Source: a bacterium (lineage in GTDB: Bacteria; Bacillota; Clostridia; Peptostreptococcales; Anaerovoracaceae). Taken from it: a stretch of DNA of 64,000 bases. Positions within the stretch are counted from its first letter, which is position 1, and each line of letters begins with the position of its first letter. Made by a program: the position numbers and the translations under genes. Below the pieces are notes generated by a model. It was not told the origin of the DNA. It did not search any database and saw nothing but the letters and a program-made list of their open reading frames with translations. The stretch covers positions 33,472 to 97,471 of the forward strand of contig CAVCFO010000003.1 in NCBI GenBank assembly GCA_963601575.1. The letters are read 5' to 3'. This document shows, in pieces, positions 1 to 64,000 of the stretch.

Positions 1-1
1 G

Positions 2-409
2 GTGTTCCTGGCGGCATTCGGCACGGACATCATGGCATATTTCGTTGGAATGGCAATCGGAAAGCACAAGCTTTGCCCAAATCTAAGCCCGAAGAAGAGT
101 AAGGAGGGAGCGGCAGGCGGAGTGCTTGGAAGCATAATTTTCTGCGGCATTTTCGCATATCTTGTTATTCCGGAAATGCTCACCGAGGCGATGATCATAG
201 CGATAGCAGGCAGCGTCGTGGCGCAGCTTGGCGACCTTTCGGCTTCTGCTTTCAAACGCCAGATGGGTATCAAGGACTACGGCAACCTCATTCCGGGACA
301 CGGCGGGATCCTAGATCGCTTCGACAGCGTATTCTTTACTGCGCCCATGGTATATTATTGCATTTTGCTTGTGAATGAGGCACAGGAAGCCATGCCGATT
401 GTCCAATAA
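2..409 (+). CDS. cdsA: phosphatidate cytidylyltransferase (CDP-diglyceride synthase), 3' part only; 5' end lies outside the window
   Basis: C-terminal signature FKRQMGIKDYGNLIPGHGGILDRFDS and a hydrophobic multi-TM profile. It sits in the conserved position upstream of dxr-rseP-ispG. Confidence 0.85.
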   Translation: MFLAAFGTDIMAYFVGMAIGKHKLCPNLSPKKSKEGAAGGVLGSIIFCGIFAYLVIPEMLTEAMIIAIAGSVVAQLGDLSASAFKRQMGIKDYGNLIPGHGGILDRFDSVFFTAPMVYYCILLVNEAQEAMPIVQ

Positions 410-432
410 ATTGAAAGACCTGAGGACATACC

Positions 433-1572
433 ATGAAAAAAATTACGATTTTAGGCAGCACAGGTTCCATCGGAACCCAGAGCCTGGAAGTGATAAAAAA
501 GCATCCCGATAGGTTTGCGGTTGAGGCGCTAACCTGCGGGAAAAATACAGAGAGACTGGCTGAGCAGATTCAAATGTTTCGGCCTTCTTTTGCTGTTACG
601 GAAAAGGCAGAGGACGCGGCAAGGCTTGCAAAAATCTTTCCCGAAACCGAATTTTCCTGGGGCGAAAAGGGGCTTATCGAGGCTGCAGGCGGCGGCTGCG
701 ATATGGTTCTTAACTCCCTTGTGGGAATGAGAGGCCTTGCGCCTACCTGCGCCGCTATTGCATCAGGCAAGGACATCGCCCTTGCCAACAAGGAGACACT
801 TGTTGCAGGCGGCGCCCTCGTAATGGACGCAGCGGCAAAGGCGGGGATAAAGCTTTTGCCGGTAGACAGCGAGCACAGCGCTATTTTCCAATGCCTTGAG
901 GGAAACAAAGAAAGGCCGATAAAGAAAATTCTTCTCACAGCAAGCGGCGGGCCTTTCCGTGGATATACGACGGAGCAGCTTGAAAATGTAACCCTTGAGC
1001 AGGCGCTGAAACATCCTAACTGGAGCATGGGTCAGAAGATTACCATAGATTCTGCCACCATGATGAACAAAGGACTTGAGGTAATTGAGGCGAAATGGCT
1101 TTTCGACGTCCCGGCAGAGAAAATCCAAATTCTCGTTCATCCCCAGAGCATAGTCCACTCGGCGGTGGAGTTTGAGGATAATTCCGTGATTGCCCAGATG
1201 GGAATTGCCGACATGAAAATTCCTATCAGCCTTGCGCTTGGCTATCCGGACAGGCTAAGAAGCACAGGCAGAGAGCTTGATTTCTTCACGGAGGGCGCAA
1301 ACCTTACATTTGAGAAACCAAATCCTGAGGTTTTCGGCTGCATAAGGCTCGCTTATGATGCGATAGAAGCGGGAGGAAGCTATCCTGCAGCGCTGAATGC
1401 CGCCAACGAGGTGCTGGTTTCGGCATTTCTTGACCAAAAAATACGCTTTATGGACATACAAAAAACACTTGAACGCATTATGCATGACCATAAACCGGTA
1501 TATAATTTAGATTTAGAGGGTATCTTAGAAGTTGACAGAAAGACGAGAGAATTAACGGGGGAAATTTTATGA
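433..1572 (+). CDS. dxr: 1-deoxy-D-xylulose-5-phosphate reductoisomerase
   Basis: N-terminal NADPH motif LGSTGSIG, plus LANKE, DSEHSAIFQC and HPNWSMG motifs. 379 aa is a typical length. Confidence 0.95.
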   Translation: MKKITILGSTGSIGTQSLEVIKKHPDRFAVEALTCGKNTERLAEQIQMFRPSFAVTEKAEDAARLAKIFPETEFSWGEKGLIEAAGGGCDMVLNSLVGMRGLAPTCAAIASGKDIALANKETLVAGGALVMDAAAKAGIKLLPVDSEHSAIFQCLEGNKERPIKKILLTASGGPFRGYTTEQLENVTLEQALKHPNWSMGQKITIDSATMMNKGLEVIEAKWLFDVPAEKIQILVHPQSIVHSAVEFEDNSVIAQMGIADMKIPISLALGYPDRLRSTGRELDFFTEGANLTFEKPNPEVFGCIRLAYDAIEAGGSYPAALNAANEVLVSAFLDQKIRFMDIQKTLERIMHDHKPVYNLDLEGILEVDRKTRELTGEIL

Positions 1573-2609
1573 AAACAGCAATTCTTGCGATTTTACTATT
1601 CTGCGTGATGATCTTTCCTCATGAGCTGGGGCATTTCATCGCGGCGAAAAGATGCGGAGTACGCGTCAACGAATTCGCGTTCGGCATGGGACCTGTGATT
1701 TGGAAGAAGCAAAGAGGGGAAACGCTTCACAGCATCAGGCTTCTTCCCATCGGCGGATTTTGCGCCATGGAGGGAGAGGACGAGGAATCTGAGGATGAGC
1801 GCGCCTTCGGAAACAAGAAGCCTTGGCAAAAGATAGTAATACTTGCGGCAGGTTCTCTTATGAATGTCCTTTGCGCCATTATCATCATGTGCATCGTGGT
1901 GGGCGTGCGGGGATTTGCGACGACGACGATCGGCCAGATCACGGGAGGCAGCGCGGCAGAGGCCTCGGGCCTTGCAGTTGGCGACAAGATTATCAGCATA
2001 ACTACGTCGCAAGAAACCTACGAGATAGATCAGTGGGCGGACGTATCCGAGGCTATGAATTCTGTCACAAGTGGCGATGCCATAACCATCGGCTACGAAA
2101 GAGGCGGAAGCTCATATACCGTGGATGCAAATCCAACTCTTTCGGAGGGCGTGGATTCTCAAGGAAACACCGTAAATTACTATGTCCTTGGCATCAGCTG
2201 CAAGATAAGCCATAGCCCATTCAAAGCTCTGGTCGCGGGAACCCAGTCCACCTGGGCGATGACGAAGATGATGTTTGCGGCGCTTTTGCAGCTTTTTACG
2301 GGTGAGGCAAGTCCCGATGAGCTGACGGGGCCTGTCGGAATGGTGCAAATGGTCAGCAAGACTACCGAATACGGATTTTGGTATTACGGCTTTCTTACGG
2401 CGCTGATTTGCCTGAACCTTGCGGTGATAAATATGCTTCCGCTTCCGGCACTTGATGGCGGAAGGATCATCTTCGTGCTATATAGCGCGCTCACCGGCAA
2501 ACAGGTGAGCGAGAAGGTCGAAGGCACCATTCACCTCGCGGGGCTGGCTCTTCTGATGCTGCTCATGATATATGTTACCTTCAACGATGTCGAAAGGATA
2601 TTCGGCTGA
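1569..2609 (+). CDS. rseP: RIP site-2 zinc metalloprotease (RseP/RasP family)
   Basis: HELGH zinc motif in the first TM, a central PDZ-like segment, and NMLPLPALDGG (NxxPxxxLDG) in a late TM. It overlaps the dxr stop by 4 nt. Confidence 0.9.
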   Translation: MKTAILAILLFCVMIFPHELGHFIAAKRCGVRVNEFAFGMGPVIWKKQRGETLHSIRLLPIGGFCAMEGEDEESEDERAFGNKKPWQKIVILAAGSLMNVLCAIIIMCIVVGVRGFATTTIGQITGGSAAEASGLAVGDKIISITTSQETYEIDQWADVSEAMNSVTSGDAITIGYERGGSSYTVDANPTLSEGVDSQGNTVNYYVLGISCKISHSPFKALVAGTQSTWAMTKMMFAALLQLFTGEASPDELTGPVGMVQMVSKTTEYGFWYYGFLTALICLNLAVINMLPLPALDGGRIIFVLYSALTGKQVSEKVEGTIHLAGLALLMLLMIYVTFNDVERIFG

Positions 2610-2631
2610 ATATAGACACGGAAAGACAGAA

Positions 2632-3744
2632 ATGAAGGCGGAAATGAAGACAGAAGTAATGGATAATAGAAAAAAGACGAAAAAAATAAGATGCGGCGAG
2701 CTTTTTATCGGCGGCGACGCACCTATTACGATACAATCCATGACCAACGTGGACTCAAGGGACGAAAAAGCTCTCGTTTCTCAGGTCACAAGACTTGCGG
2801 ATGCAGGCTGCGACATCGTGAGAATAGCAGTGCCTGACATGCAGTCCGCAGAGGTCTTTGCGCGGGTAAGAAAAACTATCCCAAAAGAAATCCCGCTGGT
2901 TGCGGACATACATTTTGATTACAGGCTTGCAATAGCAGCCATAAAGGCAGGAGCGGATAAAATCAGGATAAACCCCGGAAATATCGGGGACAGCCAGAGG
3001 CTTCGGGCGGTGGTGGAAGCTGCTAAGGAGCGGCAAATTCCAATCCGCGTAGGGGTAAATTCCGGTTCGCTGGAAAAGCCGATTCTTGAAAAATACGGCA
3101 GGGTAACGCCGGCGGGACTCTGCGAAAGCGCCCTGAATAACCTGAAACTCATCGAGGAATTTGACTACGACAGGCTGGTGGTTTCCATAAAGTCATCCGA
3201 TGTAAGGCTAAATTACGATGCGCATAAGATTCTTTCGGAGAGCACCGACTATCCGATCCACATAGGAATCACCGAGTCGGGAACTCCGGCAAGGGGCAAG
3301 ATAAAATCCGCCATAGGAATCGGTGCGCTTCTCCTCGCGGGGATCGGCGATACGATGCGCGTTTCGCTGACCGCAGACCCCGTGCAGGAGATCCTCTTTG
3401 CAAAGGAAATCCTAAAGGATACCGGGATTCGGGGCGCAGGGATAGACCTCGTTTCGTGCCCGACCTGCGGCAGAACAAAGCTTGATCTTGAGCATGTCGC
3501 CTGCGAAGTAGAAAAAAGGCTTGTGCCTATAGAGCAAAAATTGATAAAATCGGGTCACAGCCCCCTCAAGGTCGCAGTAATGGGCTGCGCCGTAAACGGC
3601 CCGGGAGAGGCAGCAGAAGCTGACTTTGGAATTTGCGGCGGCGACGGGAGAGGACTTCTGTTTTCTAAGGGCAAAATCGTAAAAAATGTGCCGGAGGGCA
3701 GGCTCGTAGATGAACTGATTAGCATGATAGAGGCAAATATATGA
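2632..3744 (+). CDS. ispG: 4-hydroxy-3-methylbut-2-enyl diphosphate synthase
   Basis: GGDAPITIQSMTN motif and Fe-S cysteines in SCPTCGR and GCAVNGPGE. The ORF-track start at 2572 overlaps rseP, so ATG 2632 (alternative 2659) is more plausible. Confidence 0.9.
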   Translation: MKAEMKTEVMDNRKKTKKIRCGELFIGGDAPITIQSMTNVDSRDEKALVSQVTRLADAGCDIVRIAVPDMQSAEVFARVRKTIPKEIPLVADIHFDYRLAIAAIKAGADKIRINPGNIGDSQRLRAVVEAAKERQIPIRVGVNSGSLEKPILEKYGRVTPAGLCESALNNLKLIEEFDYDRLVVSIKSSDVRLNYDAHKILSESTDYPIHIGITESGTPARGKIKSAIGIGALLLAGIGDTMRVSLTADPVQEILFAKEILKDTGIRGAGIDLVSCPTCGRTKLDLEHVACEVEKRLVPIEQKLIKSGHSPLKVAVMGCAVNGPGEAAEADFGICGGDGRGLLFSKGKIVKNVPEGRLVDELISMIEANI

Positions 3745-6700
3745 AGAATCTTATAAGCAGGAGCATCGACTGGGAGGCTCTTGGCGGAGAAAAAAACGAA
3801 TATAAATTTGAACTTGGAAAAGGCGTGATTCACAGGGAATCGGGCGTGCTGGAGATGCCGGTACGCCTTAATTTTGTGATGCCTTTTTTGGATTACGAAA
3901 AGATAAAGGCGCTGATTATAAATAAGCTTGATATGATTTCTGAGGTGAAATTTGCCTTTGAATATGATGAGATGGCGCTCTCTGATGCTCTTATCGCAAG
4001 GCTTTTCCTGCCATATATGATCGAAGAAGTAAACGGAGATTATATTTCTATCACCAAGATGATAGACGAGAAGAAGGTAAGCGTAGCAGAAGGCGAGGTA
4101 ACATATTATGCACTGGGAGATTTCGCGGCGAAGCAGCTAAACGATAGGCTCGCCCGCAGATTTTCCGAAATCCTAAGAGATACCTTCGGCATAAGCATGA
4201 AGGTGAGATTCGAGAATAATGTCAATAAATATGAAGAAATGCACCGCTCATTCAGCGAAAATGAAGAAAAGGAAATAGAGGAGACCGCTCGCAAGTACCG
4301 AGAAGAAATCGAGGCTCGCGCTGCCGCCTCCGCAAAATCCGCGGAAAATTCGGAAAGGCCCGATGCATCTTCCGCCTCCGGAAAGAGTTTCGGCGGCTAC
4401 GGCAGCTTCGGCGGAAAAAACGGCGGCGAGGGTGGCTGGAAACGCAGGGAAAAAGAGCTTCCTGCGTCGGGAAACCGCATTATGGGCAGAGAAATTGCCG
4501 GTGGAAAGACCGCAGAGCTCAGAGACATCGACCCGAAGATGGGAACGGTGGTGATCGAGGGAGTTCTTTTCAGGATATCCGAACGGCTTATCAAAAATGG
4601 AAACCACCTTGTATCCCTTTTGATTACGGACAACAAGACCACGATCTGCGCAAAGGCTTTCGTTACCGAGGCGAAGTGGGGCGAAATAAACGAACTATTG
4701 AAGCCGGGAGATGCGGTAAAGCTCCGGGGAGAAGTCCAGTGGGACACCTTCGAGAACATGAACACCATAATGTTCAAAGACCTAGAAAAACAGGACAGAG
4801 CCGCAGGCAGAGAAGATACATGGCAGGACGGAAAGAGGGTGGAGCTTCACATCCACTCAAAGATGAGCCAGATGGACGGCTTTAACGAGGCGGCGGATAT
4901 CGTTTCCCTTGCCGCGAAATGGGGTCAGCCGGCTGTGGCAATCACCGACCACGGCGTGGTTCAGGCCTTCCCGGACTGCGCGGCGGCGGCGAAGAAACAG
5001 GCGGAAAAGGGCCGCCCCATAAAGGTTATTTACGGTCTGGAGGGCTACGTATTCGACGATTCGGACTGCAAAGACGAAAAGGAAGAAATCGACTACAAAA
5101 CAAAGCCTACGAATCATATCATAATTCTGGCAAAGACCCAGGAGGGCTTAAAGAATATTTACAAGCTTGTGTCCTACTCCCATTTGAATTATTTTTACAA
5201 AAAACCGAGGCTTCCGTGGTCTGTCATCGAGGCGCATAGAGATGGACTTATCATAGGCTCCGCTTGCAGTGCCGGCGAAGTTTTCCTGTCCATGGTGAAG
5301 CAGGTTACATATAACAAAAGAACCCATACCCAAAACGTTATAGAGCAGAAAAGCCCGGCAGAGCAGGAAAAAATCGCTTCCCGCTACGACTACCTTGAAA
5401 TTCAGCCTATCATCAACAATCACTTTATGCTGGAAAGCGAGTTTTATCTCGACGGAAAACGAGTAGAAACGGAGGATGATCTTCGGGAAATAAATAAGAG
5501 AATCCTCGCCCTTGCAGACAAGCTGGGAAAGCGGGTGGTTGCCACCACGGACTCCCACTATACCGAGCCTGACGATGCAATTTACAGAAACATCATCATG
5601 GCAGGAATGGGTTACGACGATGCGGAAAACGGCGAGGGTCTTTATATGAAAACCACCGACGAGATGATGGAGGAATTTTCCTATCTCGCTGGCAGGGCAA
5701 GGGAAGTTGTCATCGACAATACGAACTATATAGCAAGCCTCGTTGACGGAGAAATCCGCCCCGTACCTGCGGGGAAATTTCCGCCAAAAATCGAGGGCGC
5801 AGAGGAAACCCTACGAAAAACCTGCATGGAAAGAGCCCACGAACAGTATGGCAATCCTCTCCCGAAAGAAATTGAGGAGAGGCTTGATGTCGAGCTTAAT
5901 TCCATCATAAACAACGGCTATGCGGTGATGTATGTAAGCGCCCAGATGCTTGTAAATAAGTCATTGCAAGACGGCTATCTGGTCGGCTCCAGAGGTTCGG
6001 TAGGGTCTTCCTTTGCAGCCACCATGGCGGGAATTACCGAGGTAAATCCCCTGGACCCGCATTATCTTTGCCCGAACTGCAAAAAGATTATTTGGGGAGA
6101 TATGCAAAAATACGACTGCGGCGTGGATATGCCGCCCATGGACTGCCCGGACTGCGGCACTCCCATGAAGCGGGACGGCTATACCATTCCTTTCGCCACA
6201 TTCCTTGGGTTCAAGGGAAACAAAGAGCCGGATATCGACCTTAACTTTGCCGGAGAATACCAGCCGATCGCCCACAAATATGTAGGGGTTATCTTCGGGG
6301 ACAAGAATGTGTTTAAAGCGGGAACCGTTGGCACCGTGGCGGAAAAGACCGCTTATGGCTATGTGGCAAAATACTTCGACGAGAGAAATATTCCGGTGAA
6401 CAAATACGAAAAGGACAGGCTCACTCAGCACTGCACCGGAGTAAAACGTACCACGGGACAGCATCCCGGCGGCATCGTAATCTGTCCGGACGATCACGAA
6501 ATCTTTGAGTTTTGCCCGATCCAGCATCCGGCAAACGATGTAAATACGGATATTATTACCACACACTTTGACTATCACAAGATAGACGAGAATCTTCTCA
6601 AGCTGGATATTCTCGGTCACGATGTGCCTTCTATGATACGTCAGCTTCAGGACATGACCGGTACGGAGCCGCTAAAAATCGACCTTACCGACAGAAAGGT

Positions 6701-7652
6701 TCTTAGCATTTTTAACGGGATAGAGGCGCTGGATATAAAAGACCCGGACTACAAGTTTACCCATGGCTCCTATGCGATTCCGGAATTTGGAACTTCATTT
6801 ACGAGGCAGATGCTTGACGACACGAAGCCGGACAAATTTGCCGATCTTGTCAGAATTTCGGGATTTTCACACGGAACGGATGTGTGGCTGAACAACGCCC
6901 AGGACTATATCCGCTCGGGAACCGCCACCATGCGTGAGGTTATTTCAACCCGTGACGACATCATGAACTACCTGATTTTGAAAGGGGTTGAGAACGAAAC
7001 CGCATTTAAAATCATGGAAATTGTCCGTAAGGGGAAGAAGGATTTAGACGAGCAGCAGGTTGCCACCATGAAAGAACACGACGTTCCCGACTGGTACATC
7101 GACTCCTGCAACAAGATAAAATATATGTTCCCCCGCGCCCATGCTGTGGCATATACAATGATGAGTTTCCGTATGGCATGGTACAAGGTATACTACCCGC
7201 AGGAGTTTTACGCCACATATTTCACCACGAAGGTCGCCAACTTCGACGCGGAGACGATACTGAAGGGCAAGGATGCAATTCTGGCGAAGATGGACGAGAT
7301 AAACGCAAAGGGTGTGAACGCAACTCCGAAGGAAAAGGACGATTATACCATTCACGAGGTTGCCTACGAGATGTACGCAAGAGGCTATGAGTTTACTCCC
7401 GCAAGGCTTGGAAAGTCATCAGCCACGAAATTTGGCGTGGATAACGGCAAGGTGCTGCTTCCATTTACGGCAATCGAGGGGGTAGGTGAGAACGCGGCGA
7501 AGGCTCTCCAAAGCGAATACGAAATCAAGCCTTACGACACCATTGAAGAGGCTATAAAGAGGGCAAAACTCAATAAGACAGCCGCAGGGGGCCTGAGAAA
7601 TCACGGCGTGTTTGAGGGACTTCCGGAAACCGACCAGCTCAGCATGTTTTAG
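3741..7652 (+). CDS. polC: DNA polymerase III alpha subunit, PolC type, lacking the internal 3'-5' exonuclease domain
   Basis: PHP motifs (HIHSKMSQMDG, ITDHG, TTDSHY), Zn finger CPNC...CPDCG, GSRGSVGSS, KRTTGQHPGGI, KIKYMFPRAHAVAY and C-terminal QLSMF. Only about 20 aa separate YGLEGYVFDD from NHIIILAKTQEGLKNIYKLVS, the position where other PolCs carry a roughly 200-aa DnaQ-like domain. Confidence 0.9.
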   Translation: MKNLISRSIDWEALGGEKNEYKFELGKGVIHRESGVLEMPVRLNFVMPFLDYEKIKALIINKLDMISEVKFAFEYDEMALSDALIARLFLPYMIEEVNGDYISITKMIDEKKVSVAEGEVTYYALGDFAAKQLNDRLARRFSEILRDTFGISMKVRFENNVNKYEEMHRSFSENEEKEIEETARKYREEIEARAAASAKSAENSERPDASSASGKSFGGYGSFGGKNGGEGGWKRREKELPASGNRIMGREIAGGKTAELRDIDPKMGTVVIEGVLFRISERLIKNGNHLVSLLITDNKTTICAKAFVTEAKWGEINELLKPGDAVKLRGEVQWDTFENMNTIMFKDLEKQDRAAGREDTWQDGKRVELHIHSKMSQMDGFNEAADIVSLAAKWGQPAVAITDHGVVQAFPDCAAAAKKQAEKGRPIKVIYGLEGYVFDDSDCKDEKEEIDYKTKPTNHIIILAKTQEGLKNIYKLVSYSHLNYFYKKPRLPWSVIEAHRDGLIIGSACSAGEVFLSMVKQVTYNKRTHTQNVIEQKSPAEQEKIASRYDYLEIQPIINNHFMLESEFYLDGKRVETEDDLREINKRILALADKLGKRVVATTDSHYTEPDDAIYRNIIMAGMGYDDAENGEGLYMKTTDEMMEEFSYLAGRAREVVIDNTNYIASLVDGEIRPVPAGKFPPKIEGAEETLRKTCMERAHEQYGNPLPKEIEERLDVELNSIINNGYAVMYVSAQMLVNKSLQDGYLVGSRGSVGSSFAATMAGITEVNPLDPHYLCPNCKKIIWGDMQKYDCGVDMPPMDCPDCGTPMKRDGYTIPFATFLGFKGNKEPDIDLNFAGEYQPIAHKYVGVIFGDKNVFKAGTVGTVAEKTAYGYVAKYFDERNIPVNKYEKDRLTQHCTGVKRTTGQHPGGIVICPDDHEIFEFCPIQHPANDVNTDIITTHFDYHKIDENLLKLDILGHDVPSMIRQLQDMTGTEPLKIDLTDRKVLSIFNGIEALDIKDPDYKFTHGSYAIPEFGTSFTRQMLDDTKPDKFADLVRISGFSHGTDVWLNNAQDYIRSGTATMREVISTRDDIMNYLILKGVENETAFKIMEIVRKGKKDLDEQQVATMKEHDVPDWYIDSCNKIKYMFPRAHAVAYTMMSFRMAWYKVYYPQEFYATYFTTKVANFDAETILKGKDAILAKMDEINAKGVNATPKEKDDYTIHEVAYEMYARGYEFTPARLGKSSATKFGVDNGKVLLPFTAIEGVGENAAKALQSEYEIKPYDTIEEAIKRAKLNKTAAGGLRNHGVFEGLPETDQLSMF

Positions 7653-7669
7653 CGGGATGTTACGGAAAA

Positions 7670-8512
7670 TCAGCAGGCTTTGAACTTTCCGATGAGGGCG
7701 AATATGCAAAAGCATATAAGCTCCGTCACCACAATTGTGGCTCCCGCGGGAGTTGAAAGCATGATGGACAGCAAAAGGCCGATTGCAGAGGTTGCCACCG
7801 CATAAAGAGCCGCACAGATAATAACCTGACGGAAAGTGCTGAAAATTCTCATGGCAGAAAGTGCCGGAAAGATGATCAGCGCCGAAGTAAGCAGCGCACC
7901 CACAAGGCTCATGGCAAGGACGATGACCACCGCCGTGATAACCGCAATCAGGAGGTTATAGGCGGAAGCATTTACCCCTGTGGCAACGGCAAAGCTTTCG
8001 TCAAAGGTGACCGCAAAGATTTTGTTGTAAAACAGCACAAATATCAAGATAACAACGATGGACATTGACACGCAGAGGATAATATCTCCCTCGGTCAGTG
8101 TCAAAATAGATGTGGAGCCGAAAAGCGTGCTGCACACATCGCCGGAAATATTGGCAGATGCGGAGAAAATATTGAGCAGAAGATAGCCGAAAGCCATGGA
8201 GCCTACGGAAATCATCGCCAGCGCCGCATCGCCTTTTATTTTTGCATTCTGTCCGGTTTTTAGAAGCAGAATCGCACTGAGTATTGTTACGGGCATGACA
8301 ATAAGGAGATTGTTGCTGACGGAAAGAACCGTAGCCATCGCCATGGCACCGAATGCCACGTGGGAAAGCCCGTCTCCCATAAAGGAATAGCGTTTAAGCA
8401 CCAGCGTGACGCCAAGAAGCGATGAACAGAGCGCCGCAAGGACCCCTGCGATAAATGCGTAGCACACAAAGGAGTAGGAAAAATATTCGCTAATCATGTT
8501 TATTAAATTCAT
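7670..8512 (-). CDS. znuB: metal (Zn/Mn-type) ABC importer permease, ABC-3 family
   Basis: 280-aa polytopic membrane protein of ZnuB/TroCD/MntB type. It is the last gene of an SBP-ATPase-permease operon and overlaps the ATPase stop. Confidence 0.75.
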   Translation of the reverse strand: MNLINMISEYFSYSFVCYAFIAGVLAALCSSLLGVTLVLKRYSFMGDGLSHVAFGAMAMATVLSVSNNLLIVMPVTILSAILLLKTGQNAKIKGDAALAMISVGSMAFGYLLLNIFSASANISGDVCSTLFGSTSILTLTEGDIILCVSMSIVVILIFVLFYNKIFAVTFDESFAVATGVNASAYNLLIAVITAVVIVLAMSLVGALLTSALIIFPALSAMRIFSTFRQVIICAALYAVATSAIGLLLSIMLSTPAGATIVVTELICFCIFALIGKFKAC

Positions 8513-9278
8513 CTCTTACCGACCTCCTTGGCTTGATATTGATCTTTTCCCCGCGGCTGCAAATCGGCTCGTCCACAAAATTGGAGAGGCGGAATTTGCC
8601 TTTAAGGGGAGTTTGAGCGTAGTCTTCCTTGCTGCCGAAAAACTGCATATTGCTTCCCATGTGCAGGATGTGGCTTGCGTATTTGACGGCGGCTTCGATG
8701 TCGTGGGAAACCATCATGACGGTTATATCTTCATCGTGATTAAGCCTTGCGATAATTTCGTACATTTCTGCGGAAGCCGCCGGATCAAGCCCGGAAATCG
8801 GCTCGTCTAAAAATAGCATCTGCGAGGTGGCGCAGAGGGCTCTCGCCAGCAGCGCCCGTTGTTGCTGCCCGCCGGAAAGATTGCGATAGCAGGCGTTACG
8901 CTTATCGTATATGCCGAGCTTCTTCATATTGTCAAGGGCGGCTTGCTTTTGGGCGCGGGAGTAAAAGGGTTTTCCTCCTAGCGAAGCCAAAAATCCGGAC
9001 AGGACTATTTCCTGAACCGAAGCGGGAAAGTCCCTCTGCACCGGGGTTTGCTGGGGCAGGTAGCCGATTTGGGAGCGAGACAGTCCATCTGAGAATATAA
9101 TCTCTCCGGAAAGAGGCTTTTGGAGGCCAAGCAGAGTTTTCATCAGGGTAGATTTTCCGGAACCGTTTTCTCCTACGATACAAAGATAATCCCCTTTGTT
9201 GATCTGAAAATTGACCCCCTCGGATATAGCGACGCCGTCATAGCCAAGGGATAGATTGTTTACAATCAGTTGAGACAT
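8490..9278 (-). CDS. znuC: metal ABC importer ATP-binding protein
   Basis: Walker A GENGSGKST, signature LSGGQQQR and Walker B LFLDEP. It overlaps the upstream SBP gene. Confidence 0.8.
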   Translation of the reverse strand: MSQLIVNNLSLGYDGVAISEGVNFQINKGDYLCIVGENGSGKSTLMKTLLGLQKPLSGEIIFSDGLSRSQIGYLPQQTPVQRDFPASVQEIVLSGFLASLGGKPFYSRAQKQAALDNMKKLGIYDKRNACYRNLSGGQQQRALLARALCATSQMLFLDEPISGLDPAASAEMYEIIARLNHDEDITVMMVSHDIEAAVKYASHILHMGSNMQFFGSKEDYAQTPLKGKFRLSNFVDEPICSRGEKINIKPRRSVRDEFNKHD

Positions 9279-10315
9279 TCGGAAATGACCTCCTTATTTT
9301 TCTTCATTGCGCCAAGATAGCTAAATCCGCCCGCGATATCCTCGGCGGTTACGGATTGCAGAGAGTCAAGCTCGCATATTTTTATTTGGCTTTCTTCATA
9401 ATTCTTACCGGAATTTTTTTCGGAATTTTCTCTGGCGGCGCGGATAATGGTATCTGCGAGATTTGTGCTGCTATTTTTGAGAATAAGGATGTGCGAAAGG
9501 CCCTCCGAAGTCAAATCCTCCGCAAGGTCTATAATCGTCTCAAAACTCGCCTCTGTTTCCGCCGAACATCCCTCAAACGCCGCATGAACCTGTATGCCGT
9601 AATCTTGCGATAAGTAAAGGAACGGGAACCGGTCGGCAAGCAAAAGCTCATCTGCGGAAGCCCCATTTACCGCTTCTTCAAATTCCCCGTCAAGGGTGGC
9701 AAGCTGCTCTTGGTAGCCTGCCAGGTTTTGTCTGTATAAATCCTCGTTTGCGGGATCCAGCATGGAAACCGTCTCGGCAATTTTCTCGCAGAAAACAGAT
9801 GCCATCTTCAGGGAAAGCCAAATATGCTCGTCCGCCTCGTGTTCATGCTCCTGCTCGTGGCTATGCCCATGGTCGTGATCGTGATCGTGATCTTCCTGCT
9901 CGTATTCGGGGAAGAGGAGCGGATTTTCTGTGAAAAATTCCATCAGCGAGAGCGTGTCGAAACCGCCCCGCTCCGAAGAAGCTATAGCCTCATCTATCCA
10001 ATATTCCGAAATTCCTCCGGTATAGATCAAAAGGTCGCAGTTTGCAAGGCTTACCATATCCGAAACCGAAGGCTGGTAGCTATGCATATCAATGCCGCTT
10101 TCGTTGAGGAGACTTAGGGAAAGGCCGCCTGGATTTTCTCCGATGATATTCCTAGTCCAGTCATACTCTGCGAAGCCTGCGCAGAGAATAAGCCTAGAGC
10201 TCCCATCATTTGAAATTTTTATATCATTTTGACTGCTGCCCGCGCATCCTGTGGGCAGAATCAGCAGCGCGGCGATAGCTAGCATCGCCGCAAGTTTATA
10301 AATCCTTTTTTTCAT
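9266..10315 (-). CDS. znuA: zinc-type ABC substrate-binding lipoprotein with a His/Asp/Glu-rich loop
   Basis: Lipoprotein signal MKKRIYKLAAMLAIAALLILPTGC and a His-rich loop EQEDHDHDHDHGHSHEQEHEHEADEH typical of ZnuA/AdcA. The ATG at 10315 is preferred over the ORF-track start at 10345. Confidence 0.8.
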   Translation of the reverse strand: MKKRIYKLAAMLAIAALLILPTGCAGSSQNDIKISNDGSSRLILCAGFAEYDWTRNIIGENPGGLSLSLLNESGIDMHSYQPSVSDMVSLANCDLLIYTGGISEYWIDEAIASSERGGFDTLSLMEFFTENPLLFPEYEQEDHDHDHDHGHSHEQEHEHEADEHIWLSLKMASVFCEKIAETVSMLDPANEDLYRQNLAGYQEQLATLDGEFEEAVNGASADELLLADRFPFLYLSQDYGIQVHAAFEGCSAETEASFETIIDLAEDLTSEGLSHILILKNSSTNLADTIIRAARENSEKNSGKNYEESQIKICELDSLQSVTAEDIAGGFSYLGAMKKNKEVISECLN

Positions 10316-10326
10316 AGCAAACCTAT

Positions 10327-10375
10327 TGTAACATAAATTCATCAAAATGAAAATCTCATATGTAACATAAATTCA
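10327..10375 (-). repeat. two exact 15-bp direct repeats TGTAACATAAATTCA (10327-10341, 10361-10375; 34-bp period) in the znuA promoter region
   Basis: Read directly. On the coding (minus) strand each copy reads TGAATTTATGTTACA and contributes a TGnTACAAT/TGnTACATA extended -10-like element. Confidence 0.6.
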
Positions 10376-10411
10376 CAAAAAGCAAAGGCCGGAGAGAATC
10401 ATCCTCCGACC
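10376..10411 (-). terminator. intrinsic terminator of the transglutaminase-like gene
   Basis: Minus strand: GGTCGGAG-N9-CTCCGGCC (8-bp stem, one G-U) followed by TTTGCTTTTT. Confidence 0.6.
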
Positions 10412-10442
10412 TGCTTTATATGTTCCTTTGATCTTATATTAT

Positions 10443-12977
10443 CTACTTTGCAATTTTATAGGTCACATTCGAGTAGTCGGTATAGATCTTCTGACCGCCG
10501 ATCTCTCTATATGCTCTTACCTTGTAGTAGTAGCGGGTGCCCTTCTTTATGTTCGATGTATTCTTAAATTGCGTGCCCGAGCAATCGCTTAGAAGCTCGT
10601 AGCCTGAGCTCTTGGACTTGGATTTCCAAATCTCATATCCGTCGATCGGAATTTGCGATATATCAAGAGCAGCAGATGATGCGCTCCACGAAAGCTTCAT
10701 TGCGCCTTTCACCGCGGTAGAGCTTGCCTTGACGGAAATCTGAGCCATCTGTGCGGATGCTTCTTCGCGCTGGGCAATCATCGCTTCGTAATCAGCAAGA
10801 ACCTTAGCATATTCTTCGCTCCCCACCATCGACTTTGCGCTGCTGTTAAAGAGAGCAGACCAGGTTTGCCTTCCGATATTTCCGGTATTCGATATGCCGT
10901 GCATAACCTGGAACTTGATAACCGCTTCCTTAAGCTCATCCGTAAAGGATGTTTCCTCGCCGGCCTTTGTCTGCGTTTCTCCGAGATAGATATAGCTGTA
11001 ATCGCTGCCGGAAGAAGGATCGTAATATCCAAGCTCGCTTAGGCGTCTGGCCGCTGCCTGGATATAGGAAAGCTTACTGCTGCTCTGCTCGCCCGGCGCA
11101 AGGAAATACCTATAGCTGTCAGGATTCAGCACGAAGCTGATTCTGTAGCCGGAGGCCTTCGGAGTGAAGTGATATGTGGTCTTCGTCGAAAGCTTGTTTC
11201 CTGTTCCTGTGCTATAAACTCCGCCGAGCTTGTAGCCGATGTCAGCCTGCGAGTAAAGCGAGAAGCTGCTGTTTGTGTAGCGGGTGTCCAGGGTGAAGTA
11301 GAATGTCCCGTGGTCCTCTGCCGTAAATGTCCTGTTCGTGCCATTTACATAGATGGAAAGCGTCTTCATCGGGTTGTTCTGCGCCCTGACATAGCTAAGC
11401 TTGTAGCAATTCGAAAGATCCACACTCGTGAGCTTGTTATTCTGAAGGTAAACGCTCTTGAGAACAGGAGAGCTCGACAGGTTTGCCGTCTCGTACTTGT
11501 TATCGTGCGATGAGAGGAGGGTCATCTTCGTAAATCCGGGCAGGTTAAGTGCACCGGTAAAGCCCTTGCTACTCCACTGTATCTGCGTGGTCTTGCCGGA
11601 TCCGTTTGTCATAAAGTGAGACTTCGTGCCGTCTCCCCATGTTGATGTATCATAAGGCGAGTAGGTTGAGTCCATCTTCTGGCCGTTTGTAACGCCGGTA
11701 TTTCCGATCGTCTGAGCGAAGAACTCACGAAGAAGGTTCATCTCGTACTCGTCGTCGATATACTTGCCGTATCTATAGTCAGGATAGATATTCATATATA
11801 CATGGCTCGTGGCAACCTGTTCGTCCGAGGCATCAAAGTATGTATAGTTCGTAAGTCCCGTGTAGGTCCATACGCCGGTGGTCTTGTTATATTTGTTCGT
11901 CGTGCCCACGGTCGGGTCTACAAATATCCATCTTCCATTTATATAGGACTCTGTCCACCAGTGGTCGCGCACGTCGATATTATCCTCCGTCAGCCAGTCG
12001 TTTGACGGCACGGCAAGCCTGTGTCCGTAGACGAAACGGGTCGGAATGCCTTGAGCGCGGGCGAGGGCAAGATAGATCGCCGAGAAGCCCTGACATGTGG
12101 TATAGACGCTGCCGCTCACGCTGTTTGCGCTGCTGAGCCCGTTCTCGTAATTATATATATTATCGTAAGGATCCGCATATTGGTATGAATGGGTCTGAAA
12201 AGCCACCGAATCGTAGTAGAAATTCTTTGCGGTATATTCATATATTCTTTGCAGTTTTTCGTAGTCAGAAGTTGCCCCTTGGGTAATGCGATCTGAAATC
12301 GTCTTGATATAGCTGATCTTGCTCGAGGTCATCTCCGCATATATGTTGGTTGCGGGATTTCGCAGCACAAACCGGATGTCCTCTAGCGTATTGTCAAGAT
12401 ACTTGTCTATGCTATAGAGCGAGCCGATATTCTTTATGGACTGATTGTATTCTATGACATCCTTGTAGCGAAGGATCTTGACTTTGCCACCTGTCACCTT
12501 GATCTCCATATTCTTATAGAGAACGCCGCTGGATTTGTAATCCTTCGCCTGGGCATCGGCTTCGGTGGCGCATCTTCTCAGATAAAGATTATAATAACCG
12601 TTTGGAACATCGAAGCGCTCCATGTCAAGATAATAGGTGAAGCCGTATAGCGTCGTGCCGTCTTGGGCATAGCTTTGAACCGCGTCCACGAAAATATCAA
12701 GGTCGATATCGCCCTTGTTTTCGCCCACGCGATAGAGAGAAATCCTAAATAGAGTGGTTTGAAGAGGTGTTTTGTAATTTACCTTCAGAACCGTATCATC
12801 TGTGACATAGGCTCTGACATATTCCTTTTCGAAATTCCCGGTAGACTTGAAGGTGGTAACCTGTGCAGGCGTGTTTACCTTGGAAAGCGCCGCAAAGGCG
12901 AAGTCCGCCGGAACCGCCGCAATCATAAGCGCTACGGCAAGCGCAGTAGAAATAAATCTCAAAATCCTTTTCTTCAT
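10443..12977 (-). CDS. secreted multidomain protein: transglutaminase-like Cys protease core + LRR-like segment + PG_binding_1-like + C-terminal FN3-like domain
   Basis: Signal peptide; Cys-His-Asp core (TTCQGFSAIYLALARAQGIPTRFVYGH ... DHWWTESYINGRWIFVDPT); LRR-like LQNNKLTSVDLSNCYKLSYVRAQNN; peptidoglycan-binding-like AVIKFQVMHGISNTGNIGRQTWSALF; FN3-like tail (DGYEIWKS...YYYKVRAY). Confidence 0.75.
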   Translation of the reverse strand: MKKRILRFISTALAVALMIAAVPADFAFAALSKVNTPAQVTTFKSTGNFEKEYVRAYVTDDTVLKVNYKTPLQTTLFRISLYRVGENKGDIDLDIFVDAVQSYAQDGTTLYGFTYYLDMERFDVPNGYYNLYLRRCATEADAQAKDYKSSGVLYKNMEIKVTGGKVKILRYKDVIEYNQSIKNIGSLYSIDKYLDNTLEDIRFVLRNPATNIYAEMTSSKISYIKTISDRITQGATSDYEKLQRIYEYTAKNFYYDSVAFQTHSYQYADPYDNIYNYENGLSSANSVSGSVYTTCQGFSAIYLALARAQGIPTRFVYGHRLAVPSNDWLTEDNIDVRDHWWTESYINGRWIFVDPTVGTTNKYNKTTGVWTYTGLTNYTYFDASDEQVATSHVYMNIYPDYRYGKYIDDEYEMNLLREFFAQTIGNTGVTNGQKMDSTYSPYDTSTWGDGTKSHFMTNGSGKTTQIQWSSKGFTGALNLPGFTKMTLLSSHDNKYETANLSSSPVLKSVYLQNNKLTSVDLSNCYKLSYVRAQNNPMKTLSIYVNGTNRTFTAEDHGTFYFTLDTRYTNSSFSLYSQADIGYKLGGVYSTGTGNKLSTKTTYHFTPKASGYRISFVLNPDSYRYFLAPGEQSSSKLSYIQAAARRLSELGYYDPSSGSDYSYIYLGETQTKAGEETSFTDELKEAVIKFQVMHGISNTGNIGRQTWSALFNSSAKSMVGSEEYAKVLADYEAMIAQREEASAQMAQISVKASSTAVKGAMKLSWSASSAALDISQIPIDGYEIWKSKSKSSGYELLSDCSGTQFKNTSNIKKGTRYYYKVRAYREIGGQKIYTDYSNVTYKIAK

Positions 12978-13038
12978 ATTATAACTTGTACTCCTATTGA
13001 TAAATTATTTTGCCAAGAAAACTCGCTCCCCTCTAAAC

Positions 13039-13067
13039 AGTATACTGGATAATATATTTTATTTCAA
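13039..13067 (-). promoter_or_regulatory. sigma-A-type promoter for the transglutaminase-like gene
   Basis: Minus strand TTGAAA-17 nt-TATACT, about 60 nt upstream of ATG 12977. Confidence 0.45.
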
Positions 13068-13105
13068 GCCCCTGCAGGAGAGAAATTTTCTTTTGGCATA
13101 ATAGG

Positions 13106-13141
13106 GCAGGCGGCTTCGAAATAGAGGCCGCCTGCATTTTT
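13106..13141. terminator. GC-rich hairpin between the ABC-module operon and the transglutaminase-like gene
   Basis: GCAGGCGGC-N12-GCCGCCTGC (9-bp perfect stem). The T-run (ATTTTTAT) is on the plus side only, so its function as a minus-strand terminator is uncertain. Confidence 0.4.
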
Positions 13142-13181
13142 ATCGATTAAAAATTAGTCTGAGAACATTTTTAATATCGTC

Positions 13182-15080
13182 TTATTCTTGATATTCTATT
13201 CCAATTTCTTTCAGAACCGCAAGAGTATTTTCGTCCTCTTTCGTAACGTCAAAGGCGATGGTAAGGGTATCGGACTGCTGCGCCCGTATCCCGCGCAAGC
13301 TTTTGGCATCCGAGACAGGAGTTTTCAAATTGACGCAGACCGACACGCCGAAAAGCTCGTGAGAAGTCCTGCTATCGAGAAGCTCGCACATATCGTAGAA
13401 GCTCATCTTCTTGAAATCCTCGTCCCTTGCCGTCACGATCTTTTCCACATCTTCGCGGTTGATGGAAATTTTCTTCTGATCATTCTCGTCCTCGTAGTAA
13501 TCCGCGCTCAGAGAATAAGTCTCGGCAGTTGCGCTCTCAAATCCCGAAAGATTTATTTTGTCCGCGCCTGTAAAATAGGATTTCCAGTCCTCCGAGGCGA
13601 CAACTCTGTTGATCAGCGCCTTGCTTTCTTCATCCAAATTGAAATAATATTCGCGCCTAAAATTCGAGCCGTTCTTCATCTTGTACTCAAAAGTCACGCT
13701 CTCCCGAATAGGCTCCGGCTCATCAGATGAGGAATCCTCTATGGTAGTTTGAAGCGAAGTGAAAATGTCATTTTCCACGATATATTTTTCAAGTTCATAC
13801 ATGGCAGAAATTACCTCAGGGTCCGTTGAAATTACAGGACTTTGCCTGAGGTCGTATCCGCCTCCGCTGTACATATATGTCGATGAGGTGGCATACCAAA
13901 AGGTCGAATTGCTGAGAGTCACCGACTCGATCCTGTCCTCCTCCGGCAGTCTCTTTGAGAATCCGCTAAGGTCAAAAACCGTAAAGGCTGTAAACAGCGC
14001 TGCGATAAGGAGGTAAAGGCACAGCGAAATCAGATTTTGCCGGCTAAAAACCTTGATCGACTTTGCGATAACGATTTTGACAATCAGGAATGTCACAAGA
14101 GCACCAACCGCCATTCCCAGGATCAGCATGGATTTCTTGCTGTCCGTGATACCATAAAGTATCCAGCCGAAAGCGGTCATTCCGACGAAAGTTATGAGAT
14201 AGGTGATGATTTCCTCGGTAAGCCTGAAAATCATCGAATCTCCTACCTTTTCAAGCCTTGCTCTGCCGTATGCAAACCGAGCCAAAATCAGCAATACAAT
14301 CGCCGCGGCAAGGTATTTCATCTCAAGGGCGATCCCCGCACCCTCGTTCCAATAGGAGAGCTTGCGGATAATCGGATTCGCTTCTAACATCAAATTCTGC
14401 ATAAAGTCGCCCATGCCCACATATCCAAGCAGGAAAGCAGCGCAGAACTCATTTATAATGAACAGTGTTGCCGGCACTATCATGAAGAATACGCCGGAAA
14501 TCAAAAGCTGCATAACCCCTGTTCCCACCAGGGAGCCTGCAAATACGAACATTCCATAGAAAAATGTCACAATTACAACGGAATCTCCCAGCCAGCCAAG
14601 CACGGCTTTTGCGGTGTAGACATTTTCCACGGCAAGACTGTAATCGCTTACCCTATATAATGAAGAACTTGTATCCGGCTGCACGTCTTTCATCAGCAAA
14701 AGATAAAGCACGCACATCACAAGTAGCGGAAGCACGCACATCAGCCAGCCCGTAAGAATCTGCGTATTAAACAGCCGTGACTTGCTATAAGGCTGCGAAT
14801 GCAAGGCAAAGGCACGATTCTGCTTGTGGACAAAGCTCATCATTACGCAGGCAGAAACCAGCGGCACGAAGATAAGCAGCGGCACAAACACCCAGCTGAG
14901 ATTCTGAAAATTGTTCGAAATCGTCGAGCTTATCTTGTACAGATTATCATAATCCACTATAATCGGAAAAATCCCGCCGAAAAAGTACAGCACCAGCGAA
15001 AGCACCGGAATGTACCAATACATTCTGAAATTTTCTATTATAAGGGCAGGCGAAAGCGCAAACAGATTTTTATTTTTCAT
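13182..15080 (-). CDS. polytopic membrane protein, presumed permease partner of the adjacent ABC ATPase, with a roughly 250-aa C-terminal soluble/extracytoplasmic domain
   Basis: 632 aa. About 10 predicted TM helices in the first ~370 aa are followed by an acidic soluble domain. The start overlaps the stop of the ABC ATPase gene (operon). Confidence 0.65.
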   Translation of the reverse strand: MKNKNLFALSPALIIENFRMYWYIPVLSLVLYFFGGIFPIIVDYDNLYKISSTISNNFQNLSWVFVPLLIFVPLVSACVMMSFVHKQNRAFALHSQPYSKSRLFNTQILTGWLMCVLPLLVMCVLYLLLMKDVQPDTSSSLYRVSDYSLAVENVYTAKAVLGWLGDSVVIVTFFYGMFVFAGSLVGTGVMQLLISGVFFMIVPATLFIINEFCAAFLLGYVGMGDFMQNLMLEANPIIRKLSYWNEGAGIALEMKYLAAAIVLLILARFAYGRARLEKVGDSMIFRLTEEIITYLITFVGMTAFGWILYGITDSKKSMLILGMAVGALVTFLIVKIVIAKSIKVFSRQNLISLCLYLLIAALFTAFTVFDLSGFSKRLPEEDRIESVTLSNSTFWYATSSTYMYSGGGYDLRQSPVISTDPEVISAMYELEKYIVENDIFTSLQTTIEDSSSDEPEPIRESVTFEYKMKNGSNFRREYYFNLDEESKALINRVVASEDWKSYFTGADKINLSGFESATAETYSLSADYYEDENDQKKISINREDVEKIVTARDEDFKKMSFYDMCELLDSRTSHELFGVSVCVNLKTPVSDAKSLRGIRAQQSDTLTIAFDVTKEDENTLAVLKEIGIEYQE

Positions 15081-15774
15081 GGCTCACACCTCCCAGCTTT
15101 TCGATAAATATTTCCTCGATGGAAACCGGCATAAGCTCCAGAAGATCTCCCTCGAAAATCATCTTGCCCCCGGCGATGATGCCGATGTAGTTGCAAATGT
15201 CCTCCATTTCCTTTGCGTTGTGGGAGGAAACCAGCACGGTCATCTGTCTGTCGGCAACATCGTCCATGATGTAGTGCCTGAGCTTGTGGCGAACGATAGG
15301 ATCAAGCCCGTCCACAGGCTCGTCGAGTATAAGGTAGTCCGGCATAGTCGCCATGGCAAGGCAAAATGCCGCTTGCTTTTTCATCCCCTTTGAAAACTTC
15401 GCAAGATTTGCCTTAGCGTTCAGTCCGAAATCCCGGGTCATTTCCCGGAACCTATCCTCATTCCAGCTTGGATAGATCCGCTTATAATATTTCCCCATTT
15501 CCATAAGCGAATATCCTCGGAAAAAGAATAGTTCGTCGGGAATTACAGCGGTTCTGCTCTTAACATTTTCGTTGCTGAGAACTTCTTCGCCGTCTATCGT
15601 AACCAGTCCCTCATCCTGCGAAAGATACCCCGCAAGGTGCTTGATGATGGTGGTCTTTCCCGCGCCGTTAAGTCCCATCAGTCCGTAAACCGAACCCTTT
15701 GGCACCGTCAGGCTAAAGTCGTCAAGCGCTACATAATCCCCAAAGCGCTTTGTGACATTCTGAAGTTTAATCAT
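15070..15774 (-). CDS. ABC transporter ATP-binding protein (ABC-2/YtrB-like)
   Basis: Walker A GLNGAGKTT, signature FSKGMKKQ and Walker B LILDEPVDGLD. It overlaps both neighbouring genes. Confidence 0.85.
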   Translation of the reverse strand: MIKLQNVTKRFGDYVALDDFSLTVPKGSVYGLMGLNGAGKTTIIKHLAGYLSQDEGLVTIDGEEVLSNENVKSRTAVIPDELFFFRGYSLMEMGKYYKRIYPSWNEDRFREMTRDFGLNAKANLAKFSKGMKKQAAFCLAMATMPDYLILDEPVDGLDPIVRHKLRHYIMDDVADRQMTVLVSSHNAKEMEDICNYIGIIAGGKMIFEGDLLELMPVSIEEIFIEKLGGVSHEK

Positions 15775-16153
15775 TTGCCGGCCTCCTTTCTTCTATAATG
15801 TTCAAAGCCATGTTCTTTGCCTCTTCAAAACTAAGCCCCAAGAAGAGTAACTGACGGAAAGCATCGTCAAACTTGGCTTTCGCAAGTTCCAGCGCTTTCA
15901 TATCCGGACGAACTCCGCCGATGTCTGCCACAAAGGTCCCCACTCCGTTTGTGGTATAAACATATCCTTGCCTTTCAAGCTCTCGATACGCTTTTTGGAC
16001 GGTGTTCGGATTGACTGTTATGGTCTTTGAAAGCTCCCTGACCGAGGGTAGCTTTTCGTCTGTAGCCAGCGCCTGAGTCATTATAAGCTCTTTCAGATTG
16101 TCAATCACTTGCTCGTAGATGGATTTTCGGCTTTTCAAGTCAAGCTGAAACAT
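15767..16153 (-). CDS. GntR-family transcriptional regulator, short YtrA-like subfamily
   Basis: wHTH KLPSVRELSKTITVNPNTVQKAYRELERQGYV with a short C-terminal tail. ATG 16153 is preceded by AGGAAAGGAG; the ORF-track start at 16222 has no RBS. Confidence 0.85.
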   Translation of the reverse strand: MFQLDLKSRKSIYEQVIDNLKELIMTQALATDEKLPSVRELSKTITVNPNTVQKAYRELERQGYVYTTNGVGTFVADIGGVRPDMKALELAKAKFDDAFRQLLFLGLSFEEAKNMALNIIEERRPAND

Positions 16154-16205
16154 ACACGAAACTCCTTTCCTGCAATATTTATAAGTAAATCCCTTTTGCA
16201 ACCTA

Positions 16206-16235
16206 AGTGTACCACAACGCATAGTACACTGTCAA
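16206..16235 (-). promoter_or_regulatory. promoter of the GntR-ABC operon with an embedded inverted repeat (candidate auto-operator)
   Basis: Minus strand TTGACA-18 nt-TACACT. The spacer and -10 contain GTGTAC-N11-GTACAC (16207-16229). Confidence 0.5.
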
Positions 16236-16314
16236 CATATTTTATGATTTAATAACGAGAACTGTTTGCCTTCGCAGCGCGGGCGGCGCGCAGGGCAATT
16301 TTTCCCTGATGCTT

Positions 16315-16608
16315 TTATCGATTTTCCGGCAGGCGGCTCCTGGCAGGCTGCTGCTCTTTTGATGAGGCGGAGGCGGACGCTTCGAACTTCGCAGATCTCA
16401 AATATGGCTCTCTGCAGTCCGTAAGGTCAAGCAAATAGTCGGTCGAAACACTATAAAATTTCGCAAGATCGATCAAGATCTGTGTCGGAATATCCAGATC
16501 TCCGCATTCGTAGTTGCTATACACACGCTGCGAGCAATGCAAGATCAATCCCATCTCACGCTGCGACAAATCGCGATCCTCGCGCAAATCTCTGATTCTT
16601 TTATACAT
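16315..16608 (-). CDS. XRE-family helix-turn-helix transcriptional regulator (stand-alone)
   Basis: HTH_3 pattern IRDLREDRDLSQREMGLILHCSQRVYSNYECGDLDIPTQILIDLAKFYSVSTDYLL with a low-complexity C-terminal tail. Confidence 0.8.
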   Translation of the reverse strand: MYKRIRDLREDRDLSQREMGLILHCSQRVYSNYECGDLDIPTQILIDLAKFYSVSTDYLLDLTDCREPYLRSAKFEASASASSKEQQPARSRLPENR

Positions 16609-16712
16609 AGTATCGGATTTTCTCCTTTCTTTCTAAAATTTCCTGCGTGAAAGCGCATTATTTTGAATATATTTTTCAAAATTCTATCACGGCGAAAAGC
16701 GCCAAAGCTCTA

Positions 16713-16731
16713 TTAGCGGAAAATCCGCTAA
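16713..16731. promoter_or_regulatory. perfect 19-bp palindrome TTAGCGGA-AAA-TCCGCTAA upstream of the XRE gene
   Basis: Read directly, about 105 bp upstream of the XRE start codon (16608). It has the geometry of an HTH-dimer operator. Confidence 0.45.
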
Positions 16732-16763
16732 CGCGTGTCGAGAAGATTCATGACCTCGCCTCA

Positions 16764-16810
16764 GCAAAAAGACTTTCAGGCAAAAGGCTTTCAAGCAAAA
16801 AAGCTTGACA
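16764..16810 (+). repeat. three tandem 15-16-bp units GCAAAA(A)G(A/G)CTTTCA(G/A), the last merging into the -35 TTGACA
   Basis: GCAAAAAGACTTTCAG / GCAAAAGGCTTTCAA / GCAAAAAAGCTTGACA, read directly. Confidence 0.6.
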
Positions 16811-16833
16811 GTAATCCAAAACTATGTTATAGT
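16805..16833 (+). promoter_or_regulatory. sigma-A promoter of the ylxM-ffh-rpsP operon
   Basis: TTGACA-17 nt-TATAGT, about 90 nt upstream of the ylxM ATG. Confidence 0.6.
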
Positions 16834-16922
16834 AGGCAAGGTGTCAAGCTGTGGGCTTGACGCAGCGCACAGCTAAAACAACAAGATAGCCCAAAATCGA
16901 AGCAAGAGGAGGCGGGGCTCTT

Positions 16923-17381
16923 ATGAAAATCGAAAGTATTGCACAGAACAGCCTCCTATACGATTTTTACGGACAGCTCCTAAGCAAGCGGCAGCAGGAG
17001 GTAATGGCACTGTATCACGAAGAAAATTTTTCCCTTTCGGAGATCGCCGAGGAGTTTGGAATTTCAAGGCAAGCGGTGCATGACACGCTAAAGAAGGCGG
17101 AGCTTGCGCTGAACGAGTACGAGAAGAAGCTCGGACTGGTGGAGCGGTTTATGCGCTCCAAGGAGGCAGTGTCCGACATAGACGAGAGAATTGACAGCTT
17201 GATATTTGATTTGACCTGCGGCGCAAGATGGAATCGACCCGAGGGGAACTACTTGGCAGAAAATTGCGCCGGAGAAAGGCCCCAAAAGGGCAAGAACGGC
17301 GAAGGCGGCGATAAGAACAGAAATGACGAAATCGTCGCAAGGCTAACAGAAATTAAGACTATAATCAACGGTTTGGAATAG
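16923..17381 (+). CDS. ylxM: YlxM/p13-like putative DNA-binding protein, upstream partner of ffh
   Basis: LYDFYGQLLSKRQQEVMALYHEENFSLSEIAEEFGISRQAVHDTLKKAE (sigma-70 region-4-like HTH), conserved immediately upstream of ffh. At 152 aa it is longer than the usual ~110 aa. Confidence 0.85.
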   Translation: MKIESIAQNSLLYDFYGQLLSKRQQEVMALYHEENFSLSEIAEEFGISRQAVHDTLKKAELALNEYEKKLGLVERFMRSKEAVSDIDERIDSLIFDLTCGARWNRPEGNYLAENCAGERPQKGKNGEGGDKNRNDEIVARLTEIKTIINGLE

Positions 17382-17463
17382 ACAAAACAAAACAAAACAA
17401 TAGAAACACATAGCAAGCACAAAGCCGCAAATTCTGCGGGCTTAGTAGACTTGAGGAGATAAA

Positions 17464-18804
17464 ATGGCATTTGAGAATTTATCCGAAAAACTGCAAGGAA
17501 CTTTTAAGAAGCTAAAAGGCAAGGGAGTTTTGACCGAGGCGGACATCAACGACGCGATGCGAGAAGTCAAGCTCGCCTTGCTGGAGGCGGATGTAAACTT
17601 CAAGGTCGTAAAAGAGTTCGTTGCGGACGTAAAAGAAAAAGCGATGGGCCAGGGCGTGTTGGAAAGCCTCACGCCGGGTCAGCAGGTAATCAAGATCGTA
17701 AATGATACGCTGGTTGACCTCATGGGTGGAACCAACAGCAAGCTTACCTTTTCCCCAAGCGGCTTCACTGTCCTCTTGATGGTGGGTCTGCAAGGTACAG
17801 GAAAGACCACCACCTGCGGCAAGCTTGCGGCATATCTTAAGAAAAACGGCAAGAAACCGATGCTTGCTGCCTGCGACATCTATAGGCCGGCAGCGATCGA
17901 CCAGCTCGAGGTCGTAGGAAAATCCGTAGACGTTCCGGTATTTACCGACCGCGGAAACAAGGTAGCAGAAGACATCGCCCTCAAAGCGCGAAAAGAAGCC
18001 GAAAGACGAGGCTTCGACGTGCTGATCGTCGATACGGCAGGCAGGCTTCAGATAGATAGCGAGCTCATGGATGAGCTTGTGAGAGTAAAAAAGGCAGTAA
18101 AGCCACACGAAATTTTGCTGGTGGTGGACGCGCTCACGGGTCAAGACGCAGTGAACGCCGCAGAGGGCTTTAACGAAGCCCTCGGGATCGACGGAATCAT
18201 CATGACCAAGATGGACGGCGACTCACGAGGCGGCGCCGCACTTTCTGCAAAGAAGGTGACCGGAAAACCGGTAAAGTTCATCGGTGTTGGCGAAAAAACC
18301 GACGCGCTGGAGCCTTTCCATCCGGAGAGAATGGCAAGCCGAATCCTCGGAATGGGCGATATGCTTTCTCTGATAGAAAAGGCACAGGAAAGCTTTGACG
18401 ATGAACAGGCGGCGAAGCTCGAAAAGAAACTGAAGAAAAACGAGTTCACCCTCGAGGATTTCCTCGAGCAGATGGGCCAGATAAACAAGATGGGCGGCCT
18501 TGGCAAGATGATCAGCATGCTCCCAGGGCTTGGAGCAAACAAGGTCAGCGAAGAGGATATCGAAAAGGGCGAGCAGGAGTTCAAGCAGATGGAGGCGATT
18601 ATTTACTCCATGACCATCGAAGAACGCCGAAACCCCTCGCTTCTTAATGCAAGCCGGAGAAGGCGAATCGCAGCGGGCTCAGGTCAGCCGGTGAGCAAAA
18701 TAAATAACTTGATCAAAAAGTACGAGGATACAAAAAAGTTGATGAAACAATTCAGCAATCCGAGCTTTATGAAAAAAAATAAAAGACTAAAAGGACTATT
18801 TTAA
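17464..18804 (+). CDS. ffh: signal recognition particle protein Ffh
   Basis: NG domain [21 protein letters not shown] and [10 protein letters not shown], plus a Met-rich M domain. 446 aa. Confidence 0.97.
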
Positions 18805-18818
18805 GGAGGAACAGAAAA

Positions 18819-19061
18819 ATGGTAAAGATCAGATTAAAGAGAATGGGCGCACACAAGCAGCCTTTTTACAGAGTAATTGTAGCAGACTCGAGAGCTCCGA
18901 GGGACGGTAAGTTCATCGAAGAAATCGGTTACTACAATCCGATGACCGAACCAAAGGAAATCAAAATCGACGCAGAAAAAGCTAAGAAGTGGTTAGGAAA
19001 CGGCGCGCAGCCAACTGAAACTGTAAAGACTTTATTTAAGAAATCTGGAATTATTGAATAA
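18819..19061 (+). CDS. rpsP: 30S ribosomal protein S16
   Basis: [41 protein letters not shown] is canonical S16. Confidence 0.97.
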
Positions 19062-19081
19062 TAAGGAAGCGGTGAAAGCTA

Positions 19082-19315
19082 ATGACTAAATTGGTTGAAG
19101 CGATTGCGAAGTCACTTGTTGATAACCCTGAAGCGGTCGTAGTGACCGAAAGCGAAGATCGCCGCGGAACGGTAATCGAACTTAGAGTCGCACCTGACGA
19201 TATGGGAAAAGTAATCGGTAAGCAAGGAAGGATTGCTAAGGCTTTGCGTACCGTTGTTAAGGCTGCTGCCATAAAAAACAATAAAAAAGTGACAGTTGAA
19301 ATCGTAAGAGAATGA
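19082..19315 (+). CDS. KH-domain RNA-binding protein (YlqC family)
   Basis: KH motif MGKVIGKQGRIAKALRTVV; conserved position between rpsP and rimM. Confidence 0.9.
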   Translation: MTKLVEAIAKSLVDNPEAVVVTESEDRRGTVIELRVAPDDMGKVIGKQGRIAKALRTVVKAAAIKNNKKVTVEIVRE

Positions 19316-19335
19316 CGATTTATTGCAAAAATTCG

Positions 19336-19377
19336 GGCACATACTTTAGACAGGATTCACATGTTTAGGTATGTGCC
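19336..19377 (+). other. 9-bp stem hairpin after the KH-protein gene (processing or attenuation site?)
   Basis: GGCACATAC-N24-GTATGTGCC with no proper U-tract (TGTTGT). Confidence 0.35.
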
Positions 19378-19460
19378 TGTTGTATAAGCAGAGAGAATCC
19401 AAAGCACAGAAAAACATAAAACGTAAATATAGAAAGAAATAGAAATAATAAAAATATAGC

Positions 19461-19991
19461 ATGGAAAAAATCAAAATAGGAAAAATCGTAAACGCTGCAG
19501 CACTTCGGGGCGAAGTCAAGGTCTACCACTACTCGGACTACAAAGAAAGATTCGAGGAGCTGGACAGCGTTTTGCTAGAGCACAAGGGAAAATACGAAGA
19601 ATATGGCATCGAGGGAGTAAGATACCAAAAGAAAATGGTAATCCTCAAACTCAAAGGCGTCAGCGACAGGAACGCCGCAGAGGCTCTCAAAGAGCGGGAC
19701 ATATATATAACGGAGGCAGACCTTCGGGATCTGCCGGAGGACACATTCTATGTCAAGGACCTTATCGGCTGCAATGTAGTAAATATAGAGGACGGTAGCA
19801 GGATCGGAGTCATAGCGGATGTATTGCAAAATTCGGCGCAGGACATATATAAGATCGAACTTGCAAGCGGCAAGGAAGCACTCATCCCGGCCGTGGGAGA
19901 GTTCGTAAAGGAAGTTGACATAGAGCAAAAACTCGTCAAAATCAGGCTCATCCCCGGATTTATAGACGAAGATGCCATAAAAGTAGAATAA
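19461..19991 (+). CDS. rimM: 16S rRNA processing protein RimM
   Basis: IGKIVNAAALRGEVKV start, PRC-barrel C-terminus, rpsP-KH-rimM-trmD synteny. Confidence 0.93.
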   Translation: MEKIKIGKIVNAAALRGEVKVYHYSDYKERFEELDSVLLEHKGKYEEYGIEGVRYQKKMVILKLKGVSDRNAAEALKERDIYITEADLRDLPEDTFYVKDLIGCNVVNIEDGSRIGVIADVLQNSAQDIYKIELASGKEALIPAVGEFVKEVDIEQKLVKIRLIPGFIDEDAIKVE

Positions 19992-20029
19992 TAAAATAAT
20001 AAGAAGAATGACGCAGAATAAAGAGTAAA

Positions 20030-20088
20030 CAGAAAAAACAGAAAAAACAGAAAAAACAGAATAGACAGAAAAGACAGAAAAAACAGAG
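20030..20088 (+). repeat. 6.5 tandem copies of a 9-nt unit CAGAAAAAA ending at the trmD start codon
   Basis: CAGAAAAAA x3, CAGAATAGA, CAGAAAAGA, CAGAAAAAA, CAGAG-ATG, read directly. Confidence 0.9.
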
Positions 20089-20862
20089 ATGAAAATAAAT
20101 ATTTTGACCCTCTTTCCGGAGATGTTTACGGCTGTAACCGGCAGCAGCATTCTGGGACGGGCGCAGGAAAAAGGAATACTTGACATAAATTTAATAAATA
20201 TTCGCGACTTTAGCAAAGATAAGCATAACAAGGCAGACGACTATCCATTCGGCGGAGGCGTTGGAATGGTAATGCTCGCTCAGCCCGCGTTCGATGCCCT
20301 GAGGTCACTTGGGACAGGCATATCCGAAGGAGCTTCTGCGCAGAAATCCAAGATGATATATATGTCGCCGCGAGGCAAAATCCTCGACCGACAGAAAATC
20401 GAGGAGCTTGCAGCGATGGACGAAATTACCATACTATGCGGCCATTATGAGGGCGTCGATCAGCGCATCATCGACGAGTGGGATATGGAGGAAATCTCAA
20501 TCGGAGACTACATCCTGACCGGAGGAGAGCTTGCGGCGATGGTGCTTGTGGACAGCGTTTGCCGGTTCGTGCCGGAGGTTCTGGGCACAAAGGAATCCGC
20601 AACAGAAGAATCCGTCTACTCCGGCCTTCTTGAATATGACCAGTATACGAAACCGAGGGAGTTCGAGGGCCTCACGGTGCCTGAGATCCTGGTAAGCGGA
20701 AACCACAAGCTCATCCACCTTTGGCAATACGAAAATTCGCTTAGGCTCACAAAGGAGAAGAGGCCCGACCTCTTCGCAGTCTATGTTGAAAAGACAGAGG
20801 CCGGCCAGGATTTGACCAAGGACGAAAAAAAGATTTTAGCGAAAGTTATGACAGAAATCTAG
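20089..20862 (+). CDS. trmD: tRNA (guanine37-N1)-methyltransferase
   Basis: INILTLFPEMF, DDYPFGGGVGMVM, ISIGDYILTGGELAAMVLVD (SPOUT knot). Confidence 0.96.
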   Translation: MKINILTLFPEMFTAVTGSSILGRAQEKGILDINLINIRDFSKDKHNKADDYPFGGGVGMVMLAQPAFDALRSLGTGISEGASAQKSKMIYMSPRGKILDRQKIEELAAMDEITILCGHYEGVDQRIIDEWDMEEISIGDYILTGGELAAMVLVDSVCRFVPEVLGTKESATEESVYSGLLEYDQYTKPREFEGLTVPEILVSGNHKLIHLWQYENSLRLTKEKRPDLFAVYVEKTEAGQDLTKDEKKILAKVMTEI

Positions 20863-20916
20863 GCACGGGAGATGCGACATAAAAGATGAAATTGCGATGA
20901 AAGCTGAGATATTCCC

Positions 20917-20945
20917 TTGTATTGCAAAGGCGCTTGTGATAAAAT
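20917..20945 (+). promoter_or_regulatory. sigma-A promoter placed to give a leaderless transcript of the 20952 gene
   Basis: TTGTAT-17 nt-TAAAAT with TG at the extended -10 position (TGATAAAAT). The -10 ends 6 nt before ATG 20952, and there is no SD sequence. Confidence 0.45.
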
Positions 20946-20951
20946 GTTGTA

Positions 20952-21893
20952 ATGAAAAATAATAGCAAACAAAAGAAAAACTTAAAGATTCAAATATATA
21001 TTGCGATTTTTGTACTGCTCTTCGCAGCGCTATATGTATATATATACATCGTGCCGAGGGTTTCGGACATTTTCGTGGACACCTATGTGGCGGAGTACGG
21101 CACATTGGAGACATCTGTCGATACGACATGCCTATTCGTAAGGGACGAGAAGGTTTATACAGCTTCCGGCTCGGGGACGGTCAAGAGAGTGATCTCTCAG
21201 GGCAAGCTCATGCGAAAGGGCGCAAAGATCCTCACCCTGGGAGGAAGCGCATGCTATACCAAGGAACGCGGCGTCATCAGCTATTTTTATGATGGCATGG
21301 AGACTTCTCTAAGCCCGGATAAGCTCGACAGCATAACAGTGGCGAGTCTCGAGAAGGCTCAAGGCTCGGACTTTGAGATTCAAAAATGCAAGTCGAAGAC
21401 TGCCGAAAGCGGAGATAAGCTCTTTAAGGTCGTAGATAACAAGGAATGGTACTTGGTCGCATGGCTGGCTGCAGAGAATGCAGAGGGCATAGCGGAGGGC
21501 GGAAATGTCAGCGTCGACTTTAAGGACGGAAGCAGGCTCAAGATGAAGGTAAAGTCCGTCACCGCCGAGGGAGACAAACAGAAAATCGTCCTTTCCTGCA
21601 ACAGATATTACGAATTTTTCGATAAATACAGAGCCAGAGACTGCAAGCTCATCAAATCGAGCCGCACGGGGATTTTGCTGGAGACCTCCAGCATCATAGA
21701 AGAAGACGGCCAAAAGGGCGTTTATGTAAAGGACAAGTTCGAAAATTACAACTTTACGCCCGTGAGCATCCTCGCTACCGACGGCGGGGTGACAGTGGTT
21801 GAGAAGAACTACTACTACGACGCAGAAGGCCAAACGGTCGCTACCGTAAAAAATTATGACGAAATAAAAAAGAACAAGAGCGAAGGGGAGTGA
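20952..21893 (+). CDS. N-terminally membrane-anchored protein, HlyD/barrel-sandwich-like; function unknown
   Basis: One N-terminal TM (IYIAIFVLLFAALYVYIYIV) followed by a beta-rich soluble part. The coding call is firm. The family assignment is only a resemblance to HlyD-like proteins found upstream of yggS/sepF in Clostridia. Confidence 0.55.
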   Translation: MKNNSKQKKNLKIQIYIAIFVLLFAALYVYIYIVPRVSDIFVDTYVAEYGTLETSVDTTCLFVRDEKVYTASGSGTVKRVISQGKLMRKGAKILTLGGSACYTKERGVISYFYDGMETSLSPDKLDSITVASLEKAQGSDFEIQKCKSKTAESGDKLFKVVDNKEWYLVAWLAAENAEGIAEGGNVSVDFKDGSRLKMKVKSVTAEGDKQKIVLSCNRYYEFFDKYRARDCKLIKSSRTGILLETSSIIEEDGQKGVYVKDKFENYNFTPVSILATDGGVTVVEKNYYYDAEGQTVATVKNYDEIKKNKSEGE

Positions 21894-21897
21894 AATC

Positions 21898-22608
21898 ATG
21901 TCGATCAGAGATAACATAGATCGCATTACCGAGTTGAAGAACGCGGCGGCCGCGCGTTCCGGAAGAAGCGGAGAGGATGTGCTGCTCGTTGCGGTAACCA
22001 AGCTTCATAATGTAGACGAGATAAACGAGGCCATAGATTGCGGAATCACAGACATCGGCGAAAATAAGGTTCAGGAAATCATGAACAAGTATGACGGTGT
22101 AAAGCCTGTAAGATGGCATCTCATAGGCCACCTTCAGACCAACAAGGTAAAATATATCATCGACAAGGTTTGCATGATTCACTCGGTGGATTCTTTGAAA
22201 CTTGCCGAAGAAATCGATAAGCGGGCATCTCAGCACGGAATAACCATGGATATTCTGATCCAGGTGAACTCGGCGATGGAAGAAAGCAAGTTCGGCATTA
22301 CGACTGAAGAGACAGGGCAGATGATCGAAAGCATACTCGAAAACTGCCCGAACATCAGGATCCGAGGGCTTATGTGCATTGCTCCTTACGAGGATAACCC
22401 GGATGATGCGAGAGAATATTTTGCGGCAGTCAAAAAGCTGTATGACGAATATGGAAAAATTGATAACCCGAGGATTGATTTCAAATATCTTTCCATGGGC
22501 ATGTCCAATGACTTTGAGGTGGCGATCGAAGAAGGCTCCACGCTAATCAGAGTTGGAACATCGATATTTGGGGTCAGAGATTACTCAAAAAAAATGGGAG
22601 GAAACTAA
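21898..22608 (+). CDS. yggS: PLP-binding homeostasis protein YggS/YlmE
   Basis: LVAVTKLH (PLP lysine), HLIGHLQTNKVKY, LSMGMSNDFEVAIEEGSTLIRVGTSIFG. Confidence 0.92.
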   Translation: MSIRDNIDRITELKNAAAARSGRSGEDVLLVAVTKLHNVDEINEAIDCGITDIGENKVQEIMNKYDGVKPVRWHLIGHLQTNKVKYIIDKVCMIHSVDSLKLAEEIDKRASQHGITMDILIQVNSAMEESKFGITTEETGQMIESILENCPNIRIRGLMCIAPYEDNPDDAREYFAAVKKLYDEYGKIDNPRIDFKYLSMGMSNDFEVAIEEGSTLIRVGTSIFGVRDYSKKMGGN

Positions 22609-22609
22609 A

Positions 22610-23119
22610 ATGGGATTTTCAGAAACACTTAAAAAGCTTGTCGGGATCGACGAGGTGGCAGACGGAGAACTGACAGAGGACGAGATCGAAGAGGCAAGAC
22701 AGCAGGTAATCAAAGAAGAAAATGCAAGAAAGCCGGTAGCAGGCGCATTCCAGCCGAAGGCGCAGCCTGCGGACATGCCGAAGGCAATTCCGATCGAAAA
22801 AAGAGTTTCAATAGCAGGCACAAACACATTTACACTGGTGGTCATCGAGCCGAAGAGCTTCGACGAATGCCCGAAACTTGTAGACAGCCTCAAAGGCAGA
22901 CGCCCGGTGGTTATCAACCTCGAGAAGATCGAAACAGAAACCGCCAAAAAGATCTTTGATTTCCTCAGCGGAGCAACCTATGCCTTGAATGGCAATGTAC
23001 AAAAGGTTGCCAACAATATATTCATCTTCGCCCCGGAAAAGGTTGACATTACAACAAACCAAGAGGAAAGAGGCGGATTTGATTTCGGAGCAAACAAGAG
23101 CCCTTGGACCGGCAGATAA
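22610..23119 (+). CDS. sepF: cell-division protein SepF
   Basis: Start MGFSETLKKLVG follows the GGAGG RBS. The conserved core is RRPVVINLEKIETETAKKIFDFLSGATYALNGNVQKVANNIFIFAP. Confidence 0.92.
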   Translation: MGFSETLKKLVGIDEVADGELTEDEIEEARQQVIKEENARKPVAGAFQPKAQPADMPKAIPIEKRVSIAGTNTFTLVVIEPKSFDECPKLVDSLKGRRPVVINLEKIETETAKKIFDFLSGATYALNGNVQKVANNIFIFAPEKVDITTNQEERGGFDFGANKSPWTGR

Positions 23120-23139
23120 GAAATGATTGGAGGATAGAC

Positions 23140-23769
23140 ATGATTACACCTTCTGATATAGAAAACAAACAATTTGGCAGAGTAAAAAAAGGATATGATC
23201 CCGACGAGGTGGATGATTTCCTGGATCTTGTCATTCTTGACATGGAAAAGCTCTTGCGCGAAAATCGCCAGCTGAAGGACGAGCTCAGTAAGGCTCATGT
23301 TCAGGTAGATAAGCACATGAGCAGCGAAACTAGCGTATACGAAACACTAGAAGCAGCAAAATCCCTCATGAATGACATCGCAGCCAGCGCAGAGCGCAGG
23401 GCCGAAATCCTGCTCAAAAATGCAGAAATGGAAGCAAATATCATCACAAAAGAAGCCAAGGAGTCTATTTCCAGACTCACCGAGGACGGAAATCGCCTGA
23501 AGACAAAGGTCGAAATGCTCAAGGGAAGATATAAGAACCTCCTCGAAGCGGAGCTTGAGAGAATCGACTTTCTCGGAGAAGATCTGATCGAGGATTTCGA
23601 AAAGGACTTCATGCCCGCCTCAATGACCGAGCTAGGCGAAAAAGAACCCGCAAAAGCTGAGCCTGCAGTGGCTATCGAGTCAAGGACAGAGGCTGGGGCA
23701 GAGGCTGCCGAGGATCATGCCGGCAAAGAAAAAGAAGACCTCACCAAGACCATGGTGAACATCCGATGA
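23140..23769 (+). CDS. divIVA: DivIVA-family cell-division/polarity protein
   Basis: MITPSDIENKQFGRVKKGYDPDEVDDFLDLV lipid-binding N-domain followed by a coiled coil. GGAGG RBS upstream of ATG 23140. Confidence 0.9.
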   Translation: MITPSDIENKQFGRVKKGYDPDEVDDFLDLVILDMEKLLRENRQLKDELSKAHVQVDKHMSSETSVYETLEAAKSLMNDIAASAERRAEILLKNAEMEANIITKEAKESISRLTEDGNRLKTKVEMLKGRYKNLLEAELERIDFLGEDLIEDFEKDFMPASMTELGEKEPAKAEPAVAIESRTEAGAEAAEDHAGKEKEDLTKTMVNIR

Positions 23770-24269
23770 GATGGACAAAATACCTGATTATGGCAGCGAT
23801 AATTGCGGCCGATCAGGTAGCCAAGCTTGCGGTACGCGCAAATCTTAAGATCGGCGAGTCGATACCTGTTATAGGAGATTTTTTCAAGCTGACGCATATC
23901 TCTAACTACGGCGGAGCGCTGAGCATGTTCGAGCATAATACCATGCTCCTGATAGGAATCCCGCTGATTGCAATAGCAGCTGCGATCTGGTATATGGAAA
24001 ATCATAGACAGGCTCACTGGTCGCTATCATATGCCGTGGTGCTGATTGCAGCAGGCGGTATCGGAAACCTTATCGACAGGATTACGCAGGGCTTTGTGAC
24101 GGACTTTCTCGATTTCACATCGATTCCTATGTGGGACTGGATATTTAATATAGCAGATATTGCCGTTTGCGCGGGATGCTTCCTGATGATTTTGTATATT
24201 TTCAAATTTGACAAGGCAGGCGAAAATCAAGCCCATGCGAAATCGGAGGATCCAAATGGAGCAGCATGA
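23766..24269 (+). CDS. lspA: lipoprotein signal peptidase II
   Basis: Four TM helices with NYGGA and FNIADIAV catalytic Asp boxes. ATGA overlap with the divIVA stop. Confidence 0.92.
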   Translation: MRWTKYLIMAAIIAADQVAKLAVRANLKIGESIPVIGDFFKLTHISNYGGALSMFEHNTMLLIGIPLIAIAAAIWYMENHRQAHWSLSYAVVLIAAGGIGNLIDRITQGFVTDFLDFTSIPMWDWIFNIADIAVCAGCFLMILYIFKFDKAGENQAHAKSEDPNGAA

Positions 24270-25188
24270 TAGATATACATTTTTAATAGACAAAGAAAAT
24301 GAGAGCACTAGAATTGATTCTGTGCTTTCTTTGCTACTTCCGGAAACCTCTCGGAGCTTTATCCAAAAGCTCATCGAGAGCGGAGCACTCAGCCTAAACG
24401 GCGAGGTGATGACCTCAAAGAAATACAAGGTCTGCGCAGGGGACATGGTAAAGATCCTAATTCCCCCTCCGGAAAAGCTTTCGGTGGAGCCCGAGAACAT
24501 CCCGCTTGACATCGTCTACGAGGACAGAGATGTGCTGGTGGTGAATAAACCGAAGGGCATGGTGGTGCATCCTGCGGCAGGAAATTATACCGGAACCCTC
24601 GTAAATGCGGTGATGTATCACTGCGGGGATAGGCTCTCGTCCATAAACGGGGTGATCAGGCCAGGGATCGTTCACCGCATCGACAAGGATACCAGCGGGC
24701 TTCTCATGATTGCAAAGAACGATGCGGCTCATGAGTCACTTTCAAAACAGCTTGCAGAGCATAGCATTACAAGGCGTTACAAGGCGCTAGTATATAATAA
24801 TTTTACCCAGGATTGCGGAACGGTGGATGCGCCGCTTGGGCGCGACCAGAGAAACAGACTGAAGCGGGCGGTGACAGACCAAAATTCAAAGCGGGCGGTG
24901 ACCCACTGGAGGGTAATGCAGCGCTTCGGAAATCATACCCTCATAGAGGCAAGATTAGAAACGGGCAGAACACACCAGATCAGGGTGCATATGGCATATA
25001 TCAAACATCCGCTCGTAGGAGACCGGGTATACGGACCCGCAAAACAGAGCCTCGCAAAGGACGGCCATATGCTCCACGCAGAGGTACTTGGGTTTGTCCA
25101 TCCCAAAACCGGCGAGTATATGGAGTTTTTTCAGCCGCTGCCGGCAGAATTTCAAGATTTGATAGAGAGGTTACAAAATGGAAAATAA
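24256..25188 (+). CDS. rluD: 23S rRNA pseudouridine synthase, RluD/RluA family
   Basis: N-terminal S4 domain and catalytic HRIDKDTSGLLMIAK; RTHQIRVH motif; lspA-rluD synteny. Confidence 0.92.
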   Translation: MEQHDRYTFLIDKENESTRIDSVLSLLLPETSRSFIQKLIESGALSLNGEVMTSKKYKVCAGDMVKILIPPPEKLSVEPENIPLDIVYEDRDVLVVNKPKGMVVHPAAGNYTGTLVNAVMYHCGDRLSSINGVIRPGIVHRIDKDTSGLLMIAKNDAAHESLSKQLAEHSITRRYKALVYNNFTQDCGTVDAPLGRDQRNRLKRAVTDQNSKRAVTHWRVMQRFGNHTLIEARLETGRTHQIRVHMAYIKHPLVGDRVYGPAKQSLAKDGHMLHAEVLGFVHPKTGEYMEFFQPLPAEFQDLIERLQNGK

Positions 25189-25852
25189 GAAAAAAACTTT
25201 CAAACCCGGTGCGGTGCTCAGCCCCGTGCCTGCGGTCATGGTATCATGCGGCAATGGCGAGGAAAAGAACATTATCACCATCGCATGGACGGGGACCATA
25301 AATTCTGAGCCGCCCATGACATATATTTCGGTAAGAAAATCAAGGCACTCGCATAACATCATCAAAGAAAGCGGTGAGTTTGTCATCAATCTCGTGAGCG
25401 AAGATCTGACATTTGCGACGGACTACTGCGGCGTCAAGTCCGGGCGCGATGTGGACAAGTTCAAGGAGATGAAGCTGACGGCGCTCACATCGGAAAAGGT
25501 CTCATGCCCTGCAATCGCAGAGGCGCCGGTGAATCTGGAGTGCAAGGTGAAGGAAATTCGAAGCTTTCCGTCTCACGATATGTTCATAGCCCAGATCGTA
25601 AACATGAGGGTAAGCCAGGAGCTTGTGGACGAAAAGGGCAAGATAGATTTTGCAGGCGCGGGCCTCGTTTCCTATGTTCACGGCGAATATTTCGGACTGA
25701 AGAAAAATCCCATCGGCAGGTTCGGATATTCTGTGATGAAGCCAAGGACCAAGAAGCGCATGGGCAGGCAGCAGCACCAGGAGCGAGTCCGCAGAAACAG
25801 AAACGCGCGACTAGCTAAGACCGGGAATAAGACCGGGAATAAGAATAAGTAA
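25178..25852 (+). CDS. flavin reductase-like (FMN-binding split-barrel) protein with a 37-aa Lys/Arg-rich tail
   Basis: Flavin_Reduct-like PVPAVMVSCG...NIITIAWTG and INLVSEDL. The C-terminal tail is KPRTKKRMGRQQHQERVRRNRNARLAKTGNKTGNKNK. Confidence 0.75.
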   Translation: MENKKKTFKPGAVLSPVPAVMVSCGNGEEKNIITIAWTGTINSEPPMTYISVRKSRHSHNIIKESGEFVINLVSEDLTFATDYCGVKSGRDVDKFKEMKLTALTSEKVSCPAIAEAPVNLECKVKEIRSFPSHDMFIAQIVNMRVSQELVDEKGKIDFAGAGLVSYVHGEYFGLKKNPIGRFGYSVMKPRTKKRMGRQQHQERVRRNRNARLAKTGNKTGNKNK

Positions 25853-25870
25853 ATATTTGATTACGGAGAA

Positions 25871-25903
25871 ACCGCCCTGCAAGAGTAAGACAGAGCGGTT
25901 TTT
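25871..25903 (+). terminator. intrinsic terminator after the flavin reductase gene
   Basis: ACCGCCCTG-N11-CAGAGCGGT (one mismatch) followed by TTTTT. Confidence 0.6.
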
Positions 25904-26041
25904 GGAATAGCTGCATTTTTTAATTTACCAAAAGAAGTGATGTGCTACAATAAAATAATGGGATTTCGGCCCCAAAGGACCGGTTCAAAAGGGGTATCAT
26001 TTAAACTTCTCTATTCGAAATTTCTAAGTATCTTTCACATC

Positions 26042-26152
26042 TCAGTCATCCGACTTAATGTAATCGATGCAGCTCTCACATACGTATCCGCCGTGAAATG
26101 CGACGATGTGATCTTGATTCCCGCATAGTGAACAATTACAACTCTTTTTCAT
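26042..26152 (-). CDS. 36-aa ClpX-type C4 zinc-ribbon small protein (not in the ORF track, below its length cutoff)
   Basis: Hand translation gives MKKSCNCSLCGNQDHIVAFHGGYVCESCIDYIKSDD*. A GGAGGAGG RBS lies 7 nt upstream of the ATG. The CxxC-N14-CxxC spacing and the Y[VI]CExC[IV] pattern match the ClpX N-terminal zinc-binding domain. Confidence 0.7.
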   Translation of the reverse strand: MKKSCNCSLCGNQDHIVAFHGGYVCESCIDYIKSDD

Positions 26153-26246
26153 CTCTATACCTCCTCCTAAATGATTTATTAAGCCATTTCTAAGATGTAA
26201 GAAAATCATAAAACATTAGTCCCCAAAAAGAAAGAAAAAAATCGCG

Positions 26247-26394
26247 AAATGTAATAACTCGTACTTTAAATGTAATAATTCAGTCTTTAACCGTTTTCGC
26301 ATAAAAAATCGTGTCAAATTGTGACGGGTAATTTAGCAAAAGAATGAAGAAAAAGCGGAGAAAAAGTATTGCATTTATGTACTAAATGTAATAA
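26247..26394 (+). repeat. three exact copies of AAATGTAATAA (26247-57, 26268-78, 26384-94) in the divergent intergenic region
   Basis: Read directly. The first two copies are 21 bp apart, and the third overlaps the spacer and -10 of the ABC-operon promoter. Confidence 0.7.
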
Positions 26395-26397
26395 AAT
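26369..26397 (+). promoter_or_regulatory. sigma-A promoter of the ABC / CARDB-like / FtsX operon
   Basis: TTGCAT-17 nt-TAAAAT, about 50 nt upstream of ATG 26448. Confidence 0.55.
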
Positions 26398-26447
26398 TCT
26401 TTTGTATGTGAAAGCATCCACAAAACTAAATAAGGAAGGGGTAATTT

Positions 26448-27170
26448 ATGGAGAAAAAGGATTCTGCGACAAGACCCGTTATTCAGGTGCGAAACCTGAG
26501 CAAGGTTTATGTAATGGGTCAGGAACATGTGATTGCCTTAAAAAACATCAATCTCGCCATAAACAGGGGTGAGATATGTTGTATTTTCGGCACATCCGGT
26601 TCCGGAAAGAGTACGCTGCTGAACCAGCTTGCAGGTCTTGAAAAACCGACCAGGGGAGATGTCTTGATCAACGGGCGGTCGATTTCGCGTATGAACGAGA
26701 ACGAGCTTGCCGCCTTTAGACAGGAGCATATCGGTTTTGTCTTTCAGTCATATAATTTGCTGAAGGAGTTGACCTGCGTGGAGAATGTGGCGATGCCGCT
26801 GATGTTTCACGGCGTACCAAAGGATGTTCGCGAGCTGGAAGCAAAGAAAATGCTTCACAGGGTCGGACTTTTGCACAGGCTGAATCATTTTCCGGGGCAG
26901 ATGTCCGGCGGACAGCAACAGAGGGCAGGAATCGCCAGAGCGTTTATCAGCAGGCCCGAGATCGTCTTTGCCGACGAGCCAACCGGAAATCTCGATTCAA
27001 AGACGACCAAAGAGGTCATGGAAATGATCAGGGATTTCGCAAGGAAATTTCACCAGACCATCGTGCTGGTATCCCACGATCCCGAAATGACCACCTATGC
27101 CGACCGCATAGTAACGCTCATCGACGGGCAGATCGTCAGCGACGAGAGAATGAATCACGAAGACGAATAA
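26448..27170 (+). CDS. ABC transporter ATP-binding protein, MacB/LolD/FtsE-like
   Basis: Walker A GTSGSGKST, Q-loop, signature MSGGQQQR, Walker B VFADEPTGNLD. AAGGAAGGGG RBS. Confidence 0.93.
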   Translation: MEKKDSATRPVIQVRNLSKVYVMGQEHVIALKNINLAINRGEICCIFGTSGSGKSTLLNQLAGLEKPTRGDVLINGRSISRMNENELAAFRQEHIGFVFQSYNLLKELTCVENVAMPLMFHGVPKDVRELEAKKMLHRVGLLHRLNHFPGQMSGGQQQRAGIARAFISRPEIVFADEPTGNLDSKTTKEVMEMIRDFARKFHQTIVLVSHDPEMTTYADRIVTLIDGQIVSDERMNHEDE

Positions 27171-27215
27171 GAGACGAATAAGAAAAGAGCAAATAATGAG
27201 ATTGGGGAAATTATT

Positions 27216-29036
27216 ATGAAAAAGTTAATTAAAAAATGTTTGATATTTAGCATGGCGCTGGCGATGATATTGACATCCATGAGCGCGTTTGCGTTTGCAG
27301 AGGAGACTGAAGCTTCAGCCTCAGATGATCCGGAATATGTAGTAACGGGATATAGCATTACTAAATTGAACGGTAGCGATGTAAGTGCGGGGAAAATAGT
27401 TACCATAAACAAAGGTAATACAGTAACCATTTCGGTGGATATAAAATTGAACACTACAGATAAAATTGTTAGCACCTACGAGGTATTGAGACATGAGGAT
27501 AGTTTTAGTGGTGGCGATGCACCGACTATGACATGGACAGAAGGTACTAATAAATACAACATTGTGGTGAAAGACCTGGTATACAAAGGAACAGGACAAA
27601 GCCTGGTGTTAATGGTGCAAAACGGAACGGGATATGACACTTTGAAAGTCACCGTTGTCGAGGCAAAGGAGTACACAGAGCCGACCACCGACAGCAGCGA
27701 CAGCACCTATACTCCGGACAAGACTCCGGCTCCGAAGGCTATATTCAGCAGAAACGAGCTCACAAGCGATATCAAGGCAGGAGAGACCAGAACTGTAACA
27801 ATAAATGTCAAGAACGTGGGTAAGGCCAACATGACAAATCCTGTTCTCACGCTCACGCCGTCGGATGCCCTCATGATCGTAGGCGGCTCGACATCCTTTG
27901 AGATGTCATCTATAAACACGGGAAAGACCGGTTCTGTGAGCCTGCAGGTGAAGGCCCTCAGCAAGATCGAAAGCGCTAGCCAATATCTGGATGCGGAGCT
28001 TGACTATGACTATTATGACGGAACGAGCACGACAAGCAATAGCGTCAAGGGCAAAGTCTCCATCCCGGCGACCGTAACCAAAACCGAAGATACGGCCACG
28101 GATGAGGCAGGAAATCCCGTGCCGAATATTATAGTAACCAAATTCAGCTATGGCAACGAATCCGTTGCCGCAGGGAGCAATTTCACATTCTCCTTCAAAT
28201 TCAAAAATACCAGCAGCGAGCTTAACGTAGACAACGTGGTAGTTACCGTGGACGGCGGGGAAAACCTCATGCTCAGCGGCAGCACTAACTCCTTCTTCTT
28301 TAACAAGATAAAGGCGGGCAGCTCCAAGACCGTGAGCGTTCCGATGAAGGCGCTAAAAACTCTGGCGGTAAACTCCCAGGTGGTTTCCGTGAATTTCAAA
28401 TATGAATATGTTGACCAGAACAAGAGAACTCAGGCAACTTCGGATGCCAAGCTTTCGGTACCTGTTTATCAGCCGGACAAATTCGAAATAACGCAGCCGG
28501 TTCTTCCGGACTACATATCAGAGGGTGAGGAGGTAACCCTCACGCTCAATTATGTAAACAAGGGCAAGACCGAAGTTTCCAATGTGGAGGCGAGCCTTGA
28601 GGGAGATGTTACTTCCTCCAACTCTTTGCAAAATATCGGAAATCTCGAAGCCGGAAAGAGCGGAGCCATCGTATTTGCTGTAACCGCAGGAGCAGCGGGC
28701 GAAAACGAGTTTGATGTAAAGATCAGCTACGAGGACAGCAACGGGGACACGAAAGAAAGGATTTTCCCGGTAACCATGTCCGTTCAGGCTATGGAGCCTT
28801 ATGTTCCGGACGATAGTATCGACAATGGAGGAGATACAGGAGAAGAAACCGGAGGATTTAACTGGTGGATTCTTGCCGCTATCGCAGTCGTTCTTGCAAT
28901 TGCGGCTACAATAATTCTCAAAAAGAGAAAAAAAGCAAAGGCAGCAAAGCAAGAGCAGGCGCTCTGGGACAGCTGGGATAATGAGCTTGGCAGCGATGAG
29001 GAAAGTGCAGGAAGCAATGACAAAGGGGATAAATAA
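27216..29036 (+). CDS. type-I membrane protein with four Ig-like/CARDB-like (COG1361-type) beta-sandwich repeats
   Basis: Signal peptide ending AFAFA-EE. Three ~115-aa repeats share the pattern (A)G(E/S)..T.T..(V/F)KN.G..., followed by a C-terminal TM (WWILAAIAVVLAIAATIIL), KKRKKAKAAK and an acidic tail. TAATG overlap with the permease gene. Confidence 0.8.
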   Translation: MKKLIKKCLIFSMALAMILTSMSAFAFAEETEASASDDPEYVVTGYSITKLNGSDVSAGKIVTINKGNTVTISVDIKLNTTDKIVSTYEVLRHEDSFSGGDAPTMTWTEGTNKYNIVVKDLVYKGTGQSLVLMVQNGTGYDTLKVTVVEAKEYTEPTTDSSDSTYTPDKTPAPKAIFSRNELTSDIKAGETRTVTINVKNVGKANMTNPVLTLTPSDALMIVGGSTSFEMSSINTGKTGSVSLQVKALSKIESASQYLDAELDYDYYDGTSTTSNSVKGKVSIPATVTKTEDTATDEAGNPVPNIIVTKFSYGNESVAAGSNFTFSFKFKNTSSELNVDNVVVTVDGGENLMLSGSTNSFFFNKIKAGSSKTVSVPMKALKTLAVNSQVVSVNFKYEYVDQNKRTQATSDAKLSVPVYQPDKFEITQPVLPDYISEGEEVTLTLNYVNKGKTEVSNVEASLEGDVTSSNSLQNIGNLEAGKSGAIVFAVTAGAAGENEFDVKISYEDSNGDTKERIFPVTMSVQAMEPYVPDDSIDNGGDTGEETGGFNWWILAAIAVVLAIAATIILKKRKKAKAAKQEQALWDSWDNELGSDEESAGSNDKGDK

Positions 29037-30403
29037 TGAAATTTTCAGATATTTGGAGAATGTGCGCAGATAATCTGAAAAGAAGAAAAGGGCGTACATT
29101 TTTGACGGTTCTGGGTGTTTTTATCGGATGCTGTTCCATCATCGTGATGGTTTCGATCGGTATCGGCATGAGCGAGATGCAGGACCAAATGATTTCAAAC
29201 ATGGGGGATTTGACCATCGTAGAGGTTTACCAGGGAGGTTCTCAGGATGGACAGACCGTAAAGCTTGACGACAATGCGGTTGACAGCTTTTCGGAAATTG
29301 CAGGTGTGCAGGCGGTATATCCAAAGTACGAAAACTATGAGTACACTTTTAAGCTGTATGCCGGAGTAAATAACAGATACTGTGCAGAATATGCTACCAT
29401 TATGGGAGTAAATACCGAAGCCATAGAAGATATGGGAATAGAAATCATGGAGGGAACCACCGCCGGAAAGGGCAAGGATGAAGGCGTCTGCGGACAATAC
29501 TTCGAGTATTCTTTCAAAGATACACTCATGCCCGACGGAAGCAATACGGTCGACTACTGGTCATATATGTACGACGACCAGGGTAACCAGATCGAAAATC
29601 CGGAATTGCCGGATCCATATTTCGATGCCATGTCAACTCCTGTAATTATACAGGCGCTGGCAAACGACGCAAATCAGACCGCATATGAGAGAGAAATCAA
29701 GATTACCGGAAGAACCAAACAGGATACCGCGAAGGGATGGGAAACTTCCCAGGGTCTTATGATCAGCGTAGATACCTTTAAGGACATCATTTCAAAGCTG
29801 ACCGGAGTTCCGGTAGGAAAGACCGAATATACCAGCATCAGCGTAAAGGCTACGGATATTGACAGCGTAGAAGATGTTGAAGCTGCCATCAAGGCGCTGG
29901 GATACAGCACCTCTTCCATGGCAAGCATCCGTGAGGAGATGCAAAAGAGCGCAAGACAGACTCAAATGATGCTTGGCGGACTTGGCGCGATCTCCCTTTT
30001 CGTTGCGGCAATCGGCATTACCAATACCATGATAATGTCAATTTCCGAGCGCACAAAGGAGATAGGCATCATGAAGTCCCTGGGCTGCTATATCAGAGAC
30101 ATCCGCGCGCTCTTCCTTATGGAGGCAGGTGCAATCGGACTCATGGGCGGAATTTTCGGCAGCATCATCAGCCTATTGGCCTCGTGGATAATAAACATAG
30201 TATCCTTTGGCGGAGGCTTTACAAAGGAAGCTCTCAAGATGGCCATGTTCGGCGGAGAGAATGTTACTCGGGTTTCGGTGGTACCGCTGTGGCTGATTGC
30301 ATTTGCAATCTGCTTCTCGATAATGATCGGTCTTGTTTCGGGCTACTACCCGGCAAACAAGGCTGTAAAGATACCGGCACTGGAAGCAATCAAGACAGAA
30401 TAA
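29036..30403 (+). CDS. ABC transporter permease, FtsX/MacB type, with a ~270-aa extracytoplasmic domain
   Basis: TM1 (FLTVLGVFIGCCSIIVMVSIGIG), a large loop, then three C-terminal TMs carrying the FtsX-domain motif ERTKEIGIMKSLGC. Confidence 0.9.
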   Translation: MKFSDIWRMCADNLKRRKGRTFLTVLGVFIGCCSIIVMVSIGIGMSEMQDQMISNMGDLTIVEVYQGGSQDGQTVKLDDNAVDSFSEIAGVQAVYPKYENYEYTFKLYAGVNNRYCAEYATIMGVNTEAIEDMGIEIMEGTTAGKGKDEGVCGQYFEYSFKDTLMPDGSNTVDYWSYMYDDQGNQIENPELPDPYFDAMSTPVIIQALANDANQTAYEREIKITGRTKQDTAKGWETSQGLMISVDTFKDIISKLTGVPVGKTEYTSISVKATDIDSVEDVEAAIKALGYSTSSMASIREEMQKSARQTQMMLGGLGAISLFVAAIGITNTMIMSISERTKEIGIMKSLGCYIRDIRALFLMEAGAIGLMGGIFGSIISLLASWIINIVSFGGGFTKEALKMAMFGGENVTRVSVVPLWLIAFAICFSIMIGLVSGYYPANKAVKIPALEAIKTE

Positions 30404-30459
30404 AAAAGTAGCTTGGCAAGCTCCGCTGCTAGGCCCGAAAATGAAAGAGGTGATGCATC

Positions 30460-30921
30460 ATGAGGTGCCCGTTTTGCAGTAATCCCGATACGAAAGTTAT
30501 AGACTCGCGTCCCACAGACGAGGGGTATGCGATCAGGCGCCGCAGAGGCTGCGACAGCTGCGGCAGGCGATTTACCACATTCGAAAAGGTCGAGGAGACG
30601 ATACTCATGGTAGTCAAAAAGGACTCCCGAAGAGAGGTATTCGACCGAAACAAGATACTGAACGGAATCGTCAAGGCATGCGAAAAGAGACCGGTTTCGA
30701 TGACGCAGATCGAGGACATGGTCAGCGATATAGAGAAAACCCTTGCAAACCTCATGGAAAAGGAGGTTACAAGCGACTATATCGGAGAGCTTGTGATGGA
30801 ACAGCTCAAAAAGGTCGATGAGGTCGCCTATGTGCGCTTCGCATCGGTTTATAGGCAATTCACGGATGTAAATACATTCATCAGCGAAATCGAAAAACTA
30901 ATCGGAAAGCAGGACAAATAA
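30460..30921 (+). CDS. nrdR: transcriptional repressor NrdR
   Basis: [17 protein letters not shown]...[12 protein letters not shown] zinc ribbon plus ATP-cone. Confidence 0.96.
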
Positions 30922-30923
30922 GA

Positions 30924-31577
30924 ATGACTATGAGAACTTTTCAGATCGCCATAGACGGCCCTAGCGGTGCCGGAAAATCAACCATCGCAAAGGCTGTAGC
31001 AAAGAAACTCGGGATAGAATATATCGATACCGGCGCCATGTATAGAGCCATAGGCCTCAAGATGCATAGGCTCGGGATTCCGATGCTGGAGGCAGAGCCG
31101 CTCCTTGCGATGCTTGGTGATACGGATATAGATTTTGCAAATGAACATATATATCTTGACGGAGAGGATGTTAGCAGCCTCATCAGAACCCAGGAAATCT
31201 CAAAGGCGGCCTCCGACTGTTCGGCCTTCCTTTCCGTAAGGCGAAAGCTCGTGGCACTTCAGCAGAAGATGGCGCGCGAAAAGAGCGTGATCATGGACGG
31301 AAGGGACATCGGCACGGTGGTTTTGAAGGACGCGCCGTACAAGTTTTTCCTGACGGCAGATGATGAGGAGCGCGCAAGAAGGCGCCACGCGGAGCTTGTT
31401 GCAAAGGGCCAGGATATAAGCTTCGAAGAAGTGCTTATGCAGCTAAGAGAGCGGGATCATAACGATTCTACCAGAGAGGTTATCCCTCTTCGCAAGGCAG
31501 ACGATGCTGAGGAGATAGACAGCACGAACATGACTATCCGGGAAGTCGTGGACTATATCTGCGGCAAGATAAAATAA
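30924..31577 (+). CDS. cmk: cytidylate kinase
   Basis: IAIDGPSGAGKST P-loop, IDTGAMYRA, MDGRDIGTVV. Confidence 0.95.
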   Translation: MTMRTFQIAIDGPSGAGKSTIAKAVAKKLGIEYIDTGAMYRAIGLKMHRLGIPMLEAEPLLAMLGDTDIDFANEHIYLDGEDVSSLIRTQEISKAASDCSAFLSVRRKLVALQQKMAREKSVIMDGRDIGTVVLKDAPYKFFLTADDEERARRRHAELVAKGQDISFEEVLMQLRERDHNDSTREVIPLRKADDAEEIDSTNMTIREVVDYICGKIK

Positions 31578-31587
31578 AAGAACAAGC

Positions 31588-31626
31588 AAATCCTTCTCAG
31601 GGGCTACCCCGGAGGAGGATTTTTTT
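31588..31626 (+). terminator. intrinsic terminator after cmk
   Basis: AAATCCTTCTCAGGGG-CTA-CCCCGGAGGAGGATTT followed by TTTTTT. Confidence 0.7.
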
Positions 31627-31684
31627 CGCGGCAGAGCTTGCCCTGCCTTCATCCCAAAAACACAAAATAATGCACCGAGAATGC

Positions 31685-31713
31685 TTGTACTTGTGTCAAA
31701 AAAATGATATAAT
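31685..31713 (+). promoter_or_regulatory. sigma-A promoter of radC-mreBCD
   Basis: TTGTAC-17 nt-TATAAT. Confidence 0.55.
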
Positions 31714-31796
31714 TCTATATCTAATGTATTCTGACAAAATGGGATTTGTATGTTCACAGACAGGGGTTTTCGCTTTTGACAAAAGGGGGAACCGAG

Positions 31797-32480
31797 ATGA
31801 AAATGAAAATGCTTCCGCAGGAAGAAAGACCTGTGGAAAAGGCAGAGTTCTGCGGAGTAGGAGCACTGTCGAATATTGAGCTTGTAGCGATATTGCTAGG
31901 CTCGGGAACGCGCGAAAAGTCCGCTATGGGACTCGCGGAGGAAATAATCTCCGCAAGTGATGAGGGGATTTCTTTTCTGGCGGATTGCACGGTAGACGAG
32001 CTAAAGGCCATCAAGGGCGTCGGCAGCACGAAGGCTACCCGAGTCCTGGCCGGAATCGAGCTCGGAAGACGTGTATCACAAGGGCCTTCCGGCAGCAGGC
32101 GCCAAATACATAGGGCAGAGGATGTAGCAAATTTCTTTATGAGAGAATTGCGCCACGAAAAGAAAGAAAATTTCAAGGCTGTCTTGCTCAACGCAAAGGG
32201 CCAGATCATATCCGTCGAATCAATTTCTGTTGGAGATCTGACCATGGCACCCGTGCATCCCAGAGAGGGATTCCGCCAGGCGGTCAAAAAGAGCGCAGCG
32301 GCGGTGATTTTTGTACATAACCATCCCAGCGGAGACGCAATGCCAAGCGAAGAAGATATTGAAATCACCAGACGCCTCATGGCATGCGGAACGCTCCTTG
32401 GGATCAAGGTCGTGGATCATATAGTAATAGGAGATAATAGATATCGCAGCATTGCGGCGATGATAGATTCACAAGAGTAG
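31797..32480 (+). CDS. radC: RadC-family JAMM domain protein
   Basis: LPQEERPVEK...LSNIELVAILLGSG and the JAMM motif HNHPSGD. ATG 31797 follows the GGGGGA RBS; the ORF-track start at 31746 is less likely. Confidence 0.9.
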   Translation: MKMKMLPQEERPVEKAEFCGVGALSNIELVAILLGSGTREKSAMGLAEEIISASDEGISFLADCTVDELKAIKGVGSTKATRVLAGIELGRRVSQGPSGSRRQIHRAEDVANFFMRELRHEKKENFKAVLLNAKGQIISVESISVGDLTMAPVHPREGFRQAVKKSAAAVIFVHNHPSGDAMPSEEDIEITRRLMACGTLLGIKVVDHIVIGDNRYRSIAAMIDSQE

Positions 32481-32555
32481 AAAGCAAGAATAGAAAAAGA
32501 AAGAATAGAAAGTATAATAAGTTCAAGAATTGTCTTAGTTAACGGAGGTAAAAAA

Positions 32556-33599
32556 ATGTGCAGTTTATTCAAAGCTAAAGATATGGGAATTGACCTTGGT
32601 ACGGCCAACACGCTTATTTATGTGAAGGGTAGCGGCATCGTGCTCAACGAGCCATCTGTAATTGCGGTAGATACCCGGCAGGCGAAAACCATTGCGGTAG
32701 GAGCTCATGCCAAGGAGATGCTGGGAAAGGCCCCCGCAAACATTTCCGTGGTAAGACCTCTGCAGGACGGAGTTATTTCGGATTTCGACAGGACGGCAGA
32801 CATGCTCAAGGCATTCCTGGAATCTGCACTCAAGATAAAGAGAATCAGAAACTTCAGAGTAGTAGTCGGAGTCCCGAGCGGAGTTACCGAGGTCGAAAAG
32901 AGAGCGGTAGAAGAGATAGTTAGGCAGATGGGCGCAACCGAGGTATTCATCCTGGAGGAGCCTATGGCTGCCGCAATCGGCGCGGGAATGCCGGTTGACG
33001 GAAGCGACGGATGCATGATCGCAGACATAGGCGGTGGCACCACAGACGTTGCAATTATAGCGCTTGGCGGCGTGGTAACAAGCACCTCCATAAGGCATGC
33101 CGGTGATAAGATGAACGAGGCAATTATCCAATATATGAGAAAAAGGCATTCACTCTTTATCGGAGAGCGCACGGCAGAACAGCTCAAGATTAACATCGGC
33201 TGCGCATGCATGGACGAGGACGAGGACGGAAACGAAATTATCACAACCATGGATGCCAGAGGACGCGACATCATCTCCGGGCTCCCGAAAACGCTGGCTG
33301 TTAGCAACAAGGACATTATGCTGGCGCTTGAGGAATCGATCGACATCATCGTCGATGCGATCAAAGCCACCATCGAGAAGGCACCGCCGGAAATCGCAGC
33401 GGATATCGCAGAACACGGAATGCTTCTGTCCGGAGGTGGAGGCAAGATCCGTAACCTCGACAAATTGATCAAGAAGAGAACCGATATGGATGTAAGAGTT
33501 GCAGAAAACGCCTTCGAGGCGGTTGCGGAGGGCACCGGAATGAGCCTTGAAGATATTGAGAAACTCAAGATTTATGCCCAAAGCGGCAAGAAGAGATAG
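32556..33599 (+). CDS. mreB: rod-shape-determining actin homologue MreB
   Basis: GIDLGTANT, DIGGGTTDVA, LSGGGG; GGAGG RBS. Confidence 0.96.
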   Translation: MCSLFKAKDMGIDLGTANTLIYVKGSGIVLNEPSVIAVDTRQAKTIAVGAHAKEMLGKAPANISVVRPLQDGVISDFDRTADMLKAFLESALKIKRIRNFRVVVGVPSGVTEVEKRAVEEIVRQMGATEVFILEEPMAAAIGAGMPVDGSDGCMIADIGGGTTDVAIIALGGVVTSTSIRHAGDKMNEAIIQYMRKRHSLFIGERTAEQLKINIGCACMDEDEDGNEIITTMDARGRDIISGLPKTLAVSNKDIMLALEESIDIIVDAIKATIEKAPPEIAADIAEHGMLLSGGGGKIRNLDKLIKKRTDMDVRVAENAFEAVAEGTGMSLEDIEKLKIYAQSGKKR

Positions 33600-33605
33600 A
33601 CGAAG

Positions 33606-34424
33606 ATGAGATGGTTTGGTGAACACAAATTAACGACGCTTGTGCTGGCAATATTACTGGCACTTGGAATCATATTCGGAATTTCCATCGCGCGCGGGGG
33701 TAGCGGGACCGAAGCCTCGGGAGTTTTGAACCGGGGAATGAATGTTATCTCCGGCGGGCTCGGCTCGGTTGCGGGCACGATAAAGGACAATGTCACCGGG
33801 ATTTTCTCATACCGAAAACTCCAGGCTGAGGTAGAATCCCTGCAGGAGGAAAATAACTCCCTAAAAAAGCAGCTCACCGAGGCAAAGCTCGAAAAGGATC
33901 AGCTCAGGCAGCTTACGGAGCTTTCGCAGCTTCTCAACTACGAGTATACGAAGAAAGAATTCAAGCTTGTTTCGGCTGATGTAACCTCGCTTGACGGAGC
34001 AAATTGGACGAACATTTTCACCATAAATGTCGGTACGGAGGAAGGAGTTAAGATCGGCGATGCTGTCGTGAACGGTATGGGGCTTATAGGAAAGGTCCAG
34101 GATGCCGGAAAACACTGGGCGAAGGTGATTTCTATCATCGACGACGACAGCAAGGTCAGTTTCAAGCTCGCACGCGACAGCAAGCAGCTTGGCGTGGTCG
34201 AGGGAAATTCCATGGGAGAGATTAGCGGATATATGCTCGACGCAGACTCCCTGGTTTCTCAGGGGGATACATTGATCACCTCTGGCCTGGGCACATATCC
34301 GGAAGGACTCGAAATAGGTACGGTTCAGGATGTCTCATATAACAGCAACACCATGCTGAAGGAAATAACCGTAGAGACCGCTGCCGATTTTAAGAGCATA
34401 GAAAAGGTTTCGGTGATTATATGA
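33606..34424 (+). CDS. mreC: rod-shape-determining protein MreC
   Basis: N-terminal TM, coiled coil (LQEENNSLKKQL) and beta-barrel domains (GMGLIGKV...; VITSGLGTYPEGLEIG). Confidence 0.88.
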   Translation: MRWFGEHKLTTLVLAILLALGIIFGISIARGGSGTEASGVLNRGMNVISGGLGSVAGTIKDNVTGIFSYRKLQAEVESLQEENNSLKKQLTEAKLEKDQLRQLTELSQLLNYEYTKKEFKLVSADVTSLDGANWTNIFTINVGTEEGVKIGDAVVNGMGLIGKVQDAGKHWAKVISIIDDDSKVSFKLARDSKQLGVVEGNSMGEISGYMLDADSLVSQGDTLITSGLGTYPEGLEIGTVQDVSYNSNTMLKEITVETAADFKSIEKVSVII

Positions 34425-34927
34425 GTATGAGCTACCGAAAGGCCGGGGCGATGTTCCTGGCAGCATTCCTTACGCAGACCTCACTACTGAATTTGTTTAT
34501 GATCAGAGGATATACACCGCATTTGATCCTGTGTCTGGTTGTCGTGCTGTCTTTCTTGTACAAAAATCGGACTTATGGCATCATTTTCGGTGCGCTTTTC
34601 GGATTGCTATATGACATTTGCTTTAGCAGCGTGACAGGCCCTACGGCGATTTGCCTTGTGGTTGTGGCTACGCTGACATTGCTCATCAGAGAATATGCCA
34701 ATATCGAAAATATCATAAATATGTGGATCGTGGCAACACTCTCCGTCATGGCCTACTACCTTATGAGCTGGGTACTTTTTCACCTGGCGGGAAATCCGAT
34801 CGGCATCGTTTATATACTAAAAAAACTGCCGGGCGAGTATATTTATTCGCTCATTGTTATCACAATATTATATTTGATTTTGATTAGAACTGCGGCAAAA
34901 CATCGCAAAGACAGGTATTTTAGATGA
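34421..34927 (+). CDS. mreD: rod-shape-determining protein MreD
   Basis: 168-aa protein with 5-6 TMs immediately after mreC, with overlapping stop/start. Confidence 0.72.
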   Translation: MSMSYRKAGAMFLAAFLTQTSLLNLFMIRGYTPHLILCLVVVLSFLYKNRTYGIIFGALFGLLYDICFSSVTGPTAICLVVVATLTLLIREYANIENIINMWIVATLSVMAYYLMSWVLFHLAGNPIGIVYILKKLPGEYIYSLIVITILYLILIRTAAKHRKDRYFR

Positions 34928-37713
34928 ACAAAAAACTGCCAAATTCCAGACTTTATCAAGTAATAGGGCTCGTGATAATCCTTATGCTTCTGCTTTGCAT
35001 AAGGCTTTTTGTGCTTACGGTCATTCAGCAGGAAAAGTGGGAGGCTTCGGCGGAAAGCCAGAATACGAAAGAGGTGGTGACCGCAGCCCCCAGAGGAGAA
35101 ATCCTCGATCGCTATGGGAGGCTCCTGGCAGGAAACAAGCAGATTTTTACGGTGACCTTCAATGTAAGCGGAATGGACACCCGGCAGATAAACGATTCCT
35201 GCTATTCGCTGGTCAAGCTTCTGGAAAAAAACGGCGATGAGTATGTGGACAATTTTCCGATAAAGATCACAAAGAGCGGGAAATTCTACTACACATACGA
35301 TTCTGACAAAAAGAAATGGCTAAAATCTCTGGGACTTGATAAGGATGCTACGGCAGAAGAAGCCCTGGCGCTGCTCAGAAAAAAATATGACATAAGTGCC
35401 GAGCTTGACCGTTTCGAGGCAGCTAAAGAGCTCCAGGAGAAATATAGCATTTGGCCACCGATAATCACCAAGAGCATGACGTTCTCATATGACTCTAAGA
35501 AGCAGAGCTTTATCGAAAAATACGACCTCTATGTTATGGATACGGACGAAAACGGAAAGCAGGTTAAGCGCACGGATCTGTCCGCAAAAGAAGCCTTCAT
35601 GGCGCTCCGCGAAAAATATAGCATAGATGAGGAGCTGACGGATAGGCAGGCTCGCAAGATCTTTGTCATACGCGAAGAGATAAAGAATATCGGCTACAAC
35701 AAATACCGCTCAAGCACCATTGCAAGCGGGGTCTGCGACGAAACAGTTGCATATATCGAAGAGATGGGAGACGTATTAAAGGGCGTTGAGATCGCATCGG
35801 AGACAGTGAGATATTATCCAAACGGCTCGCTGCTTTCGCATGTTCTTGGCTATATGGGAAGCATCTCAGACTCCCAGTACGAGGAATATGTAACAGAAAA
35901 GGGCTATAGCGCCGATGACCTCATCGGAAAAGACGGAATAGAGGCGACCATGGAATCCAAGCTCAGGGGAACGGACGGAATCAAGAGCATCCTCGTAAAC
36001 AGCTCCGGCGACTATGTGGATACCATAAGCCAGACGGAGCCTGTGGCAGGCAAGAATGTCTATCTTACCATAGATGCCGACCTGCAGGAATTTGCCGAAA
36101 GCTGTCTTGAGAAGTGTATAAAGGCGGTCAAATCAGGCGGAGTATATAAGAGCAAATATGGCAACAGAACGCTCAGAAAATATTCGAATTGCGGCTCGGG
36201 GGCTGTAGTTGCAATAGATGTGGAAACGGCAGATGTCCTTGCCATGGCAAGCTATCCGGACTTTGATCCTAACATCTTTGCCGAGGGTATATCCACGAAG
36301 GACTGGGCATCCGTGCAGAGCACGAACCCGCGGGATTCACTTGCGCCTACCCCGCTATATAATATAGCAACAAGCAGCGCGGTGCAGCCGGGCTCCACAT
36401 TTAAGCCTATTACGGCGGTAGCCGCCCTCAAATGCGGCCTTGACCCGAATCGCAGGATATATGACGGCAATTATATCGAGCTTGGCGGAAGGCGCTTCGG
36501 TTGCGCAAACTACAACAGCGGCATCGGTTCTCATGGCTATGAGACCTTGATCCAAGGTATCCAGAATTCCTGCAACTACTATTTTTATTGTATAGGAACA
36601 GGAATCGACTGGAATTCGAAGTCTTCGCTCGGATATAAGAGCAAGATTTCCATCGAAAAGATCATGGAGGTGGCAAAGGAATTCGGCCTCGGCGAAAAGA
36701 CGGGAATCGAGCTTTATGAAGTTACAACGCCTCTTGCTTCGAAGGAGCGCAAGATGGAATCCATGAAAAATTCTCTCTGGAATGCTCTTTACTATAGCGG
36801 AAACAAATATTGGCCGAAGTCCACCACCAAGGATGATGCGAAATTCAGAGAGGAAATCGATACGATAGCAGGCTGGATCGAAGAAAATCCTGAGCGCGAT
36901 GAGATTATAAGCAGGCTAAAGAACGAGACCACTGTCAAGAGTTCAAAAATAGAGACACTTGCGGATGTCTGCAAATATTCCTACTTCAATCAGGCAGAGT
37001 GGGGAACGGGCGACGAGTTCAACATATCCATCGGGCAAGGTGATAATGCCTATACGCCGCTGCAGATGGCAAACTATATCGCAACCCTCGGAAACGACGG
37101 AAAGCGTAACCAGGTCAGCATAGTCAAGGGCATCGAAGGTGAGGGCAAGACGAAAAAGGACGATCCATACGAGATCGATGCGGACAAGTCGGATCTTATG
37201 ACCGTAATCGAGGGAATGAAGCTGGTAGTCAAGAACGGCACCCTGGCATCTACCTTTGCAAACTTTCCTATAGAGGTTGCCGGAAAAACCGGAACCGCAC
37301 AGAGGGACGGATATATCAATCCGAAGGATGAGGTTTCGTATGTTAAAAATCATCTTTCGGCTATCGCACCGGGGATATCCTGGTCCAGCGTCCAAAAGCA
37401 AATGAAGAAGATGATGAAGGAGGACCCCGTGAGCTATCCGACAGAAAATGATGCCGTGGATCAGGCACTGATTACGGTAAGCAACCGCACGGTAAGCCAG
37501 TCGAAGATCAATCAATATAAGGATACTTATGATAACTTTGCTTGGACCGTCGCCATGGCGCCTGCCGACAATCCGAAGATTGCGGTTGTTGTCCTGCTGG
37601 TTCAAGGAGGCATGTCCTATAATGCAGCGCCGGTTGCAAGGGATATAATCGGCCAGTACCTGCAGGTGGAAGCCAAAACAGGCACACTTGATCTATCAAA
37701 CAAAATAAACTAA
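34924..37713 (+). CDS. mrdA: penicillin-binding protein 2 (class B transpeptidase), long 929-aa form
   Basis: N-terminal TM and transpeptidase motifs STFKP (SxxK), SCN (SxN) and KTGTA (KTG), in the mreBCD-pbp context. Confidence 0.88.
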   Translation: MNKKLPNSRLYQVIGLVIILMLLLCIRLFVLTVIQQEKWEASAESQNTKEVVTAAPRGEILDRYGRLLAGNKQIFTVTFNVSGMDTRQINDSCYSLVKLLEKNGDEYVDNFPIKITKSGKFYYTYDSDKKKWLKSLGLDKDATAEEALALLRKKYDISAELDRFEAAKELQEKYSIWPPIITKSMTFSYDSKKQSFIEKYDLYVMDTDENGKQVKRTDLSAKEAFMALREKYSIDEELTDRQARKIFVIREEIKNIGYNKYRSSTIASGVCDETVAYIEEMGDVLKGVEIASETVRYYPNGSLLSHVLGYMGSISDSQYEEYVTEKGYSADDLIGKDGIEATMESKLRGTDGIKSILVNSSGDYVDTISQTEPVAGKNVYLTIDADLQEFAESCLEKCIKAVKSGGVYKSKYGNRTLRKYSNCGSGAVVAIDVETADVLAMASYPDFDPNIFAEGISTKDWASVQSTNPRDSLAPTPLYNIATSSAVQPGSTFKPITAVAALKCGLDPNRRIYDGNYIELGGRRFGCANYNSGIGSHGYETLIQGIQNSCNYYFYCIGTGIDWNSKSSLGYKSKISIEKIMEVAKEFGLGEKTGIELYEVTTPLASKERKMESMKNSLWNALYYSGNKYWPKSTTKDDAKFREEIDTIAGWIEENPERDEIISRLKNETTVKSSKIETLADVCKYSYFNQAEWGTGDEFNISIGQGDNAYTPLQMANYIATLGNDGKRNQVSIVKGIEGEGKTKKDDPYEIDADKSDLMTVIEGMKLVVKNGTLASTFANFPIEVAGKTGTAQRDGYINPKDEVSYVKNHLSAIAPGISWSSVQKQMKKMMKEDPVSYPTENDAVDQALITVSNRTVSQSKINQYKDTYDNFAWTVAMAPADNPKIAVVVLLVQGGMSYNAAPVARDIIGQYLQVEAKTGTLDLSNKIN

Positions 37714-37746
37714 TTCATATAAACCTTTGTAGGAGAAGAAAGAATA

Positions 37747-38481
37747 ATGGGAAGAACTATTGCAATTGTTTCGGGAAAAGGCGGAACCGGCAAGACGATG
37801 TTTGCCGCAAATTTGGGTGCCACGCTGGCAAAGATGGGAAAGCGTGTGATACTCGTTGATATGGACGCGGGTCTTAGAAATCTCGACCTTTATCTCGGGC
37901 TGGAAAATAGAGTCGTATATGATGTAAATGATGTTATGAACGGAGTTTGCAGAATTCGCCAGGCGATAATCAAAGATAAGATGTTCCCGGGTCTGTCATT
38001 TATGGCGGCATCTCCCAGGAGAGATGAGGGGGATCTCACGCCGCTTCACTCGAGGGTTTTGTGCAGGAAGCTTGCAGAGAAATTTGACTATGTGATACTC
38101 GACTCGCCTGCGGGCGTAGACGACGGACTTGACATGGTTCTGGGCGGAGCCGAAGAGGTGATTGTGGTTATAAATCCTGAAATTTCTTCGATCCGTGACA
38201 GCGAGCTTGTTAGCAATGTGCTGAAGTCCAAGGGAATCCAAAATATTTATTATGTAATAAACAAAATAAATATCAAGCTGATAAACTCAGGCTTCGCGCC
38301 GAGCATGGAGGATGTCACCCGAGGCATAGCAAATAGAGTAATCGGCCTCATAAGGGAGGATGAGAATATTCATATTTCGACGAATTTGGGGCTTCCGGTT
38401 GTCTTCAAGGAGAATACATATATAGCCGCAAATTTCCGCAAAATCGCAAGCAGAATCGATAGGATGCGAGGCGCAAACTAA
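37747..38481 (+). CDS. minD: MinD-like ParA/MinD-family ATPase (no adjacent minC/minE)
   Basis: Deviant Walker A SGKGGTGKT, DMDAGLRNLDL, ILDSPAG, NPEISSIRDSE; collinear with E. coli MinD apart from the C-terminus. Confidence 0.8.
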   Translation: MGRTIAIVSGKGGTGKTMFAANLGATLAKMGKRVILVDMDAGLRNLDLYLGLENRVVYDVNDVMNGVCRIRQAIIKDKMFPGLSFMAASPRRDEGDLTPLHSRVLCRKLAEKFDYVILDSPAGVDDGLDMVLGGAEEVIVVINPEISSIRDSELVSNVLKSKGIQNIYYVINKINIKLINSGFAPSMEDVTRGIANRVIGLIREDENIHISTNLGLPVVFKENTYIAANFRKIASRIDRMRGAN

Positions 38482-39596
38482 AAGTTTATCGCCTTGCTGT
38501 TGACGCCGACATTTACGACGATGCCGATGGAGATCATGCTGGCGATTACGGATGTGCCGCCGCCGGAGAGCAGCGGAAGGGTGATACCCGTAACCGGCAT
38601 GAGACCCATGGTCATGGCTATGTTTTCGAAGACCTGGAACAGGAACATTCCCGTGAAGCCGACTACGATGAGCGCACCGTAAAGGTCTACGGAATCGCGG
38701 ATTATCTTCGTAAATCTCGCAAAAAGAAAAGCATAGAGGAGGACGACGGCGGCACCCCCGATGAATCCAAGCTCCTCCGCTATAACAGAAAATATAAAGT
38801 CAGATTGCTGGACCGGTATAAAGTCCAGCCCTTTTTGTGTTCCCTGAAAAAGTCCCTTGCCCGTGAGCCCTCCGGAGCCGATTGCGACCTTTGATTGCCA
38901 AACCTGATAATTTCCAGAAAGACTCAGATTCTCCGGATGAAGGAAGGCTTCGATCCTTTCCTTTTGATAATCGTCCAGGAATGTATATACTACCGGGATT
39001 GCCGCAAGGCAAAGCAGTGCCGACTTGAGAAAAACTTTGTAGTCGATTCCGGCAAAGAATACCATGAATATCCACATAACCATATATACCAGAGCGCTAC
39101 CAAGGTCTTCCTTCAGAACGATGAGAATAATCGGCGCGGCAAATAATACCGACTTTATAACTCCGGCAAATGAGTCGAGTTCGTTGCGATGCTCCGAAAG
39201 ATAGCCTGCCATAAGGAGCACGAAAATAATTTTTACGAATTCGGAGGGCTGAAGCGTCGTCACGCCCAGATTTATCCATGCGCGAGAACCATATTGCGTG
39301 ATTCCAAGCCCCGGGATATAAACCGTCAGCAGGATAAGGATTGCCGCAATATATAGGAATTTTTCCAAACCGCTGAAAAATCTATAGTCAAATTGCTGAA
39401 TAAAAAGCAGCACGCCAAAGCCCAGGATGTAGGCGATTGCCTGTATCCAAACGGGTCTTCCGGCGTCCCCGAAGATGACAAGCTCCTCATCATAAACGGT
39501 GCTCTCCAGCATGAGCAGACTCAGAATCCCCAGGGCTGCCACTATTATGAATATGAATTTATCTGCATTCTTGAGCGGACTAAAAATTTTGTTCAT
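38478..39596 (-). CDS. rodA: SEDS-family peptidoglycan glycosyltransferase RodA/FtsW
   Basis: 372 aa, about 10 TMs, SEDS motifs (QPSEFVKI, PEAHTDFIF-like QQSDFIFSVIAEELG, GLMPVTGITLPLLSGGG). Its stop overlaps the minD stop convergently. Confidence 0.88.
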   Translation of the reverse strand: MNKIFSPLKNADKFIFIIVAALGILSLLMLESTVYDEELVIFGDAGRPVWIQAIAYILGFGVLLFIQQFDYRFFSGLEKFLYIAAILILLTVYIPGLGITQYGSRAWINLGVTTLQPSEFVKIIFVLLMAGYLSEHRNELDSFAGVIKSVLFAAPIILIVLKEDLGSALVYMVMWIFMVFFAGIDYKVFLKSALLCLAAIPVVYTFLDDYQKERIEAFLHPENLSLSGNYQVWQSKVAIGSGGLTGKGLFQGTQKGLDFIPVQQSDFIFSVIAEELGFIGGAAVVLLYAFLFARFTKIIRDSVDLYGALIVVGFTGMFLFQVFENIAMTMGLMPVTGITLPLLSGGGTSVIASMISIGIVVNVGVNSKAINF

Positions 39597-39614
39597 TTCT
39601 TGCCTTTCTTATCC

Positions 39615-39644
39615 TTGACATTTCATTGACTTAAACATTATAAT
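39615..39644 (+). promoter_or_regulatory. sigma-A promoter of rny
   Basis: TTGACA-18 nt-TATAAT, about 100 nt upstream of GTG 39746. Confidence 0.55.
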
Positions 39645-39745
39645 ATATATCGTATGGATATATCAAGTTTTAATTATGTAATGCACTTTTTTATTATAAA
39701 AACAACTGAAATATATACAGATTTTACAGAAAAGGAGGTGCTATA

Positions 39746-41290
39746 GTGACAGGAACAATTATAACAATCGCAGCAGCCGCCGCTGCACTTATAGTCGGCG
39801 CGCTGTTCGGATATATATATCGCAAGAATGTAGGCGAAAAGGTCATCGGCAGTGCCGAAACGAAGGCGAAAAACCTGATTTTGGATGCGGAAAACAGATC
39901 CGAAAGTATGAAAAAAGAAGCAGTTCTGGAAGCAAAGGAAGAAGCTCACAGGCTCAGAAGCGAGGCAGAAAAAGATGCCAGAGAAAGACGCTCAGAGCTT
40001 CAGCGTTCGGAACGTAGATTGATACAAAAGGAAGAGTCACTTGACAAAAAAATCGAAAATATCGAAAGAAAAGAAGAAAGCATTACACAAAAAGAACAAT
40101 CTCTGGTAAAGAAACAAAAGAATCTTGATGAAGTCATTTCCAAACAAATGGAAGAGCTGGAGAGGATCTCGGGATATACCGTAGAGGAAGCAAAGGCAAT
40201 ACTCCTTGCCAATACCGAAAAGGAAGTAAGGCACGATGCTTCAGTCATGATTAAAGAAATAGAGACCAAGGCAAAGGAAGAGGCAGACAAGAAAGCAAAA
40301 TATATCATTACAAATGCAATTCAAAGATGCGCCGCAGATCATGTTGCGGAGAGCACGGTTTCCGTTGTTCCGCTTCCAAATGACGAGATGAAGGGGAGAA
40401 TAATCGGTCGTGAGGGCAGAAACATCAGAGCAATCGAGACATTGACAGGCGTTGATCTGATCATAGACGATACACCTGAAGCGGTTATTCTGTCGGGCTT
40501 TGATCCGGTTCGCAGAGAGATCGCAAGGGTTGCCCTTGAGAAGCTCATCGTAGACGGGCGTATCCATCCTACGAGAATCGAAGAAATGGTCGAAAAGGCC
40601 ACGAAGGAAGTAAATAATATCATCAAAGAGGAAGGCGAGCAGGCAACATTCGAGGTGGGCATTCACAATATCCATCCGGAGCTTGTTAAGATCCTCGGAA
40701 GACTCAAATACAGAACCTCATACGGGCAGAATGTCCTCAAACATTCCATCGAGGTTTCGCACCTTGCTGGGCTCATGGCAGGAGAACTCGGCCTTGACAT
40801 CAAACTTGCAAAGCGCGCCGGCCTTTTGCACGATATAGGCAAGGCCATGGACCACGAGTACGAGGGTACCCATGTTGACATCGGCATAGACATCCTGCGC
40901 AAGTACAAAGAATCAGAGGCAGTCATCGATGCAATGGCATCGCACCACGGCGACTATGAGCCAAAGAGCATGGAGGCGGTGCTCATCGCGGCAGCAGACG
41001 CACTTTCGGCGGCAAGACCGGGCGCAAGACGCGAAACATTGGATGCATATGTCAAACGTCTCGAAAAGCTGGAGGATATCGCAAATACCACTCCGGGCGT
41101 TGAAAAATCATTCGCAATTCAGGCAGGAAGAGAGATCAGAATCATCGCAAAACCGGAAGAGGTCAAGGATGACGAGATCGCTATACTCGCAAGAGAAATT
41201 TCAAAGAAGATCGAGTCGGAGCTCGAATATCCGGGTCAGATCAAGGTCAATGTTGTGAGAGAAACCAGAGCCATCGACTATGCAAAATAG
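39746..41290 (+). CDS. rny: ribonuclease Y
   Basis: GTG start after the AAAAGGAGG RBS. N-terminal TM, coiled coil, KH ([17 protein letters not shown]) and HD domain (LHDIGKA ... HHGD). Confidence 0.95.
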
Positions 41291-41318
41291 CATGATTTTA
41301 GGTATTTATAAAAACTTT

Positions 41319-41347
41319 TGGAGGCAGGCTTCTGCCTCCATATTTTA
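41319..41347 (+). terminator. intrinsic terminator after rny
   Basis: TGGAGGCAG-GCTT-CTGCCTCCA followed by TATTTT. Confidence 0.7.
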
Positions 41348-41364
41348 GCTTTAGTGAGGGGAAA

Positions 41365-42768
41365 ATGAATGGGGAAAACTTGAACAGCCTAAAGACTGTT
41401 AACAGGCAGTTCTACAAAAAGCTCACGGTTGTGGGCATTCCTATGGTAATTCAGCAGGTTATTGCGGTTACGCTCAACCTTGCAGATACGATAATGGTAG
41501 GCAAGGTTGGAGAAAATGCCCTTGCGGCTGTGGGAGCAGCGAATCAGATATATTTCATCTTCGGTGTCGTGCTTTTCGGCGTCTTCAGCGGCGCGGCTGT
41601 TCATGCCGTGCAATACTGGGGCATACGCGACATCGCAAGCCTCCGCAAGATAATCGGTATCGACTATACGGTCTGCCTCGTTTTGGCGATCCCTGCGATT
41701 ATCTTCGTATACTTTGCGGCGCCATTTCTCATCGGCATTTTTTCCGATGAGCCTGAGGTTGTCAAGCTTGGAACGAAATATATGCACATTGCGTGCTTTT
41801 CATATATATTTGCAGGGCTTACCTTCGTAATTTCCTATAATTCGAGGGCGATACAGGACGTAAAGGTTCCGACGATAATCAACGCGGGAGCGATCCTTAC
41901 AAACGTTATATTTAACTACCTTTTGATCTATGGCAAATTCGGATTTCCGGAGCTTGGGGTCGAGGGTGCTGCAATTGCAACTCTCATCGCGAGAATCGCA
42001 GAGTGCATAGCAATGCACCTTTCGGTATATCTCAGAAAGGAATATCCGCTAAAGGCAAGCCTCCGCGAGCTCACATCATATTCGCGCACGCTTTTTGCAA
42101 ACGTCATGAAGACGGCAATTCCGGTAATACTTACGGAAGGGCTGTGGGCGGTTTCCGTATCATGCATATTCGCAGCCTATGGCAAGATAAGCGCGGCGGC
42201 ATTTGCGGTTTCGCAGGTTGCGATGACCGTTACCGACTTTTTCCAAACTGTCTACTTTGGACTGGGTAACGCCTCAGCGGTTCTTCTGGGCGAGGTCCTG
42301 GGGCAGGGCAAGAAAAAGCTTACATATCAATATAGCCGCAACATCCTAAAGATCACCTGGATTTTGAATGTAGTGATGACAGTTGTAATAATTTGCCTCA
42401 GGCAGCCGATCGCAAATATCTACAATTTTTCGCCTGAGACAACGGACATGCTGATGAAGGCACTTTTAGTATATGCAATAGCGGTAACTCCGAAGATGCT
42501 TTCGTACATGATGATTTGCGCGATTTTTAGACCGGGCGGAGATACTATGTTTTGCATGTATGTAGATGTGGCATTTAATATAGGTATTCAGGTTCCGCTG
42601 GCATATATCAGCGTCCTGGCATTGAATTTGCCGCTGCACTGGGCAATGGCTGTGGTTGCCATAGCGGATGTGATAAAGATTATAATTTGCTATTATCGCT
42701 ACTTCACAAAAAAATGGATGAATATTTTTACGGGAGTAGGCGAGGCAGAAGAGGAAGATATATGTTAG
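41365..42768 (+). CDS. MATE-family efflux transporter
   Basis: 467 aa, 12 TMs, MATE-like N-terminus (IPMVIQQVIAVTLNLADTIMVGKVGENALAAVG). Confidence 0.88.
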   Translation: MNGENLNSLKTVNRQFYKKLTVVGIPMVIQQVIAVTLNLADTIMVGKVGENALAAVGAANQIYFIFGVVLFGVFSGAAVHAVQYWGIRDIASLRKIIGIDYTVCLVLAIPAIIFVYFAAPFLIGIFSDEPEVVKLGTKYMHIACFSYIFAGLTFVISYNSRAIQDVKVPTIINAGAILTNVIFNYLLIYGKFGFPELGVEGAAIATLIARIAECIAMHLSVYLRKEYPLKASLRELTSYSRTLFANVMKTAIPVILTEGLWAVSVSCIFAAYGKISAAAFAVSQVAMTVTDFFQTVYFGLGNASAVLLGEVLGQGKKKLTYQYSRNILKITWILNVVMTVVIICLRQPIANIYNFSPETTDMLMKALLVYAIAVTPKMLSYMMICAIFRPGGDTMFCMYVDVAFNIGIQVPLAYISVLALNLPLHWAMAVVAIADVIKIIICYYRYFTKKWMNIFTGVGEAEEEDIC

Positions 42769-43946
42769 TTTATTTGGATAACAGCGCGACAACAAGACAA
42801 TATGATGCGGTTTCGGATGCGATGCAATCTGCCATGCGCGAAAACTTCGGCAATCCTTCGTCACTACATTCGCTCGGACTCGCAGCAGAAAAAGAAGTCA
42901 AGGCATCGCGCCACAAGCTGGCAAAGTTCATAGGAGCATCGGATGAGGAAATCTGCTTCACCTCATGCGGCACGGAATCGGACAACACGGTCCTCATGGG
43001 AGCAGCCGGGGCGAAGAAACGGCGCGGAAACAAGATAATAATTTCTGCGGTAGAGCATCCTGCGATACTGGAACCTGCGAAAAAGCTTGAGTCTATGGGC
43101 TACAAGGTCGAATATATCGGAGTCGACAGGCTCTGCAGGCTCGATATTGAAGGGCTTAGAAATGCAATCGACGATGAGACGATTCTAATCTCTGTTATGA
43201 CTGTAAATAACGAGACAGGCACTATGATGCCGATAAAGAAAATAGCCAAAATAAAGGACGAATATAATCGCAAGAGCGGGACCGATATATGGCTGCATTC
43301 CGATGCGGTCCAGGCGCTTGGCAAGATTCCGCTTAACATGGCAGGAGAATATGCCGGCGTAGACTTTCTGTCTATGAGCGCGCACAAGATACATGGCCCC
43401 AAGGGAATGGGCGCGCTCTATATCAGAAAAGGCCAAAACCTCCCAGCGTTCATGCTGGGCGGCGGGCAGGAAAGACATAAGCGATCAGGTACCGAAAATA
43501 CGCCCGGGATCATCGGATTCGGAAAGGCATGCGAAATAGCAGATTCTAGCTTTGACAGGCGGATAGAAGCCATGAAAGAGGCAAGAGACTATCTCCTCAT
43601 GCTTATCAAGAACGAAATTTCGGATATTGCGATAAATAGCCCGCAGGATCAGGACGCATGCCCATCGGTGCTTAACATCTCATTTCTTGGGACGAGAGGC
43701 GAGGTGCTGCTGCATACATTGGAGCAGGACGGGATCTATGTATCCACAGGCTCTGCATGCGCTTCGAATCATTCCTCTGCGAAGGGCTCGCATGTTCTGA
43801 ATGCGATGGGGCTTTCGCCAAAGGAAATCGAAGGCGCCATAAGATTCAGTTTCAGCGAGTTTAATACGAAGGAAGAGATGGAATATGTCGCATGTAAGGT
43901 GAAGGCTGCGGTGACGAGATTCAGGAGGCTGGGAAGCTTTCGATAA
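42762..43946 (+). CDS. nifS: cysteine desulfurase (NifS/IscS class V aminotransferase), presumed sulfur donor for ThiI
   Basis: YLDNSATT, PLP-Lys SAHKIHGPKG, RSGTEN, active-site GSACAS. ATG 42762 overlaps the MATE stop. Confidence 0.92.
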   Translation: MLVYLDNSATTRQYDAVSDAMQSAMRENFGNPSSLHSLGLAAEKEVKASRHKLAKFIGASDEEICFTSCGTESDNTVLMGAAGAKKRRGNKIIISAVEHPAILEPAKKLESMGYKVEYIGVDRLCRLDIEGLRNAIDDETILISVMTVNNETGTMMPIKKIAKIKDEYNRKSGTDIWLHSDAVQALGKIPLNMAGEYAGVDFLSMSAHKIHGPKGMGALYIRKGQNLPAFMLGGGQERHKRSGTENTPGIIGFGKACEIADSSFDRRIEAMKEARDYLLMLIKNEISDIAINSPQDQDACPSVLNISFLGTRGEVLLHTLEQDGIYVSTGSACASNHSSAKGSHVLNAMGLSPKEIEGAIRFSFSEFNTKEEMEYVACKVKAAVTRFRRLGSFR

Positions 43947-43972
43947 CAGTCAGAGTGGCAGGTCACAAATGT

Positions 43973-44038
43973 GTCTTTGGCATTTAGTCCTCGTCGCGGA
44001 TGATTTCTGTGGCTTCACTCGCCATTGTTTGGAAACTT
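43973..44038 (+). repeat. 66-bp perfect direct repeat, copy 1 (nifS-thiI spacer)
   Basis: GTCTTTGGCATTTAGTCCTCGTCGCGGATGATTTCTGTGGCTTCACTCGCCATTGTTTGGAAACTT is identical to 44186-44251. Confidence 0.95.
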
Positions 44039-44086
44039 GGCGAACGTGCGCCTGAGAACGCACCAAGTTTCTACAAACAATCTGGC
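44021..44086 (+). other. long imperfect hairpin (9+8+3 bp with two 2-nt bulges) formed by the 3' end of repeat copy 1 and unique spacer sequence
   Basis: GCCATTGTTTGGAAACTTGG ... CCAAGTTTC-TA-CAAACAAT-CT-GGC, paired base by base by hand. Confidence 0.6.
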
Positions 44087-44185
44087 TCCCTCGACCACGA
44101 AATCGTAGCCGCTCCTGCGGAATCATGCCTTCGACACTTTGTGACCTGCCCCAAAAGTATATTATCGGAGAGGAAGGGCAAAGAA

Positions 44186-44251
44186 GTCTTTGGCATTTAG
44201 TCCTCGTCGCGGATGATTTCTGTGGCTTCACTCGCCATTGTTTGGAAACTT
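44186..44251 (+). repeat. 66-bp perfect direct repeat, copy 2, ending next to the thiI RBS
   Basis: Identical to 43973-44038, offset 213 bp. It is followed by AGAAAGGAAAAATT-ATG (thiI). Confidence 0.95.
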
Positions 44252-44265
44252 AGAAAGGAAAAATT

Positions 44266-45450
44266 ATGAATGAGCAAAATATCTTGATCGTCAGGTGCGG
44301 CGAGGTCGCCCTCAAGGGCATGAATAAGCCGTATTTTGAGAGAATGCTGGCGGATAGAATCAAAAACAATCTCAAGTCATTTCGAGGCGCCGATGTAAGG
44401 CGCAGCGAGGGCCTGATTTTCGTGAGGGCGGACAAGGAGCTCCCAATCGATGCAATCATAAAGGAAATCTCAAAGGTCTTCGGTGTTGCTTCCATAAGCA
44501 AGGCGGTAGAGGCACAGCCTGAGCTTGATGCGATCGGCGAGGAAGCAGTTAGCTACATGAAAAAGCTGATTTCCGAAAGAGGCATAGGAACATTCAAGGT
44601 TGAGGCAAAACGTGCCGACAAGAACTTCCCGGTAAAATCTCCGGAAATAGGCAGAATCATCGGCGCAAAGATCCTCATCGGATGCAAGGTTCTGAAGGTA
44701 AATGTACATGAACCGGATGTCCTTCTGCATGTTGATGTGCGCCACGACCGTGCATACATATATGAGGGCAAAATTCCAGGATTCGGGGGGCTTCCTCTGG
44801 GGACAAACGGCAAGGGACTGACCCTGCTTTCGGGAGGAATAGATAGCCCCGTGGCGACATGGATGATGGCAAAACGCGGCATGCTCATCGAGGCGGTGCA
44901 CTTCCATTCCTATCCGTATACGAGCCAAAGAGCTCAGGAAAAGGTAGAGGACCTCGCAAGGATTCTCGCCACATACTGCGGCAGATTTAAGATGCATGTG
45001 ATAAATCTTCTGCCGATACAGGAGGCAATCGTAACAAACTGCCCTGAAGAGGAAACAACTATTTTGGTCCGCAGATTTATGATGCGAATTGCCGAGAGAA
45101 TCGCAAAGGACACGGGCTGCCAGATGCTTATTACGGGAGAAAATCTCGGACAGGTGGCAAGCCAGACTGCAGAAGCACTCGTGGTTACGGATGCCAGCGT
45201 GAGCCTTCCGGTGATGCGCCCGCTGATAGCAATGGATAAGGTCGATATCATGGCAAAGGCGGAAGAAATCGGCACATTTGAGACTTCGATACAGCCATAT
45301 GAGGACTGCTGCACGGTATTCCTGCCGAAGCATCCTGCCACGAAGCCAAGGCTCGAACGAATTTTGGAGTCCGAGAGCAAACTGGACTGCGAGGCATTGA
45401 TCGAAGCCGCAATAAAGGCACAGGAAATAGTCAATATCATCCCTGAGTAG
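44266..45450 (+). CDS. thiI: tRNA 4-thiouridine synthase ThiI (no rhodanese domain)
   Basis: N-terminal ferredoxin-like and THUMP domains, PP-loop LLSGGIDSPVA. 394 aa is typical of Firmicutes. Confidence 0.94.
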   Translation: MNEQNILIVRCGEVALKGMNKPYFERMLADRIKNNLKSFRGADVRRSEGLIFVRADKELPIDAIIKEISKVFGVASISKAVEAQPELDAIGEEAVSYMKKLISERGIGTFKVEAKRADKNFPVKSPEIGRIIGAKILIGCKVLKVNVHEPDVLLHVDVRHDRAYIYEGKIPGFGGLPLGTNGKGLTLLSGGIDSPVATWMMAKRGMLIEAVHFHSYPYTSQRAQEKVEDLARILATYCGRFKMHVINLLPIQEAIVTNCPEEETTILVRRFMMRIAERIAKDTGCQMLITGENLGQVASQTAEALVVTDASVSLPVMRPLIAMDKVDIMAKAEEIGTFETSIQPYEDCCTVFLPKHPATKPRLERILESESKLDCEALIEAAIKAQEIVNIIPE

Positions 45451-45631
45451 GATGAATAAAGAAAGCTATTGACATGGCATGCACCTGCCACATGGCGCAA
45501 TATCCTTTTGCAGAAAGTAGGGTTTATTATACGACCGTTGTTGCTTTTGTAGATAATTTGGACAAGTTTTTATGGATTTGGTATACATTCGGTGAAAAAA
45601 GAATATTTCCGCGAAAAATCGCAAAATATGC

Positions 45632-45660
45632 TTGCAAGATCGGCCAAAAAGTGGTTTAAT
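45632..45660 (+). promoter_or_regulatory. candidate sigma-A promoter of bcd-etfBA
   Basis: TTGCAA-17 nt-TTTAAT. Confidence 0.4.
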
Positions 45661-45671
45661 AATGATGTATG

Positions 45672-45689
45672 TTGTTATGCTTTTAACAC
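45672..45689 (+). promoter_or_regulatory. candidate Rex (redox repressor) operator
   Basis: TTGTTATGCTTTTAACAC matches the clostridial Rex consensus TTGTTAANNNNTTAACAA at 12 of 14 specified positions. It lies just downstream of the candidate -10. Confidence 0.45.
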
Positions 45690-45768
45690 AGGCTAACAAG
45701 TTAAAAACAGGCCTCTGTCTTTTGCAAGAAGGGAAAGGCCGTTATTAATAATTTAAGGAGGCATTTAA

Positions 45769-46911
45769 ATGAACTTTCAACTGACGAAGGAACAAGAATT
45801 CGTAAGAAAAATGGTAAGAGAATTTGCCACTAACGAAGTTGAACCTTTAGCTGCTGACATCGACAAGGAACACAGATTCCCGGTTGAGACAGTAGAAAAA
45901 ATGGCTAAGTATGGTTTGATGGGAATCCCATTCCCTACACAGTACGGCGGAGCAGGCGGAGATCACATCTCCTATGCAATCACTGTAGAAGAGTTAGCAA
46001 GAGTATGCGCATCCACAAGCGTTATCGTTTCTGCTCACACTTCACTTTGCTGCTGGCCAATCTTCAACTATGGTACAGAAGAGCAGAAGACGAAATATCT
46101 TCCTGACTTACTTTCCGGCAAGAAACTCGGCGCATTCGGCTTGACCGAACCTAACGCAGGTACAGACGCATCCGGACAGCAGACAAGAGCAGAACTTGTA
46201 GACGGCAAGTGGATCCTCAACGGAGCCAAGGTATTCATCACAAACGGTGGATATGCCGACACCTTCGTTGTAATGGCTATGACAGATAAGAAAAAAGGAA
46301 ACCACGGAATTTCCGCATTTATCGTAGAAAAAGGCGATGAAGGTTTCTCCATCGGTAAGACAGAGGATAAGATGGGTATTTGCGCATCTTCCACTACAGA
46401 ACTTATTTTCCAGAACTGCGCAATTCCGGAAGACAGACTTCTCGGACAGGTTGGCGACGGATTCAAGGTTGCAATGAGCACGCTTGACGGCGGCCGTATC
46501 GGTATCGCTTCTCAGGCTCTTGGTATCGCTCAGGGCGCATTCGACGTAACAGTTGAATATATGCAGGCAAGAAAGCAGTTCGGCAAGAAGCTTTCCCAGT
46601 TCCAGGCGCTTCAGTTCGAAATGGCTGACCTTAAGACAAGAATCGAAGCTGCAAGACTTCTGGTTTACAGAGCTGCCGACATGAAGGATAGACACCTTCC
46701 GTACAGCGAAGCTGCTGCAATGGCTAAGCTGTATGCCGCAGAAACTGCAATGGCTGTAACCACCAAGTGTGTACAGTACCACGGCGGATACGGATATACC
46801 AAGGATTATCCGGTTGAAAGAATGATGAGAGACGCTAAGATTACTGAGATCTACGAAGGTACTTCCGAAGTTCAGAGAATGGTAATCGCCGGCAAGACTT
46901 TCAAGAAATAA
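45769..46911 (+). CDS. bcd: short-chain (butyryl-CoA-type) acyl-CoA dehydrogenase
   Basis: GLTEPNAGTDA, QALGIAQGA, YEGTSEVQRMVI (catalytic Glu); followed by etfB-etfA; strong GGAGG RBS. Confidence 0.9.
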   Translation: MNFQLTKEQEFVRKMVREFATNEVEPLAADIDKEHRFPVETVEKMAKYGLMGIPFPTQYGGAGGDHISYAITVEELARVCASTSVIVSAHTSLCCWPIFNYGTEEQKTKYLPDLLSGKKLGAFGLTEPNAGTDASGQQTRAELVDGKWILNGAKVFITNGGYADTFVVMAMTDKKKGNHGISAFIVEKGDEGFSIGKTEDKMGICASSTTELIFQNCAIPEDRLLGQVGDGFKVAMSTLDGGRIGIASQALGIAQGAFDVTVEYMQARKQFGKKLSQFQALQFEMADLKTRIEAARLLVYRAADMKDRHLPYSEAAAMAKLYAAETAMAVTTKCVQYHGGYGYTKDYPVERMMRDAKITEIYEGTSEVQRMVIAGKTFKK

Positions 46912-46928
46912 GGTAGGAGGAGAAACAA

Positions 46929-47735
46929 ATGGCATTTAAGATTATCGTATGCGCAAAGCAAGTTCCTGATACAAACGTTATCAAGATTAACCCTAAAACA
47001 GGAACATTAATCAGAGACGGTGTTCCATCAATCCTTAACCACGATGACAACAACGCTCTCGAAGAAGCATTAAAAATTAAAGACAAATATAAAGACGTAA
47101 CCGTAACGGTTATCTCGATGGGACCTCCTCAGGCAACAGACCTTCTTTTCGAATGTATCGCAAAGGGTGCTGACGAAGGCGTTCTCATTTCCGACAGAGC
47201 AGTAGGCGGTTCCGACACATGGGCAACTTCCAACACTCTCGAAGCTGCAATCAAAAAATGGGAAAAAGAAAACGGCCCTGCTGACCTGATCTTTGCAGGT
47301 CGTCAGGCTATCGACGGAGATACCGCTCAGGTAGGTCCGCAAATCGCAGAAAAATTGGATCTTCCGCAGGTTACATATGTAGAAGAATTCAAGATTGAAG
47401 ATAACCTTAAGGACATCACCGTTAAGAGACAGCTCGAAGACGGCTATGAACTTATCGCAATCAAAACTCCTTGCATGTTGACTGCTATCAAGGAACTTAA
47501 CGAACCGAGATACATGAACATGAAGGGTATCTTTGGCGAAAAGGACATCAAGATCTGGAACGCTAAGGATATCGAAGTAGACCTTAATAAAGTAGGTCTT
47601 GAAGCTTCCCCGACAAACGTATTCAGATCGTTCACACCGGCTCCGAAGGCTCCTGGTCAGAAGGTAGCAGGCGACACTGAAAACGAACAGGCTAAGAACT
47701 TACTGATTCAGCTTAAGGGTAAGCACATCATCTAA
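46929..47735 (+). CDS. etfB: electron transfer flavoprotein beta subunit
   Basis: KIIVCAKQVPD, AGRQAIDGDTAQVGPQIAEKLDLPQVTYV. Confidence 0.93.
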   Translation: MAFKIIVCAKQVPDTNVIKINPKTGTLIRDGVPSILNHDDNNALEEALKIKDKYKDVTVTVISMGPPQATDLLFECIAKGADEGVLISDRAVGGSDTWATSNTLEAAIKKWEKENGPADLIFAGRQAIDGDTAQVGPQIAEKLDLPQVTYVEEFKIEDNLKDITVKRQLEDGYELIAIKTPCMLTAIKELNEPRYMNMKGIFGEKDIKIWNAKDIEVDLNKVGLEASPTNVFRSFTPAPKAPGQKVAGDTENEQAKNLLIQLKGKHII

Positions 47736-47754
47736 TTAGGAGGAGGAATACAAA

Positions 47755-49038
47755 ATGGCAATTAAAATTTTAAAAGATAAATGTAAAGGCTGTTCCCTCT
47801 GCGTAAAGGCTTGCCCGTTCGACGCTCTCAAGATCGAGAACAGACTCGCGATCGTAGACGAAGCCAAATGTACAAACTGTAATGCTTGTATCGCAAAATG
47901 TAAATTCGACGCTATCGAAGCTGCTCCGGAAGCTGAAAAGGTTGACCTTTCCGCTTACAAGCACATTTGGGTATTCGCAGAACAAAGACACGGCAAGATC
48001 CAGAATGTAGCTCTTGAACTTCTCGGCGAAGGCAAGAAGCTCGCTAAGGACATCAGCGACGATACTCAGATCTGTGCAGTACTTATCGGTAACAATATCG
48101 ACCACCTTGCACAGGAATGTTTCGAATACGGTGCTGAAAAGGTTTACATGGTTCAGGATCCGTTACTCGAAAACTTCACAACCGACGGTTATACAAAGGT
48201 TATGAAGCAGCTCATCGACACATATAAGCCAGAAATCGTTCTTTACGGCGCAACTCATATCGGTCGTGACTTCGCACCTCGTATCGCAGCAAGATGCAAT
48301 ACAGGTCTTACTGCTGACTGTACTCACCTTGACGTTAAGGTTTCCAAGTACATCGAGTTCGCAAAGGCTAATACTACACTTGATACATCCACACTTGACC
48401 CTAACGACCCGTCAACAGGAATCAAGCAGACTCGTCCGGCATTCGGCGGTAACCTCATGGCTACCATCATCTGCCCGAAGACAAGACCGCAGATGTCCAC
48501 AGTTCGTCCTGGCGTTATGCAGAAACAGGAAAGACAGGTTGGAGCTAAGGGCGAAATCGTTAACGTTAAGCCTGATATCAAAGCTTCCGACATCAGAATC
48601 GAAATCAAGGATATCGTTAAGTCCGCTAAGGAAATGGTTTCCCTTACAGACGCTAAGATCATCTGCTCCGGCGGTCGTGGTCTTGGAGATGCTTCCGGTT
48701 TCGACCTCATGAAGCAGTTTGCTGACAAGGTTGGCGGAGTTGTTGGCGCATCCCGTGCTGCTGTAGACGCAGGCTGGATCGATCACTCCCACCAGGTAGG
48801 TCAGACAGGTACGACAGTTAAGCCGGAAATCTACTTTGCTTGCGGCATTTCCGGAGCTATTCAGCACCTTGCAGGTATGCAGACTTCAAACTGCATCGTA
48901 GCTATCAACAAGGATCCTGACGCTCCTATCATGGAAATTGCCGACTACGCAATCGTAGGCGACCTCTACAAGGTAATCCCTGAAATCATGAAGGAATGGG
49001 ATAACGCAGAAGCGCTGTATGATGCAACTACGAAGTAG
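47755..49038 (+). CDS. etfA: electron transfer flavoprotein alpha subunit fused to an N-terminal 2x[4Fe-4S] ferredoxin domain
   Basis: N-terminus [12 protein letters not shown] ... [11 protein letters not shown] (two CxxCxxCxxxC-type motifs), then an EtfA body ([43 protein letters not shown]). Confidence 0.92.
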
Positions 49039-49059
49039 AGTTTCTTCGATTATATTAAA

Positions 49060-49085
49060 GCGACCTCATTGAGGTCGCTTTTTTT
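49060..49085 (+). terminator. intrinsic terminator after etfA
   Basis: GCGACCTC-ATT-GAGGTCGC followed by TTTTTTT. Confidence 0.8.
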
Positions 49086-49106
49086 ACGCCGTTGGCGCAA
49101 GGTTGA

Positions 49107-49228
49107 AACTATATAATTTCTTCGGCCATGCTCAGAAATTATAACCAAAATATCAATAGCACGAAAAATGGCTCCGCTTGGAGCCATTTTTTCCGTGCTG
49201 CTTGCGCGGTTTGTAACTATATAATTTC
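49107..49228 (+). repeat. exact 14-bp direct repeat AACTATATAATTTC (49107-20, 49215-28), each ~25-30 nt downstream of a terminator hairpin
   Basis: The extended similarity is GCGCAAGGTTGA-AACTATATAATTTC-TTCGG versus GCGCGGTTTGT-AACTATATAATTTC-CGG. Confidence 0.6.
49159..49199. terminator. bidirectional terminator hairpin (dapB-like gene on minus; possibly a short plus-strand transcript)
   Basis: AGCACGAAAAATGGCTCC-GCTT-GGAGCCATTTTTTCCGTGCT has an A-run and a T-run on either side of an 8-bp GC core, extended by AGCACG/CGTGCT. Confidence 0.65.
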
Positions 49229-49234
49229 CGGCTT

Positions 49235-49957
49235 TTATTCAACCACGTCGGCCATGGTATACATTCCGATGCCTTTTCCTTCCATAAATTCTATCGCTCT
49301 GCAAGCGCCGATTGCGAAGCATCTTCCCGTATAGGACTGGTGGGAGATTTCGATTCTCTCGTCTATGCCGCCGAAGTATATGGTATGCGTGCTAGGACAA
49401 TCTCCCATGCGTCCGGAATGAAACTGGATCTTCGAAATATCGATACCGGCAGCATGTGCCATAGCTTCGCCCATTTCCAGAGCCGTTCCGCTGGGTGCAT
49501 CGAGCTTGTTTCTATCGTGAATATCCATGATTTCGATATCGCAGGATGTGTGTAGATTCTTCGCTGCGAATTCCAGAATCTTCATCAGGACATTTACCAT
49601 AAAGGAGGTATTTGCAGCCTTCAGGAGCGGAATCCTTTTGCTTGCATCTTCGATCTTTTGGTTCATTTCCGGTGTAAATCCGGTGCTGCCCTCAAGAAGC
49701 GCCTTGTTGTGAGCAAGGCAAACATCCAGTACATCCATAGCGATATTCGCTCCGGAAAAGTCCACGACCAGATCACATTTGTCAATTATCGCATCCAGAT
49801 CATCGTAGACCATAACTCCGCAGATTTCGGTTCCTATGTAGTCTCTGCCTTTTGGACCCACTGCAGCGACAACTTCGATATCCTTGCACTTTACTGCTTC
49901 CTCCAAAATTAGAGAGTCCATCTTGCCCTTCGGGGCCATTATAATTACTTTTATCAT
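49235..49957 (-). CDS. dihydrodipicolinate reductase (DapB)-like protein with a divergent nucleotide-binding motif
   Basis: The core EIMDIHDRNKLDAPSGTALEMGEAMAHA aligns to DapB E(A)HHRHKVDAPSGTA. The N-terminus IIMAPKGKMD replaces GxxGxMG. The start is uncertain (ATG 49957 or TTG 49975). Confidence 0.7.
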   Translation of the reverse strand: MIKVIIMAPKGKMDSLILEEAVKCKDIEVVAAVGPKGRDYIGTEICGVMVYDDLDAIIDKCDLVVDFSGANIAMDVLDVCLAHNKALLEGSTGFTPEMNQKIEDASKRIPLLKAANTSFMVNVLMKILEFAAKNLHTSCDIEIMDIHDRNKLDAPSGTALEMGEAMAHAAGIDISKIQFHSGRMGDCPSTHTIYFGGIDERIEISHQSYTGRCFAIGACRAIEFMEGKGIGMYTMADVVE

Positions 49958-50041
49958 CTTTTCCTGTACAATCAAACTTGTGTGACTGCCTCTCCTTTCA
50001 TTTCTATTGCAAGTAAATTATATGCTATTTGTGATATAATA

Positions 50042-52447
50042 TCAACATATTAAAGAAAAAAATCGTATGGTCTCCATAGCTTCCTTCGCATAACGGTCGG
50101 CGCCTATGCGGTCTGCATATTCCTGATTGAGGACGGCACCACCGACCACGACCTTGCACCACGGCGCTTTTTCGTTGAGAAGGGCAATGGTTTCTTCCAT
50201 TGCGGGAACCGTGGTGGTCATCAATGCGCTGAGGCCGACAGCCGGAGCGTGGTGGCTGATAACCGCATCCAGGATTTCCTGCGGAGGCACGTCCTTGCCG
50301 AGGTCAATGACCTCAAAACCATAATTTTCGAGCAAAAGCCGCACTATATTCTTGCCTATGTCGTGAATGTCTCCGCGCACGGTAGCTATGACCACGGGAC
50401 ACTTGCTTGCAACGGTTTCCGTTGACATACGCGCTTTTATCTTCTCAAATGATGATTTGGCAGCCTCTGCTGCCATCAGGAGCTGTGGCAGATAAACTCG
50501 CTTCTCTTCGAAGCCCTTGCCGACAATGTCCAGTGCAGGTATTATTTCCTTCTGTATGATCTCAAGAGGATCTACGCTTGCCAGCAGCTGCTCGGTAAGC
50601 TCCGCGGCCTGATCCTTCAGGCCGCGGGCGATAGCGCGCTGCAGAGCCGATTTATAGTCAGCGGTATCTCCTGCCGCGCTATCGCCCGCTTGCGAATTTG
50701 ACTGCACCGGTGCATTTTCCGGAAGTGATGAAACAAAATTTATGTAGTCGCTGCAGCTTTCGTCCATCATATGCAGCGCGCGGAATGCATAATATGATTT
50801 CATCATATCCTGCGCGAAAGGATTCATGATGGCAGCAGACAGACCGTTTTCTAGGGCGCAGGTAAAGAAAGCTGCATTTATCGCATCGCGCTTTGGAAGC
50901 CCGAAGGAGATATTTGATACACCAAGGGATGTATGGCAACCCAGATCCTGCTTTATAGTTCGGAGAGCCTTGAGCGTCTGTATCGCAGCACCGGGCTCTG
51001 CGCTGACGGTCATCGCAAGGGTATCGAATATAATATTTTTTTTGTCTATGCCATATTCGGCAGCACAGGCGAGGATATTCTCTGCTATTTCAACGCGTTC
51101 CTCCGCGGTTTTGGGTATGCCATTATCGTCGAGCGTGAGAGCAACCGCAAGCCCGCCGTATTTTTTCATGAGAGGGAATATCGTTCTCATGGATTCTTCC
51201 TTGCCATTTACGGAATTTATCATGGCCTTGCCGTTGTAGATCCGCAGCGCTGCCTCCATAGCCTCGGCATCCGAGGTGTCTATCTGAAGGGGCAGGTCGA
51301 TTACGGCCTGAAGCTCCTGCAGGGACTCTCGCAGCATTTTTACCTCGTCGATTTCCGGTAGTCCTACATTTACATCCAGAATATGAACGCCGCATTCTTG
51401 CTGGCGGATTCCCTCCTGGAGAATATAATCCATGTCATGCTCCTTTAGAGCCTGTTTGAAGCGTTTCTTGCCGGTAGGATTGATTCGTTCGCCGATCAGG
51501 AGCGGCTGCGCATCAAACTTGACCGCATGAGTATAGGAGGAAACGCAGGTGATTTCCTTATCCGTAAGAGCTACGGGCGGAATTTCGCAGGTAGCCTTTA
51601 CTATTTCTCGGATATATGCAGGCGTTGTGCCGCAGCAGCCGCCCGCTATGCGGACTCCCTGACGGACATATTCTGCCATATCGGATGCAAATTCAGCAGG
51701 CAGCGTCGAATAAACTGCCTTGCCATCTGCCTCCTGAGGAAGACCGGCATTTGGCTTTAGCAATACCGGAATCGAAGCATTTTCAAGAAGCTCGCTGACA
51801 ACGCCCTTCAGCTGTTTCGGCTCGAGGGAGCAATTTGCACCGATGGCATTTGCACCCATGCCTTCTGCCAATGCAACCATTGCAGCAGGGGAGGCGCCGG
51901 TCATGAGCTTTCCATCCTCTCCATATGCATTCGAAACGAAAACAGGAAGATGTGAGTTTTCCTTTGCGGCAAGAAGCGCCGCCTTCGTCTCGTAGCTGTC
52001 GCTCATGGTTTCGATATATACAAGATCCACTCCGTTTTTCACTCCGAGCTCTACAATCTCGGCAAAGAGTGCGACAGCATCTTCGAAGTCAAGATCACCG
52101 TATGGCTTTAGAAGCTTTCCGGATGGACCTATGTCAAGAGCAATATATTTTGCCTGCGAAGATTCTGCCATATCCCGCGCCGCCTTTGCATTATGCACGG
52201 CAGCTGCTATTATCTTTGCAAGCTCATCATGCGAGAACTTCAATGCGTTCGCGCCGAAGGTATTGGTTGCTACCACATTGCTTCCCGCTTCGAAATATTC
52301 TCTTTGGATGCGCTGAATTACCTCGGGATGGCTGAGATTCCAGCGCTCAGGATATTCTCCGGCAGCAAGGCCCGCATCCTGAAGCAGGGTGCCCATGCCG
52401 CCATCAAGATAAAGCAGGTGATCCTTCATATAATCTAAGATATTCAT
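50042..52447 (-). CDS. metH: methionine synthase core (Hcy-binding + pterin-binding + B12 cap/binding domains; no activation domain)
   Basis: Hcy domain LDGGMGT and GGCCGTTP, a pterin-binding barrel, and the B12 motif GDIHDIGKNIV (DxHxxG). The protein ends after the Rossmann B12 domain at 801 aa. Confidence 0.92.
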   Translation of the reverse strand: MNILDYMKDHLLYLDGGMGTLLQDAGLAAGEYPERWNLSHPEVIQRIQREYFEAGSNVVATNTFGANALKFSHDELAKIIAAAVHNAKAARDMAESSQAKYIALDIGPSGKLLKPYGDLDFEDAVALFAEIVELGVKNGVDLVYIETMSDSYETKAALLAAKENSHLPVFVSNAYGEDGKLMTGASPAAMVALAEGMGANAIGANCSLEPKQLKGVVSELLENASIPVLLKPNAGLPQEADGKAVYSTLPAEFASDMAEYVRQGVRIAGGCCGTTPAYIREIVKATCEIPPVALTDKEITCVSSYTHAVKFDAQPLLIGERINPTGKKRFKQALKEHDMDYILQEGIRQQECGVHILDVNVGLPEIDEVKMLRESLQELQAVIDLPLQIDTSDAEAMEAALRIYNGKAMINSVNGKEESMRTIFPLMKKYGGLAVALTLDDNGIPKTAEERVEIAENILACAAEYGIDKKNIIFDTLAMTVSAEPGAAIQTLKALRTIKQDLGCHTSLGVSNISFGLPKRDAINAAFFTCALENGLSAAIMNPFAQDMMKSYYAFRALHMMDESCSDYINFVSSLPENAPVQSNSQAGDSAAGDTADYKSALQRAIARGLKDQAAELTEQLLASVDPLEIIQKEIIPALDIVGKGFEEKRVYLPQLLMAAEAAKSSFEKIKARMSTETVASKCPVVIATVRGDIHDIGKNIVRLLLENYGFEVIDLGKDVPPQEILDAVISHHAPAVGLSALMTTTVPAMEETIALLNEKAPWCKVVVGGAVLNQEYADRIGADRYAKEAMETIRFFSLIC

Positions 52448-52525
52448 AAAAATCTCCGTTCCGCCGCAGCGCGCGGCTAAATTTATATAAATAGAAAAAT
52501 TCTTAAAGCCTATCGAAAATAGAAG

Positions 52526-53245
52526 CTAAGCTTGCCTGAATTCGCAGTCCGTTTTGCTGCAAGCCTTGCATCCTGCAGGTGGAAGGTGGAAGTCATTTTT
52601 ATCCGCAGGCATAGCTTTCTCTCTTGCCTTCGCAATTGTCTCTTTCTGCGAAAGGCCGACTATCGCTGATACTGATTTGCTAGGGCTCATTAAAAGACTG
52701 TCGTTGAGCGACAGTCCGATCTTGCGATGGCAATCGAGTGCTCTGAAGACATCTCTTTGTGCTTCGAGCGGAAAGTCCCCGTAGCCGGGACTGAATCTGG
52801 GCTTCATTGCGAGGCCTTCAGCCTCGTATTTTTGCCTTTGCTCATCGCAGAATTCATCACACACAGACTCGATGCGCTCCGCGCCGATCGCCTGCATGCA
52901 CAGAGCCTTCGCAGGGGATAGCCTGCCATATTTTGTGATGAGGCGATCCGTAGCAAGCCCGATGGTGGCAGCAAATAGGATGAACCTCTCGCAAGCCTGC
53001 AAATTGTGCATAAGATCGCGGCTTTCCGTTTGCATAAATCCAAGGTCAAGCCCGCTTTCTATCTCTTTGACCGGAAAAGTCCGCCAGCATACCTTGTAGA
53101 CAAGTAGCGGCAGCATCTCAGAAAGTGACTCATCGATGAGACCTGAAACATTGTCTGCCGCATCTTCGCAGCGCATATATCGCAAGATTTCCCGCCTGCT
53201 CAGGGGCGGCGGGGGATAATTTTTTGTAAAAATAATTTGATCCAT
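52526..53245 (-). CDS. stand-alone MetH reactivation (AdoMet-binding activation) domain protein
   Basis: RFSPGYGDFPL matches the R-x-x-x-G-Y AdoMet-binding motif of the MetH activation domain. It lies between metF and metH. There is a C-terminal CxxCxxxxC tail. Confidence 0.72.
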   Translation of the reverse strand: MDQIIFTKNYPPPPLSRREILRYMRCEDAADNVSGLIDESLSEMLPLLVYKVCWRTFPVKEIESGLDLGFMQTESRDLMHNLQACERFILFAATIGLATDRLITKYGRLSPAKALCMQAIGAERIESVCDEFCDEQRQKYEAEGLAMKPRFSPGYGDFPLEAQRDVFRALDCHRKIGLSLNDSLLMSPSKSVSAIVGLSQKETIAKAREKAMPADKNDFHLPPAGCKACSKTDCEFRQA

Positions 53246-53328
53246 ATTTATACTCTTTATACTCTGTATTTTATCATATTATTCATATCATTTATTTGCA
53301 TACATTTTAGTATCCGGTTAGTATCCGG

Positions 53329-54207
53329 CTATTTTCCAAGGATATCCGAGAGATTTTCCTGAATCTTTTGTGCAACATCCGGCTTGTTCATTGAATAAAC
53401 ATGCACATTATTCACATTATTTGCATAAAGATCGATGATCTGGTCGGTCGCATAAGCGATTCCTGCCTGCTTCATTGCGGCAGGATCATGGCCGAACTTA
53501 TCCACGAGGCTCTTGAAACGCTGAGGAACATGCGAACCCGATAGCTTCAGTGCTCGCTCCACCTGATTGGCATTGGTAATTGGCATGATGCCGCAAACCA
53601 CGGGAACCGTGATTTGCGCTTCGCGAATTTTATAAAGAAAATTATAAAGCAGATTGTTATCAAAAAACATCTGGGTGGTCAAAAATTCGCAGCCTGCATC
53701 TACCTTTTCCTTGAGATATTTTATATCTTCCTTTTGGTTATGGCTCTCGGGATGTTTCTCCGGATAGCATGCACCGCCGATGCAAAAGTCATTGCCGCTT
53801 TCCCTGAGCTGGCGGATCAGGTCGATCGCATGGTGATAAGCCCAGGCGTCCCGGTGCGAAAGATCCATATCTTCGGGTATATCACCTCGAAGAGCCATCA
53901 CATTCTCGATGCCTGCTGAGCGTATTTCCTCGATTTTCTGTTGGACGGTTTCGTGCGTCGAAGAGACGCATGTGAGATGTGCGAGAGTCTGCACACCATA
54001 GGAATCCTTGATATTCTTCGCGATGTCGAGAGTATACCGGCTCGTGCCGCCGCCTGCTCCGTAGGTTACGCTGACAAAGGCAGGCCTGAGCTTTGCAATT
54101 TCCTCCGTAGCGCGTTTTACGCTATCGAATGCGGTATCCTGCTTCGGCGGGAATACCTCAAAGGAAAGAGAAAGTGTTTCTTGTTTCAATATGTTTATAA
54201 GCTTCAT
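53329..54207 (-). CDS. metF: 5,10-methylenetetrahydrofolate reductase
   Basis: LSFEVFPPK, VSVTYGAGG, HLTCV; AGGAGG RBS. Confidence 0.92.
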   Translation of the reverse strand: MKLINILKQETLSLSFEVFPPKQDTAFDSVKRATEEIAKLRPAFVSVTYGAGGGTSRYTLDIAKNIKDSYGVQTLAHLTCVSSTHETVQQKIEEIRSAGIENVMALRGDIPEDMDLSHRDAWAYHHAIDLIRQLRESGNDFCIGGACYPEKHPESHNQKEDIKYLKEKVDAGCEFLTTQMFFDNNLLYNFLYKIREAQITVPVVCGIMPITNANQVERALKLSGSHVPQRFKSLVDKFGHDPAAMKQAGIAYATDQIIDLYANNVNNVHVYSMNKPDVAQKIQENLSDILGK

Positions 54208-54258
54208 CTATATAGCCTCCTGCGTAGGTTTCGTTTCATTTAGGATTTTCATTTCATT

Positions 54259-54287
54259 ATTATACTATTAGCAGGATGATTTCGCAA
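54259..54287 (-). promoter_or_regulatory. sigma-A promoter of the metF-(activation protein)-metH operon
   Basis: Minus strand TTGCGA-17 nt-TATAAT, leaving only a ~45-nt leader. Confidence 0.55.
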
Positions 54288-54335
54288 GGAAAAACGGAAT
54301 TGAGAAAAAATCCTGAAAAAATTTCAAAAAAGGTA

Positions 54336-54364
54336 TTGCATTTTTATTCATAGAGGTGTATACT
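54336..54364 (+). promoter_or_regulatory. sigma-A promoter of the amino-acid ABC operon
   Basis: TTGCAT-17 nt-TATACT. Confidence 0.55.
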
Positions 54365-54402
54365 TAGCCATGTTGTTGGAAAACAGCAGATAAATTAGAA
54401 TA

Positions 54403-54450
54403 TACCCTTATTTGACAAGGACACGCACATGTTTTTGCCAAATAAGGGTA
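54403..54450 (+). promoter_or_regulatory. 12-bp perfect inverted repeat in the 5' leader of the amino-acid ABC operon
   Basis: TACCCTTATTTG-N24-CAAATAAGGGTA, ending 14 nt before the RBS. Confidence 0.5.
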
Positions 54451-54478
54451 AGATAAAACTTTGAAAGGAAGAAAAGAA

Positions 54479-55315
54479 ATGAAAACATCAAAAACACTCA
54501 AGAAAATTTTGGCAGTATCGCTTATCATGATCCTCGCTCTCTGCACGCTTACAGCTTGCGGTAGCGACGCAGAAGAAGAAACTCAGACAGAAGAGATGAC
54601 GACCCTCGTATTCGGCACATCCGCAGACTATGCTCCGTTCGAATTCATGTATCCTGATGAGAACGGCGAAATGGTTTATGGCGGCATCGATGTTGATGTT
54701 GCTCAATATATCGCAGATTACATGGGAGTAGAACTTCAGACAGAGAATATGTCTTTTGATAACCTTCTTACGGCTCTTGGCAAGGGACAGTTCGACATCG
54801 TCCTTGCTGACATCGAAGCGACAGACGAAAGAAAAGAAGCGGCTGACTTCTCCGATCCATATCTGACAGAGCTTGCTCCGCAGTTCCTCGTTAAGAAAGA
54901 AAATGCTGACCAGTACACATCTTACAGCGACTTCGAAGGCAAGACCATCGGTGCTCAGACAGCGACCACAAAGTATGAGATCATCAGCGAAATTGCCGAT
55001 GTAGACGCAGTTGCACTCCAGAGCGTTCTCGACCTTGTAAAAGAAGTTTCCTACGGAAAGGTTGACGCCATCCTCGTAGACGGTTCCGTAGCACAGCAAT
55101 ATCAGGCAAGCAACGATGACCTCGTAGCTCTCAGCTTTGACGAACTTGGCGATTCCGCAGAGGTTTGCGTAGCAGTTGCAAAGGGCGACCCTAAGGGACT
55201 CCTTCCTAAGATCAACGAGGCTATCGCAAAACTCACCGAAGAAAACAAAATCGAAGAGTTCAAGGCAAATGCAGAAGCCAAGGCTGACATCTTAGAAGAA
55301 GTTTCCGCAGAATAA
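54479..55315 (+). CDS. polar amino-acid ABC transporter substrate-binding lipoprotein
   Basis: Lipobox LALCTLTACGS and an SBP_bac_3-like body (LVFGTSADYAPFEF, FDIVLADI). ATG 54479 after the AAAGGAAG RBS is preferred over the TTG at 54461. Confidence 0.88.
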   Translation: MKTSKTLKKILAVSLIMILALCTLTACGSDAEEETQTEEMTTLVFGTSADYAPFEFMYPDENGEMVYGGIDVDVAQYIADYMGVELQTENMSFDNLLTALGKGQFDIVLADIEATDERKEAADFSDPYLTELAPQFLVKKENADQYTSYSDFEGKTIGAQTATTKYEIISEIADVDAVALQSVLDLVKEVSYGKVDAILVDGSVAQQYQASNDDLVALSFDELGDSAEVCVAVAKGDPKGLLPKINEAIAKLTEENKIEEFKANAEAKADILEEVSAE

Positions 55316-55356
55316 TAAGCGAAAATAATAAAGATATACAAAGTGTATGAAATGTG

Positions 55357-55392
55357 GTATACTAATCGCATAACTCCTTGCGGTTAGTATAC
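55357..55392 (+). other. intercistronic hairpin after the substrate-binding protein gene
   Basis: GTATACTAATCGCA-N8-TGCGGTTAGTATAC (14 bp, one G-U) followed by TTATTTAT. This is a typical SBP-transcript stabiliser or partial terminator. Confidence 0.55.
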
Positions 55393-55446
55393 TTATTTAT
55401 AACCGCATATATCAAAATTGAACGAACCGAGAAAGGAACAAAATCT

Positions 55447-56187
55447 ATGTTTTGGGATTGGTGGCAGAGTATATTTTCCGATATGCCTGCCTATGCTTTT
55501 TTTAACTTCAAGTTTTTACCCAAATATGGTCACGCAGTGCTTCAGGGTGTCGAATATACCCTGATTCTTTCTGTAGTATCTGTATTGCTGGCGGTGCTTC
55601 CGGCGCTGCTTCTTGCGACCATGCGACTCAGCAAAAGAAGACCGATAAGGTGGATCTCGGGGGCATATATTGCAGCCTTCCGTTCGACGCCTATGCTGGT
55701 TCAGCTTACGATCATCTATTTTGGCGTATTTAACTACATAACGGTGCCGAAGATGACGCTTTTTGGATTCATCGATTCAACCAGATTCGTACCCGGCATT
55801 GTGGCGCTGGCGCTGAATAGCTCCGCTTATGTTGCGGAGATTTTCCGTGCGGGAATTTTGGCAGTCGACAGCGGGCAGATGGAGGCGGCTCGCTCCCTTG
55901 GGCTTTCACAGTCCCAGAGCATGAAGCTGGTTATCCTGCCTCAGGCGATCAAAAACGTGCTTCCGGCCCTGGCAAATGAAGTGGTTACAATGATCAAGGA
56001 AAGCTCGATCTGTATGTTCATCGGCATGGCAGAAATCATGTGGACGGCGCAGATGATCGGCGGCTCCACATATATTTCCGTTGGACCGTTTATGCTGGCG
56101 GCGATTATTTACTTTATCATCAACTACCCGACCTCAAAGGTTATCGAACATATCGAAAGGAGGATGCGCCGTGGAGACAAACGCTAA
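55447..56187 (+). CDS. polar amino-acid ABC transporter permease (HisM/GlnP type)
   Basis: EAA-loop-like [22 protein letters not shown] and 5 TMs. ATG 55447 after the GAAAGGAA RBS. Confidence 0.9.
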
Positions 56188-56920
56188 CTTGATTATTTCA
56201 GTAAAAGACTTGGTAAAAGAATATAACGGCGGCAAAATCGTGGCGCTGAACCATTGCAATCTGGACGTGCAAAGGGGCGAAGTGGTGGCAATCATCGGCC
56301 CTTCGGGCTCCGGAAAATCCACACTGCTCAGAAGTCTCAATATGCTCGAAGAGCCTACATCGGGAGAAATATATTTTGACGGCGTGAATTTGGCTTCAAA
56401 GGATGTGGACATCAACCTCCACAGGCAGAAGATGGGGATGGTGTTCCAGCATTTCAACCTTTTCCCACATAAGACGGTAATCCAAAATATCATGATGGCG
56501 CCGGTGACCCTGAAGCTGATGAGCGAAACCGAGGCGAAGGAGACTGCCATGAAACTGCTGGCGAGGGTAGGACTGGAAGACAAGAAGGACGAGTTTCCCA
56601 ATATGCTTTCCGGCGGTCAGAAGCAGCGTATTGCAATCGTAAGAGCCCTTGCGATGCAGCCTGATGTGATGCTCTTTGACGAGCCCACCTCTGCCCTTGA
56701 CCCTGAGATGGTAGGAGAGGTTCTAGACGTAATGCGGGAGCTTGCCGCAGAGGGAATGACCATGATCGTCGTGACCCACGAAATGGGCTTTGCAAGAGAG
56801 GTTGCGGATCGGGTGATCTTTATGGCAGACGGCGCAATTGTCGAAGAGGGAAAGCCTGCTGAGCTCTTTGACAGCCCGAAAGAAGAAAGAACGAAAAGCT
56901 TCCTCGAAAAGGTACTCTAA
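56171..56920 (+). CDS. polar amino-acid ABC transporter ATP-binding protein
   Basis: [37 protein letters not shown] 56171 follows the GGAGG RBS; the ORF-track start at 56081 lies inside the permease gene. Confidence 0.9.
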
Positions 56921-58725
56921 AAATTATCCGTATATCCCGGAGCCTCCAAAAGATCGAAGTATTTTGCATGATACTTGCGATAGAGCTCATTGAAATGTTC
57001 ATCCTGGCCGCTGTGCAGATATTTCGTATAATCGTGCTGGTTCTGCACAGCTTTCGGCTCTGTGATGGCAAGAGTGTCGATGCCGATATTGGAACACTGG
57101 TCGGATATGCGCTCCACATTTACCAAGATATCGAGGAATGTGATGCCGCCGTGAACCGTGCAGTCTCCATTTTTGAAACGCTCGATATGATTGGAACGAA
57201 GCTGAGAAACGAGGTCGTCGATTACCTCTTCGAGCGGCTCGATTTTTTTTGCGGCTACCGCATCGAGCTTCGTGAACGCTTTGTAGGAGTAGTCGAGGAC
57301 CTGGGCGCAGGCTTCCCCAAGAACCGCAAGCTCCTGGTGGGCTACCGGAGAAAATTCTATATTCTTATCGGCAATTTCTGCTGCCGCCTCGGTTATATTC
57401 ATGGCATAGTCTCCGATTCTTTCAAATTCAGAGAAGCATTGTATGTAATAATTCAGTAGGTTGCTGTCTTCGCCCTTCGGAACATGTGGCGAGAAGCGGA
57501 TCATGTAATTGTCAACCTTGTCCGCCAGCATGTCTATATAATCTTCGTTTCTGTTTATCTCATCAACTGCCTCCCGGTCGTAATTGCGAATGGTCCTAAG
57601 CGAAACCTTTACGCCATAAACCGCAAGGGTCGCCATCTTTGAGATAACGCCGCTGATACTGGAAAGAGCAAGAGCCGGCGATGCGAAGAGCTTTTCGTCA
57701 AGCTGCTGAATTTCCTCGTCAATATCATTTGCAAATTTGTCGTCCTTGATGATGAGTTTTGCCAGCTTTTCAAACTGAAGCGACACAGGAAGAAGAACGA
57801 TTGCCGCAAAAAGCCTGAACAGCGTATGGGCGTTAGCGATGCCACCGGAGGTGATTCTTGCATTCCAGATTCCGTCTAGAACCCCGGTCTCGCGCAAAAT
57901 CATAATCGAGGCGATAACCAGCACGGATGCCGCAATATTAAACAGAATATGAATCATTCCGGTACGTTTTGCGTCAGCCTTTGAGCCGATGGAGCAGACG
58001 ATCGCCGTGGTAATGCAGTCCCCCATATTTACGCCTATGATTATAGCATAAACCGAGCTGAAAGTCAGGGCTCCGGTCACCGAAAGCGCCTGCAAAATAC
58101 CGATTGTAGCCGAAGAACTTTGAATAAGAAAAGCAGCCCCTGTTCCTACGAGAAAGCCAAGAACGGGCGTGTCCGCCATCTGGATGAAGAGCCTTGCGAA
58201 GGTCTCCGATTCTGAGAGAGGAGCCACCGCAGCCGTCATGTTGAGAAGTCCCGTAAATAGTATGCCAAATCCCATTGCCACCTTGCCGATGATGTCCGAC
58301 TTGGTGGAGCTTAGAGTCATGATGATAAGGATGCCGATTATCGCAGAAACCGGCGCTAACGTGGAGGGCTTGAAAATATTAAGCCACGAAGAAGCGTCGC
58401 CGTCTATATCCAGAAGTCTGATGATCTGCCCGGTAACCGTGGTTCCAACATTTGCACCCAGAATTATGCCTATGGACTGGCGAAGGGAGAGGATCCCTGC
58501 CCCTACAAGTCCCGAAGTAAGCACAATCGTTGCGGTGGAACTTTGGATAACCGCGGTAACCAAAAGCCCCAGCAAAAATCCTGTCAGAGGATTATTTGCC
58601 ACTTTTTCCATGAATTTTTTGAGGGTGCCGGAGGAGCCTTGCTGAAGCCCATCTCCCATGAGCCGCATACCGTAAAGAAACAGCGCAAGTCCGCCGAATA
58701 AAGAAATAAAGTCAAATATATTCAT
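56917..58725 (-). CDS. Na+/phosphate cotransporter family protein with C-terminal PhoU-like domains
   Basis: Duplicated Na_Pi_cotrans motif ([10 protein letters not shown] / [10 protein letters not shown]) with a PhoU-like helical C-terminus. ATG 58725 after the GGGAAGG RBS. Confidence 0.85.
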
Positions 58726-58777
58726 TTGTTGCCTTCCCGGCTTTTTCAAGCCTCCCCAATATATCGTAAAATATATG

Positions 58778-58796
58778 TTAAATCCAAATTAAATCC
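58778..58796. promoter_or_regulatory. 8-bp direct repeat TTAAATCC-AAA-TTAAATCC (11-bp phasing) between the Na/Pi cotransporter and BceAB-like genes
   Basis: Read directly. The geometry is typical of OmpR/PhoB-family response-regulator sites. Confidence 0.4.
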
Positions 58797-58966
58797 GTGT
58801 AAAACCCCGCTAACAGTCTAACAAAAAAATTAGCTAATATCAATAAAAGTTAAGAATTTGACAAGGAAACTGTGGTATACTTAAGATGTGAAAAAGGTCG
58901 GAGAGCTACGTGCATGACGACATGGGAAACAGAAAACGATAAATGAAAGTGCAGGGGGGAATGACA

Positions 58967-59728
58967 ATGAACATGCTAGAGGTTAGCGGGCTGAAAAAGA
59001 TCTATCAATCGCGATTTGGGGGAAACAAGGTGGAGGCGCTAAAGAATGTGAACTTTACCGTAGAAAAAGGCGAGTTTGTGGCAATCATGGGAGAATCAGG
59101 TTCTGGGAAAACCACTTTGCTCAACATTCTGGCGGCGCTTGACAAGGCGACGAGTGGACGGGTTATCTTGGAGGGAAAGGACATTTCCGCCATTGGGGAA
59201 TCCCGGGTTGCGGAATTTCGCCGGGACAATCTCGGATTTGTATTTCAGGATTTCAATCTTTTGGACACATTTTCTATCGAAGACAATATCTATCTGCCGC
59301 TGGTGCTTCAGGGAAAACGCTACGAGGAAATGCGGGATAAACTTGCGCCCATTGCAAAGAGATTGGGACTTACAGAGCTGCTGAGAAAATATCCTTACGA
59401 GGTATCAGGGGGACAAAAGCAGCGAGCGGCGGTAGCAAGAGCGCTTATCACAGACCCGAAAATCATCCTTGCGGACGAACCTACGGGAGCCCTTGATTCC
59501 AAGGCTTCTGACGAGCTTCTTGCGCTGCTAGAGGAAATCAACGGGGGCGGACAGACGATACTCATGGTAACCCACTCGGTAAAGGCGGCAAGCTTTGCTT
59601 CGAGAGTTTTGTTCATCAAGGACGGCGAGGTTTTCCATCAGATTTATAAGGGGGAGGACAGCAAGCATGCGCTGTACCAGAAAATTTCGCAGACCTTGAC
59701 AATTTTAGCAACGGGCGGTGAGAGATAA
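58967..59728 (+). CDS. ABC transporter ATP-binding protein, BceA/peptide-antibiotic resistance type
   Basis: [28 protein letters not shown]; overlaps the start of a 10-TM FtsX-type permease gene. Confidence 0.9.
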   Translation: MNMLEVSGLKKIYQSRFGGNKVEALKNVNFTVEKGEFVAIMGESGSGKTTLLNILAALDKATSGRVILEGKDISAIGESRVAEFRRDNLGFVFQDFNLLDTFSIEDNIYLPLVLQGKRYEEMRDKLAPIAKRLGLTELLRKYPYEVSGGQKQRAAVARALITDPKIILADEPTGALDSKASDELLALLEEINGGGQTILMVTHSVKAASFASRVLFIKDGEVFHQIYKGEDSKHALYQKISQTLTILATGGER

Positions 59729-61770
59729 TGAAGAGGGGATTTTATTATAGCCTTGCCTGCGACGGAATGAAAAAGAACCGGAAAATGTATCTGCCGTATA
59801 TTTTAACCTGCATCGGCATGGTGATGATGCTATATATCGTGCTTTATTTGCAAAATTCCGAGGCGGCGGCTAGCCTCGCCGCCGGAATCAGAACCACGAA
59901 ACTTACCATGGGACTTGGAGCTATTGTAATAACCGTATTTTCTGTGATTTTCCTGTTTTATACCAACTCGTTTTTGATGAGACGGCGCAGGAGAGAATTT
60001 GGGCTTTACAATATGCTCGGGATGAGCAAGAGAAATATTTGTCGCATACTGGCGTGGGAAGTTTTCATTACATTTGTGATTTCGCTTACTGCGGGACTTG
60101 CCCTAGGAATTGCATTTTCAAAGCTTGCGGAGCTTGCGCTGCTAAAAGTTCTTAACCTTGGGATTTCCTATGATATTTTTGTAAGCCTAGGGGCGCTCAC
60201 CCTTACGACTGCAGCTTTTGCGGGGATTTTCCTGCTCCTTATGCTCAACTCCGTAAGGCAGGTTCGTTTCAGCACGGCAATGGCGCTTATGCAGTCAGAA
60301 AATTACGGCGAAAGGCCGCCCAAGGCAAACTGGGCTTTCGGAATAGGCGGATTCTGCCTACTTGCAGCAGCATATTATATTGCACTTTCCGTAAGCGACC
60401 CGATTTCGGCGATGTTTTGGTTCTTCGGGGCGGTGATTATGGTGATAATCGCCACTTATATGATTTTCGTGGCAGGGGCTGTGATGCTATGCAAAATTTT
60501 GCAGAATAATAAAAAATATTATTACAAGGCCAGTCACTTCATCTCAACCTCTAACATGGCATACAGAATGAAGCGAAACGGTGCGGGGCTTGCATCGATC
60601 TGCATTCTTGCGACCATGGTGCTTGTGATGCTTTCATCCACAACGAGCCTGTATTTCGGCACGGCGAACTCGCTAAAAGTTAGCTACCCGCGGGAAATCA
60701 ATATAGGCTATTATATAAACGAAGCCGCCAAGCTTTCTGACGAAAATTTCGAGCTTTATACAGGCATTACGGACTTGCTTGCAAGGGAAAAGGGGGTAGT
60801 ACCGCAAAATGTTGAAAATTACAGGATTATAAGCAACTACGCGCTGGCATACGGCGACGGAGGCTTTGAAATATCGCCTGCAAATGCGGCTGGCAGCGAA
60901 AGAGATGCTCAGACTGCAAAGCTTTCTTTTATGCCCCTTTCGGACTATAACGCTATGACAGGCGGCAGTGCGAGCCTTTCCGAGGGCGAAGTTCTTGCAA
61001 GCGCTTTGCAGGGGGAATTTGCATCGGATGCGATAAATATTGAGAATATCGGAAGCTTTTCGGTGAAGGGCAGTGCGGAATTTGACGGTGCGAAAACCCT
61101 TGCTACCGGCGAAAATATGCCTGTAATTTTGATTGTAACGGATGATTTTGGCCAGATGGCGAAGAAGCTAGAAAAAGCCTGCGGAACCGACGAGTTTGGA
61201 AATTCAAAGTTTGCGGCGAGTATAGTCTATGACTTTGACACCGACGGGCTTTCGGATGAGGAACAGATTGCACTGGCAGACGCATTTACATCGGACCTTG
61301 GCAAGGCTTTCATGGATCGCGGCATTGAAGAATTTTCTTATTCTATGAGTACCTATGCGAAGAGCAGCGCGGAATTTTACGCAAGCTACGGCGGACTATT
61401 TTTCCTTGCGATTATGCTGAGCATCGTATTCATTTTCGCGGCAGTGCTGATCATCTACTACAAGCAGATTTCCGAGGGCTACGAAGACCGAAACAAATTT
61501 GCCATCATGCAAAAGGTGGGCATGACAAAGGCAGAAATCCGAAAGAGCATAAACTCACAGGTGCTCACAGTATTCGCTCTACCGCTTTTCATGGCGGCGC
61601 TGCACCTGCTATTTGCATTTCCGATGATAAAGAAGATTTTGCTTCTGTTTCAGCTCACAAATTCGCAGCTTTTCCTGATTACAACGGCGGTCAGCTTCTG
61701 CGCCTTTGCATTGCTCTACGTAATCGTTTATAGAATAACCTCGAAAGCATATTATAATATCGTAAGCTAA
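59728..61770 (+). CDS. BceB-like 10-TM FtsX-domain ABC permease with a large extracellular loop
   Basis: 680 aa. Two FtsX modules (TM1-4 and TM7-10) flank a ~220-aa loop between TM7 and TM8, the typical BceB/VraG architecture. Confidence 0.85.
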   Translation: MKRGFYYSLACDGMKKNRKMYLPYILTCIGMVMMLYIVLYLQNSEAAASLAAGIRTTKLTMGLGAIVITVFSVIFLFYTNSFLMRRRRREFGLYNMLGMSKRNICRILAWEVFITFVISLTAGLALGIAFSKLAELALLKVLNLGISYDIFVSLGALTLTTAAFAGIFLLLMLNSVRQVRFSTAMALMQSENYGERPPKANWAFGIGGFCLLAAAYYIALSVSDPISAMFWFFGAVIMVIIATYMIFVAGAVMLCKILQNNKKYYYKASHFISTSNMAYRMKRNGAGLASICILATMVLVMLSSTTSLYFGTANSLKVSYPREINIGYYINEAAKLSDENFELYTGITDLLAREKGVVPQNVENYRIISNYALAYGDGGFEISPANAAGSERDAQTAKLSFMPLSDYNAMTGGSASLSEGEVLASALQGEFASDAINIENIGSFSVKGSAEFDGAKTLATGENMPVILIVTDDFGQMAKKLEKACGTDEFGNSKFAASIVYDFDTDGLSDEEQIALADAFTSDLGKAFMDRGIEEFSYSMSTYAKSSAEFYASYGGLFFLAIMLSIVFIFAAVLIIYYKQISEGYEDRNKFAIMQKVGMTKAEIRKSINSQVLTVFALPLFMAALHLLFAFPMIKKILLLFQLTNSQLFLITTAVSFCAFALLYVIVYRITSKAYYNIVS

Positions 61771-61882
61771 CAGGACTTGCGCAAGGCCGCGCAAGAATAT
61801 GAAAAAGGCGATGAGTGGGGGTGTTTTCGGGCGGCGATGTATGTTATAATCATATGTAACATATCAAAAAAGAGGTATAAAC

Positions 61883-62734
61883 ATGTATCAACTATTCGAT
61901 TTTGAAAAGAGAGACTGCATCGTGCAGGGGTATCATTTCCCTTGCGAAAATCCAAGTCATGTGGTTTGCCTGATACACGGAATAGGTGAATATGCCGCCA
62001 GGTTCAGTCGCGTTGCGGAATACTTTAATAAAGCAGGAATCGCCGTGGTTTCTATGGACCTTCGGGGACACGGGCGCTCGCAGGGAGTGCGGGGAGCCTG
62101 CGCGCCGAGAGCGGAAGTTCTCAAAGATATCGACGCTTTGATTGAGTACGCTCAGGGATTTTATCCCGGAGTACCGATCGTAATGTATGGACACAGCATG
62201 GGCGGAAATATTACGCTTGATTATCGCGCCCGCGGAGGGCATAACGACGTGCCCGCAGGATATATTATCTCGGCGCCGTGGATTCGGCTTGTGCGCCCCG
62301 TAAGCGGCGGCCTTTTGACAGCGGTAAAGCTTCTGACAAAGGTCGCTCCGAACTTCAAAATCAAGTCCGAGTTTCCGGAAGAAAAGCTCGGCAATGTCAA
62401 ATATGTAAGGCCATATAAGAAAGACCCGTTTGTTCACCCATATGCGACGGCGCTCTGTGCCTACGAGGGGTTCACCATCGGAACAGCACTTGAAAAAGGC
62501 ACAAACGAGGATAACGGCAGGGCAAGGCACATCCCATGCCTTCTCATGCACGGCACGAAGGACTTGATATGTGACATCGAAGGTAGCAGGGAATTTGCAA
62601 GGCTACAGGATCCGAAAAGCTTCACGATGCTCGAGTGGCCGGGCTATTATCACGAGATCCATAACGGTGGCCCTGAGGGCGAAAACGGAGAAGCAGTGAT
62701 ACAAACTGCGATCGACTTCATAAAGGGCCTGTGA
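61883..62734 (+). CDS. alpha/beta hydrolase (lysophospholipase / monoacylglycerol-lipase-like)
   Basis: HGIGEYAARF oxyanion region, nucleophile elbow GHSMGG, late HGTKD and YHEIHN (His). Confidence 0.82.
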   Translation: MYQLFDFEKRDCIVQGYHFPCENPSHVVCLIHGIGEYAARFSRVAEYFNKAGIAVVSMDLRGHGRSQGVRGACAPRAEVLKDIDALIEYAQGFYPGVPIVMYGHSMGGNITLDYRARGGHNDVPAGYIISAPWIRLVRPVSGGLLTAVKLLTKVAPNFKIKSEFPEEKLGNVKYVRPYKKDPFVHPYATALCAYEGFTIGTALEKGTNEDNGRARHIPCLLMHGTKDLICDIEGSREFARLQDPKSFTMLEWPGYYHEIHNGGPEGENGEAVIQTAIDFIKGL

Positions 62735-62767
62735 TGAGAACTTTGAAAAAATGGGAGAAAACGGAGC

Positions 62768-63829
62768 ATGAACAATCAGGCTAACTTGACCGATTTGGAG
62801 TATAAAAAGCTAGAGAATTTCGTGACGGAGACGCTCGGCGAGCCGAAGTTTAGGGCAAAGCAGATTTTCGGCTGGATCTATGGAGGAATAGCAAAGGACG
62901 GGAGCCTGAGGCTAGGCGCAGAGTCGTTTGATGATATGAATAATTTGCCAAAGAGCCTGCGAGAGCGGCTTGCTCGCTCTGCGAGCCTTTCGCTGCCTGC
63001 GGTCTTGCGAGAGCAGGTCTCAAGGACTGACGGCACGCGCAAGTTCCTTTTCGCTCTCGCAGACGGAAACGCAGTCGAAAGCGTTTTCATGAAATACAAA
63101 TTCGGAAATTCGATCTGCGTTTCCTCGCAGGCGGGATGCAGAATGGGCTGCAGATTCTGCGCATCTACCATAGGCGGTCTGAAGCGGAATCTTTCGCCCG
63201 GAGAAATCGCCGGGCAGATACTTGCCGCACAGAGAAAGACAGGCGAGCGTATCAGCCATGTAGTCGTGATGGGAACGGGAGAGCCCTTTGACAACTATAA
63301 CAATTTGGCCTCGTTTATTCGCATCATAAACGACCCGAATGGCCTTGACATCGGAATGAGGAACATCACGGTTTCAACTTGCGGACTCGTTCCGAAAATT
63401 TTACAGTTTGCAGAGGATTTTCCGCAGGTAAACTTAGCAATCTCGCTTCATGCGGCAAATGACGAAATGCGAAGCGAAATCATGCCGATAAACAAAAAAT
63501 ATCCCATGGAAACCTTGCTTGCATCATGCAGAGAATATACAGAGAAAACCTCACGCCGCATTACATTTGAATATACATTGGTAAAGGGTGTCAATGACAG
63601 CACGGAGCATGCAAAGATGCTTGCTTCAAGGCTCTCCGGCATGCTCTGCCATGTGAATCTGATTCCGCTGAACAAGGTTGCGGAAACAGGATATGATACC
63701 GCAGAGCGCGGCGCGGTCTTGCATTTTCAGAAGGTGCTTAGCGAAAACGGCATCCCGGCAACGATTCGCAGGGAACTCGGCGACGATATCGACGCCGCCT
63801 GCGGCCAGCTCAGACTTGCCGCTAGGTAA
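62768..63829 (+). CDS. rlmN: 23S rRNA/tRNA adenine-C2 methyltransferase RlmN (radical SAM)
   Basis: FRAKQIFGWIY, radical-SAM CRMGCRFC, GEPFDNY, C-terminal DIDAACGQL. Confidence 0.93.
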   Translation: MNNQANLTDLEYKKLENFVTETLGEPKFRAKQIFGWIYGGIAKDGSLRLGAESFDDMNNLPKSLRERLARSASLSLPAVLREQVSRTDGTRKFLFALADGNAVESVFMKYKFGNSICVSSQAGCRMGCRFCASTIGGLKRNLSPGEIAGQILAAQRKTGERISHVVVMGTGEPFDNYNNLASFIRIINDPNGLDIGMRNITVSTCGLVPKILQFAEDFPQVNLAISLHAANDEMRSEIMPINKKYPMETLLASCREYTEKTSRRITFEYTLVKGVNDSTEHAKMLASRLSGMLCHVNLIPLNKVAETGYDTAERGAVLHFQKVLSENGIPATIRRELGDDIDAACGQLRLAAR

Positions 63830-63854
63830 TTACAAATAGTTTTTGCAATATCTA

Positions 63855-63883
63855 TTGACGGAGGATGCAAAAGAGTTTAGAAT
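63855..63883 (+). promoter_or_regulatory. sigma-A promoter for the unidentified gene starting near 63962
   Basis: TTGACG-17 nt-TAGAAT. An open frame (MMSEFEVVSEEGQ...) runs off the end of the window. Confidence 0.4.
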
Positions 63884-64000
63884 ACATTTTATCGATGATT
63901 AGAGAAAACAAGGGCAGTCTTAACAGGCTGCCTTTGTGAGTGGATATGCAAAAAGGTGGATATGATGAGTGAGTTTGAGGTAGTTTCGGAAGAAGGACAA

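Follow-up and report, generated by a model that had tools for sequence, protein, structure and literature searches.

The ORF at positions 3741-7652 of the window (the whole 64-kb stretch of DNA that was analysed) encodes an intact, strongly conserved PolC replicase of an uncultured gut Clostridia bacterium (Anaerovoracaceae), and the protein truly has no built-in DnaQ-type proofreading domain (Exo). The gene belongs to a PolC subgroup that is already known, with the Exo-less architecture NTD-OB-PHP-Pol3-HhH (Timinskas et al. 2014, NAR 42:1393; PMC3919608). We regard its identity and history as an Exo-less PolC as nearly certain.

The 1303-aa reading frame has no internal stop. It begins with an ATG at 3741, with GAGG 7 nt upstream, and this start overlaps the stop of ispG as ATGA. 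The product scored above the cut-offs of both PolC equivalog profiles of NCBIfam (NF001688, 1424.6 bits for a cut-off of 873; TIGR01405, 1274.9 bits for a cut-off of 1043.45), while all DnaE models remained far under theirs. Pfam recognised in it NII (residues 92-201), OB (270-335), PHP (368-555), DNA_pol3_alpha, finger and HHH_6, and the top sequence match in the PDB was Geobacillus kaustophilus PolC (3f2b), to which residues 266-1303 could be aligned. The gene, its upstream neighbors and the parts of its product are as follows.

433-1572, forward strand: dxr (Pfam DXP_reductoisom)
1569-2609, forward strand: rseP/M50 protease (Pfam Peptidase_M50)
2572-3744, forward strand: ispG/gcpE (Pfam GcpE)
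3741-7652, forward strand: polC, Exo-less PolC-type DNA polymerase III alpha subunit, 1303 aa (ORF list, translation)
4014-4343, forward strand: N-terminal subdomain NII, residues 92-201 (Pfam PF11490, E=2.5e-6)
4548-4745, forward strand: OB fold, residues 270-335 (Pfam PF01336, E=1.4e-4, under the gathering score)
4836-5576, forward strand: PHP domain with nine metal ligands, residues 366-612 (Pfam PF02811, E=1.1e-32)
5052-5117, forward strand: 22-residue linker FDDSDCKDEKEEIDYKTKPTNH, residues 438-459, at the site of the Exo domain (~190 aa) of canonical PolC (read from the DNA)
5808-7061, forward strand: polymerase core (palm, thumb, fingers) with catalytic D831, D833 and D956 (PF07733, E=8.9e-58; PF17657, E=1.6e-24)
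6069-6155, forward strand: Zn finger CPNC...CPDC, with C777, C780, C802 and C805 (translation)
7416-7625, forward strand: tandem helix-hairpin-helix, residues 1226-1295 (Pfam PF14579, E=5.6e-9)
7635-7649, forward strand: C-terminal beta-clamp-binding motif QLSMF, consensus QL[S/D]LF (translation)

The order of the domains is that of PolC (NTD-OB-PHP-Pol3-HhH), with a Zn finger in the palm, a clamp-binding motif at the C-terminus and an OB fold that precedes PHP, as it does in PolC but not in DnaE. The OB region aligned to the OB fold of 3f2b and was all-beta, with a pLDDT of 80-89, in an AF2 model of residues 262-1303 computed from a 34-sequence alignment (pTM 0.54). In this model, whose mean pLDDT was moderate (71), the PHP region mostly reached 80-94; comparison with 3f2b gave a TM of 0.61-0.64, in agreement with a PolC fold, the palm being poorly modelled. 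The catalytic aspartates in PDIDLNF and KLDILG, the Zn-finger cysteines and the C-terminal QLSMF were all present and invariant among the relatives. For the four cysteines the invariance holds in the 34-sequence alignment, and the segment that contains them aligned to the Zn finger of 3f2b. The same clamp-binding motif is found at the C-termini of PolCs in the accessible part of Table S1 of Timinskas et al. (PMC3919608).

Several observations indicated that the exonuclease is missing. The RNase_T/DnaQ family (PF00929) was absent from the polC product even at E<=1. The C-terminal profile match covered residues 447-1303 of the query and began only at position 604 of the 1445-position PolC profile, so that the Exo segment of the profile has no counterpart in the query. 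Alignment with the full-length solved PolC 9qpc confirmed the gap, the step from 447 to 450 in the query corresponding to one from 438 to 632 in the chain. In a MAFFT alignment of 80 related loci, the segment F438-H459 comprised 22 aa here versus 209-212 aa in 13 Exo-bearing PolCs from Clostridia, which means that ~188 aa are missing. We also searched with an HMM made from the 13 Exo segments and with E. coli DnaQ as a positive control; the latter found all 13 segments (1e-13 to 1e-17), and neither query matched the polC product. The linker has kept both flanks of the canonical insertion (VNDGEP... and ...IDIKKLDTYH are comparable), and its residues D440, E446, G448, I450, D451, Y452 and K453 were conserved in 39 members of the clade. 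The textbook hallmark of PolC, a DnaQ-like DEDDh insert in PHP, is thus absent from this polC; Exo-less PolCs are nevertheless accepted as PolC in the literature (PMC3919608). The preliminary description had called this ORF a PolC with an open frame, not a pseudogene, from which the DnaQ-like Exo had been cleanly lost, leaving about 20 residues between the flanking strands (nt ~5021-5140). The profile scores, the uninterrupted frame with its low dN/dS (0.04-0.14 for the whole gene), the lack of PF00929 and of any Exo HMM match, and the 22-residue junction all bear this out, the nucleotide range being approximately right.

The PHP domain contains nine metal ligands, H370, H372, D379, H404, E434, H459, C509, D604 and H606, i.e. 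HHDHEHCDH, exactly the positions that had been listed as occupied before. Nine such ligands define the trinuclear metal center of the PHP exonuclease (PMC5636811, PMC12926913), HHDHEH[C/H]DH being the criterion for an 'active' PHP (PMC12926913), and the protein therefore has the complete ligand set of a PHP-type proofreading exonuclease such as that of M. tuberculosis DnaE1. The nonad was invariant in 63 of 63 complete Exo-less relatives, in 13 of 13 Exo-bearing relatives from Clostridia and in the 34-sequence alignment. The full set, which had been put forward as notable in an Exo-less form, is therefore real without being special to that form. Since it is intact in the Exo-bearing relatives, it predates the loss of Exo and is not a compensation for it, and its conservation provides no specific evidence that PHP has taken over; an intact PHP probably allowed the loss. 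A 2026 survey credits most Clostridia with three apparently active proofreaders (PMC12926913), and its genome list includes Mogibacterium diversum and Aminipila butyrica. PHP ligand 8 is Asn in the Bacilli-type enzymes 3f2b and 9qpc (ATGNVHY) and Asp here (ATTDSHY). G. kaustophilus PolC has been reported to be devoid of PHP exonuclease activity, which is present in the nine-ligand enzymes of M. tuberculosis and Taq (PMC5636811).

The history that we propose is the following. The usual place of the DnaQ-like Exo of PolC is the PHP loop that separates metal ligand 5 (Glu) from ligand 6 (His). An in-frame deletion in an ancestor of the family took out ~188 residues of this 3'-5' exonuclease, both flanks surviving to make the present conserved 22-residue loop. 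Clostridia-type PolCs have retained the complete trinuclear site of PHP, unlike the Bacilli type. The PHP domain would then excise misincorporated 3' nucleotides, as it does in M. tuberculosis DnaE1 and Thermus Pol III alpha; proofreading by PHP would make the DnaQ module redundant, which may be why it was lost repeatedly. By analogy with these enzymes, a PHP tri-metal exonuclease is the most likely proofreading mechanism, and we infer that PolC has such an activity. The preliminary description had proposed proofreading by PHP or by a trans-acting exonuclease, and the former is a reasonable hypothesis. We lean slightly towards PHP as the working proofreader of this PolC. As an overall explanation, a single, orthologous, functional PolC replicase that proofreads with PHP after the loss of Exo appears reasonably probable. 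A literature search returned no paper testing an Exo-less PolC and no published PHP exonuclease test on any PolC, so that an experiment, if the proposal is true, would be the first to show that a PolC PHP domain proofreads.

An alternative is that a DnaE1 with an intact PHP performs most of the synthesis and proofreading, the Exo-less PolC being reduced or specialised and itself proofreading little or not at all. This possibility was raised by Timinskas et al., who found Exo-less PolCs always paired with DnaE1, all of them in PolC+DnaE1 lineages, and PolC lost altogether in some Clostridia (PMC3919608). We infer that the source genome also encodes DnaE1; the 64-kb window and the 80 loci (~10 kb of flank each) contained no DnaE. 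Also in favor of this alternative, the PHP site was degenerate in three Exo-less representatives of our census (P0268, P0278 and P0292), indicating that a PolC can exist with neither proofreader. However, purifying selection on the present PolC is very strong, with a dN/dS of ~0.04 over the PHP region (residues 366-690) and of ~0.02 in the polymerase core. The clamp-binding motif, the Zn finger, the catalytic residues and the conserved operon position have all been kept, and the invariance of the nonad in the 63 complete relatives would be unexpected for an idle site. We therefore consider this division of labor unlikely.

Proofreading might instead be carried out in trans, by a DnaQ-like (epsilon-type) exonuclease that has its own gene and binds to the Exo-less PolC, in the way that the PHP domain of Pol III alpha serves as the docking site of epsilon in E. 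coli. The inspected DNA represents 64 kb of the genome. Stand-alone DnaQ homologues average more than 3 per bacterial proteome, and the Exo of B. subtilis PolC can serve DnaE3 in trans (PMC12926913). Against it, the Exo HMM and E. coli DnaQ, the control having worked, found no match in the six-frame ORFs of at least 50 aa of the whole 64-kb window, in line with the earlier statement that no dnaQ-like gene is present there, nor within ~10 kb of 64 Exo-less polC loci. No conserved extra gene accompanied the loss of Exo in the polC neighborhoods of the relatives. Furthermore, the PHP ligands are invariant here, but PHP decays in the epsilon-dependent enzymes of proteobacteria (PMC3919608). For these reasons a trans-acting exonuclease seems rather improbable to us as the explanation.

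Lastly, the short form might owe its length to a deletion of ~570 nt in the assembly, or be a pseudogene, or be a non-replicative paralogue beside a canonical polC. These readings may be dismissed as extremely improbable, because the identical 22-aa junction recurs, at 56-97% identity, in dozens of assemblies made independently in different projects, the Exo-less architecture is documented in complete genomes (PMC3919608), the frame is open with an omega of 0.04-0.14, the synteny is identical to that of canonical polC, and none of the 80 assemblies that provided the best related loci contributed a second polC locus. The gene order dxr-rseP-ispG upstream of polC was shared by Exo-less and Exo-bearing relatives, which places this polC at the orthologous position known from Clostridia. 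PF00929 was absent from all of the 120 best protein clusters (63-100% identity), whose full-length members measured 1131-1311 aa. Among related Clostridia the same deletion, with a 22-aa linker, was common to ~45 independent assemblies, the closest named relatives being Anaerovoracaceae, Emergencia, Lentihominibacter and Eubacterium sp.

Exo-less enzymes were previously estimated to represent 6% of PolCs and to occur in 16% of PolC+DnaE1 genomes, and to be confined to Clostridia and Negativicutes, the Exo-bearing form being usual in genomes with PolC+DnaE1 and in those with PolC+DnaE3 alike (PMC3919608). The accessible part of the published tabulation gives their PHP as HHDHEHCDH (9/9) (PMC3919608). 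The protein described here shares the Exo-free architecture, this nonad and a Clostridia host. In our own census, 30 of 142 PolC cluster representatives (clusters at 50% identity) were Exo-less. The preliminary description had seen in this gene an unusual replisome design, a view that does not stand in the light of the 2014 description and of this census: as an Exo-less architecture with a full PHP was published in 2013/14 and is common in Clostridia, the observation is real, and it is not new. The nonad was intact in 27 of the 30 Exo-less representatives versus 62 of 104 Exo-bearing ones (Fisher p=0.002, uncorrected for phylogeny). Eight insertions of 142-291 aa did not match the Exo HMM, and RNase_T of Pfam was not found in any of them even at E<=10; on the basis of sequence, they could be either decayed Exo domains or unrelated inserts.

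The junctions of other Exo-less lineages were 8-38 residues long and differed in sequence in the alignment of loci, which points to separate deletion events. In a neighbor-joining tree of the 80 loci all Exo-bearing sequences fell in one clan, so that independent losses cannot be demonstrated from this tree alone. A wider tree of 138 representatives, in which Exo-less sequences were scattered among Exo-bearing ones, required 17 parsimony changes, a number to be taken as an upper-side estimate because the deep nodes are star-like. We also considered that the Exo-less state might be ancestral and rejected this idea, because the flanks of the junction are retained, Exo-less sequences are scattered in the wider tree and Exo-bearing is the usual architecture. 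More broadly, we give about even chances to the idea that PHP is the only working proofreader of PolC across Anaerovoracaceae and many other Clostridia, the DnaQ insert having been repeatedly discarded, or having decayed to an unrecognisable remnant of 140-290 aa, where PHP was intact. If this were true, PolC would offer a natural series going from two proofreaders to one.

As a genomic finding, the present one repeats the comparative surveys of 2013/14 and 2026. To our knowledge, biochemical characterisation of a PolC+DnaE1 replisome has never been reported. An Exo-less PolC that occurs in nature with its PHP intact makes an engineered deletion unnecessary and is therefore a clean substrate for a test of PHP proofreading. 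Such a test bears on the identity of the ancestral proofreader of C-family polymerases, and it is relevant to PolC-targeted antibiotics and nucleotide analogues, as PHP-dependent enzymes differ in their vulnerabilities to inhibitors.

Among known enzymes, the Exo-less PolCs of Clostridia and Negativicutes resemble this one in domain order and in the absence of DnaQ. For the example of Acidaminococcus fermentans (YP_003399045.1, 1191 aa), the accessible entry also indicates the same 9/9 nonad (HHDHEHCDH) and a C-terminal clamp-binding motif. The present protein differs from the Exo-less PolCs of Timinskas et al. by its lineage (Anaerovoracaceae, Peptostreptococcales) and by its own 22-residue junction. 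The canonical PolCs of B. subtilis, S. aureus and G. kaustophilus (3f2b, 9qpc) have the same OB, PHP, polymerase core, Zn finger and HhH, and canonical PolCs of Clostridia relatives have the same operon context; the identity with 3f2b was 47% over 1044 columns of a Foldseek alignment. They differ by a DEDDh exonuclease of ~188 aa, absent here, and, in the Bacilli type, by Asn instead of Asp as ligand 8. The crystallised 3f2b construct is, however, an engineered Exo deletion, the domain being missing from the structure (PMC3919608), which makes this natural protein closely similar to it. The E. coli polymerase subunit alpha, which works with epsilon, is devoid of a DEDDh domain, as is the present PolC. 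In alpha 5 of the 9 PHP ligands are altered and the enzyme is epsilon-dependent (PMC5636811), whereas here they are intact and there is no epsilon-like gene nearby. M. tuberculosis DnaE1 and Thermus Pol III alpha have the same nine-residue trinuclear-metal ligand set as this PolC. The PHP-proofreading DnaE1s belong to another branch of the C family (DnaE), with 18% identity to this PolC in a Foldseek alignment; the PolC is set apart from them by the N-terminal location of its OB fold and by the Zn finger of its palm. PHP exonuclease activity has been shown for the M. tuberculosis and Thermus enzymes and for no PolC. The loop between ligands 5 and 6, which in the M. tuberculosis enzyme forms the lining of a groove that joins the exonuclease active site, comprises 24 residues here versus 18-29 in the Taq and M. 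tuberculosis enzymes (PMC5636811).

The gene at 3741..7652 (+) codes for a PolC. Its open frame has 1303 codons. GAGG lies 7 nt upstream of the ATG start, and this start shares the overlap ATGA with the stop of the preceding gene. The product passed the cut-offs of the NCBIfam PolC equivalogs NF001688 (1424.6 bits versus 873) and TIGR01405 (1274.9 versus 1043), and every NCBIfam DnaE model was far under its cut-off. Besides the catalytic and finger domains of Pol III alpha, Pfam recognised:

residues 92-201, PolC N-terminal subdomain NII
residues 270-335, OB fold
residues 368-555, PHP
residues 1226-1295, tandem HhH

Catalytic Asp residues (in PDIDLNF and KLDILG), all four cysteines of the Zn finger and the clamp-binding QLSMF at the C-terminus were present, and invariant in relatives. 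The top sequence match among solved structures was Geobacillus kaustophilus PolC (3f2b), in a single stretch (residues 266-1303). An AlphaFold2 model of residues 262-1303 was of moderate quality (mean pLDDT 71; about 80-94 in the PHP region, 76-84 in the linker between PHP ligands 5 and 6). Its closest structural match was the 3f2b crystal structure (1044 alignment columns, TM 0.61/0.64), from which the DnaQ-like 3'-5' exonuclease (Exo) domain is absent, as in our protein.

The preliminary description had presented this protein as a PolC without the Exo domain, and had proposed an Exo profile search and a survey of related Clostridia. Both were run, and the claim held. No RNase_T/DnaQ family matched the protein in Pfam even at E<=1, nor did an Exo HMM or E. 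coli DnaQ. The C-terminal NF001688 match (query 447-1303) started only at profile position 604 of 1445, so that the Exo segment of the profile was unmatched. Against full-length PolC 9qpc, the alignment skipped from chain residue 438 to 632 between query residues 447 and 450. We then aligned the protein with the PolCs of the 80 best related polC loci from species-representative genomes. The segment from F438 to the sixth PHP ligand, H459, measured 22 residues in the window and its whole clade and 8-33 in other Exo-less lineages. Thirteen Clostridia PolCs with Exo, among them those of Thermotalea, Caloramator, Fonticella, Geosporobacter and [Clostridium] ultunense, have 209-212 residues there, so that the window's protein lacks about 188. 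The linker consists of both flanks of the canonical insertion (...YLVNDGEPIV-[Exo]-...G.IDIKKLDTYH in canonical relatives; ...YVFDDSDCKDEKEEIDYKTKPTNH in the window). Flanks retained in this way show that the Exo domain was cleanly excised in frame. We also considered a PolC that had never carried the insert; this was ruled out by the presence of both canonical junction flanks. Linker positions D440, E446, G448, I450, D451, Y452 and K453 were conserved in 35-38 of 39 clade sequences. Residue 448 (nt 5082-5084) is Glu in the window and Gly in 38/39 clade members (consensus E-D-G-x-I-D-Y-K), including L001, a 95% identical relative.

The nine PHP ligands had been listed correctly: H370, H372, D379, H404, E434, H459, C509, D604 and H606. 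By sequence they form a complete set, HHDHEHCDH, which published work takes as the mark of an 'active' PHP domain (PMC12926913). It was invariant in 63/63 complete Exo-less relatives, and equally in 13/13 Exo-bearing Clostridia relatives. In contrast, ligand 8 is Asn in Bacilli-type solved PolCs (ATGNVHY; ATTDSHY in the window), in agreement with the report that G. kaustophilus PolC has one mutated PHP ligand and no PHP exonuclease activity (PMC5636811). According to the same paper, the Exo domain of PolC is inserted into the loop that joins ligands 5 and 6; in M. tuberculosis DnaE1 this loop lines a groove that runs on into the PHP exonuclease site. The loop is 29 residues long in the Mtb enzyme, 18 in the Taq enzyme and 9 in that of E. 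coli; the 24 residues of our PolC are a DnaE1-like length.

We consider it somewhat probable that the PHP trinuclear site would remove mismatched 3' termini in this PolC. According to the 2014 survey of Timinskas et al., Exo-less PolCs, with one exception, all belong to Clostridia and Negativicutes, which always pair PolC with DnaE1, and the architecture NTD-OB-PHP-POL3-HHH2 occurs with DnaE1 in 12 genomes (their Table S2). From this pattern we infer a DnaE1 in the same genome. The authors discuss DnaE1 as a possible main replicase in such organisms; that it would be the main high-fidelity replicase here, with a reduced role for PolC, seems to us unlikely. No DnaE-type gene was found in the 64-kb window or the 80 loci. 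Proofreading by a trans-acting DnaQ-like subunit appears quite improbable. The Exo HMM, built from 13 canonical Exo segments, recovered those 13 proteins at E<1e-96, and its best other match among six-frame ORFs of at least 50 aa from the window and 80 loci had E=0.28. E. coli DnaQ (L081, the independent positive control) found all 13 canonical Exo domains (1e-13 to 1e-17) and had no match in the window, as had been claimed, or beside 64 Exo-less polC genes. The neighbourhood contains no exonuclease gene.

That the short form is an artefact or a paralogue is scarcely credible: dozens of independent assemblies share exactly this 22-aa junction, and PF00929 was found in 0/120 best protein clusters (63-100% identity; about 1260-1311 aa when full-length), the closest of which groups 19 members, drawn from assemblies of NCBI and ENA. 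Exo loss is fixed family-wide. In NG86 comparisons with relatives whose dS was unsaturated, pairwise dN/dS came to 0.04-0.14 over the whole gene, to about 0.04 over PHP (residues 366-690) and to about 0.02 over the polymerase core. The gene is under strong purifying selection and, as first proposed, intact rather than a pseudogene. Upstream, Pfam identified dxr, an M50 site-2 protease (rseP) and ispG/gcpE. Since the order dxr-rseP-ispG-polC is common to Exo-less and Exo-bearing relatives, the gene sits where an ordinary polC sits, in orthologous position. A second polC locus was found in 0/80 assemblies (the best 80, including canonical PolCs at 54-57% identity); as the locus scan was pattern-based, this argues only weakly against a second canonical copy.

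Searching 1.84 billion cluster representatives, we obtained 150 PolC representatives, 142 of which were complete across the PHP ligands.

PolC architectures among the 142 complete representatives
Exo domain present: n=104, all nine PHP ligands intact in 62
Exo-less (11-61 residues between ligands 5 and 6): n=30, intact in 27
142-291-aa insertion at the Exo site, unmatched by the Exo HMM: n=8, intact in 8

An intact set was more frequent in Exo-less than in Exo-bearing representatives (Fisher p 0.002, with phylogeny ignored and a sample skewed to relatives of the Exo-less query). This pattern fits a simple redundancy reading, in which an intact PHP site would make the DnaQ insert redundant and losable, and the insert would be kept where PHP has decayed (Bacilli type). 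The rule is not absolute, because the Exo-less P0268, P0278 and P0292 (two of them fragments) have degenerate sets (HRSLENSDQ, HHDHMHCNH, HHDSERCNR) and would be without any recognisable intrinsic proofreader. The eight unmatched insertions (P0173, P0190, P0195, P0199, P0200, P0209, P0224, P0242) matched no Pfam family at E<=10, and FD.ETTG was not apparent by eye near the insert start, its canonical place; they may be decayed Exo domains. We placed 138 representatives on an NJ tree. Parsimony needed 17 changes for the Exo-less state, a soft count as deep nodes were poorly resolved, and several Exo-less sequences were sister to Exo-bearing ones. These changes, with the differing junction lengths and sequences, indicate that Exo was lost repeatedly and independently.

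The observation in the preliminary description was confirmed and its interpretation partly supported; both restate a published bioinformatic finding. An Exo-less PolC with intact PHP is already known, and the design is not unusual for a Firmicute: the Table S1 entries of Timinskas et al. for Acidaminococcus fermentans and A. intestini give PolCs of 1191 and 1210 aa with NTD+OB+PHP+Pol3+HhH and HHDHEHCDH (9/9), which makes the architecture recognisable to specialists. A 2026 survey (PMC12926913) gives three apparently active proofreaders as usual in Clostridia: the PHP domains of PolC and of DnaE1, and DnaQ in PolC. Our literature search found no paper in which an Exo-less PolC, or the PHP domain of any PolC, was tested biochemically; for that still-missing experiment the present protein offers a convenient construct made by nature.

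Named relatives (Anaerovoracaceae bacterium, Emergencia sp., Lentihominibacter sp., Eubacterium sp., Firmicutes bacterium CAG:238) place the window (GC 47.7%) in Anaerovoracaceae (Clostridia; Peptostreptococcales). No Rfam family or tRNA was found anywhere in it. A zinc-uptake ABC operon (7670-10345, minus) converges on the polC stop across a 17-nt gap containing no terminator-like hairpin. Two further ORFs, which adjoin ABC-transporter genes, had no Pfam family at E<=1e-5.

7670-8512, minus, ABC-3 permease (zinc uptake)
8490-9278, minus, ABC ATPase (zinc uptake)
9266-10345, minus, ZnuA (zinc uptake)
13182-15080, minus, 632-aa ORF
27216-29036, plus, 606-aa ORF

The adjacency of polC and the zinc operon was kept only in the closest clade (loci L001-L011, L025, L037) and is probably coincidental, despite the Zn finger and putative tri-Zn PHP site of PolC. 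A 73-nt direct repeat, 96% identical, lies at 43966-44038 and 44179-44251 (copies 213 nt apart; only two in the window), between ORFs 42687-43946 and 44266-45450, by eye presumably a nifS-like cysteine desulfurase and thiI. In loci L040-L050 (Lentihominibacter, Candidatus Copromorpha and relatives), PolC has only 1137-1168 aa: it is Exo-less, and the stretch that separates its N-terminal domain from the OB fold is far shorter. Eight loci (L001, L006, L011, L037, L042, L044, L073, L079) bear the GenBank titles Bacteroidaceae, Flexilinea, Absicoccus, Alistipes communis, Bacteroides stercoris, Sphaerochaetaceae, Wallbacteria and Lutibacter and carry a Clostridia-type polC, mostly in the dxr-rseP-ispG context; their bins look mislabelled or contaminated.
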